A DNA stretch of 64,000 bases, from assembly GCA_964016885.1 (NCBI GenBank), contig OZ024743.1, positions 243,970,001 through 244,034,000 on the forward strand, in the 5' to 3' direction. Below, one piece after another: positions 1-64,000 of the stretch. The translations under genes were made by a program, and so were the position numbers. The notes beneath the pieces were generated by a model, which saw only the letters and a list, made by a program, of their open reading frames with translations, was not told where the DNA came from and made no database searches. The DNA comes from Eledone cirrhosa. Taxonomy: Eukaryota. Every line of letters starts with the position of its first letter. The stretch's first letter is position 1.

Positions 1-1829
1 GCAGTCCTGAGGGCGGTTGGCTTTGGGCCCGTCTTCAGAGGCTGGATCGCTGCCATGCACAACGACATCTGCTCTGTGGTGAGAGTGAACGGTCACCTTT
101 CGGAACCGTTCAACATCATGCGCTCGGTCCGCCAAGGATGTCCCCTCTCGTCCCTATTGTACGTATTGACTCTCGAGCCATTACTGCACAAACTGGAGAC
201 GTTGAGGGGCGTCCCGCGCGAACTAGGATGCGGAAGATCCGTGCCAGCATATGCGGACGATGTTACCGTAGTGGTGTCGAAGGCCAAACACATCGAGGCG
301 ATCGGCACTACACTAAGAGAATACGAAGCGGTGACAGGAGCAATGATCAACCAGGAAAAGTCAGTGGGCCTGCAGCTCGGCACCTGGAGAGGCAGGTCCA
401 TGCCGTCCAACAGCGTCGTCGGACGCTGGACGGACGGACCGGTTAAATTGCTAGGGGTCTGGTTCGGTCCGGACCTCCAGACGGACAAAAACTGGGACGA
501 GGTGACAAGCAGGGTGGCTTCTCTCACCCAGAAATGGGCGGAGAGGAAGCTATCCCTGAAAGGTTGAGCGGAGGTGGCTAACGCGTACATCGCGTCTGTC
601 ATCTGCTACCTCCTGACCGTCGTACCTTGTCCTAAGCCCCGCCTGACTGCACTAGAGCGTTTGCTCTTTCGCTTTTTGTGGAAGGGACGCGCTCCGATGG
701 TCAGGCGGTCCATCTTCTGTCAACACCCGCTACGTGGAGGGCTGGGAATGCTCAGGCTATGACATCTCCACCTCTTCCTCGACGGTGATCAGGTGTGGTC
801 GCCGTTTGCTAGACACGTATTTCCCCAGCTCGTTTCCTTGACGGAGCTGCAGTCCTGGGTCAAGCGAAGACCGAGAGGGAGCGCCTGGAGACTGGAATGT
901 CTTCAGGCGCTCACAGCCCTCGACCAATCGGGCAATGTGATCGGTGGAAACTCCACCTCGGCGTTCTATAGAGGATTAGTGGAGGGGAAGAGCGACGACG
1001 TACTTGGGGATACTCTAGGCGTCGACGAAAATCAACTAGCCAATCTCTTGGGAAGAACTTTCGGGCCGGGACCTATGGACAACTTCCAGAAATCTCTGGC
1101 CTGGCAGTGCTACCGAGGAGCCTTGCCAGTTCGGGATAAACTCTACAGGCATGGAGGTGCCGTCAGCCGAGCATGTCCGAGATGCGCGCAGGGCGACGAA
1201 ACCGTCCTGCACGCACTCGTCCAGTGTCCGAAAATTGCTGACTTGTGGGTTTATGTCGAACACCTGCTGTCGCGTGTAGGACGGATCCGGCTATCATCTG
1301 AGTCCATCGTGAGGATTTCCCTGCCCTCTTTCTTTAGCCGGGACGGGCAGGCAGTTTTTATCTGTCTGGTGGCCATGGCGAAAGAGATAGTATGGTGGAC
1401 ACGTTTGAAAGGGCTGAAGATGAGCACTTACCTCTTCGGTGATGCCCTGATTGACTTTTTCAAATTTCATTTGAAAAGGAAAATCAGAGTAGCGAGGGAA
1501 GTGCTCTCTTCCCAGCATTTTGTTGAAAGATGGGTGAGAAAAGCAAGAATGGCCTGAGTGAATGGGCCTACTCTGAGTACGTATCTGTAAATTAAAGGTG
1601 GAAAACTGGGAGAGGGCACTTGCCTTGGTGGTCAGGGTCACTGTGGCCTTTTACTGGGCTTTCTCCACAAATGTCCCTCCGAAGCCTGGGGAATTTTTCA
1701 TTGTTATTTTTTTGTTACATCCTCTGTTTTTGTTTTTTACACGCAGAAATGCCCATTTGTACCGTCCTGTATTGTCCTGCACTGTCCTTAATGTCTACTT
1801 TATGTAAACCCTTGTGGTTAATAAAGAAA

Positions 1830-1887
<58 letters not shown>
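1..1887 (+). mobile_element. Tx1/L1-clade LINE, 3' part of ORF2 (RT + C-terminal Cys domain), 3' UTR and (ATT)n tail; disrupted
   Basis: ORFs 55-567, 574-762 and 793-1557 carry SVRQGCPLS, YADD and CPRC...ETVLHALVQC. Premature stop at 565 and a deletion near 760. Ends cccttgtggttaataaagaaatc then (ATT)n at 1832-1887. Clearly homologous to the 8566-11526 ORF. Confidence 0.93.
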
Positions 1888-2739
1888 CATAAATAAATAA
1901 ATACATTAAAGTGTTATATGATTTCTCCTCAGTAACACTACTCTCAAAATGCATAAGCACCAAAAAAGAGGTATATGAGTTATGGAAGAAAAAGAACCAA
2001 ATGTAAGGAAAAGTATTTCACGTGCGAAGATTTATTCTATAATAGGCCAAAGTATTCAAAATAGAAATAGACAAACTTATAGACACACTGCAATTAAAAC
2101 AAAACATCTATCCACACAAAATAACGAACTACAAACAAACGAAAATAGCACAAGAAAACCTATCTTTTCCAAAACACATAAGACACGACAAAAGAAAGCA
2201 AAGTGAACCCAAAGCAGAGTGAAATTACTACAGAGCTAACCACGTAAGAAATAAACAGTATAAGTACAGCAAATCAAAAACTTACAGAGGGAAGCAAATA
2301 TCATAGAAACACAACGAAATACAGAGGCATAACAAAATATACTCTTAGCAGCACACATACAATAAAAAAAGTTTTTACACACAATGATTAGAATTAATAT
2401 CGAGGAACACCCAATTGGAGCAGTAATGAAAAATGAGGAGAACGTCACGAAATCAATAAACAAGAATTGGTGTAAACACCCCCTCGAACTACAGAATAAG
2501 CAGCGCGATGAAATAAATATAACAGGGCCCTGTAAGAATTATGTTCATGGCATTTGAATTTGAATACAGACAGACTGACTGATCTGATTTATTCAGAAGC
2601 AGTAGTGATATCAGAGGAAACTGGGTTTGATTCTAACAAGAACCCATCTCTAGCCAAACCCTAAACCCCAAAATGGAAAGAATATATACCACACAGAATC
2701 TTATCATTACTCTATGAACTAGAAAAATTGGATCCAATA

Positions 2740-3205
2740 TCTTCTGCTTCTTCACCCACTTATTCTTGGCAGAATCCTAAAAACACTCCTTCCAGCGGAT
2801 GCTGTCAGAAGTAACCATCCCCAACTGATCTGGTTGGATCCCAAGCGAGACCAGCCAAGCTCATGGATGTTTTCTAAACATTTTACTGGGGATCTACCCT
2901 TGAGTCTCCTGCCGATTGGTTTTCCTGGAGCGACTTCCTGATCTCTGAGCTACGCAATCTATCGAGTAACATTACTCCAAACACACCTCGGAGGAACCCC
3001 ATTTTGGCACAAATACCGAATTGAAGACAGGGTTGGCACAAATACCGAATTGAAGACAGCGATTTTGACTTTTACACCTAACTCGCTTCTTCTGATTACC
3101 GAATGCTGATGCTAGCACATTACTGCAACAGCTCCTGCAATAAATTCAGCCTCCTGCCTTCCACCACCCGTGAAAACGGCCCCGAGATACTTGAACTTCA
3201 CTTGA
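2740..3205 (-). mobile_element. Degraded RTE-clade LINE 3' fragment
   Basis: Translates as QVKFKYLGAVFTGGGRQEAE, typical of the RTE/Expander RT C-terminus. Similar segments at about 24180-24420 and 30670-30890. Confidence 0.6.
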
Positions 3206-3457
3206 GATCCAATAGGAAAAAGAAAAAAGGATCTGCAAAACAAAACAAAAAATGTAACAAATAAAAAAAAGATACTTCGGAAAGCAAAAAAAAAAATATA
3301 AATAAACAAAAAAATAAAGATAAAAAATAACAACTCAAGTAGAGCATAGCAGCAAAAATATACCGCATAAGATGCCAAGAAAAGTGTAACCACTTCTTCC
3401 AATAAAACAAAGAATTCGAGAAACACCAAACGGTTCTACAGAAACATTAACTAAACA

Positions 3458-3680
3458 TAATGGTTTCTGATTTAGGCACAAGGCCAGCAATTTGGGGGAA
3501 GGGGAAAGTTGATTAAATCGACCCCAGTGCGTGACTGGTACTTTATTTTATCGACCCCGTAAGGATGAAAGGAAAAGCTAACCTCGGCGGGATTTGAACT
3601 TAGCTCATAAAGGGCCGTAACTCTATGCTGCAAACCATGGCATCTGACCCCCTACCGAGACTGCCAATCCACCGCCTATC
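3458..3680 (-). mobile_element. tRNA-derived SINE, family A (Meta/MESC-like central domain)
   Basis: Reverse complement has A box tggcagtctcgg, B box gttcaaatccc and the core ctttcatccttacggggtcgataaaataaagtaccag. About nine copies in the window. Confidence 0.85.
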
Positions 3681-4088
3681 AGCAAAAAATAATAACAATG
3701 AAAGTGGTACCAACATCAGAAATTCTGACGTAGTGGAAGAGAACATGAAGCAGAGAAAACCAATACAACTGATAAGAAGGGAATAGGGTAGGATGGGGTC
3801 AGGAATATACATAGCACCATAAACATGGCTCACTCTCGCCATCAAGGAAATCACTAACACATTGATAATTGCACGCAACTGGACAAAAGGAGTAGACATG
3901 GCCGAAACACCTGACCAGTACACATGGTCATGAGGAAAACTTAAGGATGAGTATGGGATTAGACAAATACACTAAAGCCCCCTTAAAAAGAGGTAAATTA
4001 ACAAGTACTGATAATATTACATTAGACATAGACACTGAAGTTAAAGAATTTGATCACATTCACCTATAGAAATTACATAGGAATAGAC

Positions 4089-4396
4089 CAGTGATTCCAA
4101 ATGTGGGGCGTACACCCACAGGGAGACAATTTAAATGTTTAAGAGGGAAGACAATTTGAAAATGATATTAATGACAACAAACTTCAGGTTTCACCTTATT
4201 ACTTCTACACCAAGGCAACTTTGGTACACATTGCTGTCTCACCTCCTCCACACATGTTATTATACATCTAGCACCACCTATACGTCAATTCATTTACACT
4301 TTGCAGTTAATCATCGCTGTTTTCATATCAAAAGAGGGAAGCAGAACAATTTCTGAGATGTTGAGGTCGGGGTACACAAAAGGTTGAGAATCACTG
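4089..4396. mobile_element. hAT-type MITE
   Basis: Termini cagtgattc.../...gaatcactg. 8-bp TSD gaatagac/gaatagat. Confidence 0.8.
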
Positions 4397-4789
4397 GAAT
4401 AGATGAAACAGCTAAAGCACAAAATACGAAAATGAGAGACACATTAAGAAAGAATACCAGAGAAGCGTTAGACTAATATTAAGAAAACTGATCTCCAAAC
4501 ACAAGATTGTAGACATAAATATACTAGTTACGCCAGTTATAAGTTACAGCTGGTATTGCGTGAGGGACGGATCCAGTTATTAGTCAAGTCAAACATGATG
4601 ATCGTTCAATGGAATTATTTTGGACAGATAGACACAGACAGATTGACATAGATAGAGGCAGAAAAATACAGATACACACTCACACACACACACATACACA
4701 TTTACACACATTCATACATGCACACACATATATATATTTCAAGATAAACAAGACGAACACAGAGATACAATATATATATATATATATTG

Positions 4790-7256
4790 TATCTCTGTTC
4801 ATCCAATTTTCATGAAACCTCACACATATATAAAACTTAACGCGTAGAGTGGAATAGGCTACTTGAAATTTTCGAAAAATCGATAATCGGGCTCTATGGC
4901 AGAATGTTTTTCGATTCCAATGAAATTTTATGTGAATTCGAACACAAGAACTCTTAGTTTACATCTGGCGCAATAAAAATAAATTTCATATGCGCATATA
5001 AGGACGTGCCTTATTGATTGGACGGCCAGCTGCATGTCTTCCCAGCTGTCTCAGCAAACGACCGACCATTAAAGAGTTTATCTTTTCATATTCCACCTTA
5101 TTCAAGTGGAAATACAGTATTATCCCTATCTGAAAAGGGAACCAAATTTAATGGTGTCTTTTGTGAACCTAAAAGCTGTGAGTAAATTTTCAAACAGTCT
5201 TAAATAATCATGCTTTTTGAAAAAAAAATTACTAAATAATACGTTGACCAAGTTGTGTTGTACACATACAATACAAGTAAACAAATTTACGTCGTACCAA
5301 TGTTTTCCTTTTTTAAATAAAAGATTCTAAAAAATTACTTAATTTATAATACAGTCTTTTGCACAGGAAGTGAGTAACTTTTCGGGTGTTTAAACGTAAG
5401 TTCACCAGGGTTTGTGTCTTCATTGTTAGTCCACCTCTAATGGCATTTTTTGTTCTGCTTATGACTAAATGTTATGAGCGTATTTGCAATTAATTGTGCA
5501 GACGTGCACAACTGCATGCAGATAGACACTGACAGCCAATAAAAAATCGATAACTTGCTTATTAAGATATCGGTCAAAAAGAGAGATTGAATGTAATTTA
5601 GAACATTTTTTGAATATATTGTTCTTTTTGGCATGATATGTCAGAAATATAGCTACTATACACTTTGGTTATTTTTTGTAACTAAAAAACGGTTCCTTTT
5701 GGGTGGATACTTAACGAGAAAAATCCTAGGGTTTTGGACAAGTTTGTTTCAGGCGCTGTATAGACGCCTATTTTGTCACAGCTTGGTCATGAATTCGTAT
5801 TCTTTTCCAATAGATATTTTCCGCTCTATAAGGCTCACCAGGATATAAGGCGTATCATTTAAAATCAGGTCCGCGCAACGGCGTGTAAGGCCAACCAGAA
5901 AATGCTATCTTCTTTACTTTTAGTCTAGATCTATTACTTTTGTTAGAGCCGTGATTGATTACCATTGTATTATTTATACATAAGGCTCACCGGAGTATAA
6001 AGCGCAGAGCTGTTTTTTTTTTATTAAATTTAATTATTTTAAGTGCAATTTATAGACGGGAAAATTCGGTAAGTTATTGTAATCATATTTCCAAACCTTC
6101 CCATTCACCAGTAACCATGCTAACGAATCTGGTGTCATCTCTCTCTGTATTTAATCACCTCTCTCTAACCTAACAGCTTCGTTACACGTCGTTATGCCCA
6201 CACGGAAACGTTCAAGACTTACCTCCAAAAAAGGTACAGCTATTGCTTTGAGACAACGAATTAGGCGTTCTCAGGTATGAGTTCATTCACAATTGATTAA
6301 TCCTTTATGCAATATTCTCCCTTAATGTTAGCAAGTACTGCGTTTATCCTAACTGTCACCACTTTTAAGCAACTACAACATTCTAATCGTAGTTATATTA
6401 AATTTATTGTCTTACCTTGATTCCCTTTTGTTCATGTTAGACTTTTCTCATTTACTATTGACACTGCCATTGGCTTAGCTAACCAGTAGAATTAATTAAT
6501 TTTCTCTAGGAAATACCTGCTGAGCGCGAATCTCGACTCGCTGATAGACGTCTTTCCCGGCTGGTTGAGTCACCAACATCACGTACGACAAGGCTTGCTG
6601 ATGTTCGCCTTCGTCGCCAACAAGCGCTGACGGAGGAATCACCAACATCCCGTCAGACGAGGCTTGAGGCTGTGGCAAAGGGCAATAACCCTAGATACAA
6701 TTTTGATCAACTTTTTTTCACCTGTAGCAAATTTACCAGGACAGGTTTTTAGCTACTCAAATCTACTTCAGAGATCACACATTGATGTAAAAAATCAATA
6801 AAACTGAAGCGGGGCTCGACTTTGCGCAAAAAAACAAGGCAAAGTTACACATGGGAAAACTTTTTACAGGAACGTCCTATATTCTTGAAAACTGTCACAA
6901 AAGACTCGCCATTATGCCGCGGTTAAGATAAAGGCCCTTTTAATTCTTCTTCTGCACATGTGAGCGCAAAAATTGTAAAAAAAAAAAACCCTGAAAGTAA
7001 TCGACATTTTCACCCTGCTTTAAATTAACTGAACATTCAATATCAAGCGATTTTGACTTCCGTCAGTCGTGCAGAGAACAATTTCAACGATACACTGTGT
7101 AACTACAATTAATAAATTACACACCTGTGTCTACTAACCTATTTTTTTCCATTGAAGTTCGAAGTTTTGAACCTGTGATGCGCGGGAAGTAACTTTCACA
7201 CATTCTAACAGACCAAAGGTCGACGTACACCCGGGCAACGCCGGGTACTTCTGCTA

Positions 7257-7257
<1 letters not shown>
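4790..7257 (+). mobile_element. Non-autonomous Helitron (5' boundary uncertain)
   Basis: 3' end cccgggcaacgccgggtacttctgCTAG followed by T (hairpin + CTAG). Internal ccaattttcatgaaacctcacac resembles the start of the 62575 Helitron. Contains a RepHel-like N-terminal coding remnant. Confidence 0.72.
6194..6752 (+). CDS. Putative two-exon 107-aa ORF (6194-6274 + 6510-6752) resembling the basic, E-S-x5-R-L repeat N-terminus of Helitron RepHel proteins
   Basis: Donor CAG|GTATGA and acceptor tttctctAG join in phase 0: MPTRKRSRLTSKKGTAIALRQRIRRSQ|EIPAERESRLADRRLSRLVESPTSRTTRLADVRLRRQQALTEESPTSRQTRLEAV. Absent from the ORF track because it is spliced. Confidence 0.55.
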
Positions 7258-7307
<50 letters not shown>

Positions 7308-7666
7308 CAGACAGGTAGATAGAGTAGGATGACAATGTGAAGATATTGTTACTTTGAACCGGATGACATAAAGAAATGCATGTGTGACATATTTCTGTAG
7401 TTAGCCATTGTTATATAATGAAAGAGTGAGAGTGAAAGTGTGAGGGTTATATTGTGTGAAGGGAAGGAAGAGTGTGAGAGGTAACTAAAGAGAGAAAGAA
7501 ATAGCTAAAATCTATTAAGAGAAAGTGAGAAGACAGCCTTGCTTGGTTATTAAGAACTAAACGACAGATAGGATCCACTTTATTTTCCTTTTGTTGTCTT
7601 TCTTATCGTTTATCATACGTCATAGAATTACAACGTTGTTGTTATAGTTGTTGTTGTTTGGTAATG

Positions 7667-7890
7667 TGAAGGCGCGTGGCTTTGTGGTTATGGTGTTCAA
7701 CTCGCGATCATAAGGTAGTGAGTTTGATTCCTTGTCGCATTCTGTGTCACGCTGAATCTCCCTGAGAACTACGTTAAAGGTGCGTGTGTCTATGGAATGC
7801 TTATCCACTTGTACATTTATTTCACGAGAAGGCTGTTTTGTTGATCGTATCAAATGGCATACTCGTCGTCGTAACCGACGGAGTGTCAGC
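7667..7890 (+). mobile_element. tRNA-derived SINE, family B
   Basis: Head gaaggcgcgtggctttgtggtta...gagtttgattcc. The 3' part recurs at about 24650-24780 (+), 25500-25620 (-) and 37770-37880 (-). Confidence 0.65.
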
Positions 7891-8123
7891 TTTTGTTGCT
7901 TGGTGTAAACGATCAACACTAATCAAGCAGATCTCGTGTTGATGTTATTGTTGTTATTCTTGGTAGTGTTGCTGTTGTTGTTGGTGGCGATGCTGTTGTT
8001 GTTGGTGGTGATGTTGTTGTTGATGGTGTTTAGCTCAAGATTAGCCTCGAGGAAGTAAAACAATCATTAATGTGATTTTGTAAACAAAGGTGGGCGTAGC
8101 GACGTATTAACTCTAATTAAATG

Positions 8124-8243
8124 ATAATAATAATTGTTTCTACTTTTGACACAAGGCCAGCAAATACCTAGTGCATTACTGGTACTTTATTTTATCGACC
8201 CCGTAAGGATGGAAGGCAAAGCTCACCTCGACGGGACTTGAAC

Positions 8244-8244
<1 letters not shown>
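8124..8244 (-). mobile_element. SINE family A, 5'-truncated, abutting the Tx1 (ATT)n tail
   Basis: Core and B box match the other family A copies. Has its own short (ATT) tail at about 8124-8133. Confidence 0.8.
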
Positions 8245-8288
<44 letters not shown>

Positions 8289-8565
8289 TTTCATTTATTA
8301 GCCACAAGGGCCGACATGTAGGGGACAATACAAAGACAGGGACAGTGGGGGTTTACAATAAGGTCGAGTAAAAGTGCACAATGGGAAGACTCATTTTACA
8401 ATGAAAATATAAAAATATAAAATAAACTATGCATAAATATAACAAAATAAATTCCCCGATAGGGGGTGGACGACCCTGGGGTGATTCGGGTACCCCACCA
8501 ATCCTGAACCACCCTGGCGCTTCTAGGGCACCCAGGAGAGCACCCCTCTCCTCAAGTTAGCCAGC

Positions 8566-11500
8566 CTATAGGCACATGGTCAGAGTAGGCCCATTCACAC
8601 GAGCCATTCTTGCCACATTCACCCACCTTTTAGCAAATGTACTGGGGGGCAGCACTTCTCTCTCCACCCTCACCCTCCTTTCCAGGTGAAACTTGAAGAA
8701 GTTGATGAGGGATTGGCCGAAGAGAAAAGTGTCTGTCTTTAGTCCTTTCAACCTGGTCCACCATATAATCTCTTTCGCAACTGCCACCAGACAGAGGAAA
8801 ATGTCCTGCTCTTCCTGACCTAAGGAAGGTGGTGGCTCGATCTTCACTATGGACTCAGCCGATAGCCGGATTCGTTCCACACGCGACAGTAGCTGTTCGA
8901 CATAACTCCACAAGTCAGTAATGCACGGACATTGGACAAGTGCGTGCAGAACGGTTTCGTCGTTCTGTGCGCATCTTGGGCAGGTCCGTCTGACAGCACT
9001 TCCGTGCCTGTAGAGTTTATCCCGAACCGGCAGTGCCCCCCGGTAGCACTGCCAAGCGAGGGATTTCTGGAAATTGTCCATCGTCCCCGGCTCAAAAGTC
9101 CTCCGGTACAGACTGGTCAGTTCGACTTCGTCGAGGCCCAAAGCTTCTCCGAGTGCGTCATCGCACTTGCCCACCACTAATCCTCTATAGAACTCGAGAA
9201 TGGAAGTTCCACTGATCGCATTGCCCGCTTGGTAGAGGGCAGTGAGTGCCTGGCAACATTCCAGGTGCCAGTCACCCAGTCTCGGTCTCTTCTTGACCCA
9301 GGACTGCAGCTCAGTCAAAGAAATGAGCTGCGGAAAGGCCCGTCTGATAAACGGCGACCACACCTGTTCACCATTGAGGCAGAATATCTGGAGATGTCGC
9401 AGCCTCAACGCATGTCTGCGCATCATTAGCCACGGCATGCCCAGCCCTCCGTGTAGAGGGTGCTGGCAGCAGATGGACCGCCTCACCAACGGAACTTGTC
9501 CCCTCCACAAGAATTTGAAGAGGAGCCGTTCCAACTTGACGAGGCGCGGACGGGGGCAAGGCACGACGGTTAGGCGGTAGTAGATGACGGACGCGATGTA
9601 CGCATTCGCCACCTCCGCGCGACCTTTCAGTGATAGCTTCCTCCCAGCCCATTTTTGGGTGAGACTGGCTACTCTGCTCGTTACCTCGTCCCAATTCTTT
9701 TCCACCTGGAGGTCTGGTCCGAACCAAACCCCAAGCAACTTTACTGGTCCGTCCGTCCAGCGCCCCACGACGCTGTTGGACGGCATGGGCTTGCCTCTCC
9801 AGGTTCCGAGCTGCAAGCCCACCGACTTTTCCGGGTTAAGTTTGGCTCCTGTCAACCTTTCATATTCCTTCAATAAGGTGCCGACCACCTCGATTTCTGA
9901 GGTGTTCGACACCATCACGGTGATGTCGTCCGCATAAGCCGACACCGCCTTTCCGCGTCCCGGTTCGAGCGGGATGCCCTGCAACAGCTCCAGCAGTAAA
10001 GGCTCGAGAGTCAATACGTACAGAAGGGAAGAGAGAGGGCACCCTTGACGGACCGATCGGGAGATCTGAAACGGTTCCGAGAGGTGGCCATTAATTTTGA
10101 CCACCGAGCAGGTGCCGCTGTGCATTGCAACGATCCAGCTTCTAAAGACAGGGCCGAAGCCAGCTGCTTTGAGGACAAACTCCAGATACCGATGGTCGAC
10201 CCTATCGAATGCTTTCGATTGATCTAAATTGATCAGTGCCCCACCGAAGCCAGGTTTACACCCTACCCTCTCTATGATGTATCGCATGAGGTGGAGATTG
10301 TCGTGTATGGACCTGGCTGGGATTGCGCAGGTTTGCGCCTTCCCAACCAAATCCTCGACGACAAGCGCCAATCTCTTTGCTAACACCTTGGCCAAAATCT
10401 TAAACTCTGTGTTGAACAGAGTTATGGGCCTGAAGTTGTCTAATGTATCCCTCTTGTTCTCGTCTTTCCTTATCAGCGTCACCACTCCCCTGCTCACAGA
10501 ACTGGGAATACTCCCATTCTGCTGCCAGTTACAGTAGAGTGCTTCGAGGAGTTCGGAGAACAAGTCTGGCATATTTACGTAAAGCTTGTAGGGCAGGCCA
10601 TCCAAACCGTGTGACTTGCGCCTCATGCAGCCGACAAGAGCGTCCTGAATTTCGGCTGAAGTAATCGGCCTTTCGCAGCGCTCAGCGTCGACCGTCGAGA
10701 TGCGCGGCAAGCCGTCAATGTAGGGTCTGAAATCCACTACTCTCTCTGACTCGCCACTCTCCCTGAACAACCGAGCAAAGTGCTGGCGAAAGGCCTCACA
10801 CATCCGCTTGGAATCGCTTATCTCGTGTCCGTCTCGGTCCGCCAAAGACCGAATTGTGGTTTTATTACCACGCTGCGCCTCCGCCACGCGGGCCCATCGA
10901 ACAGCTTTAGTTCCCTCGTTTCTCAGCGCACGCGCCTTAGCTCTGACAATGCAACCTTCGTGTTTGGCATTGAAGAAATGGTCTAATGCCATTCTAGCCG
11001 CTAGCACGTCAGTTGCGATGCCACTACAAATAGCCTCGTCTAACTTATCTACCAGCTCCCCCTCCTTTCTATTTTTCTCTAACGCTAGTTCTTTGCTGAA
11101 CTCTATCGAAGTTACTCTAATATCTCTTTTGAGAGCCCCCCACCATCTGTTGTTGATGATCGCCCCTATCAACTTTTGCTTAACTAACTTGTTGACTCGG
11201 TCCCTGTAAGCCTTACGTGCCGGAAATGACATGTTCAGCTTCCAGTAACCCGGTCCTAACCTACGCGTTTTATTTAGGTCGACCGTACAGATCACAAATT
11301 TGTGATCTGAATAGGCGACCGTTTTAAAAAGTGGACAGCCCACACTATTTCTATCTATTTTCCTAATGAAGATTCTGTCTATATACGATCTAGATGACCC
11401 CATTCGGTTGGTCCATGTCCATACTGGCACATTGGGGAAATCTAGTCGATACCTGTCAGACAGTTGGAACTGGCTGAGTAGGTGCTTGAGGCTTTTGCAC

Positions 11501-11981
11501 CCCCCGCTCCTATCGGCTACTCCCACACAATCCCAGCGTGCGTCTAAGATGCCATTCCAGTCCCCCGCTAACAGTAAAGGGCGAGACGTACCCAGAAAGG
11601 TCTCCAGGCACCTAAAGAAGTCAGGTCGTCCGGCCCCTGTAGGGCGTAGACGGCCAGCAGTCTAAAGGCACCACCTTCGCTACTGCTCACATCCAAGACC
11701 ACCAACTTACCGTCCGGGTCCCGGAAGATCGACCTTACCTCAAGATCCAGTCCTTTCCTAAACAGCACTGCCACCCCACCCCCCATTCCCGGCCTGCTAA
11801 CAGATGCGAAGATCTGATAGTCGTCCATAATGGGGGCTAGTTCGCGCGTGTCGGAAATTCTGGTCTCGCTTACGGCAATCACATCCATTTCCAGCGACCG
11901 GAGGTCGTTGAGCAGGCGACCCTGCTTCCAGGGTGACCCCAGGCCGCGAACATTTAAAATTCCTACTCTTAATATGGCCAT
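8566..11981 (-). CDS. Tx1 ORF2: AP endonuclease + reverse transcriptase + C-terminal Cys domain; one frameshift near 11640
   Basis: Motifs LNVRGL, SET, GDWN, IDRIF, SDH (APE); FRPITL, LDQSKAFDRV, VRQGCPLS, YADD (RT); CPRC...H...C. ORFs 11568-11981 and 8566-11526 join if one base is restored at YA(P)TG. Confidence 0.92.
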
Positions 11982-11990
11982 ATTGGTAAG

Positions 11991-13970
11991 CTAAGAGAGA
12001 GAGAGGGAAGGTTTACTTACCTCCCGGGTCTTGTGAAGGTCGGGTGGTTCGACCTCCATGGTTGGTGGGGTTTCTTTTGGGAACCCCTTTAAAAGTCTTG
12101 ATGTGGGTTTCACATTCGGGTTTCCCACGTCTTGAGGAAAGCTCTCTCGAATTTCTTTGAAGGAATTGAGTGACGTTTGGACCAGAAACAAATCTTCTGG
12201 CACGCAAAATGTGCTCATTTCAAAAATCTCCCCCTCTGTTTGAATGTCCTCGCTTCGCGCTAAGAGGGCCATCAGTTTATCGTTGGCCCTTCTGACAAGC
12301 ACGAAATTTTAAACATTTTGTTGGTGTGGTTTTATTTGTTTTCGTTTTGGTGAAGGTGGTGGCGATGGTTTTGGTGGTGTTGTTTCGGGTATGTCTATGT
12401 TTGTTGTAGGTGTGGTGTCTGCAATTTCAGGTATTTGTGTGTTTATTTGTACTTGTGTTTGTTTAGGTTGTTTGCGTTTCGGGGATTGTGGAGGTGGTGT
12501 CGATGTTGCTGATGGAGCTGATGTTATTGGGGAAGTGTTTGCGTTAGTGGTGTCTGTATTTTTTGTTGTGTGTGTTTTTGTGTTTTGTTGGGGCTTTTTT
12601 TTGTGAGTTTTTTTGCACTTTTGGGTTTTCCTTCATCTTCGCTGCTGGAAGACAAAGGGTCTGTGTCTGTGAGTGTCTCTGTGTCTGTGTGTGCGTTTAT
12701 TTTTTTTTTGTCTATGTGTATACTTGGGGGGGGGGGGGGGAGTGGGAGAGCTTTCCTCGTTTTCTCCTTGGATTGGTTTTGGTGTTGGTGGTGATCCGGC
12801 TGCTTTTGATGTTGGTGTCCGTGTTTTTGTTGATGTTTTTGGTGGTGGTGGTGGTGCAGCTTTCCGTGCTGAGACTGGCGTTGGCAACAAAGGAGGTTTG
12901 CGACCCCCTGCATTTTTGCGCTGAGGGCAGAAGGCTTGAAGATGCGTTGCTTCCCCGCAAACGAAGCAGCGTGGCCTTCTTCCGTCAATCATTAGTTGGA
13001 TTGTTGTCCCGTCCTGCAGGCGGGAAAAATCTGGGATGTTATTCATATCCTCCGGTTTCATTTGGAGAAGAATCTCCAAATCCATTCCGCACCAGTCCTC
13101 TCTCTCTGTCCTTTTGATGTCCAGGAGGGTGGTGTCTGTCCCCTCCTCGATTACGCATCCCAGCAGCCACCATATGTTCATTCCTGGTGGGATGCTGGGA
13201 ATGCGTACCTTCACTGTCCTTTTACCCATATAGGACGGATGCATGATAATGCGTTCCGTTCTGCAGGGGGTCACCGAGTGCTTAATAGCGAGGGCCTCGG
13301 TTTTTAACAGTACCGAGATGGTACCGAACTGTTTGCCTCTTGATTTGTACTCTATGTTACTTCCGATGTACTCCAAAGCAGCCTCTACCTCTGCATGGCT
13401 CGCAAGTTCCACTTTTCGTGTCTGCACCGAAATACATCGAAAGAGCACCGTCCTCCTTTGCATGGCCGCTATTGCCTCGTCCGGGATGGTCAGGTTTGCC
13501 CAGGACTTCTCCCGTTTAATTAGCCTCCACGCTTTGGCCAACTGTTCGTCTTTATCGCTAATATCAATATTCAATAAGTGCTTTGTTTTTGCTGCTGCTG
13601 CAGCAAATGTGGTGTTTCTGATACTCTTATTGTTGTTGTTGTCATTCTTGCTGTTGCCAGCGCCATCCTTGTTTACATTGAAGCTGTCGGTGTTATTGTC
13701 GTTATTGCTCTGAGTTGTTGTTGTTGTTGTTGTTGTTGTGGTGGTGGTGGTGGTGGTGGTGGTGGTGGCGGTGGTGGTGATGTCGTTTTCAGATGATACT
13801 GCTGCTATGGCAGAAGGTTGTGATGGTAGCTTTTTAGTTTTGCCTTCACATTCAGTAGAGTGGATGACAGGCATGACTGTAGCCGTCGTAGTCGTGGTGA
13901 AATCTGCAGTGGCTGCCTTTAAACTTTTGACCTGAACGTTGTTTACCGTTTCAAAATCGAAAATTTCCAT
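11991..13970 (-). CDS. Tx1 ORF1 (gag-like nucleic-acid-binding protein), frameshifted in its C-terminal low-complexity half
   Basis: 445-aa ORF 12633-13970 with CFVCGEATHLQAFC (CX2CX4HX4C), poly-Thr/Asn tracts and Pro/Lys-rich segments. The last frame ends at 11991, 9 nt before the ORF2 ATG. Confidence 0.82.
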
Positions 13971-14197
13971 AATTTTCTTTTGGTGGGGAAGCGATTTTTT
14001 TCGAAGTTTAAAAAAAATAAATCTGAATATTCGGGCTTAAAGCCCGAATATTGAGAGGTATCCCTCTCTTTAAATCAAGATGTGTACCTTAAGTTTCGTT
14101 AATGACAAGAAAGTACAAAAAAAAAGACACTTTAAAACAGCTTAAAGCTACGAACCTTTTTCCCCGCAGACTTGTCTGTCTTCACACATGTGCGGCC

Positions 14198-14267
<70 letters not shown>

Positions 14268-15844
14268 TTTTTTTTTTCTTGGTCTTGTGGGATATCAGAA
14301 CTGAATTTGTATTTTTCCTGCCACCGTTGTTTACCCTGCTCAATGATCTGGGCATCTGCATTTGAGAGTCAATAGTTTAGGGAGTTCTGTCTGTTGGTTA
14401 GATTCATTTGTCTGTCAGAACGCTTTCTCTGGCTTTTCGAGGAAAAGCATTCATTGCCCCAGGTGTCTCCAGTAGGGACACTATGAGTACGTATGTTCGC
14501 AGATGACATGGTGCGTGCACAGATGCTATAAGGAAGAGAAGCGTGAGAGTAAAAATAAAAGAAAAAAGCTGGTGAGTATGCAAATAATAATAATAATAAT
14601 AATAATAATATGTAAAAGCATCCGGCTTGAGTCCAAAAAAAATTCGGATCCATAATATATTGTTATATCGCTCAAATATTCATTTTTGTATTATACATTT
14701 TATATTCAAAAGAGAAAATGGTTATAAATGGAAGAAAACCCCCTCTGTCTACACTATATAGAACAGCCAAATAACAGCAATTTCACCAACACCAGAAACT
14801 AGATACACCACCTACCCCATCACCCCTCTGTGTACACTAAACACATCAGCCAGATAACGGCAATTTCACCACCACCACCACCACCAATCTCAGCATAATA
14901 ATAATAATTACTATTATTATTGTCTCAAGTTTTAACAAAATGTTTAATTCCAATATTAAGAAAATATGTCAACACATATACGCGACTAACCCCATAGATT
15001 CACCGATCAAACAAAAATACAGTTCATTCAACAAAACTCAGTAACGACAACGCCATCACTACAGTCACCGCCACCGCTGCCCATCCATCATTACTACCAC
15101 TATCCCATCACCGCCGCCACCACTCATTCATTGCTACCACCGCTATCCCCCCATTACCTTCTGTTAACTTACGAAAGGGGAAGATGGCGGTATCACTAGA
15201 CAATATTAATAAACAAGATTAATATTTAATTTTGGATCAGGAATGTTAGAGTCGAAAAGGAGGAAAATGGCAAAATGACTAAATAACTAAAGATAATTTC
15301 ACCACCAACACCACCACCACTACCACGATGAAAACTATGGTCAAATCGACTCAACCGCTATTTCTACTCCAACTTCAACACCATCACTACAGTAATACGA
15401 GCGCATCACCACCACCACTGCCTCATTATCGCTACCGCCGCTATTCTCTCCCACTACCTCCTTCTAGTTGCTGCTAGCACAGCACCGCCACCACCACCAC
15501 CACCACCACTGCCTCATTATCACTACCGCTGCTATTCTCTCCCGCTACCCCCCGCTACCCCCTGCTACATCGTAGAATCCCCACTAAAAGAGGAAGGCAT
15601 CAAAATATATAAATAGACTGAATTGATGACCCGGTCAAAATCAAAAAAACAAAAATCAAAATCAAAACAGCACAGCAAAAACGAAAAACGTAAAGAAAAT
15701 AAAAGATGAAGAGAAAAACAAACAGACGGACAGAGAAGGGAAGGGAAAAACTAAGTCAGACATTCAAACACTACATTACAATGAAACTTATGCTTATTCA
15801 TTTTTGGGTTTGTTTTTGTCTGTTTGTTTGTTTGTTTATTTATG

Positions 15845-18800
15845 TTCGTCTACAGCGTGATAATGCCACACAAAAATCACGTGGAGTGACGGAACCACCG
15901 GAGACGATGAATTCACCGGTGGTTATGTAACCATACATTCGCCAATCGTCGATAAGAGTGTTTAAATGTCGAACCTAGACAGTTCGAATAACGGTGAAAT
16001 GGAGACTAGAATGTCATGTGACAGACTCTCACCCAACAGGTGCTCCCTGGCTCAGCAGCAGGGACCTGGCTGTCAACCAAATACTGCTGGTGTCGGAGGA
16101 AGAAGAAGAAGGAAAGGGACCAGAACCAACTGGACGAAAGAATTGAATAGAACTGTTATGCAATGTTACCTGAAGAGTAACCCCAAGGAGAAAGGCTATA
16201 GGAAACGGATGCATAACATCTGGAACGAGATTGGTCTATTTAAATTAGATGAACAAAAATTGGCCGGGCAGGCTCGGGTAATAAGAACTAATGGGTGGAT
16301 AAGCGAGCTGGAACTGGAGGAACTGAGCAGAGGGATTAGCTTGGAGATGGAGAGTGGAGTATGCCAGGCAAACGAGCCAGTGGGAAATGAAGGTGAAGAG
16401 GTCGAGAGAACGGAGGAACCACCCGAAGCAGACAATGATCTGAATGCTGAGATAAATAATACCTGGAACAGAGATACGGCCACTGAGGAGATGAATGCTG
16501 ATGGGCTAGGACAAGATTTGGTTGATATCCTAAACTTAGTGGTAGATGAATTGAACAATGATAGTGGGAGACCTATGAACCTAAGATTTGTAGACAGGAA
16601 AAAGTTAAAAGAAACAACAGCTAAGGTAAACAAAGTCATCCCATACCTTGAGGCGAGGAGCCTTCACCAGTGCAACAATATCCTCAAAGCAACAACAAAT
16701 ACGGCAAGGAAACTACTTGGTATAAAAGCGAGAGGAAACAACAGACAAGAAAGAGCAGAGCCTTGGTGGAAGAAACGAGTGGTCAAATCAGGGAAATGAG
16801 AAATGACATTGGAAAGCTTGAGTCCCTACTGAATGGGACACTAAAAAACATAGACACTAAAAATAGACTGGAAATAAAGTACAAAACTAGGAGGAAAAAG
16901 CTAAATATTATCATAGAGGAACTGAAGCAACGCATTGAAGCAAAGAGTGCAAAAATCAGGCGATACGAGAACAGAGTCAGCCAGTACAGACAGAACCGCA
17001 TGTTCGACAACAACCAGAAGATGCTGTTTGGACAGCTTGAAGGGAAAGAAAGAGGCAACGACTTGATCCCTGAGGCGGAACAAACTAAAACATTCTGGAG
17101 AGGAATATGGGAGCAGGATGTTAAACATAATGACCAGGCAGTGTGGATTGAGACAGTACAGAAGGAGATTAGTGAACAGGCACACCAACAAACTGATTTG
17201 AGTATCACAGTTGAAACTCTTAAGGGGCAGGCCAAAAAACTAACCAACTGGAAATCACCAGGCCCAGATGGTGTGCAGGGGTATTGGATTAAAAATATAA
17301 CATCCCTCCACCCGAAACTGACAACCATGTTCAATGACTGCTTGATGTCATGTGAGGTACCAGAGGGTTTGACAAAAGGTACCACAGTTCTGATAATGAA
17401 AGACCGAATCAAGGGTAATGATGTTACCAACTATAGACCTATCACATGTCTGTCCGTAATGTGGAAACTGTTGACAAGCATTATGTCTGAGGAAATCTAC
17501 CATCACCTCCACACAAACAACTTGTTGCCGGACGAACAGAAAGGATGCCGAAAGAAGTCACGTGGTACAAAGGACCAGCTACTTATTGATAAGGTGGTAA
17601 TGAGGAATTGCAAGAGGAGACACACTGGTCTTGCCATGGGATGGATAGACTACAAAAAGGCATTTGACATGGTGCCTCATTCTTGGATCACCAAAAGCCT
17701 GGAGATCTTCAAGGTGGCAGATAACATCAGACAGTTGTTGGGCAAAAGTATGAAGTCCTGGGAAACAGAGTTAACATCAACTGGAGAATCCTTGGGAAGC
17801 GTGAAGATCAAGAGAGGTATCTTCCAGGGATATAGTCTATCCCCTCTGTTGTTTGTCCTTGCCCTGATGCCCCTGATCAGTGTACTGCGAAAAGTGAGAG
17901 CAGGATACAGGTTGGGAAAGGGAGGGCTTACCATCAATCACCTCCTCTTCATGGACGATCTTAAGCTCTTCGGGAAGAGTGAGAGGGAGTTGGATGTGCT
18001 TGTTGACACTGTCCGTATTTTCAGCAATGATATATGTATGCAATTTGGTATTAGTAAGTGTGGAGTCATTGTGATGAGGAGGGGTAAGTTGAGCAGAAGT
18101 AACGGAATCCAGGTACCAACAGGTGAGATGATAAAGGAAATTGACTCTGAAGAAGGATACAAGTATTTGGGCGTTCTGGAGGCTGATGATATCAAGAACA
18201 AAAAAAATGAAGGAATTGATAAGAACTGAATACATTCGGAAAGTAAGGAGCGTATTAAAGTCACATCTGAACAGTAGGAATGCCATAAGTGCAGTAAATT
18301 CCCGAGCTGTGTCTATTATTAGGTACAGTGCGGGAATTCTGAGATGGAATGTTGCTGAACAAAAAGAAATGGATAGGAAGACTAGGAAGCTATTGACTAT
18401 CTACAACATGTTCCACAAGATGAGTGATGTCGATAGACTCTACTTAAGGAGATCTGAAGGTGGAAGAGGTCTTATCAGCATAGAGGACTGTGTTCAGATG
18501 GAGAAAAACAACCTACACAAATACGTGACTGATAGTAAGGAGCCAATGCTCAGAACTGTACTGAAGGAGAGGACCATAGACCAGGGGATCTCCAAGGAGG
18601 AAATAACAGCAAGGAGAAAGAGCAGCCTTCAGGAAAAATCCCTTCATAGTACCTTCTTTGAGAAAACTGAATTCAGAGATCCACAGACATGGAACTGGTT
18701 GAAAAGAGGAGACCTTCAAAAGGCTACAGAAGGAATGTTAATGGCTGCGCAAGAGCAGGCCCTCAAAACGAAGTGGTTGAAACACCATATTTACAAGGAG

Positions 18801-19473
18801 GAGGCTAGCCTACTGTGCAGGATCTGTGGAGAGAGAGAGAGGAGACTGTGGCTCACATTGTATCCGAGTGTAAACACCTAGCCCAGACTCACTATAACGG
18901 CTGGAGACTTGATGTGATGGGCAGGGTGATCCACTGGCACCTATGCAAAGTAAACAATTTACCACATTCTGAGAAGTGGTATGAGCATAAGCCAGAGGCG
19001 GTGATAAAAAACGATCAGGTGAAGGTGCTGTGGGATTTTAGGATACAGACGGACAAGAAACTGGAACACAATAGACCTGACCTGGTGGTTGGGGGCAAAG
19101 AAAAAAGATCGTGCCTGATTGTGGATGTGGCCTTCCCATTCGACACGAGAGTGCAAGAGAAGGAGAGGGAGAAAATTAACCGATACCAGGACTTAAAGTG
19201 GGAGGTAAAAAGGATTTGGAACTGCCATGAAGTCAAAGTGATCCCGATTGTCATAGGCGCACTAGGGACTATCTCAAAAAGTTTCCAGGGATGGTTAAAG
19301 AAAATTGGCCCCTTCACGCTTTTTGGAACGCTTCAAAAGGCATGCTTGCTGGGAACAGCAAGAACCCTCCGATACGTCCTGAATATCTGAGTCTGCAGGT
19401 AGTGGCTTGATATTCATTTCAACAAACTTTCCAGTTAACTAACATCAACGACTGAGACTCAAAGAGTAATAAC

Positions 19474-19515
<42 letters not shown>
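15845..19515 (+). mobile_element. R4/Dong-like non-LTR retrotransposon (single ORF, RT + CCHC + restriction-like endonuclease) with (TAA)n tail; three frameshifts
   Basis: ORFs 15966-16799, 16670-18229, 18141-18881 and 18815-19390. Motifs: YRPITCL, WIDYKKAFD, LFMDDLKL, CRICG..ETVAHIVSEC, RPDLVV..IVDVAFPFD..EKINRY, LQKACLLGTA. Tail at 19467-19515. 5' boundary approximate. Confidence 0.9.
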
Positions 19516-19517
<2 letters not shown>

Positions 19518-20130
19518 TTTCTTTATTGCCCACTAGGGCCTACATACAAGGGACAATACAAAAAGACAGAGACAGCGGATGTTTAATGACTTCTTTATTT
19601 ACCACACCGAGTTGACAGGATGATACAATGTAGGTTTTTGTGTGTAAAAAAGACATTTAAAAACCAAACAAAATAAATTCCCCAAAAGACAGAGACCTCC
19701 GAGAGTCACTTGTGGAGCAAACTCACAAAAGCCAACCTGGCCGCTAGGACAAGTGGCCTTCTCACAGTTGTTCTCCAATTGACTTGCACGCACTCAGAGC
19801 AGACCTATTTACTAGGGCTGTGCTCACCATTCTCATCCATTTCTCAACAATCTTGTTGGAAGGCAGCATTTCTCTCACCACCCTGATTTTTCTCTTTAAG
19901 TGAAACATGAAAAAGTCAATCAGGGCTTCGTCCAAGAGGAAAGTGCTTGTATTCAACTCTTCTTTCGCCTTGGCTACCAGGCAGATAAAAACTCCCTGTC
20001 CTTCCCAACTAAAGGAAAGCAGCGGGCGAACCTCACGATGGATTCATCTGATAGCTGAGTCTGTCCTACATACGACAGGTGTTCCAGATAAGCCCACAAG
20101 TCACCAATATTCGGACACTAGACGAAGCAT
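19516..20130 (-). mobile_element. 5'-truncated Tx1 copy
   Basis: Translates TFLLDEALIDFFMFHLKRKIRVVRE. 3' end ...gggcaataaagaaatc then (ATT)n. Confidence 0.85.
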
Positions 20131-20221
20131 ATAAATATCTACGTGTACTACAAAGCCATAAAGGAGGAGAAAGGAGGAGAACATAGGAGCTTATACAGAC
20201 TTAAAACACGAAATCTTGAAA

Positions 20222-20405
20222 TGCACAAGCCAACAATTTTGGGATGATTACATCGATCCCAACACGTGACTGGTACTATATTTTATTGAAATCGGAAGGA
20301 TGAAAAGCAAAGTTGATTTCGGCAGGATTTGAACTCAGAACGTAAACGGCCGTGACTAATTACTGCAAAGCATTTTGATCGGCGTTCTAATGATTCTGCC
20401 AATCC
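20222..20405 (-). mobile_element. SINE family A, diverged
   Basis: Core ctggtactatattttattga...ggatgaaaagcaaagttga, B box and A box remnants. Confidence 0.7.
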
Positions 20406-20425
20406 AACTCACTGATGATGATGGT

Positions 20426-21040
20426 GATTTCTTTATTAACCATAGTTTACATAAAGATCGAGGACGGTACAGGACGTCACAGTGTAGATTTACATGAAAA
20501 TGTGTAGACAAAGGGAAATAACGAAAAAAATGAAGCAAGGAAAAAATATACAACAGGGGCAAGATTTCCGGGGGTTATTCGTGGAAAACCCCACAAAAGC
20601 CATGGTCACACTTGTCTTCCTCTTCAGATGCATACACAGAGCAGTCACTTTCACTTGGAGCAAGCCCATCTCACTCATCTAGCTTTCAACAAATTTAAAA
20701 GAGGGCAGCACCCCCTTCTTCGCTTTCAATTTCCCTTTAAAGTGAAATTTGAAAAAGCATATGAAGGTTTGACCAAAGAGGAAAGTGTCTGTCTTCAACC
20801 CTTTTAATCTCGTCAACTAAACTACCTCTTTCGCCATGGCCACCAGACAGAAAACAATTACTTTCCTTCTTTATAGCCGGATCTGTCCTACACTTGATAG
20901 CAGCTGTTCGGCAAACTCCATATGTCAGCAATGTTTAGGCACTGAGCAAGTGTGTGCAGGAAAGTTTCGATGTCCTTCTCGCATTTCGGGCAGGCCCGGC
21001 TGACGGCACTTATACGTCTGTAGTATTTATCCCGAAGCGC
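20426..21040 (-). mobile_element. 5'-truncated, degraded Tx1 copy with (ATC)n-like tail
   Basis: Translates RDKYYR..AVSRACPKCEKDIETFLHTLAQC. 3' end ggttaataaagaaatc. Confidence 0.8.
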
Positions 21041-21055
21041 AATTAAGATCTATAT

Positions 21056-21210
21056 TAATTTAACGCTTGATAGAGTAAGAAAAGAGTTCTAACGTTTTGG
21101 GCATTAGTCTGTCATCAGAAGATAGAATGTGAGATAAAAGAAGAAATAGAAAGAGATACGAAAATAAGAGCAAGAAGAAACAGGAAAATAATTTTACGGA
21201 AGGAAACTCC
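21056..21210 (-). mobile_element. Diverged solo Penelope pseudo-LTR with decayed hammerhead
   Basis: Homologous to the 52.7-kb LTR: cttCTGATGAcagactaatgcccAAAAcgttagaa...tcaagcgtta, with GAAA mutated. Confidence 0.65.
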
Positions 21211-21225
21211 ACGCGCACGCGCACA

Positions 21226-21309
<84 letters not shown>

Positions 21310-21682
21310 AACGCATACATACATAGTTGAGAAAGGGGGTAAAGTTCTATATAAATCAAAGGTTATAGTTAAAAAGTAAGAGGGAAAAAGCACACAAGTA
21401 TATTTAAAAATCATTTTTTTCTTTAATCCGACAGAATGAATATACTTGTTGCATTAAATGGATTTAAATTTTGTCAAATATTACTGGTTTTGAATGGTAT
21501 AACAATTTTATCAAATATTAAATTATTGATATTGAAAAAAAAGGTGTTTTTCATATATTCTGTGAATAGTTTGCAGTGATGTAGCTAGAGTGTGTGCTTC
21601 CCAAAACAGCCCTTCAGTTTACCTTCCCGGCACCCCACAAAAATACATATTGCTCTTAATATATATATATATATATATATTT

Positions 21683-21892
21683 GAAAAAGTATGACCCCGA
21701 CGGCAGAGCTCAAGCCGTTTCAACGGCTATTTCTGGACGGCTATTTCTATGACTGTCCAGAAATAGCCGTCGAAACGGCTTGAGCTCTGCCGTCGGGGTC
21801 ATACTTTTTCTTATTACCCACTCTACTACCCTAAGTATTGAGTACTCTGGTGCGTTATGGTCCATCTGGTTCCTTACCACATTTCCTTCGTT
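21683..21892 (+). mobile_element. Fold-back solo PLE-type LTR, family X
   Basis: 56-bp inverted arms at 21683-21738 and 21755-21810, plus an 82-bp unpaired extension, inside (TA)n. Contains the HHR 3' half GAAAcggc..gccgTCggggtc. Homologues at 47356 and 60185. Confidence 0.7.
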
Positions 21893-21962
21893 ATATATAT
21901 ATATCTTGAAGTTATATAATACATTGATACATACATACATACATACCCCCCCCCCCCCCCCC

Positions 21963-22020
<58 letters not shown>

Positions 22021-22057
22021 TATACATATATACCCATTCTGTTATTACAGCAGCAGA

Positions 22058-22142
22058 GATCCGACGAGCTTTTGATCCCAGAGTCGGACCAGATCGATAT
22101 TAATCGAACCTTGAGCTGATCAATAGCGAAACGCGCGTCACC
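22058..22142 (+). ncRNA. Hammerhead-like motif with variant core (CCGACGA) and long stem II
   Basis: CCGACGA gcttttgatc...gatcaatagc GAAA cgcgcg TC. Stem III is palindromic, stem I is weak. Truncated homologue at 34010-34145. Confidence 0.55.
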
Positions 22143-22181
22143 AATCAATAAACGTAATGAAGGCTTAACAAATCGTCCTTG

Positions 22182-22261
<80 letters not shown>

Positions 22262-23190
22262 ACTAGTCTGTATACAATGATAATATTATGCTGCAACATT
22301 AATAAAACGCTTATAGCCTACAGCAGACCCAAAAGTGTCGCCACTATAAAAGTATTGCCCGGGCGGACCGCCCTCTCGCCCCCTCTAGCTACGTTACTGG
22401 TAGTTTGAATATATATTCAATATTTCGGGCTGCTATTTCTAGTAGTGACAGGTTGTGTGACCACACAAAGAGCCGTTGGTGTCTCAGTAGGCTCAGTGAC
22501 TGCTTTCTCTATTTTATTGTCTCGGTGACAACTTACTACTATAACATTCATCAAAGTTTCTAATCATAATACATAGTCCGTCGTTTGTTCTCTTGTATTC
22601 TATTAAAATCTACTATATTCTATTATATTCATAACTGCCCTCCGTACCCGTATTGTATGGGATGGAAGGTTTGCATGTGGAAAGTCTATTGATCTTACAA
22701 GTATGTTTTACAATGGCAGCTTCCGGATTATATTTGGGAATACCTTTCGTCTTCTATATTGAAACCATAGCAAACATCCGGGTTCTCTGATACTGCATTC
22801 ACCTAGCGGATGATTAAATCGACATCAAATGACGTAGTCTACTTTACCACACTTCCGACATTTACATCTCGCTGCTTTTAATCATTTATTCTCAGCCATC
22901 CCTCTTTCTTTTCTTTCCATTCTATTTTTGCTTCTTTAAGTACTTAAGCGAGGTCACACACATACACATCCGTACACAACATACGCACATACACACATAC
23001 ACACACACATGCACGCACACAATATATATATATATATATATATATATAGCTTTTATATTATGTCCAACATAACAACCACTTATCCCAGCCCTTTTCTAAA
23101 TGAAATTTGTACTGCTTTATCCTTTGTTCTGTAAACTCGTTTGTTGTAGCTTGGTGACCAATATTAATATGCATTACCATTATTATTATT

Positions 23191-23580
23191 CAGAAACTTT
23201 CATCTTCGGCCAAGCCCTCAAAAACTTCTTTAAGTTCCGCCTAGATATGAAGGGAAAGTGGAGTGGAATGTGCTTCCCAGGGGAGCCAAATCAATTTCCT
23301 AAAAAGTAACACTCCATTTTAGCAAGTGGGGATGTCTTTAAAGGGTAGCTCTAAAAAACATATAGTGGAATGGCTGATGCAGCGGGTGTCGCTGTCTGTT
23401 CTCCACCACAATGTTTTCACTATCTTATTCACGGGGCGCAGATGAGATATATCAACAACAACAAATGTGTAGAGCTTGCCCTTTCCTTTCTTTCTTCCTT
23501 TTTGTTTTCATTATTTAATCTTCTCCCTTCCCCTTTTTTTTGTTTTCTCTTCCTGTTTATTATTTTAATACTTAAAAAAA
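23191..23580 (+). mobile_element. Short degraded Tx1 3' fragment preceded by (ATT)4
   Basis: ETFIFGQALKNFFKFRL matches Tx1 DTFLFGQSLINFFKFHL. Its downstream part recurs at about 24830-24950. Confidence 0.6.
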
Positions 23581-23723
23581 AAAGAGACAAAGCTTATGGT
23601 GTCGATAAAATATAAAATAAAGTATCAGTAACGCACTTGGTTCGATTTAATCAACCCCCACCAACCCCCCAAAACTGTTGGTCTTGTGCCTAAATCAGAA
23701 ATCATTATTGTATACTTCTGTGT

Positions 23724-23913
23724 GGATTGGGCGGTGGATTGGCAGTATCGGTAGAGGGTCGGACGCCATGCTTTCTAGCATAGTTACGTCCGTTTACAGT
23801 CTGAGTTCAAATCCCGCCGAGGTTAACTTTGCCTTTCATCCTTACGGGGTCGATAAAATAAAGTACCAGTAATGTACTGGGTAATTGCTGGCCTTGTGCC
23901 TAAAGTAGAAACA
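23724..23913 (+). mobile_element. SINE family A with 20-bp TSD, inserted in the tail of another family A fragment (23592-23703)
   Basis: TSD attattgtatacttctgtgt at 23704-23723 and 23914-23933. A and B boxes present. Confidence 0.9.
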
Positions 23914-25235
23914 ATTATTGTATACTTCTGTGTACTAATAAATCATTAACAAAATGAAAGTTTTCCTATATTAACAAATACAATAATGATAATTGCAAAG
24001 ACCAGATGTAGATATTCATAATTCCTTTTATTCAGAATCTACCGAAATACATATTCCTATGGCGTTCTTGAGTACGCAATGCAGTCATCACGCATCCACC
24101 AATATGACTTTATTAGAGAGCATCTTAAGTAATAAGATTGTTATGTAACATTCCTATTTCAATATAGGCTAGAGATAAGGGGGCGGACGATGTTTCTTCT
24201 TCCGTAGTACAAAGGGCACTTTGGAGGAACCCCATTTCGGCTGCTTGTATTCATGATCATATACTTTCAGTCATTACCCAAGATTCATGACTAAAGATAT
24301 GGGTTGGCACGAATACTGAATTGGAGATACCGAGTTTGCCTTTTACACATACTCCACTTCTTCTGGTGACTGAATGCTGAAGCTAATGCATTGATGTATT
24401 AGATCCTGCAATTCTTTGATGTGCGTGTCGGTGATCACAGTATGGCAAAGTGGTTAAGAAGTTCGCTTCACAATCATGTCGTCTCACATTCGATTCCAAT
24501 ATGTGGTATCAAGGGCGAATAACTTTGCTGAGTCGATGCATGCTTTGCGAATACAATTGGATTGACAGGAACTGTGTGGAAACCTGTCGAATGGACTATG
24601 TAATTCAAAGAGCCAACTTTATCACATATTGTGTCACGTGAAATTCTTCCTGTGAAATTTGATAAGGGTACACATATATGTGGAATATTCAACTACATAT
24701 ACGTTAGTTTAATGACTAGGACGTTCAGTTGATTGAATAACTGAATACTCATCGTCGAAACTGTTGTAGCATCCATCACTTAGTTGATCATTGGGACAAG
24801 GGATCACGCCAGAGGAAGAAGCCCCGTAAGGTGGAATGGCTGATGCTAGGGGCATCACTAGTTGTTCCCCGCGGCAAAGCTTTAGCTATCCTGTTCGCAG
24901 GGTGGAGCTGAGATATACTGTCTAGCAAAAGTGTAGAGTTTCCCCCTCCCATCTTTGATTCTCTCTTTTTTTCTTTTTTTCAGATTTCTTTTCTTTTTAA
25001 ATCAAGATACAGTTTTCTTAAGCAAAAATGGCATTAAAATTTAAAGTAGAAATTAGCCCAAATTAACCGCCCACCCCCAAAAATATATAAATAAACGAGA
25101 AAAAATGGCAAAGCATGTATGATAAAGGAATTTATTTGCTTTGCAGCCACAAGGATTTGGGTCACATCCTACTTTGTGACACTTTGGACAAGTGTCTTCT
25201 AGTATATTCTCGGGTTGACCAATGTCGTGTGAGTG

Positions 25236-25335
<100 letters not shown>

Positions 25336-25629
25336 TAGATAGATAGATAGATAGATATATATGAATGAGTCAGAATCCCGATGGCTAGAACTAGCTGTTG
25401 AAACAAGAACTCAGCCGTAGCGTAATCCATTATTTAATCGTGATTCTGCTTTCCAGGAAAGTTGCAAGTTGGGTGAGAGTGGCGAGTGGAATGGAAAGAA
25501 CCTCCGTCGGTTTCGACGATGAATGTTCCAGATGTTTGATTATTGGAAGACTCAGCTCATTAAATTAACCTGCAAGTGGCTGAATAATCCACAGAGACGT
25601 GTGTCCTTACCATAATTCTCTACTGACTA

Positions 25630-25835
25630 TAGAACATACAACCCAGTTCACCCTTATCAATTCCACATATACCACAAAATCTGCAAATCTCAAGGAGGTC
25701 TAAAAAGACATTTCAAAGTTCATCAAGATACACAGGCAGTCCAAATTGCACCAAAACTAATATGTAATATATGTGGACGGCTTTTAAAACGTTTGTCTGG
25801 TTTAAAAAGCCACATAAGATCTCATGCCATACTTA
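25630..25835 (+). pseudogene. Two C2H2 zinc-finger remnants, probably the C-terminus of an RTE LINE
   Basis: KICKSQGGLKRHFKVH...LICNICGRLLKRLSGLKSHIRSH, with the first finger degenerate. Similar to the finger at 45700-45779. Confidence 0.55.
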
Positions 25836-27221
25836 GGCGATTTCATCAGTTGTTGATTGCAGAATTAGTTATATAAGATAACAGGATTATGGCGAACACA
25901 AACAGAGAATAGAAAATAGAGGAAAGATTAGATTCGGGGATGGCCTGCCAATTCGGTATTATTGTTACGGTAAACCATTCCCGAAAGTCACACAGGCATC
26001 AATGTTAAACTGGAATGGTAGATGTGATGGTGAGGGTGGACGTTGTGAGGTGGTGACATAAATTCTACTGTCCTTAGAAAATGCCATTCATTAATCACAA
26101 CCAAGGATTCCATTGCTACAGAATTCTAGGGGTACTAAACTCTGTCTTAGTAGACATTGATCGAAAACCAGTGTAGCGTGACGGCGAAGAATTAAAGGGT
26201 TAAATCGCTGTATAGGCGTACAAAGTTATATGAATTGTATAAAATGTTAAAAAAAGTTATAAACAGTTATAAAAATTATAAAAGTTACACAAATAATAAG
26301 ATTAACAAAATTTATAAAACTTATTAAGATTACAAAAACTTATAAAAATTATAGAAATTGGTTTGAGTAATACGTTAAATAAATTAAGAAAATTGAATTA
26401 GAAAGAATAAAATAAAAGAAGATAAATTGTGAAGAAATATAGATATTAAAATGGTGTACAGTTACAAAGGTGGTTAATTATAATCTAATGCCATAGACGC
26501 TCGAAAGTAAATTATTGAATGATTAAGAAGTAATAAAACTATTTCACGCATATATTGGTTTGCATTGAGAACGAAAATGTGGTGTGGTGCATCCTCGATT
26601 GGCATGACAGTCCACTTCATCCCCGTCAAAAGAAAATAGCTTACTAGTGACGGAGTAAATTCAAATAATGAAGGGAGGGAAAGTTAATTAACTAATTTAT
26701 TCATTCCAAGCACTCAAAGTATAAAACCAAAGTTTGTTTGACCTGCGCATTATTTAGAGGTCAGTCGATGGCTAAACGTATACCAGACAATGCTCACAAT
26801 ACCAAGCAAAATGATATGATGGTAGATAACACATTACATATTCTTATCTTTCTCCGTGGTGTGGTAAATTAATTCTGCAATCAACACTTGAAGAAATCGC
26901 CTAAGTCTTGCATCATGATTGGATGATGAAACTTGGCCATTGAAATATGTATAGTGTTTCCGAGGTAATAACATTTTAAAGAAAATTTCAGACCGGCCTT
27001 CCGTTGTTTTGAATACATATTTAACTCATAAAGAAGAGAGATGGTTTTAAATATACATCCTCTGTTATTTAAAACCGTCTCTCATCTTTATAATATCGAC
27101 ACACCGGTTGATACCTTATCAATAACATTTTAAGGAATACAAATCGTAGAGTGCTTTACGTCTGTTTTCAGCAAAAGTCGGTGGTTTATCTGATCAACCT
27201 AACTTTCCTATGAATTGTATA

Positions 27222-27337
27222 ATATAATTGTTTCTACTTTTGGAACAAGGCCAGCAATTACCCAGTGGTACTTTATTTTATCGACCCCGTAAGGATGAAA
27301 GGCAAAGTTAACCTCGGCGGGACTTGAACTCAGACCG
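27222..27337 (-). mobile_element. SINE family A, 5'-truncated
   Basis: Core and B box match the other copies. Confidence 0.8.
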
Positions 27338-27368
27338 TATGAATAATATAATATAATTGAATAATATA

Positions 27369-27418
<50 letters not shown>

Positions 27419-27436
27419 ATGTGTGTGTGTGATTGT

Positions 27437-27545
<109 letters not shown>

Positions 27546-27995
27546 TGTGTGTGTAAGCCATTGAAGTAAATGGGGCCAGAAGAGATAAAACGTTCGTCAC
27601 ATTAGTATTGATAAATTGAAGAACATTAACAAAGCGAGGACAAGACAACGAAAGAGAAGATACATACACCCGTACACATACATATTTGTGACCATGCATA
27701 TCTAAACACACACACACGCACACACACACATATATATATATATATATTAAGCTCATACAAATATATGTGTGTGTATGTGTGCATGAGTATGCATATATAC
27801 ATACACATATATATATAATATATAAATAACATATATAATACACACACATATATCTATATATCTATATATCTATATACACACACATATACATATATATGTG
27901 TATATATATTTATATAGCTATTTTTGGCGAAAGATGTTTCAGTCAGCAGAAGTAGTTTTCAGTCTTTTGAACAATTGGCATGAAGAGTAAGCAAT

Positions 27996-28073
<78 letters not shown>

Positions 28074-28127
28074 ACACACCCACACACACACACACTCTCA
28101 CACACACACACACACACTCTCACACAC

Positions 28128-28187
<60 letters not shown>

Positions 28188-28197
28188 TCTCACACAC

Positions 28198-28230
<33 letters not shown>

Positions 28231-28251
28231 GACACACACACTCACACACAC

Positions 28252-28287
<36 letters not shown>

Positions 28288-29040
28288 CTAACAAAACTTC
28301 TTCCAACAACCATGAAAAATGGACAACTCATGAAATTGTTTGGCTGGAAGTTGATGTACAGAGAGGATTGAAGAATATCGAGATAAATGGTATCAAGTTA
28401 TTTTCGTGCGAATAATCCCAACCATTTATTTATTTATTTTAACTTGTTTTGTTTTTAGTTTATTATATTATTTTATTTTACTTTAACTTTCTTCCTATCT
28501 CTGTTTACAACAACATCAACAACAACGTCAACAACAACACCAAAACAAATAAATTAGCTAACTAACTAACCAAAGAGGAAATGGTGTAGATGGCGGTGAT
28601 GTAGATGGCGGTGATGGCGGTGTTGACGGTGTTGGCGGTGTTGGCGGTATTCTTTCCGAAGCAGGAAGTCATGTACAACGCCAAATTTCTGGAATGTGAG
28701 TTGTTAATTCTTTGGCTTAAGTTTTTAAACTTGCAAAACATCAATAAACCTACTCATGTGTACAAAACTAAATTCTTTGAATTCTTGGCTCGGCCACCCT
28801 TGGTTCAGGATATTACGTCACTATATCACCGTTTCGTCGTTGTACCTCTTCATCACTATCACCACAACTCTAGCCAGCTTTCTTTATTTGCTTTCATTTT
28901 AGCAGATGTATATATATATATACATAGATATATATATTTATTTATATATAAAAATATATACGTTACATATGTGAGTTTATATATGTATATCTAAATATAT
29001 GTTTGTATGAGTACGTTGGTGCATATCTATATCTATGTAT

Positions 29041-29080
<40 letters not shown>

Positions 29081-29115
29081 GCATACATACATACATATAG
29101 ATACGCACGAACGTA

Positions 29116-29210
<95 letters not shown>

Positions 29211-29213
<3 letters not shown>

Positions 29214-29450
29214 ATGATATTAAATAAATGGACGTCGACCGAGGGTGGTCGACGTAGATACAAGTCGCTAAAATACCGGCCGCCCTCTTGTTTAAACACC
29301 AAAGATTTTTTATCTGATATATTCCTTCGTTATATTTTGAATTACCTGATGATGTAACCGGATTCATACTGAACCCGGCCATTCAAATGATCATAGTAAA
29401 ATAAACCTTTCAAGGATTTACACCAGAACATGCCTCCTGTTATTTTGTAA
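29211..29450 (+). mobile_element. Solo PLE-type LTR with decayed hammerhead
   Basis: Lies between (TA)n tracts. gaattacCTGATGAtgta...tactGAAcccggccattc. 5' hairpin acgtcgacc/ggtcgacgt. Confidence 0.5.
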
Positions 29451-29551
29451 TATATATATATATATGTGTGTGTTTAATGGTAGCTATGATGCTTCCATAG
29501 GCGGTATGCCAGTTGAGCACTCTAAGTTCTTACAGAGCAGAGTGTGATATA

Positions 29552-29800
29552 ATATAAAACGAAAAATCAGTGATGCATCTGGACTAAATTTATTGTGTGT
29601 TACAATTGTTTCGTCGGACACTGGCAATAATTTTGGAACAAATTTGTTCCGAAATTATTGCCAGTGTCCGACGAACCTGCAGTTATAGAATCAGACAGAT
29701 CCATACAATGATCGTGTCTCGAGCTGTCTGCCGGCGAAACAATTGTAACACACAATAAATTGAGTCCAGATCAGATGCATCACTGATTTTTTGTTTTATA
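29552..29800 (+). mobile_element. Fold-back PLE-type LTR palindrome with variant hammerhead (29664-29751)
   Basis: Centre ggaacaaatttgttcc. Right arm: gtgt CCGACGA..long stem II..GAAA caattg TA acac. Left arm is the inverted copy lacking stem II. Confidence 0.7.
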
Positions 29801-30118
29801 TATATATATATATATGGGAGTGCGAAAGATATATACAGCGACAAGCAAATTGAATACCACCAAAATACCTCGTAGTATTTATTCCCTGTGCGTTGACAGA
29901 CAATACCTAGTTATTCTCGCCATCGGAAGTGCATTAAAACAATGCTTGATCCTTTAAAAAACCATATCCAACGACAATATCGTTAAAAATTTGCCAGATA
30001 AGATTATATATAAAACAAAAATATACAAATTGGTCGTTCAAGAAAATCTGATAAATTAGTTCGAATGCTGACGGGAAACGACATTTTTCTATTTCCGGCA
30101 GATATACTTTCATTTATA

Positions 30119-30197
30119 CAGGGTGTCTAAAAAAAATGTATACACACTTCAATATCAATCTAATCAAAGTATGTATACATTTTTAGGGGACACACTG
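30119..30197. mobile_element. Tc1/mariner-type mini-MITE
   Basis: TA|cagggtgtc...aaaaatgtatac / gtatacattttt...gacacactg|TA. Confidence 0.7.
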
Positions 30198-30572
30198 TAT
30201 ATTAAATTAAAGTTGACTGGATAGTTAATCAGATACCGTTAGCTTGAAACTGATGTCACTTAACCCATATCTGAATCTTTGGACACACGCACACACACAC
30301 ACATACACACACATACATGTTACATACAAGTACACACACATATACATACACACACACACAAATATATAGAAACGACGGTAAGCTGTTACTAATTATTCAA
30401 CATAGTAAGCAGGAGTGTAGATAATGTCTAATCCACATAAACCCAGTGGTCAAGCTTCAACTGTTTTAGTTTGAGCGTCGGGTTTATGTGTATTAAATTG
30501 CATTGGTACAACTTCAAAATACCGAACTGACCAAATGTTACGTTCACGTTTTAAGCAATTTGCTACAAATTT

Positions 30573-30890
30573 TTCTTCTTCTTCTTCTTCTTCTTCTTCT
30601 TCTTCTTCTTCTTCTTCTTCTTCTTCTTCTTCTTCTTCTTCTTCTTCTTCTTCTTCTTCTTCTTCTTCGCCCACTTATTCCTGGGAAGGTTGTGTGGGCA
30701 GAGTCCTCATACATTCCTTCCAGCGGGTCCTATCAGAAGCAACCATCTCCAACTGATCCGGCTGGATCTCCAAGCGAGATCAGCCATCTTACTCGGGGTC
30801 TACCCCTGGGTATCCTGCCTGTTGGTTTTTCCCGTAAAATCTGTCCAGCAATTCTTTCCTGAGACATTCTAACCACATGCTACAAAGTCA
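30573..30890 (-). mobile_element. RTE 3' end with (GAA)n tail
   Basis: (CTT)n at about 30573-30668 next to sequence homologous to 2750-2930. Confidence 0.55.
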
Positions 30891-31337
30891 TCAATAATTT
30901 ACGTGCAAAGAGTTTGTGTGATAAATATTCATTACACTAAATATGATGCCCTTCAGGTACAATTATTTCTCTGAACCTTCGTTTCAGGTTTTCATTGATA
31001 CAAATACTAGTTCCTCAGTCAATATTAACACAATTTTGTAATGGCTGTGATCTTTTCCTTCAAATGTGAAAGAGTTCCAAAAGAGAAGAGGAAGAAATAA
31101 AGAAATATACAGGGAGAGGTTTTTAGATACAAAAAGTGTTAAAGAAAATGTAAGAGTAGTTGATAAGAGAGAAAGATGTACTCTAGGAAAGTTGAAATAG
31201 AGTCAGTTATAAGTTGACGAACTGGGAGTTGTCTAATAAAAAATCTGAAACAGACGGACAAAGAAACAATTGTACCTAAATGACAGCATAATTAGCAATC
31301 TATCTATCTATCTACTTTCGCACGCTCTCTTTCTCTC

Positions 31338-31392
<55 letters not shown>

Positions 31393-31737
31393 CTGTTTAT
31401 ATGTCTTTCTCTTTCTCCACCCAACTCTTTTTATCCCAATAACTTATTTTAGTTATTGTATCGTCCTAGGCGGAGGTATATTGACTGTAATGCGAAGAAA
31501 TACCTATGATGCCTAGTAGACAACTGATGATGGATAGTCCTAACTTCTATTTCTAATTCTTCATTTTATATATATATATATATATATAGTAAAAATAAAT
31601 GTAAAGACTAAAATTCGAAGACTCGATAAGGATTATATATACATATATAAAATATATATATAAAAAACTGTAGAGCAAATATTTATTATAAGTACAGATT
31701 AAAGTTTAAGCAAAGAATCGCAATATATATATATATT

Positions 31738-31796
<59 letters not shown>

Positions 31797-31797
31797 C

Positions 31798-31834
<37 letters not shown>

Positions 31835-31853
31835 CTATATATGTGTGTGTGTG

Positions 31854-31890
<37 letters not shown>

Positions 31891-32007
31891 ATGCATGTGT
31901 ATGTATATGCGCGGGGACATAGAAATAATCGGGCTGGATACCCAATCGTGCGGTTAAACCACTGGGAGTGAAGGACCCCTAGCCTTTGTCAAGGCATTCT
32001 TCTAGGA

Positions 32008-32841
32008 CAGGGGTCGGCAACCTTTTGGAGAGAGAGGGCCAAACAGCTATGCAGTGTCATGGAGGAGGGCCATGTTATTAAATATGTAAATAAATTTTCT
32101 GGAGGTTTAAAGCAAAACAAGAAATTTAATATAATTTTATTTTAACAAGGCCCCTTATTTTACTGCAGGAATAACAAAAAAGAAAAAAAAGAAAAAAAAA
32201 AAACAACTACAAATACATTCAACAAAAAGAAAAAGCAAATTCCTTGCTACAAACGAAATACAGTTAGAAATGGTAAATGATTTAATGAGACACTTGTATC
32301 TGCTTATTGTGCGATAACTTCTCCACATCAGGTGAAATATTTATCGATGACAGAAGCAAAACATCATCCAGGTGGTCGTCACGCAACCTTGTTCTTAAAT
32401 GACTTTTACTATATTTCATTTTGGAAAAAAGTTGTTCACAAGCATATGTACTTCCAAATAATGATATCATCAGTTTCGCATTAGTCAAGATGTTTTTATA
32501 TTTTCCGCTTGGCAATATATATTTCTTGTAGAAGTCAGCAGTGGATTCGAACTGAAATTTCGATTTCAAAGATTCATCGCACTGTAAGTCAATTAACTCC
32601 AACTGATATTCTTCTGCCACTTGCTCCACATCTGTTTCGTAAGGAGTACCAAATAACTTAAATAGAGTTCCATATTGCCGGAAGTCAGCAAAACGAGAGG
32701 AAAACTCGCTTCTCAAATCCTTAATAGAGCTCACAAAGATGTCTGCTATTGTATCTCTCTTGTGATTTTGGAGACTTGGGAAATGAGAGTAGTTTCCTTT
32801 TAAAAGTTGTGATTCCCACAGTCGAATTTTTGTCTCAAGAA
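32008..32841 (-). mobile_element. hAT (Charlie/SPIN-like) transposon 3' portion with transposase C-terminus
   Basis: TIR caggggtcggcaacct. ORF 32282-32734 has SLFGSTYACEQLFSKMKYSKSHLRTRL (hAT dimerisation region). tctagga is duplicated at both sides. Confidence 0.88.
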
Positions 32842-33054
32842 TCTAGGAGAAGGCAACTCAGGAAACTGGGATAACTCCGACATAAAACCTGCGGCTCAGT
32901 AGTTACCGATGATGTTGATCTTTTCTTCTTTTCGGATTATAGCTACTGTCGCTTACAGAGTGGGATTGGCTTAGTGCACACTTTTGTCCCATTTTTAAAA
33001 ACATTTTCACGCACAGGCGTTGGACGATAACATTAATTGATAATTATTAATAAT

Positions 33055-33235
33055 TGTTTCTACTTTTGGCACAAGGCCAGAAATTAACCAGTGTATTACT
33101 GGTACTTTATTTTATCGACCCCGTAAGGATGAAAGTTAACCTCGGCGGGATTTGAACTCAGAATGGCAAGCGCCGTAACTCTATGCGTCAAAGCATGGCA
33201 TCCGACCCTCTACCGATACTGCCAATTCATCGCCC
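33055..33235 (-). mobile_element. Full-length SINE family A with 15-bp TSD
   Basis: ataattattaataat at 33040-33054 and 33236-33250. Confidence 0.9.
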
Positions 33236-33290
33236 ATAATTATTAATAATGTTATATCGTGCAATGGCCATACTCGATAACGAGGGAGCA

Positions 33291-33361
<71 letters not shown>

Positions 33362-33451
33362 CATATAATACACACACACATACATATATATATATACAAA
33401 TAGAAGTTCAGCATAATCGAAGCTCTGGCTGCAGCTATGCTAACGAATGCA

Positions 33452-33516
<65 letters not shown>

Positions 33517-33919
33517 GTTAATAGATCAAACAAACAAAGCACAGGAGGCAATTTTTACAAAGTAATATATATATATATATGCATTGTTAATTGTTAAATA
33601 ATTTGCTATCTGTATAACTATATAACAATACTGTAATAGAGTCGAATTTCAACATGTAGATTTATGGCCAAAAGATGCGTTTTTTGTTTTGATATAGCCT
33701 CAGCTGACGTATTCATAACTGTTTAATCAAGCAACATTTAAATAAATATGTTTGTTTTAGGGTCACGAGTAAATAATACACAGTATATTTTATTGCATGT
33801 CGTAAATAAATGCAGTTTAGTGTTTGGGTAAGTTAAACAGTGTTAGAGTTTAGACGTCACCGTAATATTTCCTGTCCTTTAATCAACTCATCTATTTTAC
33901 TATAACACACACACACACA

Positions 33920-34008
<89 letters not shown>

Positions 34009-34144
34009 CCACCAAAATTACGGAGTCGGGCTCGATCAATACAGATCGATACAGATCGAAACATGAGCTGATCGGTGGCAAAACGCGCGTCACCAACCAA
34101 TAAACGTAATGAAGGAGTAACCACTCGTCTTTGTTTTATTTTTG

Positions 34145-34193
<49 letters not shown>

Positions 34194-34320
34194 AAAGGTA
34201 TACATACATATACATACATACATATACATATATATATATGCATACATATATATATATATACTTACATATATATATATATATCTACATATATATATATATA
34301 CATATATATATACATATATA

Positions 34321-34500
34321 TCTACTATATAAATGGCTATTTCTGTCTGTCTGTGTATAACCAGTTGGCACCTACACCAGTGATCCGATCCTGATGAAAC
34401 TTTACACACATGTTAAGCTAATATTCAGAAACAAGACTGGCGAATTGAATTTTAATTAAAAAATTCTATAATGGAACCCCTGGGGACATCTTTACAATGG
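34321..34500 (+). mobile_element. Helitron-like 5' fragment
   Basis: a|TCtactatataaa followed by (ctgt)n and gaaactttacacacatg, as at 62575. Confidence 0.5.
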
Positions 34501-34728
34501 AAGAAGAAAGAGAAGACGTTTCAATTAGAGAAGGGGAAGAGGAGATACTACTAGTGTGTGTTAAAACCCTCCCTCCCACTACCCCTTCCTCCTCCCACAA
34601 CTCTGTCTTCCAAAACGAGGCAACAATTTATTAGAATTATACATAAAGAAATTTCAAACAAAGCAGACGACAATCTAATTTGGGTTGACGACTGAACAGA
34701 TGCCTCTGTATATATATATATATATATA

Positions 34729-34980
34729 TTAGAAAATAGAATAGCTTTCACCTTATTTTTGACTAAAGAAATTTTTAGCCTGATAATGGGGTTTAGAACC
34801 CTCAGATAAATGGAAAAAGATGAGTATTGACGTACATGTATGTCAATACTCATCTTTTTCCATTTATCTGAGGGTTTTAAACCCCATTATCAGGCTAAAA
34901 ATTCCTTTAGTCAAAAATACGGTGAAAGCTATTCTATTTTCTAATTTCAAACCTGCTCACTGTTTCAAAACATACTTACT

Positions 34981-34983
<3 letters not shown>
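34729..34983. repeat. Spacerless palindrome (108-bp arms) with 39-bp extension, in (TA)n
   Basis: Arms 34729-34836 and 34837-34944, centred on tacatgta, about 4 mismatches. Confidence 0.9.
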
Positions 34984-35074
<91 letters not shown>

Positions 35075-35079
<5 letters not shown>

Positions 35080-36725
35080 ATCATCCACTGATATGGGTTC
35101 TGAACATGTACACACGCTTAGGTCACATTAAAGTCAACTGCAAGAATCGGTGATAAGTTACAAACAAGTGTGGACTTTGCTACCACTTACACTACCGTCG
35201 ATGATATAGACAGGGAAATCATCGCTCACTACCGGAAAACCCTCCTTTGTAACAACAGAGTGCCTGGGCAAATAAGTCAACTTCAGTCCTATTCGACGTC
35301 TCCATGGGATCGTTTGACAGTGCTGACGTATGCGACTTGGTTGGCCTATTTATTTTAGACATATTACGTGTTAGATTCCCGGACTTCCACACAGGAATAT
35401 ACTGCGACGATGGTCTGCCTTATCGAGCCATAAAAGTGGTCACGACCTCGACCGGTTTAAAAAAGACTTAGCTTCTACCTTTAATGAGTTAGGTCTTAGG
35501 ATAACAGTAGCCACCAACCTCTCTAGCGTAGATTTCTTAGACATTAATTTAGACCTTCGCACACACACCTACAGACCCTTCCATAGCTAAACGAAAAACT
35601 CAACTACATTCACAAGGACTCATGCCACCCTCCCACTGTTTTTAGAAACTTCGTAAATAATATCAGTACTAGAATCTCAAACCTCTCCTCTAATAAGGCT
35701 ATCTTTGACAGGGCGGCACCCTACTATAACACGGCGTTAGCTAACAGCGGCTTCTCACAACCTATCACTTACTCTCCCACTAACAACAACAGCAATAAGA
35801 AAAGAAAGCGTAACAATAGACAAACTATCTGATTCTCTCCTCCCTCCTCACTCAACGTTAAAACCAATGTAGGCAAAAAATTTCTAGCCCTCTTAGATAG
35901 ACACTTTCCCATAGGTCATAAATACCGCTCCATCTTTAACCGACACAAAGTAAAACTAAGGTACTCTTGCACTAAGAATATGAAGGACCACATCACCAAC
36001 AGCCCTAAGAGCAACACCCCACCAGGGTGCTCTTGCCGTAAGCCCGAAGCTTGTCCCCTTTAACAGCAATGTAACACACCCGCTGTAGTTTATGAAGTGG
36101 TCACTTCCAACCGACCAAATCAACCACAGGAGGTCAAATCCTATGTGGGTATGGCGACCTTTAGGTACTCGGACAGACGAAACTCGCGAGTCACGTATGG
36201 TGCCTCAAGGACTCAAGTATAGACTACTCCATTCAATGGAAAGCCATCACTAAGTCCAAGCCATACGCAAGGGGCAATCCGTCGTGTGGACTATGTATTG
36301 ATAACGAATAAATATTCTAAAGTGATTGCACAATAGTGATTGCCTAAACACGAGAAATGAATTCTTCACACGTTGTCCACACGTCTGGAAACACCTCTTA
36401 CATAACTACAAAGCTCCGGATTGAATTACAACAACATCCTAATTTTCTAATCAACCAGAAACTTTCGGACTTTCGCAGTTATCTCCCTTACACCTCTCGC
36501 ACGCAATTTAGTATTGCCTGTGTGAAGTGATCGTTTCTGAGCATGCGCATTCGTACGGTTGTCCTTCCTTTTCCGTATAACCATGTCCATTACGAGCTGA
36601 GGATCCGCTAAGGTGAAACAATTGTTCTCGCTATGGTGAACTAACTGTTGTGTAACCACTTCTACCTAACTCGTCCCATGGACCGAGTGCTCTACCACTA
36701 CGGATATTACCTTCCAGTGTTCCAC

Positions 36726-36730
<5 letters not shown>
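35075..36730 (+). mobile_element. Degraded Penelope-like element (RT thumb + CxC linker + GIY-YIG; Nematis-like) with 3' LTR
   Basis: Fragments SMGSFD, YCDDGL, VDFLDINLDL, YIHKDSCHPP, NVKTNVGKKFLALLDRHFP, CSCRKPEACPL, VVYEV..SYVG. Many stops. Flanked by (TA)n. Confidence 0.8.
36593..36630 (+). ncRNA. Minimal type I hammerhead ribozyme motif
   Basis: cgag CTGAGGA tccgctaaggt GAAA caattg TT ctcg. Stem I is extended by ccat/atgg, stem III is palindromic. Confidence 0.75.
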
Positions 36731-36814
<84 letters not shown>

Positions 36815-36996
36815 ATATCTTTAGTTTTGTTGGTTCACCACTGGATAGAACTGGTCATTCCGTATGGTCAATCCTGGTGTAATATTGTGAAGAGTGCTCA
36901 ACGCAGTGCAGTTCACCCATCTTCGTTTGTGTAGTTGGTGGTGCGAATACGGAGTTAATTATAAATGAAATAATTGTCCAGCCTCCTATTATTTCA

Positions 36997-37040
<44 letters not shown>

Positions 37041-37044
<4 letters not shown>

Positions 37045-37234
37045 TATAGAAACGCTTCTACAGGACTAGAACTGTTTCATTCGTGAGAAATCATCAGGAA
37101 GCTGACCTGATGATTTCTCACGAATAAAACAGTTCTAGTCCTGTAGAAGATTTTCTATATTAAAACATTTATACTCTGCATTGTATTGAGTACCTTACTT
37201 ACTGTGGTTACACCCGATTGAACCCGGAATAACA
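37041..37234 (+). mobile_element. Fold-back solo PLE LTR with hammerhead cores on both strands
   Basis: 58-bp arms at 37041-37098 and 37106-37163. CTGATGAtttctcacgaat(G/A)AAAcagttcTAgtc. In (TA)n. Confidence 0.72.
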
Positions 37235-37463
37235 TATATATATATATATATATTCCTATTTTAAATTGAGTGTGTACTTGGAAAACACAGGATTATGTTC
37301 TGTTTTATGTATAAAATCAACACAGTGACAGTCACACATACACGTGCAAGCGTGCGTCCGCACAACTACGGATACAAACGAGGATATACACGCATACAGT
37401 TACAACTACAAGCGCGCGCACACACATGCAGAAGACAGATATTCCTTTTCCTATGCTCGACAG

Positions 37464-37629
37464 CAGTGTTTCCCAGACTGGGTTCGCAAAGGAGTGTCTG
37501 CGGTTCCGTGAAAAAAGGTAGAGGATTATATTCATATTAGAACCATATAACAGTATTAGACTTTGGGGTTCCCACAAAAGTTTCTAAACCAAAAAGGGTC
37601 CCGCGTTTGAAAAAGTTTGGGAAACCCTG
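37464..37629. mobile_element. hAT-type MITE
   Basis: TIRs cagtgtttcccagact / agtttgggaaaccctg. TSD ctcgacag/ctctacag. Confidence 0.8.
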
Positions 37630-38279
37630 CTCTACAGCAATAAACAGAATCAGTTGTTTGATCTATTACTCTGAACTTAGTACAGTACTTTCATCAATCA
37701 CCACTCTTTTGTCAAACTATTAGGATCTGCTGCCATTTTTGTTCTTTGTCAGTGTGTGTGTGTGTTGGACCTCCGTCGGTTTCGACAGCGAGTTGTTCGA
37801 ACTACGGAACGGTCTGCTTGTTAAATTAATGTGTAAGTGGCTGAGTATTCCACAGCTGTGGAATTTAATTTAACGTGGTTTTCGGGGAGACCCAATTATA
37901 ATAATGTGCGACAAGACTTGCTTTTTGAATTTCATGTACATTCGGGTCCCAAACAATAGGGCGTGAAATAAGTGGGGGTTAGGTGGCAAATCGGTAATTT
38001 TTCTAGGATGTCTCCCTTGATATTTAAAAAACCCAAACAAATCAGAATTAATCATTTAGGTTATATACTGAGACCCAAACCGATTCTATTTATTTTATAA
38101 CGTATGGGATTTCTTATAATGTTCAATTTTTGTGATGAATGTTTTTTAATGTCTAAAGAAAATTTCGCCGAAAATAGATTGGCAAAATTTAATAAGTAGG
38201 AGTAGGCGGGGGGGGGGGGGGATCTGAAAAATTAATAAGTGGTGGTGGAGTGGGTGGGCTATTATTCGAGACCCGAGAG

Positions 38280-38680
38280 TTCAACTCATTTTTACCAGTC
38301 GATTGGATTGGAGCAACGTGAAATAAAATATCTTGCTCAGGGGAACAACGCACTGTCGGGAATCGAACCCATGACCTTACGATTGCGAGCCGTTCACCCT
38401 TATCACTAAATGACGCGACTTCACATGCAACATGAGACATATTAAAAACTGAAAAAACAAAAAAAAACAAAAACAATTGGGTTATTGGCTTCAATTGCAT
38501 TCCTGGCTGCAATTCTAGGAATGTCAATAACTTGTTTGTCTTCAATATGTCTAATGTTGCATGTGAAGTCGCATTGTTTAGTAACTAGGATATTCAGTCA
38601 CAATCGTATGGTCATTAGTTTAATTCCCGGCAGTGCGTTGTATCCTTAAGCAAGACATTTTATTTCCCGTTGCTCCAGGC
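38280..38680. repeat. Head-to-head inverted pair of family B-type SINE heads with shared flank
   Basis: gcgacttcacatgcaacatgagacatatt versus aatatgtctaatgttgcatgtgaagtcgc, each continuing into a tRNA-like head and (g)agcaagayattttattt. Confidence 0.65.
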
Positions 38681-39232
38681 AACACACACACCAACATATT
38701 GCCTCCTTTTCTGGTGGGTGGCTTAATCACCTTCCTGTAGCGTGGATGTCTTTCACTGAGGTCTCGATCCCAAGGATAACTTCCCGCTGGTTGTATCACA
38801 GAGCCTAAAAAGGTGATTCTAAGCACAGCTCTTCCTCCTCTGGCCAGGTCAGGGACTCACAAACTTTATAGACCATTGACTCTTTCCTGGTATCCTTGAC
38901 CCGCCATCGACTCCGGGTATATACAAACATATGTAATTCAATATATATAGATATGTAAACAGTATAGAAAATAAATGAATAAGGATTAATTGTGTATAAA
39001 TCACAGACCTGTATAAACAAATATTTTATTGTATTTATGTGTTTTGAGCCAAAAGTTCAATCGACCTCCTGGGTAGTCCCATCAACGATTAGAGTGACCT
39101 CTGGACTAAATCATTAAGTAAAGAACTTTGAGAGGCGTTGTTTCTTTTGTTTCAGCAAATGTTGCTTTTCTTGTCTTTAATGTTGTTGTCCTTGATGTAT
39201 TGTATTCTTTTTTTTTAGTCCACTCAGCATAA

Positions 39233-39318
<86 letters not shown>

Positions 39319-39599
39319 GGTGGAGGTATGTTTGTGTGTGCGAAAGCGTTTATTTCATTCCTATTGTTTGTCCCGTTCACTCTATATCGATCGACTCCTC
39401 ATGGCCTCACTTATTATTATACACAACTATAGCACCATCTTTATTACGACTGAAGAATTGCGATCTAAACAACGGAACATTATGTCAATGTTTCATTGTA
39501 TCCATATATTCTGGATTCTTCCTTTCTCTCTAATTTCTTTCATATAGACATTTATGATAGCTCTGATTAATTCTTAATTAGTTTGAATTCTGTTGACGG

Positions 39600-40410
39600 A
39601 TTCTGTAAGTATGCGACGAAGTGATTTTTCTTACAGAAGATGTAGAAAAATTGGGTTTTATATTGTTCTTGGCGAATAATTTATGAATTTGTTGTCTTTT
39701 TGGAAGTGTCTGTTGATTAAAGGGAGAAATTGTTTTGTCACGCAGTTTATTATATTCATGTTGAAAAGTGGTTTAAATCATCTCATATTTGTTTCTCTCT
39801 GGGGTGGATACTTTGTTACTTGAAGTAAGTGAATTATATGATATTGTGATTTTGAAGCAGTTATACTCCAATGCCTTGTTCTACTTCTACTCGAAACTGT
39901 GAAAATGTTCTTAATTAAAGGATAGACTTTTTATACGTTTACTTATTGTTACTTATTCGTTTTGTAACATTTGGCGGATGATGGAAATGTGTATGTATAT
40001 ATAAAGGTTGATTTCTTGCTATCTATTTGATCAAGTTCACTCAGTAGAAACACCTCATCGCTTCTGTAAATTTCCATGGAAATGCCGAATACCTTTCTAT
40101 GCTATTTGTTTTACCGAGCATTCGTTGTGGGTTGGCGAAATTGTAATTCGATTTCTCCTGAGTGAACTAAAACCAACATTCCTCTCTGTACATTAAGGTT
40201 CCAGTCATCCATCAAATGTTATTAAACATCTCAATACAGTTTTTAGGGCTAATTAGGATATGTTTCAGTAATTTCTGTGCGTATATGTTTCTTATATTTG
40301 TCTAGGCTGAGTGAGAAAGGGCGAGCGTTTAGGTAGTTGTATATATGTCTGGACAAGTTTGGGAAATGGAGTTTTATTATCTTATAGGGACGCCTGGCCT
40401 AAATTTGGAG
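39600..40410 (-). mobile_element. Highly degraded Penelope-like RT remnant
   Basis: Minus-strand fragments RPGVPIR, GISM and RHFQKDNKF resemble PLE RT/thumb. No open frame. Confidence 0.4.
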
Positions 40411-40444
40411 ATATCTTCTTTTAGAATGTTTTAGTGGTGTTCTG

Positions 40445-40600
40445 CAGGGCTGTATTAGCCCATTGTTGGGTACCTCCCCTGGAACTTCAATATTTCATCC
40501 AAGTATAAAAAAACGAACCAAAAGAATATCGATGCCCCTCTCGTCCCAGCGCGGACCCCTAGGCTTCATCCTAGTTAACCTTATCAATAATATGGCCCTG
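40445..40600. mobile_element. hAT-type MITE
   Basis: TIRs cagggctgtatta / taatatggccctg. Perfect 8-bp TSD gtgttctg. Confidence 0.85.
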
Positions 40601-40731
40601 GTGTTCTGGAGTGCTGTACAATGAGTTTGGGTTAAATGGGAGAGGCATGGAGTTCAGGATACTGTTTTTGTTATCTGAGTGAGATAGATAGTGTTGTTAC
40701 TATGGTGTTGTAGTAGTGTTCTGCGTTGCCG

Positions 40732-43700
40732 CATATATGTTTGTACCATATATGTTTGTACCATATATGTTTGTACCATATATGTTTGTACCATATATGT
40801 TTGTACCATATATGTTTGTACCATATATGTTTGTACCATATATGTTTGTACAATATGTTTGTACCATATATGTTTGTACCATATATGTTTGTACAATATG
40901 TTTGTACCATATATGTTTGTAACATATATGTTTGTACAATATGTTTGTACCATATATGTTTGTACCATATATGTTTGTACCATATATGTTTGTACCATAT
41001 ATGTTTGTACCATATATGTTTGTACAATATGTTTGTACCATATATGTTTGTACCATATATGTTTGTACAATATGTTTGTACCATATATGTTTGTACCATA
41101 TATGTTTGTACCATATATGTTTGTACAATATGTTTGTACCATATATGTTTGTACCATATATGCTTGTACCATATATGTTTGTACCATATATGTTTGTACC
41201 ATATATGTTTGTACAATATGTTTGTACCATATATGTTTGTACCATATATGTTTGTACCATATATGTTTGTACCATATATGTTTGTACCATATATGTTTGT
41301 ACAATATGTTTGTACCATATATGTTTGTACCATATATGTTTGTACCATATATGTTTGTACAATATGTTTGTACCATATATGTTTGTACCATATATGTTTG
41401 TACCATATATGTTTGTACCATATATGTTTGTACCATATATGTTTGTACAATATGTTTGTACCATATATGTTTGTACCATATATGTTTGTACCATATATGT
41501 TTGTACCATATATGTTTGTACAAAATGTTTGTACCATATATGTTTGTACCATAGATGTTTGTACAATATGTTTGTACCATATATGTTTGTACCATATATG
41601 TTTGTACCATATATGTGTGTACCATATATGTTTGTACCATATATGTTTGTACAATATGTTTGTACCATATATGTTTGTACCATATATGTTTGTACAATAT
41701 GTTTGTACCATATATGTTTGTACCATATATGTTTGTACCATATATGTTTGTACCATATATGTTTGTACCATATATGTTTGTACAATATGTTTGTACCATA
41801 TATGTTTGTACCATATATGTTTGCACCATATATGTTTATACCATATATGTTTGTACCATATATGTTTGTACCATATATGTTTGTACCATATGTTTGTACC
41901 ATATATGCTTGCACCATATATGTTTGTACCATATATGTTTATACCATATATGTTTGTACCATATATGTTTGTACCATATGTTTGTACCATATATGTTTGT
42001 ACCATATATGTTTGTACCATATATGTTTGTACCATATGTTTGTACCATATATGTTTATACCATATATGTTTGTACCATATATGTTTGCACCATATGTTTG
42101 TACCATATATGCTTGTACCATATATGTTTGTACCATATGTTTGTACCATATATGTTTGTACCATATATGTTTGTACCATATATGTTTGTACCATATATGT
42201 TTGTACAATATGTTTGTACCATATATGTTTGTACCATATATGTTTGTACCATATATGTTTGTACCATATATGTTTGTACAATATGTTTGTACCATATATG
42301 TTTGTACCATATATGTTTGTACCATATATGTTTGTACCATATATGTTTGTACAATATGTTTGTACCATATATGTTTGTACCATATATGTTTGTACCATAT
42401 ATGTTTGTACCATATATGTTTGTACCATATATGTTTGTACAATATGTTTGTACCATATATGTTTGTACCATATATGCTTGTACCATATATGTTTGTACCA
42501 TATATGTTTGTACCATATATGTTTGTACAATATGTTTGTACCATATATGTTTGTACCATATATGTTTGTACCATATATGTTTGTACCATATATGTTTGTA
42601 CCATATATGTTTGTACAATATGTTTGTACCATATATGTTTGTACCATATATGTTTGTACCATATATGTTTGTACAATATGTTTGTACCATATATGTTTGT
42701 ACCATATATGTTTGTACCATATATGTTTGTACCATATATGTTTGTACCATATATGTTTGTACAATATGTTTGTACCATATATGTTTGTACCATATATGTT
42801 TGTACCATATATGTTTGTACCATATATGTTTGTACAAAATGTTTGTACCATATATGTTTGTACCATAGATGTTTGTACAATATGTTTGTACCATATATGT
42901 TTGTACCATATATGTTTGTACCATATATGTGTGTACCATATATGTTTGTACCATATATGTTTGTACAATATGTTTGTACCATATATGTTTGTACCATATA
43001 TGTTTGTACAATATGTTTGTACCATATATGTTTGTACCATATATGTTTGTACCATATATGTTTGTACCATATATGTTTGTACCATATATGTTTGTACAAT
43101 ATGTTTGTACCATATATGTTTGTACCATATATGTTTGTACCATATATGTTTGTACAATATGTTTGTACCATATATGTTTGTACCATATATGTTTGTACCA
43201 TATATGTTTGTACCATATATGTTTGTACCATATATGTTTGTACAATATGTTTGTACCATATATGTTTGTACCATATATGTTTGTACCATATATGTTTGTA
43301 CCATATATGTTTGTACCATATATGTTTGTACAATATGTTTGTACCATATATGTTTGTACCATATATGCTTGTACCATATATGTTTGTACCATATATGTTT
43401 GTACCATATATGTTTGTACAATATGTTTGTACCATATATGTTTGTACCATATATGTTTGTACCATATATGTTTGTACCATATATGTTTGTACCATATATG
43501 TTTGTACAATATGTTTGTACCATATATGTTTGTACCATATATGTTTGTACCATATATGTTTGTACAATATGTTTGTACCATATATGTTTGTACCATATAT
43601 GTTTGTACCATATATGTTTGTACCATATATGTTTGTACCATATATGTTTGTACAATATGTTTGTACCATATATGTTTGTACCATATATGTTTGTACCATA

Positions 43701-45102
43701 TATGTTTGTACCATATATGTTTGTACAAAATGTTTGTACCATATATGTTTGTACCATAGATGTTTGTACAATATGTTTGTACCATATATGTTTGTACCAT
43801 ATATGTTTGTACCATATATGTGTGTACCATATATGTTTGTACCATATATGTTTGTACAATATGTTTGTACCATATATGTTTGTACCATATATGTTTGTAC
43901 AATATGTTTGTACCATATATGTTTGTACCATATATGTTTGTACCATATATGTTTGTACCATATATGTTTGTACCATATATGTTTGTACAATATGTTTGTA
44001 CCATATATGTTTGTACCATATATGTTTGCACCATATATGTTTATACCATATATGTTTGTACCATATATGTTTGTACCATATATGTTTGTACCATATGTTT
44101 GTACCATATATGCTTGCACCATATATGTTTGTACCATATATGTTTATACCATATATGTTTGTACCATATATGTTTGTACCATATGTTTGTACCATATATG
44201 TTTGTACCATATATGTTTGTACCATATATGTTTGTACCATATGTTTGTACCATATATGTTTATACCATATATGTTTGTACCATATATGTTTGCACCATAT
44301 GTTTGTACCATATATGCTTGTACCATATATGTTTGTACCATATGTTTGTACCATATATGTTTGTACCATATATGTTTGTACCATATATGTTTGTACCATA
44401 TATGTTTGTACCATATGTTTGTACCATATATGTTTGTACCATATATGTTTGTGCCATATATGTTTGTACCATATATGTTTGTACCATATATGTTTGTACC
44501 ATATATGTTTGTACCATATATGTTTGTACCATATATGTTTGTACCATATGTTTGTGCCATATATGTTTGTACCATATATGTTTGTGCCATATATGTTTGT
44601 ACCATATATGTTTGTACCATATATGTTTGTACCATATGTTTGTACCATATATGTTTGTACCATATGTTTGTACCATATATGTTTGTACCATATATGTTTG
44701 TACCATATATATTTGTACCATATATGTTTGTACCATATATGTTTGTACCATATATGTTTGTACCATATGTTTGTACCATATATGTTTGTACCATATATGT
44801 TTGTTCCATATATGTTTGTACCATATATGTTTGTACCATATGTTTGTACCATATATGTTTGTGCCATATATGTTTGTACCATATATGTTTGTACCATATG
44901 TTTGTACCATATATGTTTGTACCATATGTTTGTACCATATATGTTTGTGCCATATATGTTTGTGCCATATATGTTTGTGCCATATATGTTTGTGCCATAT
45001 ATGTTTGTACCATATATGTTTGTACCATATATGTTTGTACCATATATGTTTGTACCATATATGTTTGTGCCATATATGTTTGTACCATATATGTTTGTAC
45101 CA
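40732..45102. repeat. 4.4-kb minisatellite: 15-bp ATATATGTTTGTACC with 13-bp variants and higher-order structure
   Basis: Direct tandem periodicity. Diagnostic variants recur at 891-, 1314- and 2205-bp offsets. Confidence 0.98.
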
Positions 45103-45303
45103 TTCCAGGCCTGAGTACAGCAAATTTCTTCCAGTGAGAGGAAGAATCGATCCCAGTACTAGACTGGTAATTTTTTTATCGACCTTGAAGGGATGAAAGG
45201 CAAAGTTGACCTCGGCGGGATTTGAACTGAGAGAGCAGAGAACCGGAACAAATACCATAAAGCATTCTATCTGATGTTCTAACGACTCTGTTAATTCGCC
45301 GCT
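45103..45303 (-). mobile_element. SINE family A (diverged) whose 3' end runs into the satellite
   Basis: ggatgaaaggcaaagttgacctcggcgggatttgaact core/B box. Confidence 0.8.
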
Positions 45304-45664
45304 ACATTACAATGCTAATATGATTTAAATAAATCTTCGAACTTAGGTAGAAGGTGTGTCAAAATATTTTTTGTTTTAAAGTGCGCCATGAGTAAAAACG
45401 TTTGGGAACAATTGTGGTAGAGTCACCCTTTTGTATTTTGTTCATCAACTTTAGTTCCTCTTCAGTGATCAACTGGTACTCACTTCAGTTAATACACAGT
45501 CAAGTAATACTTTGAAAATACACCTTACAGTTCAGCACAGCTGGCTTGTTAATCGATGCATCTGGAATACCGCCTTGACTCGTTGCTGTGACGAGGTCAT
45601 TAAGTGTAGGTTTTTACAATAAACAATGTATGTATGTGTGTATGTATGTATGTATGTATGTATG

Positions 45665-45855
45665 TGGTAACATGGGCCCAGCATTATGTGTCAATAATTG
45701 TCACAGGTGTAGTGTTTGTACCAGAGTTTTCAAGTCGTTGGCTAGACTAAAAAGTCACACTCGTTCAGCGCATCGGTAGGGGTTCTCCTACATGGATATA
45801 AAGTAGTGGCCGTACTCGAAAACGAGTTGGCAGCCACCATGTATGTATGTGTATG
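45665..45855 (+). mobile_element. RTE LINE 3' end (C2H2 finger, stem-loop, (TATG)n tail), 5'-truncated
   Basis: [25 protein letters not shown]. Near-identical to 46603-46790. Confidence 0.65.
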
Positions 45856-45978
45856 TATATGTTTGTGTGTATGTGTATATAAATATATACATACATATTT
45901 ATATGCATATGTGTATGTGTGCATGTATGTGTGTGTGTACATGTATATATAGATATATGCATGCATATGGGTGTGTGC

Positions 45979-46009
<31 letters not shown>

Positions 46010-46011
46010 CA

Positions 46012-46042
<31 letters not shown>

Positions 46043-46170
46043 GTATGTATATATATATGTATGTATATATTTGTGTATATATGTATATATATATATGTAT
46101 ATATATATATGTATATATATATATGTATATATATATATATGTATATATATATGTATATATATATGTATGT

Positions 46171-46790
46171 CAGGTCACCACTTGGTGCTACTGGTAACAA
46201 GTATCCCAGTACAACCTGTCCCATGGTCGGGTCGTTGGCGACTAAACTGGCAACCCCACCAAGGTTTCTTGGTGAGGTGGGTGACTTTGGACATCCTGCA
46301 GGACTAAAAACAAAACCTGTCAAAGGGCAAAGGAGCTCTTAAGAGTCAATGGCCATCCAAAATCACCGGGAGAGATGACCCCTTAGCCTTTGTCAAGGCA
46401 GAATTCTAGGAGAAGGAAAACTCTGATATAACACCTGCAACCCTGATGGTATCCAATGATGTTGACTTGTTCTTCTTTTTGGTAAATATCATCTTGGTTA
46501 AGAGAGTGGGACTGGCTTTGTGCAGTGCCTTTGCTCACTATAAAAGCTTCACGGCACAGGCATTGCTTTATATCTGGTGATCTCTCTGCACTTGTCGTCA
46601 CATGGTACCATGGGCCCAGCACTATGTGTCAATAATTGTCACAGGTGTAGTGTTTGTACCAGAGTTTTCAAGTCGCTGGCTGGACTAAAAAGTCACACTC
46701 GTTCAGCGCATCGGTAGGGGTTCTCCTACATGGATATAAAGTAGTGGCCGTACTCGAAAACGAGTTGGCAGCCACCATGTATGTATGTAT
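46171..46790 (+). mobile_element. Internally deleted non-autonomous RTE derivative (5' UTR + 3' end)
   Basis: RTE-5'UTR-like tagcctttgtcaaggc...ctaggagaaggaaaactctga (also at 31980/32842) joined to the same 3' end as 45665. Bounded by tatgtatgt. Confidence 0.6.
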
Positions 46791-47025
46791 CTCCGAAACT
46801 ACGTCTGCCTGTGTCTCTGAATATATATATGTATAAATATGTGTGTGTGTGTGTTTATATGTATATGTATGCGTGTGCATCACCCCATGCTCATACAAAA
46901 ACATTTGAAACGTAAGAGAGAGTGTGATATTACATCATATCTTTATCAGAAGAGACAATCTATGCTTTTTGTTAGTTTCCATAACGCGATGTTTTATTTA
47001 CCTATAAATTCATTTTATCGCTCTG

Positions 47026-47077
<52 letters not shown>

Positions 47078-47319
47078 GCACACACATGCACACACACACA
47101 TAAACACACACACACACACAAAGATACACATATACACACATATGTTCGCACACACACTCATACATACACTCACAGACACATATTCACACATATTTATACA
47201 CACATTTTCTTCTGTTTTGTTTGTCTTCTTTGTAGACTGTTGATATCGACGATACTGTTCCTCTTCTTAGCAGCCAGTGATTGGGCTGGTACATTGGTAA
47301 AATCTCCAATACGGGTCCC

Positions 47320-47355
<36 letters not shown>

Positions 47356-47357
<2 letters not shown>

Positions 47358-47512
47358 CGAAGGAAATGTGGTAAGGAACCAGGTGGACCATAACGCACCA
47401 AAGTACTCAATACTTAGGGTAGTAGAGTGGGTAATAGGAACAAGTAAGACCCCGACGGCTGAGCTCAAGCCGTCGAAACGGCTTGAGCTCAGCCGTCGGG
47501 GTCTTACTTGTT

Positions 47513-47517
<5 letters not shown>
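47356..47517 (-). mobile_element. Fold-back solo PLE-type LTR, family X
   Basis: Perfect 40-bp arms at 47434-47473 and 47478-47517, loop cgaa. In (TA)n. Confidence 0.75.
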
Positions 47518-47556
<39 letters not shown>

Positions 47557-47696
47557 TAATAAGTGGATCTCCGTGATTTTCCATCAACTGACATACATAC
47601 TCATTGAATAAGGCATAAGTGACTGAGTGTTCCACAAATACGTGCACAGTTAACGTAATTGTTATGCAAAATCCGCTGACGTAGTGTTTAACATAC

Positions 47697-48078
47697 AGGT
47701 CTTGGATGCGTTTGTGGTTTTGTATCGTCTTGTAAGGCTTACAACTTTAATCTCGAAACTTATTGCAACCTTAATCTCCACTTGTCTTCCTTTCTTTCTT
47801 CTTTACTTATCAATCCTACGTGCCTACACACACCTCTCGCAATCACCTATACGTTTCATCTACCTTTTACCCACCTCACAACTTTCCTTCTCTCCATAGC
47901 AATCACTGTCCACTGCTTTCTGTCCTTAGAGGTATTTTTACCCGACTTACAGGCTGATGTCATAAACGACAATCGGCTGTTTTAACAGCAGTTCCTTGCG
48001 TCGAGTTTCCAACTTATTTCTATAAATTTCAAATAAACACACGCTCCGCCTCGATAAGTTTCGAAACACCCAATGTTT

Positions 48079-48118
<40 letters not shown>

Positions 48119-49587
48119 ACACACACACACATACACACACACACACACACACATATATATAGAGAGAGAATCGTTGAGTGATAGGAAGTCTGATAATTTG
48201 AAAGACGCATATATGTTTGGCATATATATATATATATATAGAATAAGGAAAAGCGAAGTAGTTTCAGATGTTCAAGTCCTTTAATAATAATGCTGTGATA
48301 TATATTTCAATGGCGACACTGGCCACACTGTTCTGTGTGCGAGTGTCGTGACATCATCAGACAGCTTGTTACATAATAAGGTTATGTTTCCGAGGCATGG
48401 TTATGTTGAATCGACATGGGAACGGATGAAATGCGTGCTTTTGGGTTTATCACCCGTTCCCCTGTGAGTACCAACTCACCCCCACCGGTCTGCGCGTGCG
48501 CATGTCCGAAGGAAGTTGACCATTAGCTACCGCAGATTTCAACGAAATTCGCTTAGTCAGTTCACCCTCTCAGTGACACAATGGCCCGTACCATAGTTTA
48601 CTGCTACCCATCTCGACTGTGGTAGTCAGTCGAAAGCCAGAGGGGGTGGGAGAGTGTTAGTTTTTACAGGTCATAATACTACCTTTCACCTAGCGTGGAC
48701 AGTACGACTGACCATCAACTCAAAGGGAAAATAAACTTAATTCTAAGTATCATGATTTTACATTGTAAGTTAAGAGTGAGAGTTGGAAATAAAAATTAAA
48801 GTCCTAAATCAAGTATCAGAAATTATAAATTAAACAATTAAAAAATTAACAATTAGTAATTAAAAGTTAGAAATTTTTTTCAAGTGAGAATTCGGATTGA
48901 GGTGAGTAAAAAAATATAGATTGAAGTGAGTAAATAATATGGAGAGAGATGTTTAAGTAAGAAGTTCTGAGAGGGGTTCTAGTGTCACAGTTACTCTATC
49001 CACATATTGAACGACAGTGCCGTACATTAGAACGGAGGGTAAGCTACAGCATTCAAGGCATTAGTCAATCTGGTACAGTCATAATTTCCATCACATGGAA
49101 CAATACCAAAGAAAAGCAGACATAGAAGAAATAATGCAAAAACACGGTGTATATATGTGGACGCAAGCATAGGTCTGTTGTTAAGAAGTTTGCTTCATAA
49201 TCCCGAGGTACAGGATTTGATGTTATTGGAAACAGCCTTTTGAAGGAAATTGGGTTGATGGAAGCTATGTGGAAGCGCCTCGGAAACATTATGCCTGTAA
49301 TTACAGCCGATTGTCGTTTATGACATCAGCCTGTAAGTCGGGTAAAAATACCTCTAAGGACAGAAAGCAGTGGACAGTGATTGCTATGGAGAGAATGAAA
49401 GTGAGGTGGGTGAAAGGTAGATGAAACGTATAGGTGATTGCGAGAGGTGTGTGTAGGCACGTAGGATTGATAAGTAAAGAAGAAAGAAAGGAAGACAAGT
49501 GGAGATTAAGGTTGCAATAAGTTTCGAGTTATTGTAAAGTTATAAGCCTTACAAGACGATACAAAACCACAAACGCATCCAAGACCT
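47697..49587. repeat. About 285-bp inverted repeats bracketing 1.3 kb
   Basis: 47697-47980 is the reverse complement of 49303-49587 with few differences; near-identical spurious ORFs at 47782 (+) and 49498 (-). Confidence 0.9.
48292..48365 (-). ncRNA. Hammerhead ribozyme motif with extended stem II, in a probable solo PLE LTR (about 48241-48720)
   Basis: gctgt CTGATGA tgtcacgacact..cacac/gtgtg..agtgtcgccatt GAAA tatata TC acagc. 5-bp stem I, palindromic stem III, LTR ends in (TA)n. Confidence 0.8.
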
Positions 49588-49769
49588 CATTAATTCTCAA
49601 ACCGGCTTGCGGTTTCGCACGAGTAAATGAGAGGACGGCAATTTTTATATCAGCTCGTGCATAAAAAAATAAATATATATTTCTGCTGGTATGACGCGTG
49701 TGTGATGACAAAACTAAACAGAACAGATGAATAGACAGACGAATCGGGAGAGAGAGAAAATGCGCCTGG

Positions 49770-50158
49770 CCAGTAACGCGTTGCAAGTTAAAAGGAGAGG
49801 GACATCCCTAGGGCGGAAGTGGCAACAAGCGGAAGCGACAGCGGGTGCAGTAGGCGTGAGAAGGTACAGGCGAAGAGTTGGGGAGAGAGAGGAAGAAAAG
49901 AGAAATACCTTTATCATAAGCTATGATTTTATTAGCTTTCCAGTATGGACAGACATCATGGCTTGGGACTGACTACATTCATTTCCTCTTTCTTTTTTTC
50001 TCGCTAACTCACTTTTCTTCCTCTCTCTCCCCCACTCATCGCCTGTCCGTTCTCACGCTTGCTGCTCCTGCCCCTGCTGTCGCTTCCGCTTGCTGCCATT
50101 ACCACGCAAGGGCTGTACCTTTCCTTTTGACTAGCGACGCGGTATCTTTTTAGCTAGT
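49770..50158. repeat. Diverged inverted pair (about 135 bp) of a Helitron-like repeat
   Basis: 49775-49905 versus 50005-50140. The + copy ends ...tttttagCTAGt. Confidence 0.55.
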
Positions 50159-51014
50159 CCTAACTGAATTCGACAGGGTTCAGTAATGTACCGATGGGTC
50201 AGTTAGCAAAGTCAGCCTTCAGGTCTTTTAGTATGATGAAGGCTTCACGTTTGGCAAGGCGTTCCACACGTGTCAATTGTAACAACAGACTTAGATTTGT
50301 AATTTATATCATTATAAGTATCTGTGCTGCCCTTTTAATACTTATTAATGTTATTAAGGATGAGTATGTATGCATGACGTCTAGCTCCTTCATATGCCCG
50401 GATATATGTTCATACCGGTTCACATTATTTTTTTCAAAGGTACTTTACCATTAAAAAAAAAAAATGGAAAAAAAAAAAAAAAAAATTCTTTAAAACCTTA
50501 AATGCATTTTAAAGATCTAAAGCTTTCTTTATGTTCCTACTGGTGTGAACGAAAATCATTTTTTTTAGTATGTATATATATATATATATATCTTGAAATA
50601 TTTATATATATATAATATATTTATATATATATAATATGTGTGTGTGTGTGCGTGTGTGTGTATACATTGATTTGACTGCCATTTCTAGCAGGTATACCGT
50701 TCACCTAAACACCCTTTATTTAAGTGCTGATCTTCAAGAACCTGAAATAATAGAACAGTATGCTATATCGAATATCAGTGGTTCCATTCGTGCTGGGTTG
50801 GTAAATACAACATAATCTGGCTGTGAGAATATATTTTATTTGACATAGTTCATCGGCTTATCATTACATCATTACACTCATGCAATGATGTTTATAAGAA
50901 CGGTGCACTAAAGAAACATGTAAGCAGATAGTTGTTCAACTAATCTGACTGATATGTGCTGATATATGATATAGTAGACCTATATATAAATGGCAGATTA
51001 TTCTTATTTATGTG

Positions 51015-51057
<43 letters not shown>

Positions 51058-51094
51058 GGCAGATTATTCTTATTTATGCGTATGTATATATGGA

Positions 51095-51305
51095 AAGATT
51101 GACTTTCGTCAAATCGGACCGAGGAAACAATGTTTCCATTGGTCTTTCCAATTGCTAATGTTATCTATCGGTCGCAACTCCAGGTAGAAGGAGCAACGTG
51201 AAATAAAGTGACTTGCTCAAGGACATAAAACATCGCTCGGTCCGGGAATCGAACTCACAACCTCACGATTACGAATCCAATTTTCTAACCACTCAGCCAC
51301 ACGCC

Positions 51306-51310
<5 letters not shown>
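51095..51310 (-). mobile_element. tRNA-derived SINE (family B head)
   Basis: Reverse complement gaaggcgtgtggctgagtggttag...gagttcgattccc...ccttgagcaag. Close copy at 58362-58580. Confidence 0.82.
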
Positions 51311-51351
<41 letters not shown>

Positions 51352-51364
51352 TATATATATGTGA

Positions 51365-51399
<35 letters not shown>

Positions 51400-51559
51400 C
51401 ATTTATATATATACATATATATGTATATCATTAATAAAACACGTGGGTCGAATACAGGAAACAGAAAACTCGGAAGAGACAAGCAGATGGACAATTATCG
51501 CACATCCGCTGGCTTCTGGGGATCATCATAATTTCGGATGTGTTTAAAAACAAATATAT

Positions 51560-51641
<82 letters not shown>

Positions 51642-52222
51642 TGATCAATGGCTCTTAAATCCTATGATGAAATCTGGCTAACCCTCTCTAGGTTTAAATA
51701 CAGTCGACGTCTTCCAGAGAAATATATATTGCAATGTTCACGCCAGAAAAATAGCGTGAATATTACAATACAACACAATAGGAGGGAACATGATAATAGT
51801 AGCACTGATGATGTTGCAGATGTGCAACGAAAGAACTTTGTTAGACTATATATATATATATTTATATCTGTATTTTTAACCGATGGCCAGTCAATGATAA
51901 ACATTGATTGCCAAATAAATTAACTATGGAGATATAAAAGATGCAGAAACGAAAACCAACCAAACAGTGAGTGTGTTCTGTTATTATTTCTGGCAATATT
52001 TTTACAACAATATGACCCTTCCCAAGTATAACAATATTTGTTTCGACACACGATTTCATATAAAAAACCTTGCAAAACAAATTCATCACCGTATATATAT
52101 ATATATTTGTGTGTGTGAGTGTATGTGTTGTGTATGTAAAAGGTAAACAGAAATAACAACACAATCGGTACAGTAAATGGAAGGAATATATTAGGTTAAC
52201 GCTTGATATAGCAGGAAGAGGG

Positions 52223-52258
52223 TCTTAACGTTTCGGACGCTAGTCCTTCATCAGAAGA
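52223..52258 (-). ncRNA. Minimal hammerhead ribozyme (inverted LTR)
   Basis: tctt CTGATGA a ggac tagc gtcc GAAA cg TT aaga. Confidence 0.8.
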
Positions 52259-52435
52259 AAGAATGAGAAATAAGATAGATTGAGGGGACGGGCAGGATGG
52301 AATTGGAAAAAATGTCTTTAGATAAAAATAATATATATATAACATACTTTTGCTCATAGCTTCGTACTTACATACACACACAATCTTTTACTCACATATA
52401 CACACACATTTCTTCTTAGCTTCGTACAGACCTAT

Positions 52436-52527
<92 letters not shown>

Positions 52528-52771
52528 TCATGCTTACGTACGTGCTCAAGTATAGCTCTTTTTAAAAACGTTTTTTTTCTTTCCATTTCAGGTAGACGCG
52601 GTCCATCATCCGCTTTTCTAAAAAACAAATCATACACAAAACGCCAGCACCAACAGTTTTGCAAGAGATGTCAACATGAATGGACCTGTTATTTTTATCT
52701 AACGACATTTTACCCAATTTTTTCAAATTCCATCCCGCCCGTCCCCTCAATCTATTTTATTTCTCATTCTT

Positions 52772-52807
52772 TCTTCTGATGAAGGACTAGCGTCCGAAAC
52801 GTTAAGA
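52772..52807 (+). ncRNA. Minimal hammerhead ribozyme (5' LTR)
   Basis: tctt CTGATGA a ggac tagc gtcc GAAA cg TT aaga. AACGTT palindrome suits dimeric folding. Confidence 0.82.
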
Positions 52808-55800
52808 CCCTCTTCCTACTATATCAAGCGTTAACCTAATATATACCTTCCATATACTGTACCGATTGTGTTGTTATTTCTGTTTACCTTGTACATACAT
52901 ATATATATATATATATCAACGCTTACGTGGACCTCTCAAAGTTAGTTGGACTTTTCTGATTGGACTTTCACCTTCGAAACTGGATACAAACCCGGAGTAC
53001 ACCTGAACTTCCACCAGGAAATCTTTCGTATCTTTGAAATTTTCTTTGCTTCTTGCATTTAAATATTCCACGACTCTCTACCACTTCTCCTCTACTACAA
53101 TCATCTTACACCACATTATTCTCACCCGTCTATTTTTCACTCCCACCCTAGTGCCTTCAAAATGTCCAATCTCAAATCTTTTCTCCACCAGCTCCATTCT
53201 ACTCTCAAACGCTTCCTCCACCCCCCTCCTTATATGCATCCAATCCTCCCTGAATCTCTCCAACCTCATCTTCACCAAAACACGATACAACAGTCACATC
53301 CCATTTTTAAGTCGCTGTCTCCACCACCACCTCATTCCCCGCGGTTTCCGCCTCAAGTTTCACCCCACCTCATACTCTGCTCCCACCACTGAGCCCATCC
53401 TTACCCGCTCCTCTCGCCAGCTCATGCGGGCGACCATTTGATCAACTCTCGCTCAAATCCGTTCTCTCGACCGAGATCTCCCCAAGGCCTACCCCCATCT
53501 CTCCTCCACTTGCCACGCTTTCCCCGCCCAATCCCTTATCCAATTCATCCTTTACCTCAATCGCCTCCTGTGCAATTTCCTCACTTCCATAAAAAAATCA
53601 CAAACTCGACTCTCGCCGCTCCCCGCCTGCCATCACCACCCATACTCATATCACCTCCAACCCAAACCCCTCTATCCCGTCACCTACCACTGAATCTGCA
53701 CACGCTTTGCCCAACCACCTTGACCCCTCCGCCTCCGCCTCTTTCACTCCCTCACGTCGCTGCGCTGTAGTCACCATACCCCAGGACCTACCACTCTCCG
53801 AAGCTGAGCGCTCCCTCCTCGCCCGTGGTTTGCGTTTTATACCAACCACATCTACCTGCGACGAGTTCCGCACACGTGCCGAGATTGAAGGGTTCTTCCG
53901 TCGATTAAAGCTGAAAGCTTTTTTTTCACGACACGCCATCATCGACACAGACGGATGACTTCACTCGTCTCAATCGCCGGCAATCACATTGAACGCCAAG
54001 CTCTGGTCAGTTCAGCAACTCTTGGCTCCTTTGTCGATACTTGCCGGCGTACTGTGAATCCGTTCCGTTTCCACCAGCATTCTCGTCGCTCTAACACCAC
54101 GCGGACTGGGTTCTCCGTTCTTCGCAACCTTCGGCGTCGAGATGACATTGTCATCAAACCCGCTGACAAAGGTGGCGCTGTGGTGGTTTGGAGCGCTGAC
54201 CTCTATAGGGCTGAGGCTCTCCGCCAGCTTCACAATACTTTTTTTACCGCCCTTTATCCTCCGACCCCACTCCTTGCTACCAACAACTCGTGTCCGCCAC
54301 CATCCACGAGCTCATCTCCTCCTCTCTCCTACCCCCCACAGCCACCAACCTTATTGTACGCACCCCTCGCACACCCACCATTGACTTCCTCCCCAAAATA
54401 CACAAACAAAATAATCCTGGCCGTCCTATCGTTTCTGCGTGAAACTGCCCCACCGAGATAATTTTTGAATATTTAGACACGATCCTCGCCCCGCTGGTCC
54501 GCAATCTCCCCTCCCACATCCACGATACAAATCATGCCCTTATACTTTTCAACTCTTTCTCCTTCTGTCCTGGTCCCTCCCGCCTTCTCCTTTACTCTGG
54601 ACATCACCTTTCTCTATACCGTTATCCCTAATGATGACGGCCTCCGCGCTCTCCAGCAATTTTTAGATTTACGCCCTACCCCTTACCCCCAGCACTACCA
54701 CTCTTCTCCGTCTGGCTGAGCTTGTTCTCACCCTTAATGGATTTTCTTTATCGGGTGAATTTTACCAGCAGGTCTCTGGAGTAGCTATGGGAACCAGAAG
54801 GGGTCCAAACTATGCCAACTTGTTTGTTAGCTACGTCGAAGCCCACATCTTCTCCCAGTACGCCGGACCGACTACTGAGCTATACGGTCATTATATCGAC
54901 GACTGTATCGGCGCCACCTCTCTATCACGAGAACAGCTCGACTGTTTTCTTTCTTTTGTCCAATCTTTCCATCCTGCTCTCAATTTCACCGCCTCCGTCT
55001 CCGATTCTTCTGTCGCATTTCTAGATATCTCTCTATCTATTTATCACTCTCATCACACCCTCTCTACTTCCATCTACATTAAACCAACAGACTCCCAATC
55101 TTATCTCGACTTCACCTCCTCCCATCCAACCCACACCAAATACTCCATAGCCTATTCCCAATTCCTTCGTCTTCGTCGACTCTGTAGCCAGGACGACGAT
55201 TTCGAAACCCATTCCCTTCGCATGGCTTCCTGCTTCATCCAGCGTGGATACCCCCCCCCCCCCACCTTCATCCAAGCTGCTCTCACCCGCGTCCATGAAA
55301 GAGACCGCACCACAGCCCTCTCACCTCACCCCCGCCCGCCCAACATCCGTGTTCCTTTCCCTCTCACCTACCATCCCATCACCTTACCACTCCGGCGACA
55401 TATATTCCGTTCTTTCCGTATCCTCTCTTCCCATCACTTCTCGCTTTTTTCCAAACCCACCCATTACTGCTTTTAAGCGCGCCCGAAACCTCTGTGACCT
55501 TCTGGTTCGCAGTTCTTTTTCGTCCTATCCCACGATTCCACCCGGCTCTCATCCTTGTACCGTTCCCGCTGCAACACTTGTCCCTTTATTTCCACCCTCA
55601 CCACCTTTACAGGCCCTAACGGGTCTCTCCGTATTCGCCATTCCTTCACGTGCACATCCTCTCACGTTGTGTATGCCCTCCTTTTGCGGGTCTTTATATA
55701 TCGGACAAACGGGACGCCGTGTGGCGGACCGTTTTGCCGAACATTTGGGGGACATACGACTCGGTTTGGATACTCCTGTCGCCCGTCATTTCTGTTCTCC

Positions 55801-56451
55801 TGGTCATTCTTCCCTAAATGTTTCAGTCCTTGGTGTCCTTTTACATCATGTATCACAGGCCTCGCGCACCAGGACTGAACAAAGTCTGATTCACCGCCTT
55901 GGGTCCTATTCCCCTCTTGGACTAAACTCACTTCCCCAATTTCTCTAATACCCCATCCATTATCACACCCCTAGATTCCTATCGCTTTCTCTTGATCATT
56001 AGAAGCTTCTCTTACAACTAATACATGCTGACTATATATATGCTCACTCCACTTTTCCCTTCACTGCTCTGTATACACACATACACACCCTTATATTAAC
56101 ATACTTTCGCTCATAGCTTCGTACTTACATGCACACACACTCTCTTACTCACATATACACACACATTTCTTCTTAGCTTCGTACGGACGTATAACACACA
56201 CACACTCATACACACATACACGTGCTTACGCACGTGCTCAAGTATAGCTCTTTCTACAAAACGGCTTTTTTGTCCATTTCAAGTAGACGCGGTCCATCAT
56301 CCGCTTTTCTAAAAAATAAATCATACACAAAACACCAGACCAACAGTTTTCCAAGAGATGTCAACATGGATGGACCTGTTATTTTTATCTATAGACATTT
56401 TTTCCAATTCCATCTCGCCCGTCCCCTCAATCTATCTTATTTCTCATTCTT

Positions 56452-56486
56452 TCTTCTGATGAAGGACTAGCGTCCGAAACGTAAGA
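56452..56486 (+). ncRNA. Minimal hammerhead ribozyme (3' LTR), 1-nt deletion at the cleavage site
   Basis: Same as 52772 but GAAAcgtaaga. Confidence 0.7.
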
Positions 56487-56571
56487 CCCTCTTCCTGTTA
56501 TATCAAGCGTTAACCTAATATATCTCTTCCATATACTGTACCGATTGTGTTGTTATTTCTGTTTACCTTTT

Positions 56572-56667
<96 letters not shown>

Positions 56668-56814
56668 CCTCTTGCCTGAGTCCCGATACGGACAAACAAC
56701 ACTTCACGAGATGAGTTTAAGCCGAATCTCCAAGCAGCTATTCCAGTTAGTTAAAAACAGTTTAAAGTCTATATTAGTAGTATGACAAAGTCCGTTCATT
56801 ATATTAGTCGATCT

Positions 56815-57031
56815 AAGGGCGGCGGATTGGCAGTATCGGTAGAGGGTCGGACACCATGCTTTGCAGCATAGAGTTACGGCCCTTTATGATCTGAGTTCAA
56901 ATCCCGCCGAGGTTAACTTTGCTTTTCATCCTTACTGGGTTGATAAAATAAAGTACCAGTCACGCACTGGGGTCGATTTAATCGACTTTCCCCTCCCCCC
57001 AAATTGCTGGTCTTGTGTCTATATAAGAAAC
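56815..57031 (+). mobile_element. Full-length SINE family A with 18-bp TSD
   Basis: cattatattagtcgatct at 56797-56814 and 57032-57049. A box tggcagtatcgg, B box gagttcaaatccc. Confidence 0.92.
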
Positions 57032-57059
57032 CATTATATTAGTCGATCTGATCTGTTAT

Positions 57060-57775
57060 TGTGTTGTTTCTCTCTTTTCTTCTTGTTGTCCTGCTTCCTT
57101 TGCAATATCAATGCTTACATCATTGATTAGCTTCTGCCATATTGGTCTGTCATCGACATAATGCCTCCTTGATCGTGTCCTTATACCTCAAGATAGGGCA
57201 TCCTACATGTCGAACACCATCCTCAAGCTCACCAAAAAGCTGTTTCTTTACAAGTCTACAATCATGCATGCGGACGACATGTACAACCCATCTGATTCTA
57301 TTCCTTACGAGGATAGTTTCAATGCTGGAAGACTTTGCACGTTTCAGTACCTCATCGTTTGTGACAATGTGGTCACATTTGATGTTGAGAATAAACCTAA
57401 GGTGTCGTTGCTCAACTGTTCTTAATTGTGTTATGTGGTAACGATGGCGAGTCCACACCTTACTTCCATATGCCACGAGAGGAGTTACACCTTGGTTATA
57501 AACTTTAAGATTAGTCTCAGATGTCAGTTCGCTGGATTCAAAGACTCTCACTCTTAGTTTATCTACAGCACAAGCGGCAGCTTGAATGCGTGCACTAAGC
57601 TCTTCATCTAGATTACTGTCTTTGGTGACATAGATGCCAAGATATTTGAAGCGTTCCACTCTGGCGAGTTTTTGTCCATCAATGAAAAAAAAAAATGGAA
57701 AGAAATCAACGTGCTGTCCGACAGTCATTGTTTCAGTTTTCTTAGTGGTGACACAAAGGCCCATTTTCAAAGAAA
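57060..57775 (-). mobile_element. RTE-clade LINE RT C-terminal fragment
   Basis: VERFKYLG..LDEELSARIQAA..RIRWVVHVVRMHDCRLVKKQLFGEL..RYKDTIK. Confidence 0.85.
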
Positions 57776-58312
57776 CTGTTATATGCAGCTAACAGTTGCT
57801 GTTGAGCAATGGGACCATTGCAGAAAACAGCGATGTCATCAGCATATTGAGCCTCCCGTATAAAATCATGAAGTATCTTTGTTTTGGACTTGAGGAGACG
57901 AAGATCAAAAATATCACCATCATATCATTTGATCTTCGTTTCCTCAAGTTCAAGACAAAGATACAATTTCTACGATTTCGATCTGCCAGCGCTAATCCGA
58001 CAAAAACCAGCATGCCTGGAAATTATGTAATGCTAGTATGCATTATGTATATTGGCTGGAATCGCGTCTTCGGCCGGAGTTTGCCTCCTTGGAATAGAAA
58101 GATGCGTTAAGCTACCTTGTATACCGCGCTGAAGGGCATAAGTGAGTGTAGTAGTAAACCTACACTTTCAGTGACACGCGACTTCATATTAAAGAGGAGG
58201 TAAGCCAGATCTGACTATTTACAGGAAACACGTTGGTGTTGATTCAAATTGAAAAAGAGAACACGCCAGAACCATTCAACCATATATATATATATGTGTG
58301 TGTGTGTATACG

Positions 58313-58360
<48 letters not shown>

Positions 58361-58361
58361 G

Positions 58362-58580
58362 AAGGAGCGATCGACTTTCGTCAAATCAGACCGAGGAAAC
58401 AATGTTTCCATCGGTTTTTCCAATTGCTAATACTATCTATCGGTCGCAACTCCAGGTGGAAGGAGTAACGTGAAATAAAGTGTCTTGCTCAAAGACATAA
58501 CGCATTTCCCGGTTCGGGATTCGAACTCACAACCTCACGATTGCGAATCCAATTCTCTAACCACTCAGCCACACGCCTTT
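58362..58580 (-). mobile_element. tRNA-derived SINE (family B head)
   Basis: Close copy of 51095-51310. Confidence 0.82.
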
Positions 58581-58659
58581 ACACAGAGTGAGAAATAGTG
58601 AGATTTGAAATAGCACTGATAATATATTTATGGGTCTGTTTTCTTTTTTTTTTACATAC

Positions 58660-58693
<34 letters not shown>

Positions 58694-59090
58694 CAGGTTT
58701 TTGTCGATCTGGCAAAAGCTTTCGATACTTTTAACAGAAATGCATTGTGGAAGGTTCTCCAGAAACTTGGTTGCCCTGATAAGTTCCTTGGTTTGGTTAG
58801 GTCTTTCCATGATGACATGAAGGCTTAGGTTAATGCCAGAGGTAATATGTCGGAGCCTATCTCAGTGAAAAGTGGAGTGAAACAGGGAGATATTCCAGCA
58901 CCGATCGGGTGGAGTCGTGGCAGAGGACGAAAAGGAACTGCGAACCAGGAGGTCGCGGGGGTTTGGAAAAAAGTGAGAAGTGACGGGGTCAGAAGAGAGG
59001 ATACGGAAGGAACGGAGGATATGTCGCCGGAGTGGTAGGGTGATGGGGTGGTAGGTGAGAGGGAAAGGAAGACGGGTGTTAGGAGATAGT
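58694..59090. mobile_element. RTE RT fragment (+, 58694-58883) fused to an inverted fragment of the Neptune-like PLE (-, about 58885-59090)
   Basis: FVDLAKAFD..LQKLGCPDKF..SGVKQGD on +. On -, VFLSLSPTTPSPYHSGDISSV matches 55340-55520. Confidence 0.75.
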
Positions 59091-59275
59091 AATTACTGTT
59101 GCAGCATATATATAAACTTAATTTTATTGGCATATTACAATCGTTTCGATATCGGTCAGCACCAGCACAGGGTATAACCATAATGACAGGGGGCCGACTC
59201 TTTCTTGACATCTCATCAGATATGCGAGTTTATATGTACAAAGACACATTCAAACATTTTGATATATATATATAT

Positions 59276-59306
<31 letters not shown>

Positions 59307-59884
59307 AGAAAGTGAGTCCATAGAATCATTTGATAAAATATATACAGTATTTCTCCTCCCAATCAGCATAATTAACCACACAAAAAATCAATTAAATGAG
59401 GCTATAAGTTTAAAATGTACATATGAAGAAACAGTAGATAAATAAATGATAGCTATTTTATCCGTGATCAACAGCCACAGAAGATTCACCTAGTATTTCT
59501 AATAGCCCGTAGAAATTGACCAGACAAATAGCCAACCATACACAATTAGGTACAAAATCAAAGTTAGAAGAAAAAATGTACATAAACATACCAAAATTAT
59601 GTTTCTACCCCATGAAGTTTCATTCGCTTTTAGGAAATATCCGATCATGGATAAATTCACGAGTTTCGAAATCATCGGTAACAAACTAAATTGGACAAAG
59701 ATTTTTCTTAAATGATCCCCGCCAGAAACGAATTCAAAATGGCTAAGAACTGTCACGTGGCCAATGGTCAAGTCAGAAAGCTTGTGATGGTGCCTGACGG
59801 CGAGTAGGCTGGTTGCTAGAAAGCGCAGTCGAATACTGCCTAAATTGTTACTCAACCATATGGGAGTATATAAATATATAGGTT

Positions 59885-59954
<70 letters not shown>

Positions 59955-60136
59955 CAGGGAGAGATAGATAGATATAGATAAAATACTGTGACTCAGTTGT
60001 CCAGATCACTTTATATCGATAATTAAATCCTTCCCGCGATCAAATGGTAGCAGCGGGACGCTAGTGGAACCTATTCCTTGAGGAAAGTGGTGTCAAACAG
60101 GGTGACAATTTGTACCCACCTACTATTATATATATG

Positions 60137-60167
<31 letters not shown>

Positions 60168-60184
60168 GTATATATATATATATA

Positions 60185-60390
60185 AAACAAAGAAAGTGTG
60201 GTAAGAAACCAGGTGAACCATAACGCACCAGAGTACTCGATACTTAGGGTAGTAGAGTGAGTAACAGGAAAAGGGTCAGGACCCCTACGGCTGAGCTCCG
60301 GCCGTTTCGACAGCTAGATCCGAACTGAGTTCGGATCTAGCTGTCGAAACGGCCGGAGCTCAGCCGTCGGGATCCTGACTCTTTTCCTGT
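60185..60390 (-). mobile_element. Fold-back solo PLE-type LTR, family X
   Basis: 63-bp arms at 60264-60326 and 60328-60390 (3 mismatches), 1-nt centre. In (TA)n. Confidence 0.75.
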
Positions 60391-60782
60391 ATATATATAT
60401 ACACACACACACACATATATATATATGTGTGTGTGTACTCATGTGTATAGAAAGAGAGAGTGGGAGAGGGGCATATATCACTCTACACACATCGAAAAAG
60501 ACACACACATACAGCTATATAGATATGTACATAGAATATTATATGTAATTAATTTTAAATCCAAGTTTGATAAATTATGTTGCGGGTATGATAAGTGTAT
60601 TTTTGCCTCTTATGGAATTCGTAAACTAAAGGAAAATAGCTGCGATATGAATCATCCATCCACTCATCACCGTAGCTAGAGATAATAAAATGCTGTATTG
60701 ACACTAATACATGAACGCACACATTGAAACTCAACTAACACAAACTGGTAACCATGTATTTTACGGACACACATACACACCA

Positions 60783-60903
<121 letters not shown>

Positions 60904-62109
60904 CGTATATATGGATGTAAAATATATATCTATGTATTAATATACTATATTTAATACATACGTACATAAACATACATACACATTTACATATATATATTAT
61001 TGACAGATGCACACACATATATATATATATGCGTAAACGTATGTAAAATATATATCTATATATTACTATACTATATTTAATACATAGGTACATACATATA
61101 CACACACGCATACATACATACATACAGACATATAGACATACATACGTATATACATACATACATATATATTCACAGATACACACACATACACATACATATA
61201 TGTGTGTAAAATATATAACTATACATCAATACATACACACACACGTATATACGTATATACATACATACACGCACACATACATACATATATACATAGATAT
61301 ATATTCACAGATACACACACACACATACGTACACACACACATATATACACCTGCAGGTATGTACTCACAAACACAGTATATACAATTATGAAGATAGACA
61401 CGTACACCAAAGATATTGTGGTGGTGGTGGTGGAAGTGGTGGTGGTGGTGGCGGTAGTGGTGGTGTTGGTGGTGGTGATGGTGGTGGTGATGGTGGTGGT
61501 GGGGGTGGTAGTGGTGGTGGTGGTGGTGGGGGTGGAGGGTTCGAAGGGTGGTGGGTGTTGTGGCTGTGGTGGTGGTTGGGGTTAAGGTGAACATAAAAAA
61601 AACTTAATTACTTTTGTGTTTGCTAGGCTTGGGACAAAAACAACTTCTAATGCCCGAAGGATTTTATTGGGAAGAATCTTCTGACGGTATTCTAACAAGC
61701 AAGCAGAAAATTCACACTGGAGAGGTCAACAAAGGTAAATACCCAGCTGAAAACATGGATTAAAGTTCTATCCCATACCTTATCTATTCCAGTCTAAACA
61801 GATAACCTTTGACCATAGAACGAGAAAGCGGGTCTTGTGTTAAAGAGTATAAACTTGGATAAAGGAATGCATAGATTATCATTTGTAGCATAAGAATTCC
61901 TGAAGGCTGGCTTATGTTGCGTGGAGAAATTCTTCCTCAGGCCACAAAAAACAAATTATTTTCGATATCAATAGTTTAATTGTGTTAAATATATCACACA
62001 AATCTCTGTATCTCTGTCAAAGATAAAATTCACACACACACACACACACGCACACACACACACACACACACGCACGCACACACGCACACACACACACACA
62101 TCCAAACAA

Positions 62110-62194
<85 letters not shown>

Positions 62195-62195
<1 letters not shown>

Positions 62196-62405
62196 GTATG
62201 TAAAAGGTAAACAGAAATAACAACACAATCGGTACAGTATATGGAAGGAATATATTAGGTTAACGCTTGAAATAGCAGGAAGAGGGACTTAACGTTTCGG
62301 GTGCTAGTCCTTCATCAGAAGAAAGAATGATAAATAAGATAGATTGAAGGGACGGGCGGGGTGGAATTGGAGAAATTGGAAAAAATGTCTTTAGATAAAA
62401 ATAAC
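62195..62405 (-). mobile_element. Solo LTR of the Neptune-like PLE with weakened hammerhead (62288-62321)
   Basis: Near-identical to 52131-52332. Stem II ggac/accc is mismatched. Confidence 0.85.
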
Positions 62406-62457
62406 AACTACGTGTGTGTGTGTAGGTAGTGATGTATGTATATGCATATATATATAT

Positions 62458-63718
<1,261 letters not shown>

Positions 63719-64000
63719 TAGCTAATAAATGAAACACAGGAGGCAATTTTGCAGTTATATTAGGTTCGCGAGGTGCGTCTGAATAGTAACAGGACTTAGT
63801 GTGCTGTGTGAGCTATGAATGGGATAGAGATTAGCGGGTTGTGTTGACGTATTAGGTAATATCCAGGGTGTATATAACTGCGATCTCAGCTCTCTGCAAC
63901 CCTTGTGTGATTTTTTCTGGCGTGCTTTTGTCAACAGCTGCTCAATTTTAGGCCGTCGAGCAATGAGCACAAAGCAACAAACCAGCCTGAAGTTTCTGGT

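Follow-up and report, generated by a model that had tools for sequence, protein, structure and literature searches.

The stretch of DNA analysed here, 64 kb in length and called the window in the following, holds nine copies (A to I) of one SINE family as well as copies and fragments of Tx1-like LINEs (T1 to T6). Three of the SINE copies are truncated at the 5′ end, and target site duplications (TSDs) were found for four. The SINE copies are:

3459–3679, minus strand: SINE copy A of the long-tail subfamily, full length, without clear TSD
8132–8244, minus strand: SINE copy B, 5′-truncated, within the (ATT)n tail of Tx1 T2
20235–20410, minus strand: SINE copy C, an older variant that follows Tx1 T3 directly and has lost the terminal motif
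23592–23706, plus strand: SINE copy D, 5′-truncated, long-tail; terminal 22 nt at 23682–23703; the tail holds the insertion of E
23724–23916, plus strand: SINE copy E, full length, short-tail; it starts 5 bases ahead of the usual 5′ end, which is at 23729
27226–27339, minus strand: SINE copy F, 5′-truncated; TSD of 13 bp exact or 22 bp with 2 mismatches
33052–33235, minus strand: SINE copy G, full length; 15-bp TSD at 33236–33250 and 33040–33054
45120–45303, minus strand: SINE copy H, older variant without terminal motif
56817–57035, plus strand: SINE copy I, full length, long-tail; 18-bp TSD at 56797–56814 and 57032–57049

The family is short, high-copy and non-coding, with 5′-truncated copies and TSDs, as is characteristic of a tRNA-derived SINE (SINE2). 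Young copies are about 85–96% alike. Seven of the nine copies share a common terminus followed by ATT, which is missing from the older copies C and H, and a 31-nt indel just 5′ of this terminus splits the family into a long-tail (A, D, I) and a short-tail subfamily (B, E, F, G). Contigs from outside the window came from four public runs, one of which (X1) may be the same sample as the window; in X1, 227,022 contigs matched a 2.1-kb stretch, and the depth was concentrated on the SINE. The SINE motif had no match in viral contigs and none in metagenome contigs.

The internal parts of the SINE are given here for copy E:

23740–23751, plus strand: A-box-like Pol III motif in the tRNA-like head (motif scan)
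23805–23813, plus strand: B-box-like Pol III motif, 65 nt after the start of the A box
23820–23868, plus strand: UCON3-like central domain (by-eye comparison with rows of PMC7245038, supplementary Figure S2)

Both box motifs are present in all four full-length young copies at a distance of 65–67 nt, and a long hairpin is predicted between them. ARAGORN reported no tRNA gene for the head and Rfam no match at gathering score; the SINE consensus folds only loosely like a tRNA, with a long central hairpin. The part that follows right after the tRNA head is, when compared by eye, a UCON3-like domain: 36 of 49 positions agree with UCON3 and 38 of 49 with snake SINE2-1_CrH in the rows available from supplementary Figure S2 of PMC7245038. 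The preliminary description had called the SINE Meta-like, which has to be withdrawn in view of this match. MetaSINE identity (a 66-bp Meta domain and a tRNA-Thr-like head) was rejected, as three body motifs gave no match in the available part of the MetaSINE supplement (PMC4824008) and the bivalve Meta rows of this part appeared unrelated by eye.

The Tx1-like sequences in the window are:

1–1831, plus strand: 3′ part of LINE T1 (RT, zinc finger, 3′ UTR), frames broken; hairpin at 1807–1819
1832–1885, plus strand: (ATT)18 tail of T1
8287–14197, minus strand: LINE T2, full length, flanked by (ATT)23 at 14198–14266 and (ATT)14 at 8245–8286
20426–21043, minus strand: 3′ fragment T3
19588–20126, minus strand: 3′ fragment T4
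19474–19578, minus strand: terminal fragment T5, which follows T4 head-to-tail and carries an (ATT)14 tail
23179–23278, plus strand: (ATT)4 followed by T6, an 88-bp remnant of Tx1 ORF2 (23191–23278) without 3′ end

ORF1 of T2 comprises 467 amino acids with a CCHC knuckle (CX2CX4HX4C) at residue 357, and the ORF1 of Tx1 elements typically has such a zinc knuckle. ORF2 covers APE, RT and zf-RVT (Pfam Exo_endo_phos, RVT_1 and zf-RVT), with one frameshift in the endonuclease. Its best solved relative is human L1 ORF2p (E about 1e-43, versus about 1e-18 for R2). Among named proteins, one from Argonauta hians comes closest to the long LINE ORF (67% identity), so that an octopod cephalopod is the likely host of this repeat-rich animal DNA. 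Five of the seven tracts of at least four ATT units in the window adjoin a Tx1 end. We treat T2 as Tx1-like on the basis of its anatomy (two ORFs; APE, RT and zinc finger; L1 group) and its targeting. The subfamilies are diverged: T1 and T2 share 76% nucleotide identity, and for T3 and T4 the amino-acid identity is about 40%. Among 14 distant relatives of T2 that were scanned (about 25–30% identity), two lie upstream of U2 and one upstream of U1 snRNA, a placing that is the habit of target-specific Tx1 families. A quick tree of 52 rows, from which named Tx1/L1 references were absent, placed T2 with three close matches including that from Argonauta (SH-aLRT 100) and with five unnamed proteins (98), the snRNA-adjacent loci lying elsewhere in the tree.

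The TSDs found for the SINE begin with ATTAT. For copy E the duplication is:

23704–23723, plus strand: left TSD of SINE E, 20 bp, beginning with ATTAT, in which the first ATT forms the tail of SINE D
23914–23933, plus strand: right TSD of SINE E

TSDs of 20, 15 and 18 bp had been described before; they are those of E, G and I. All three are exact, and their upstream copies begin with ATTAT. Copy F adds a fourth TSD, with 13 bp exact or 22 bp with two mismatches. ATTAT starts the upstream copy in all four cases, in two of them after one or two shared bases, compared to a background of 0.0021 per position; a clear TSD was also looked for at A and D, and none was seen. An ATT tail follows all seven motif-bearing SINE ends and four of the five Tx1 ends. 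SINE and Tx1 thus have the same terminal repeat and the same insertion signature. Elements driven by RTE likewise start their TSDs with their own tail repeat (PMC6007223), so that a TSD starting with ATT is not specific for Tx1.

In the window, B lies in the tail of T2, C after the tail of T3, and E in the tail of D. Three cases of a SINE directly behind a Tx1 3′ region had been proposed previously. Two of them are present, at 8244 after the (ATT)14 of T2 and at about 20405 after T3, while the third, at 23592, could not be upheld: the nearest Tx1 sequence upstream is the 88-bp T6 remnant, which ends 314 bp before SINE D, and the DNA in between showed no alignment to Tx1 3′ UTRs and no terminal motif. 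In the case at about 20405, the tail of SINE C itself is without the motif and scores −8.3 on the Tx1 profile described below. Under uniform placement, the chance that two out of nine SINEs lie no more than 50 nt behind a Tx1 end is about 1e-4, and target preference alone suffices to explain this.

Stacking is also seen outside of the window. Contigs that leave the SINE at 23919 run into (ATT)n in 2166, 3007 and 306 cases in the public organisms A, B and C, respectively, the agreement at these loose ends being about 0.4 over 30 letters. Head-to-tail joints between SINEs are common there, and the exact joint from 23919 to 23729 was found in at least 108, at least 89 and at least 1 contigs of the same organisms. 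No empty-site allele was among the joints listed from these public-run contigs. In the RAD run X8, read ends peak at 23883, 23886 and 23916; AATT sites lie at these positions, and we disregarded the peaks as a probable product of the restriction step.

The last nucleotides of the SINE before the ATT tail resemble those of the Tx1 elements. The positions concerned in copy E are:

23892–23913, plus strand: Tx1-like terminal 22 nt of SINE E
23889–23901, plus strand: predicted hairpin of 3–4 bp with a CUUGU loop, SINE E

The preliminary description had reported 19 of 25 identical positions between the SINE at 23682–23706 and Tx1 at 1810–1834, and this ungapped match is borne out; three of the 19 identities are the common ATT, and 16 of 22 are left when the tail is omitted. 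A second pair, SINE E ending at 23913 and T2 ending at 8287, is present as well. It needs a gap of 1 nt, since the ungapped comparison gives 10 of 22. To score such ends we built a profile from the last 22 nt of the five Tx1 ends, with the tail excluded and the 1-nt insertion of T2 dropped. Among 127,950 positions the SINE ends ranked 6, 7, 16, 19, 27, 28 and 117 on this profile, A and D holding ranks 6 and 7 directly after the Tx1 ends, and all seven scored above every one of the 2,767 unlabelled positions that precede ATT. In the reciprocal scan with a SINE profile, T1 came first after the SINEs and T5 25th, and the other Tx1 ends took ranks 147–674. Positions 1–12 and 13–22 of the 22-mer match separately, positions 23–60 do not, and omission of any single Tx1 end altered the profile result little.

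How significant this likeness appears depends on the method. With the fixed 22-nt profile, p ranged from 5e-6 to 1e-3 per SINE copy, and for fixed lengths of 18–40 nt the median p was about 1e-4 to 5e-3. Because the length of 22 was picked after inspection, we also used a null in which the length and a shift of ±3 were left open, with various pseudocounts and with or without T2. This gave p values per copy of 1e-4 to 9e-2 with five Tx1 ends and of 6e-4 to 0.27 with the four unedited ends. By subfamily, the values of the free null were 1e-4 to 8e-3 for the long-tail copies and 1.5e-3 to 0.27, which is borderline, for the short-tail copies. The seven SINE ends belong to one family and should be weighed as one or two tests, not as seven.

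A covariance model (CM) and an HMM of the five Tx1 ends detected none of the seven SINE ends at E ≤ 10 in a scan of the window; in a scan of 361 bp with the Tx1-end model, the end of SINE D reached 8 bits (E 0.16). All five Tx1 ends keep an AATAAA, which the SINE does not have, and the models probably miss the SINE ends because they give weight to this invariant motif. For T1 and T2, unanchored local alignment was marginal (19 and 7 of 1000), and for T3–T5 it did not exceed random expectation. Identity between a SINE end and the best Tx1 end amounts to 60–73% over 22 nt only, whereas published SINE/LINE pairs have about 80–100 nt in common (available text of PMC3747384). In our view the likeness of the ends is probably real, if short and method-dependent, and it exceeds chance moderately. 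Relatives of Tx1 ORF2 were also found at 55 metagenome loci, all of them distant. At the 32 loci with sequence past ORF2 neither the Tx1 nor the SINE profile gave a match that was distinguishable as an element end (best Tx1-profile score 9.1), which indicates that the terminal motif is not a general feature of Tx1.

Structure prediction adds to this comparison, as SINE and Tx1 place a small predicted hairpin with a CUUGU loop in the same register. It appears in the minimum-energy fold of seven of 12 ends, with near-equivalent structures in T3 and T5, and RNAalifold returned the identical three pairs unprompted. In the alignment of 12 rows, 83% of the cells are paired compared to 25–57% in slid controls, and none of 500 shuffles reached this value; the hairpin was proposed after viewing the alignment, and the shuffle control ignores relatedness. 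At the second pair, four Tx1 ends show C-G, and the seven SINEs all show G-C or G-U. The pair 11-19 is paired in all 12 ends, and three of the four pairs are changed on both sides (n = 12, related sequences). Pairing would explain part of the mismatch between SINE and Tx1, since several of the differing positions lie paired across the loop. The stability of the hairpin is no greater than that of shuffles (z −1.5 to +1.5), and a 3-bp stem of this kind occurs by chance at 1.6–5% of positions.

Other elements of the window were considered as sources of the SINE end. A Dong/R4-like element on the plus strand, from 15966 to about 19467, also uses the ATT microsatellite, with its tail on the opposite strand; we presume that it belongs to this clade from its motifs and from its target. 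As a partner of the SINE it was rejected because of the orientation of the tail and the score of its end on the SINE profile (−8.4). Two near-identical complete RTE-like 3′ ends with a C2H2 finger, a feature reported for RTE-2_OV in the available text of PMC9115989, terminate in (ATGT)n and bear no match to the SINE tail, and the region downstream of an RTE fragment scores −1.6. On the Tx1 profile, the second SINE family of the window, which is CORE-like, reaches about −11. With Pfam, 150 out of 171 additional frames of the window were scanned and gave no CR1 or L2 remnant, and no CR1 or L2 end was found.

On balance we consider it likely that this SINE, with its tRNA-like head, its UCON3-like body and a Tx1-like end of 22 nt, is mobilised by a Tx1 that targets (ATT)n. 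In agreement with this, L1-Tx1 is among the families listed as recently active in O. vulgaris (available part of PMC13282606, Table 1). The likeness may instead be due to chance; SINE and Tx1 would then do no more than gather in ATT/AAT microsatellites, and Dong-R4 might be the driver. The AT-rich genome and the weak or negative outcome of CM, HMM and local alignment fit this view, as does the Dong-R4-like element in the same microsatellite, given that Dong targets TAA repeats (available text of PMC3812793). We regard it as very improbable: with the widest null the long-tail subfamily remains significant (p 1e-4 to 8e-3), the Dong tail has the wrong strand and its end the negative score mentioned above, and tail repeat, TSD start and hairpin concur independently. 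Somewhat less remote, and still rather unlikely, is a relaxed mobilisation by Tx1 that would require no more than the (AUU)n tail, the resemblance over 22 nt being chance or a relic in decay. SINEU has the target preference of its Tx1 partners and not their 3′ end, according to the accessible part of PMC4494074; moreover, the hairpin is thermodynamically marginal, and the AATAAA kept by all Tx1 ends was lost in the SINE. Yet the differences between SINE and Tx1 sit at paired positions with pairing kept, which is unexpected of a neutral relic, and the end is kept in both SINE subfamilies despite the 31-nt indel just upstream.

The strongest competitor, to which we give a minor share of the probability, is a partner outside of the window: a CR1, L2 or other RTE element that ends in (ATT)n, so that the likeness to Tx1 would reflect convergence or a past exchange of tails. 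The Tx1 match is short and was not detected by CM and HMM. As far as the consulted parts of the sources go, UCON3-domain SINEs of hagfish bear RTE or CR1 tails (PMC7245038), and 13 families each of CR1 and RTE were recently active in O. vulgaris (PMC13282606, Table 1). RTE-driven TSDs are mostly longer than 13 bp and begin with the tail repeat (PMC6007223). However, the complete RTE-like ends with their (ATGT)n and the RTE fragment do not match the SINE, and the match to Tx1 extends over both halves of the 22-mer and includes the register of the hairpin. CR1 and L2 elements usually leave short TSDs or none, which we count against a partner from these clades.

For mobilisation by Tx1 we propose the following course of events. 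Pol III would transcribe the SINE from its A and B boxes through the (AUU)n tail. In trans, the Tx1 ORF2p may then bind both the predicted hairpin and the GAAAnn-AUU end. With its APE endonuclease it would nick the AAT strand of a site containing ATTAT, the freed 3′ end could pair with the AUU repeats of the RNA and prime reverse transcription, and a staggered second nick would result in a TSD of 13–22 bp. That ORF2p binds the SINE RNA in trans by way of the predicted hairpin and the terminus and primes reverse transcription at ATTAT appears probable to us, by a modest margin over even odds. Every insertion would leave a new ATT tail, and we propose that SINEs and Tx1s stack for this reason. 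The SINE likely gained its end by template switching and may later have lost the AATAAA poly(A) signal while keeping hairpin and terminus; such a loss would be tolerable because a Pol III transcript has no need for a poly(A) signal. From the partnership by 3′-end recognition suggested in the preliminary description, Tx1 stands as the best-supported partner, with the hairpin register as an additional argument, and recognition of the end is what we infer from it. More tentatively, and with slightly less than an even chance in our estimate, the main octopus SINE is driven by a Tx1 that reads a signal of about 25 nt, composed of the CUUGU-loop hairpin, the GAAA terminus and AUU repeats.

Mobilisation of a SINE by Tx1 is already known. 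For crocodilian SINEU and Tx1-Mar, trans-mobilisation by target-specific Tx1 was inferred (Kojima 2015; PMC4494074, in the accessible part, as for the following statements). As in that system, the SINE of the window has a target preference in common with Tx1 and shows tandem SINE insertions. The heads of SINEU elements are U1/U2 and their tails poly(A), and a LINE with the 3′ end of SINEU-1 was not found; in contrast, the SINE described here has a tRNA-like head, an (ATT)n tail and a Tx1-like sequence in its last 22 nt. Stringent pairs within the L1 clade are represented by maize ZmSINE2/3 with LINE1-1_ZM and Chlamydomonas SINEX-3_CR with L1-1_CR. According to the available text of PMC3472496 and PMC3747384, three such SINEs (maize, sorghum, Chlamydomonas) stand against over 800 LINEs of the L1 clade. 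In these pairs an L1-group LINE and a SINE have a common 3′ end, as is proposed for ours, and the monocot hairpin shows compensatory changes, as the one predicted here may. They differ in that they are from plants and algae, have poly(A) tails, share longer ends (about 80 nt in the alga), involve LINEs other than Tx1 and have no microsatellite target.

The UCON3-domain SINEs (Kojima 2020; PMC7245038) also consist of a tRNA head followed by a body of about 50 bp, which by eye is 73–78% identical to that of our SINE. In the available part of this source they are from chordates, nematodes, cnidarians and xenacoelomorphs, with no mollusc row in Figure S2 and with RTE or CR1 as partners. With regard to the LINE, Kibi (TC)n, Koshi (TTC)n and the crocodilian (TTCC/TTTC)n elements are APE-type Tx1s that insert into microsatellites; unlike these, the Tx1 of the window targets (ATT)n, and TAA repeats are assigned only to Dong in the accessible parts of PMC3812793 and PMC4494074.

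According to the available part of PMC13282606, 11.6% of the O. vulgaris genome consists of SINEs, and 893 of the 900 SINE families with recent activity lack a classification. OR1 and OR2, which are cited as CORE-SINEs, fit the second SINE family of the window, not the one with the Tx1 tail. Ohshima and Okada reportedly described the tRNA-derived octopus SINEs OK, OR1 and OR2 in 1994, and the family with the Tx1-like end may well be OK. The literature searched, which left aside subscription journals, Repbase and Dfam, held no Tx1/SINE pair with a common 3′ end, and within the same limits no partner was named for any octopus SINE. Neither point appeared in the accessible parts of PMC4758252, PMC4824008, PMC5786205, PMC10294476, PMC8967140, PMC3531059, PMC3812793, PMC9115989 and PMC13282606.

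If Tx1 is the partner, the expansion of SINEs in octopus gains a mechanism. It would also bring the UCON3 domain to the molluscs and Tx1 to the list of partners of UCON3 SINEs. If the reading with a minimal signal of about 25 nt is true, this would be the first Tx1/SINE pair with a common covarying 3′ structure in the literature searched, and an L1-group element of animals would have a stringent recognition of RNA. The accessible text of PMC3472496 raises the question, put forward by Ohshima, of whether elements of the L1 group were ancestrally stringent for a particular RNA end before they relaxed to poly(A); the pair of SINE and Tx1 would bear on this question, for which evidence of the stringent state in animals is scarce. 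The 25-nt signal, the natural compensatory swap and a nearly intact target-specific Tx1 nearby would allow a small direct test, and the signal may serve as a cis-tag for site-directed, RNA-templated insertion. On the same reading, this Tx1 would have been the engine both of the SINE expansion in octopus and of many of the ATT microsatellites there.

The Dong/R4-like element and T5, one of the Tx1-like LINE 3′ fragments, end tail to tail, on the plus and minus strand respectively, in a single (AAT)n/(ATT)n tract that is common to both (window positions 19474-19515). Two further (AAT)n/(ATT)n tracts, within 14198-14609, border a 315-bp segment at 14267-14582 on both sides. The same microsatellite is used by two unrelated LINE clades in opposite orientations. 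The features and their positions are the following:

15966-19390 (+), ORFs of the Dong/R4-like element, whose tail lies in an (AAT)n/(ATT)n tract
21684-21892, 47357-47454, 60186-60384, small palindromic repeat family
25616-25873, additional C2H2-coding remnant
32282-32842 (-), remnant of the C-terminal part of a hAT transposase (weak Pfam match)
40600-45150, satellite (4.5 kb) in which 15- and 13-bp units are mixed
45666-45838 (+), 46604-46776 (+), 5′-truncated RTE-like 3′ ends
51097-51307 (-), 58369-58579 (-), 38309-38443, 38544-38677, second tRNA-headed SINE family
52131-56571, 62188-62375, element with RT and GIY-YIG-like frames, presumably Penelope-like
57071-57924 (-), 58697-58903 (+), RTE-like RT remnants
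L004:4675-4885, L007:5815-5977, L022:9202-9356, loci of metagenome Tx1-like ORF2 relatives beside snRNA sequences

T5 also belongs to a head-to-tail stack at 19474-21043 (-), in which one SINE (copy C) and three Tx1 3′ fragments (order T3, C, T4, T5) share the same orientation. Immediately 3′ of the target site duplication of SINE copy E, a AATAAATC-ATT stretch (23934-23947, +) scored 8.4 bits (E 0.13) as a Tx1 terminus in a 361-bp scan; it resembles a remnant of such a terminus, a likeness that may be chance. Directly downstream of the metagenome ORF2 relatives lie snRNA sequences, U2 in two loci and U1 in one, and the U1-adjacent relative may be a U1-targeting element or a coincidence.

In the head of the main SINE, an unusually long predicted hairpin (23752-23804) separates the A box from the B box; it could originate from an intron-containing tRNA or from an insertion; copy I, folded whole, gave a z of -2.7. 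Copies of the second SINE family, whose body we take to be CORE-like, are set in (AT)n tracts and carry a different tail from that of the main family. The small palindromic family, with its long internal palindrome, is inserted in (TA)n and is MITE- or Helitron-like. The satellite shows higher-order periodicities of 73 and 88 bp and directly adjoins the truncated tail of SINE copy H; terminal segments of the Penelope-like element are repeated in both orientations.

The two RTE-like ends are 97.7% identical to each other, encode a C2H2 finger and terminate in (ATGT)n. The RT remnant at 57071-57924 shares 62% identity with P0121, which belongs to a cluster that has a sea urchin (Diadema) protein among its members. 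This identity is high for hosts so distant and may reflect horizontal transfer.

Follow-up and report, generated by a model that had tools for sequence, protein, structure and literature searches.

The window, i.e., the whole 64,000-nt (64-kb) stretch of Eledone cirrhosa DNA that was analysed, is AT-rich, microsatellite-rich, and animal-type, with LINE and Penelope-like fragments. At 29553-29797 lies a palindrome whose centre (29642/3) is the self-complementary sequence AAATTT (29640-29645), without a spacer. Both arms are 5'-truncated copies of one sequence: arm comparison and the sequence itself show that the right arm (29643-29797, + strand) contains a whole hammerhead-like motif, while the left arm (29553-29642, - strand) is without its stem II. 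A sequence-only reading had described the left arm as the same sequence minus 63 nt. Comparison of the arms bore this out, since the left arm, read on the minus strand from 29642 to 29553, stands apart from the right arm by a 63-nt gap (29676-29738), three substitutions, and a duplication of 5 nt that the left arm lacks (CAGAT, 29767-29776, + strand; also seen in a contig of run X2 covering 29743-30190). A (TA)n microsatellite followed by a short (GT)n borders the left end (29450-29465) and another (TA)n microsatellite borders the right end (29797-29816). The 3' tail of the family, approximately 75-80 nt in length, is present in the left copy only (29470-29552, - strand), as defined by unbroken contig pieces and depth.

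Several other repeats occur in the window. L1/Tx1-like LINE frames were recognised by eye at 8566-14036 (- strand) and 1-1557 (+ strand), comprising an endonuclease, a 1031-aa reverse transcriptase (RT), and an upstream zinc-knuckle frame. A frameshifted non-LTR element, likewise recognised by eye, occupies 15966-19390 (+ strand) and has an RT and a C-terminal restriction-like endonuclease motif. The C-terminal fragment of a hAT transposase is located at 32282-32842 (- strand; PF05699, E 0.00075, just under the curated cut-off), and a satellite of about 4.5 kb at 40654-45196 consists of short units in higher-order repeats, with several frames open.

Contigs of four out of ten sequencing runs (X1, X2, X4, and X6) were aligned to 29230-30280 at 80% likeness. 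X1 and X2 represent one sample (organism A) and X6 represents organism C; X4 (two contigs, low depth) was left out. There were 4,307 aligned contigs from X1, 4,613 from X2, and 39 from X6. Summed depth, which does not equal copy number, was 185k/223k (X1/X2) at 29735 and 6.6k/7.3k at 29671, compared to approximately 5-15 in the flank at 29842-30093. As these depths lie three to four orders of magnitude over the unique flank, the motif belongs to a large, high-copy family. Summed depth was 96k-131k over the tail (29470-29552) compared to 285k-316k at 29554-29589. Contigs ran unbroken over 29480-29612/17, approximately 80 nt past the stop of the right arm, and the element thus reaches about 80 nt left of 29552, to approximately 29470-29480, at one end only. 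Family contigs also ran gapless through the long form of the motif (29629-29744, 29640-29771, and 29664-29771, and 29664-29765 in X6); given that they are unbroken, the family as such possesses stem II, and the shorter left arm is the derived form. The X2 contig covering 29743-30190 matched with no other letters and one gap (depth 5.24), indicating that the private changes of the right arm and its flank are real in this sample.

Of the 15 joints listed within contigs, with six further joints falling outside the listing, 11 were of the head-to-head type, in which a piece of the left arm meets a piece of the right arm and the point of contact differs between joints. These 11 joints, each seen in one contig per run and with a short side of fewer than 30 letters in 8 cases, would fit other head-to-head pairs. 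The joint connecting 29609 to 29702 (X1, one contig, depth 12.8) is head-to-head with its centre at the apical GATC of stem II, which is what fold-back of a nascent cDNA at the hairpin would give. The joint connecting 29573 to 29640 (X1 and X2; short side of 22 letters) reflects a head-to-head copy in which one arm is seemingly without the whole hammerhead region. A separate high-copy repeat adjoins the palindrome at 29335-29445 (+ strand; summed depth up to 450k-473k) and contains CTGATGA at 29346. At 29356, 29379, and 29384, almost every contig departs from the window, and the alleles seen there make a canonical hammerhead with GAAA and the palindromic TGATCA; the window copy is decayed. Between TA runs at 30094-30201 is a high-copy short repeat with an internal inverted repeat (summed depth 65k-73k).

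The (TA)n flanks, the inverted truncated copy, and the one-sided tail lead us to read this element as the 3' remnant of a Penelope-like retroelement, which is the likely identity of the high-copy family. Endonuclease-bearing Penelope-like elements are described as leaving inverted 5'-truncated copies, a one-sided tail of 30-40 bp, and insertions at (TA)n targets (Craig 2021, PMC8557442). Here, the inverted 5'-truncated copy is head-to-head, as in the 11 of 15 listed joints, and the target is (TA)n or AT-rich, with loose contig ends of TA runs too. The 3' tail is found on one end only and is longer than published, at about twice that length. The hammerhead motif is near the 3' end of the repeat, and the cut predicted for it falls 50 nt short of the right end and approximately 130 nt from the tail end. 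Within the 64-kb window, there was no telomerase-like RT or GIY-YIG frame linked to this family, one of two C4 families, as we call those with C at core position 4. Four exact family strings had no matches in the Naiad, Chlamys, and Hydra consensus files obtained from PMC8557442, in which line breaks or divergence could hide one. Penelope membership is therefore an assignment from architecture alone. We dropped a CCGACGA...GAAA stretch in Chlamys-1_meVir, helix I not being evident by eye, and a metagenome scan with a 21-nt family string returned four loci that were all unrelated, AT-rich matches of 21-22 nt without the core. A non-LTR retrozyme was also rejected, since the window contains no second same-strand family copy and hence no head-to-tail tandem of 150-400-nt repeats that each carry a hammerhead.

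Two other loci in the window show related organization. At 37035-37170, a second head-to-head inverted pair stands beside (TA)n; it has the same architecture but belongs to a different family, both arms start from a CTGATGA core, and their short stem II has U.U as the basal position. A decayed Penelope-like element was recognised by eye at 52092-56622 from its DKG, IDD, and LYIGQT motifs, and includes direct repeats (52502-52899 and 56194-56578) and an inverted truncated copy (52092-52331 and 56379-56622). It contains a minimal hammerhead, CTGATGAAGGAC...GTCCGAAAC, and more copies occur at 62188-62406 and 21045-21139. Pfam and PDB searches with the Penelope-like frames at 53.6-55.9 kb gave no match.

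With respect to insertion, two cDNAs may have been primed on opposite strands of the (TA)n target, from start sites approximately 80 nt apart (one at the tail end, the other about 80 nt inside). Both would have stopped at AAATTT and annealed at that self-complementary stretch. A plain fold-back would need a further loss to account for a tail confined to the left and a stem II confined to the right. In the anole element (Poseidon element PAc), both target strands are cut and extended at AT-rich sites and two internal RT starts define the tail (Frangieh 2024, PMC11167929). Priming of the PAc type would yield an inverted pair with a one-sided tail. PAc differs in having a canonical hammerhead that cuts only with protein and a tail of 30-40 bp, compared to about 75-80 nt here.

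The sequence-only reading had also claimed that the right arm carries every hammerhead element in order, with C for U4, and the sequence agrees: all type-I hammerhead elements are present in order, with C at position 4. The order on the + strand is GTGT (29664-67), CCGACGA (29668-74), 61 nt (29675-29735), GAAA (29736-39), CAATTG, TA (29746-47), and ACAC (29748-51). The core, C3-C4-G5-A6-C7-G8-A9 (29668-29674, + strand; from the sequence and the family alleles), departs from the canonical C3-U4-G5-A6-N7-G8-A9 by the C at position 4, in the window copy and in the family, and keeps C3-G8, G5, and A9. The 5' strand of helix I (29655-29667, + strand) consists of 6 bp, a CCA internal loop, and 4 bp, with its predicted partner at 29748-29758. 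This predicted 4+6-bp helix has a pair probability of 0.93 in the isolated motif; the complementary 5' strand of the copy at 22061 offers one pair only. The 61-nt stem II (29675-29735, + strand) contains a nine-position basal helix, a 2-nt bulge, 3 bp, a 2x1 loop, 2 bp, a bulge, and an apical hairpin. Alone, it is predicted to fold at -19.1 kcal/mol (z -2.26), a value matched by 2 of 200 shuffles. The base of stem II (10.1-11.1) is A.C rather than the usual G-C that is found at 22061 and 59219.

The 3' portion of the motif (29736-29747, + strand) contains G12-A13-A14-A15.1, the self-complementary helix III ACAAUUGU (29739-46), and a GUA triplet; G12-A13-A14, the A15.1-U16.1 pair, and an NUH triplet are thus all found in the right arm. 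Cleavage is predicted after A17, in GUA at 29745-47. Helix III is an 8-nt self-complementary sequence in both C4 families, with different centres (ACAAUUGU and ACGCGCGU), and in fold predictions of the monomer its 15.1-16.1 pair has a probability of 0.03-0.05. An AATAAA (29754-29759, + strand) lies inside the 3' strand of helix I and likewise follows the motifs at 22061 and 59219. A short-stem hammerhead-like motif (CTGAGGA) at 36590-36635 (+ strand) has the same ACAATTGT helix III as the motif at 29668. Rfam gave no matches at gathering in the window and no hammerhead models among 18 rows at E<=10; its miRNA-model matches at 29596-29696, far under gathering, were set aside as an effect of the palindrome only. 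Read-through RNA of the 29553-29797 locus is predicted not to fold as a hammerhead: the predicted structure is a hairpin of -145.6 kcal/mol in which helix I has a probability of 0.00 and stem II is extruded. Given this predicted long hairpin and the lack of a second same-strand family copy, the palindrome copy itself is likely inert.

U4 of the hammerhead core is thought to be nearly invariant, and a U4-U7 contact, given no weight here, may exist in the full-length hammerhead crystal structure. It had been left open whether the family consensus might be CUGA, in which case C4 would be a private mutation of the window copy. We checked this on the contigs of X1, X2, and X6, using the complete 40-row table. 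The only C>T place at 5% or more of depth was 29379, not 29669; U4 accounted for less than 5% of depth among contigs covering 29669. C4 is therefore a common family allele and not private to the window copy, as shown for those copies that extend as far as the core and pass the 80% likeness cut-off. Depth at the core was approximately 3.5% of that at GAAA, with copies lost by truncation or divergence. Other core alleles were found: A6U made up 24% (X1) and 15% (X2) of depth and was carried by the single X6 contig covering the core, C7A made up 17% in both X1 and X2, C11.1G reached 10%, and the letters inserted at one joint read CCGTCGA. In stem II, T29715C (26%/23% of depth) breaks one apical pair. 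From G12 to AATAAA, there were no variable sites in 25 nt compared to 11 of 61 in stem II (mean density 0.11 per site; P ~0.05), and no variant reached 5% within 29736-29760. The A6U subfamily argues for relaxed catalysis, and A6U, the A.C at 10.1-11.1, and T29715C together argue against a strong ribozyme.

A second family with the same architecture is represented at 22057-22155 (+ strand), containing CCGACGA (at 22061), a 60-nt stem II, helix III ACGCGCGU, and a GUC triplet. Unguided MAFFT aligned the motifs at 29668 and 22061 without gaps except for one in the apical loop. With the stem II register anchored on A9 and G12, five pairs are doubly changed and all five are Watson-Crick in both families, consistent with helix II closing the core. 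In this comparison, which involves two sequences only and bulge positions set by viewing both, 87.5% of 32 cells were paired, compared to 21.9-43.8% on six slid registers, and 14 of 500 shuffles scored as high. The basal strands share 3/9 and 2/9 letters and the inner motif 8/13 and 8/9. Among copies of the 29668 family, both partners vary at three pairs, and their alleles preserve pairing (P ~0.013 for random placement of 11 sites): 29681/29729 (A-U or G-C), 29683/29727 (A-U, G.U, or G-C), and 29686/29726 (U.G, C-G, or U-A). The remaining variable sites in stem II comprise three unpaired ones, 29715, whose change disrupts a pair, and the position at the base, itself unpaired. When scored on the window copy's own predicted fold, the tally was two pair-keeping out of three (P 0.014-0.035). 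Phase was visible in one X6 contig only, which apparently combines G29681 with C29729 and C29686 with G29726 (judging from equal depth and 8 differences). The question of whether stem II covaries, raised by the sequence-only reading, was thus addressed both within the family and against the 22061 family, and compensatory change was found in each. It is this change, rather than the deletion, that indicates that stem II forms.

We built a covariance model from the 29668 and 22061 copies and scanned the window unfiltered, yielding 10 matches at E<=5. These were the two training copies, 34005-34107, 59120-59223 on the minus strand, the palindrome itself (29585-29678, minus strand, which was discounted for this reason), and five weak matches (E>1). 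The copy at 34005-34107 (+ strand; E 3.8e-08) is a 5'-truncated relative of the 22061 family in which the core is missing and GAAA has become AAAA. The third relative, at 59120-59223 (- strand; E 6.2e-05, a rough value), has a canonical CUGAUGA core and a 65-nt, partly decayed stem II. As this relative is outside the training pair, the long-stem scaffold exists both with U4 and with C4. A CCGAAGA sequence at 58073 (minus strand) was rejected as a relative, having no stem II fold (z -0.27) and being missed by the model. At 48309-48360 (- strand) is a hammerhead-like motif whose core is canonical and whose stem II measures 45 nt (z -3.10), with the palindromic TATATA and a 5-bp helix I; it too was missed by the long-stem model and is probably of another type.

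These results also bear on whether the hammerhead look could be due to chance, in a MITE-type DNA transposon with a TA target or through the insertion of 63 nt into the right arm with duplication of an 8-bp target. A 250-bp palindrome between TA runs, and a direct repeat alike at 7 of 8 positions around the 63 nt, are what such events would leave. The gapless family contigs through the long form speak against them, however, as does the unrelated-looking 22061 family, which keeps the same stem by compensatory change. Moreover, depth falls steeply toward the centre, the centres of joints vary, and the ends are unequal, unlike fixed terminal inverted repeats. We regard this explanation as very improbable and largely refuted.

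The deletion in the left arm is exactly 63 nt (29676-29738) and removes stem II together with one copy of a repeat. The gap involves the repeats CCGACGAA (29668-75) and CCGGCGAA (29731-38), which agree at 7 of 8 positions, with CGAA exact; the sole remaining 8-nt repeat at the deletion joint in the left arm is CCGACGAA (29610-29617, - strand; joint between 29610 and 29609). The sequence-only reading had taken this deletion as indirect evidence of a stem II fold in the template. Although both ends of the deletion coincide with the helix base, this is a single event using one of 13 exact repeats of at least 4 nt lying at least 20 nt apart in 29646-29760, two of which, including the pair used, reach 7/8. 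As one event at one of 13 possible repeats, the skip carries little weight and is weak evidence of stem II folding. RT jumps between direct repeats across structure are documented (PMC10275267). We lean slightly toward loss of the left arm's stem II by an RT jump across the folded helix, in which one cDNA would have slipped from CGAA at 29735-38 to CGAA at 29672-75. Of the 11 listed head-to-head joints, as many as 7 pick up again within stem II, and one of these has a diverged core in its intervening letters.

Loss after insertion, by replication slippage across a single-stranded DNA hairpin, appears less probable. Stem II is predicted to fold as DNA too, on either strand (-7.6 kcal/mol), and the changes that separate the arms since insertion (three substitutions and the duplication) imply time enough for a later loss. 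However, the RNA helix is far stronger (-19.8 versus -7.6 kcal/mol as DNA), and the joints resuming inside stem II hint at RT stalling there. It is improbable that the gap is an assembly or sequencing error within the palindrome. The gap is known only from this assembly, no contig piece bridges it among the 26 listed of 9049, and pieces 11, 23, and 24 stop at 29617, the end of the repeat. Yet full-length family copies would stop there as well, the piece table covers 26 of 9049 rows, there are four further differences between the arms, and the X2 contig contains the private changes of the right arm.

Taken together, we read the locus as a head-to-head pair of 5'-truncated 3' ends from a high-copy, likely Penelope-like family whose RNA is predicted to form a type-I hammerhead with family-level C4 and a covarying 60-nt stem II, the left stem II having likely been lost by an RT jump. 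We place the probability of this reading at approximately 0.6.

Whether the motif cuts is a separate matter. In the source element, helix III would be stable only between two copies, as an 8-bp ACAAUUGU duplex, and a slow, likely protein-assisted cut after GUA may take place in tandem transcripts. Measurable cleavage by the source-element motif is predicted at a little under even odds. A somewhat less probable proposal holds that the stub and fold are the same but the ribozyme is relaxed or dead family-wide, with the long stem kept for protein binding or RT positioning and the core letters drifting, possibly held by an overlapping frame. The A6U and C7A subfamilies and the A.C at the stem base favour this proposal. 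So do the statement that U4C 'considerably decreases activity in vitro' (PMC3088659) and the finding that hammerhead mutants had no effect on insertion of the anole element in vitro (PMC11167929). Against it, the stretch of 25 nt from G12 to AATAAA has no variable sites where the mean density is 0.11 (P ~0.05), and the palindromic helix III and the NUH triplet are kept in both C4 families. As for the overlapping frame, both C4 families have one that runs open across the core and on through the 5' strand of stem II (...SDEPAVIESD... and ...SDELLIPESD...). TCC GAC GAA and TCT GAT GAA both encode S-D-E, such that C4 and C7 fall at silent positions. However, there is no third-codon preference (2 of 9 sites silent in 29660-29704, by eye) and the frame is short (approximately 23-24 codons in the window); a putative S-D-E coding role is a lead only. 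The long stem is under structural selection whether or not the motif cuts.

The metazoan Penelope-like type-I hammerheads (PMC4209133) share with our motif the type-I topology, a short helix I, a small palindromic helix III for which dimerization is predicted to be required, and dispersed truncated copies with opposite-strand pairs; core variants (U3-A8) also occur there. They differ in having a helix II of 6-8 bp, G10.1-C11.1, and a CUGANGA consensus core, compared to C4, an A.C base, and a multi-segment stem II of about 60 nt here. There were no matches to ccgacga in one of the two supplement files of Cervera and De la Pena 2014 (PMC4209133). Hammerheads of the Hydra-clade and PLE-X elements (PMC8557442) resemble ours in their (TA)n targets, the motif near the 3' end, the AC-NN-GU palindromic helix III, and, in many rows, a non-Watson-Crick stem II base (U.U or U.C). 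Given how common these are in the Hydra-clade set, an A.C at the base of stem II is no bar. In the same source, Penelope-13_HM has an attached inverted 5'-truncated copy and the spike-moss PLE-X1 has a long stem II region (approximately 50 nt), whereas the core is ctga in all 34 rows of File S2. By resemblance, the motif at 29668 appears most like the Hydra-clade set and similar to the dimer-type metazoan Penelope hammerheads. The U4C hammerhead that occurs naturally in a viroid (cited in Perreault et al. 2011, PMC3088659) has the same core change, with lower in vitro activity and infectivity allowed; it differs in that the viroid variant has a short stem II and is not a common allele of genomic families. 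The motif is thus likely a natural variant of a known self-cutting RNA, with cleavage only predicted.

Neither the inverted pair nor the microhomology skip is new as a phenomenon, and it is the family-level C4 on a conserved long-stem scaffold, not the single deletion, that is the notable part. In the literature searched on Penelope-like and hammerhead elements, insofar as it was accessible, this combination of family-level C4 and a 60-nt stem II was not found, although prior cases may exist. The core search described in PMC8557442 used cuganga and a spacer of 7-17 nt, which would miss both C4 and the long stem II. A broader and more speculative proposal, which we consider unlikely, posits a whole class of Penelope hammerheads whose stem II, 60 nt long, is internally conserved and in which a C4/C7 core, with U6 in some cases, is tolerated or even favoured. 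Its inner motif (YAG-AR-UC-RG / CU-Y-GA-G-CUR) would dock an element protein or helix I and so rescue the weakened core. The ribozyme would then be protein-gated, with a core that also serves as S-D-E coding sequence. Such a class would have been missed by descriptors, may be present in some 'hammerhead-less' Penelope families, and would make recurrent stem II truncation or skipping a trace, left in the genome, of the fold at the time of reverse transcription. The present findings show what the published descriptors (cuganga, spacer <=17 nt) overlook, and the natural series on one scaffold (U4, C4, and C4 with U6) lets one ask whether selection acts on cutting or on shape.
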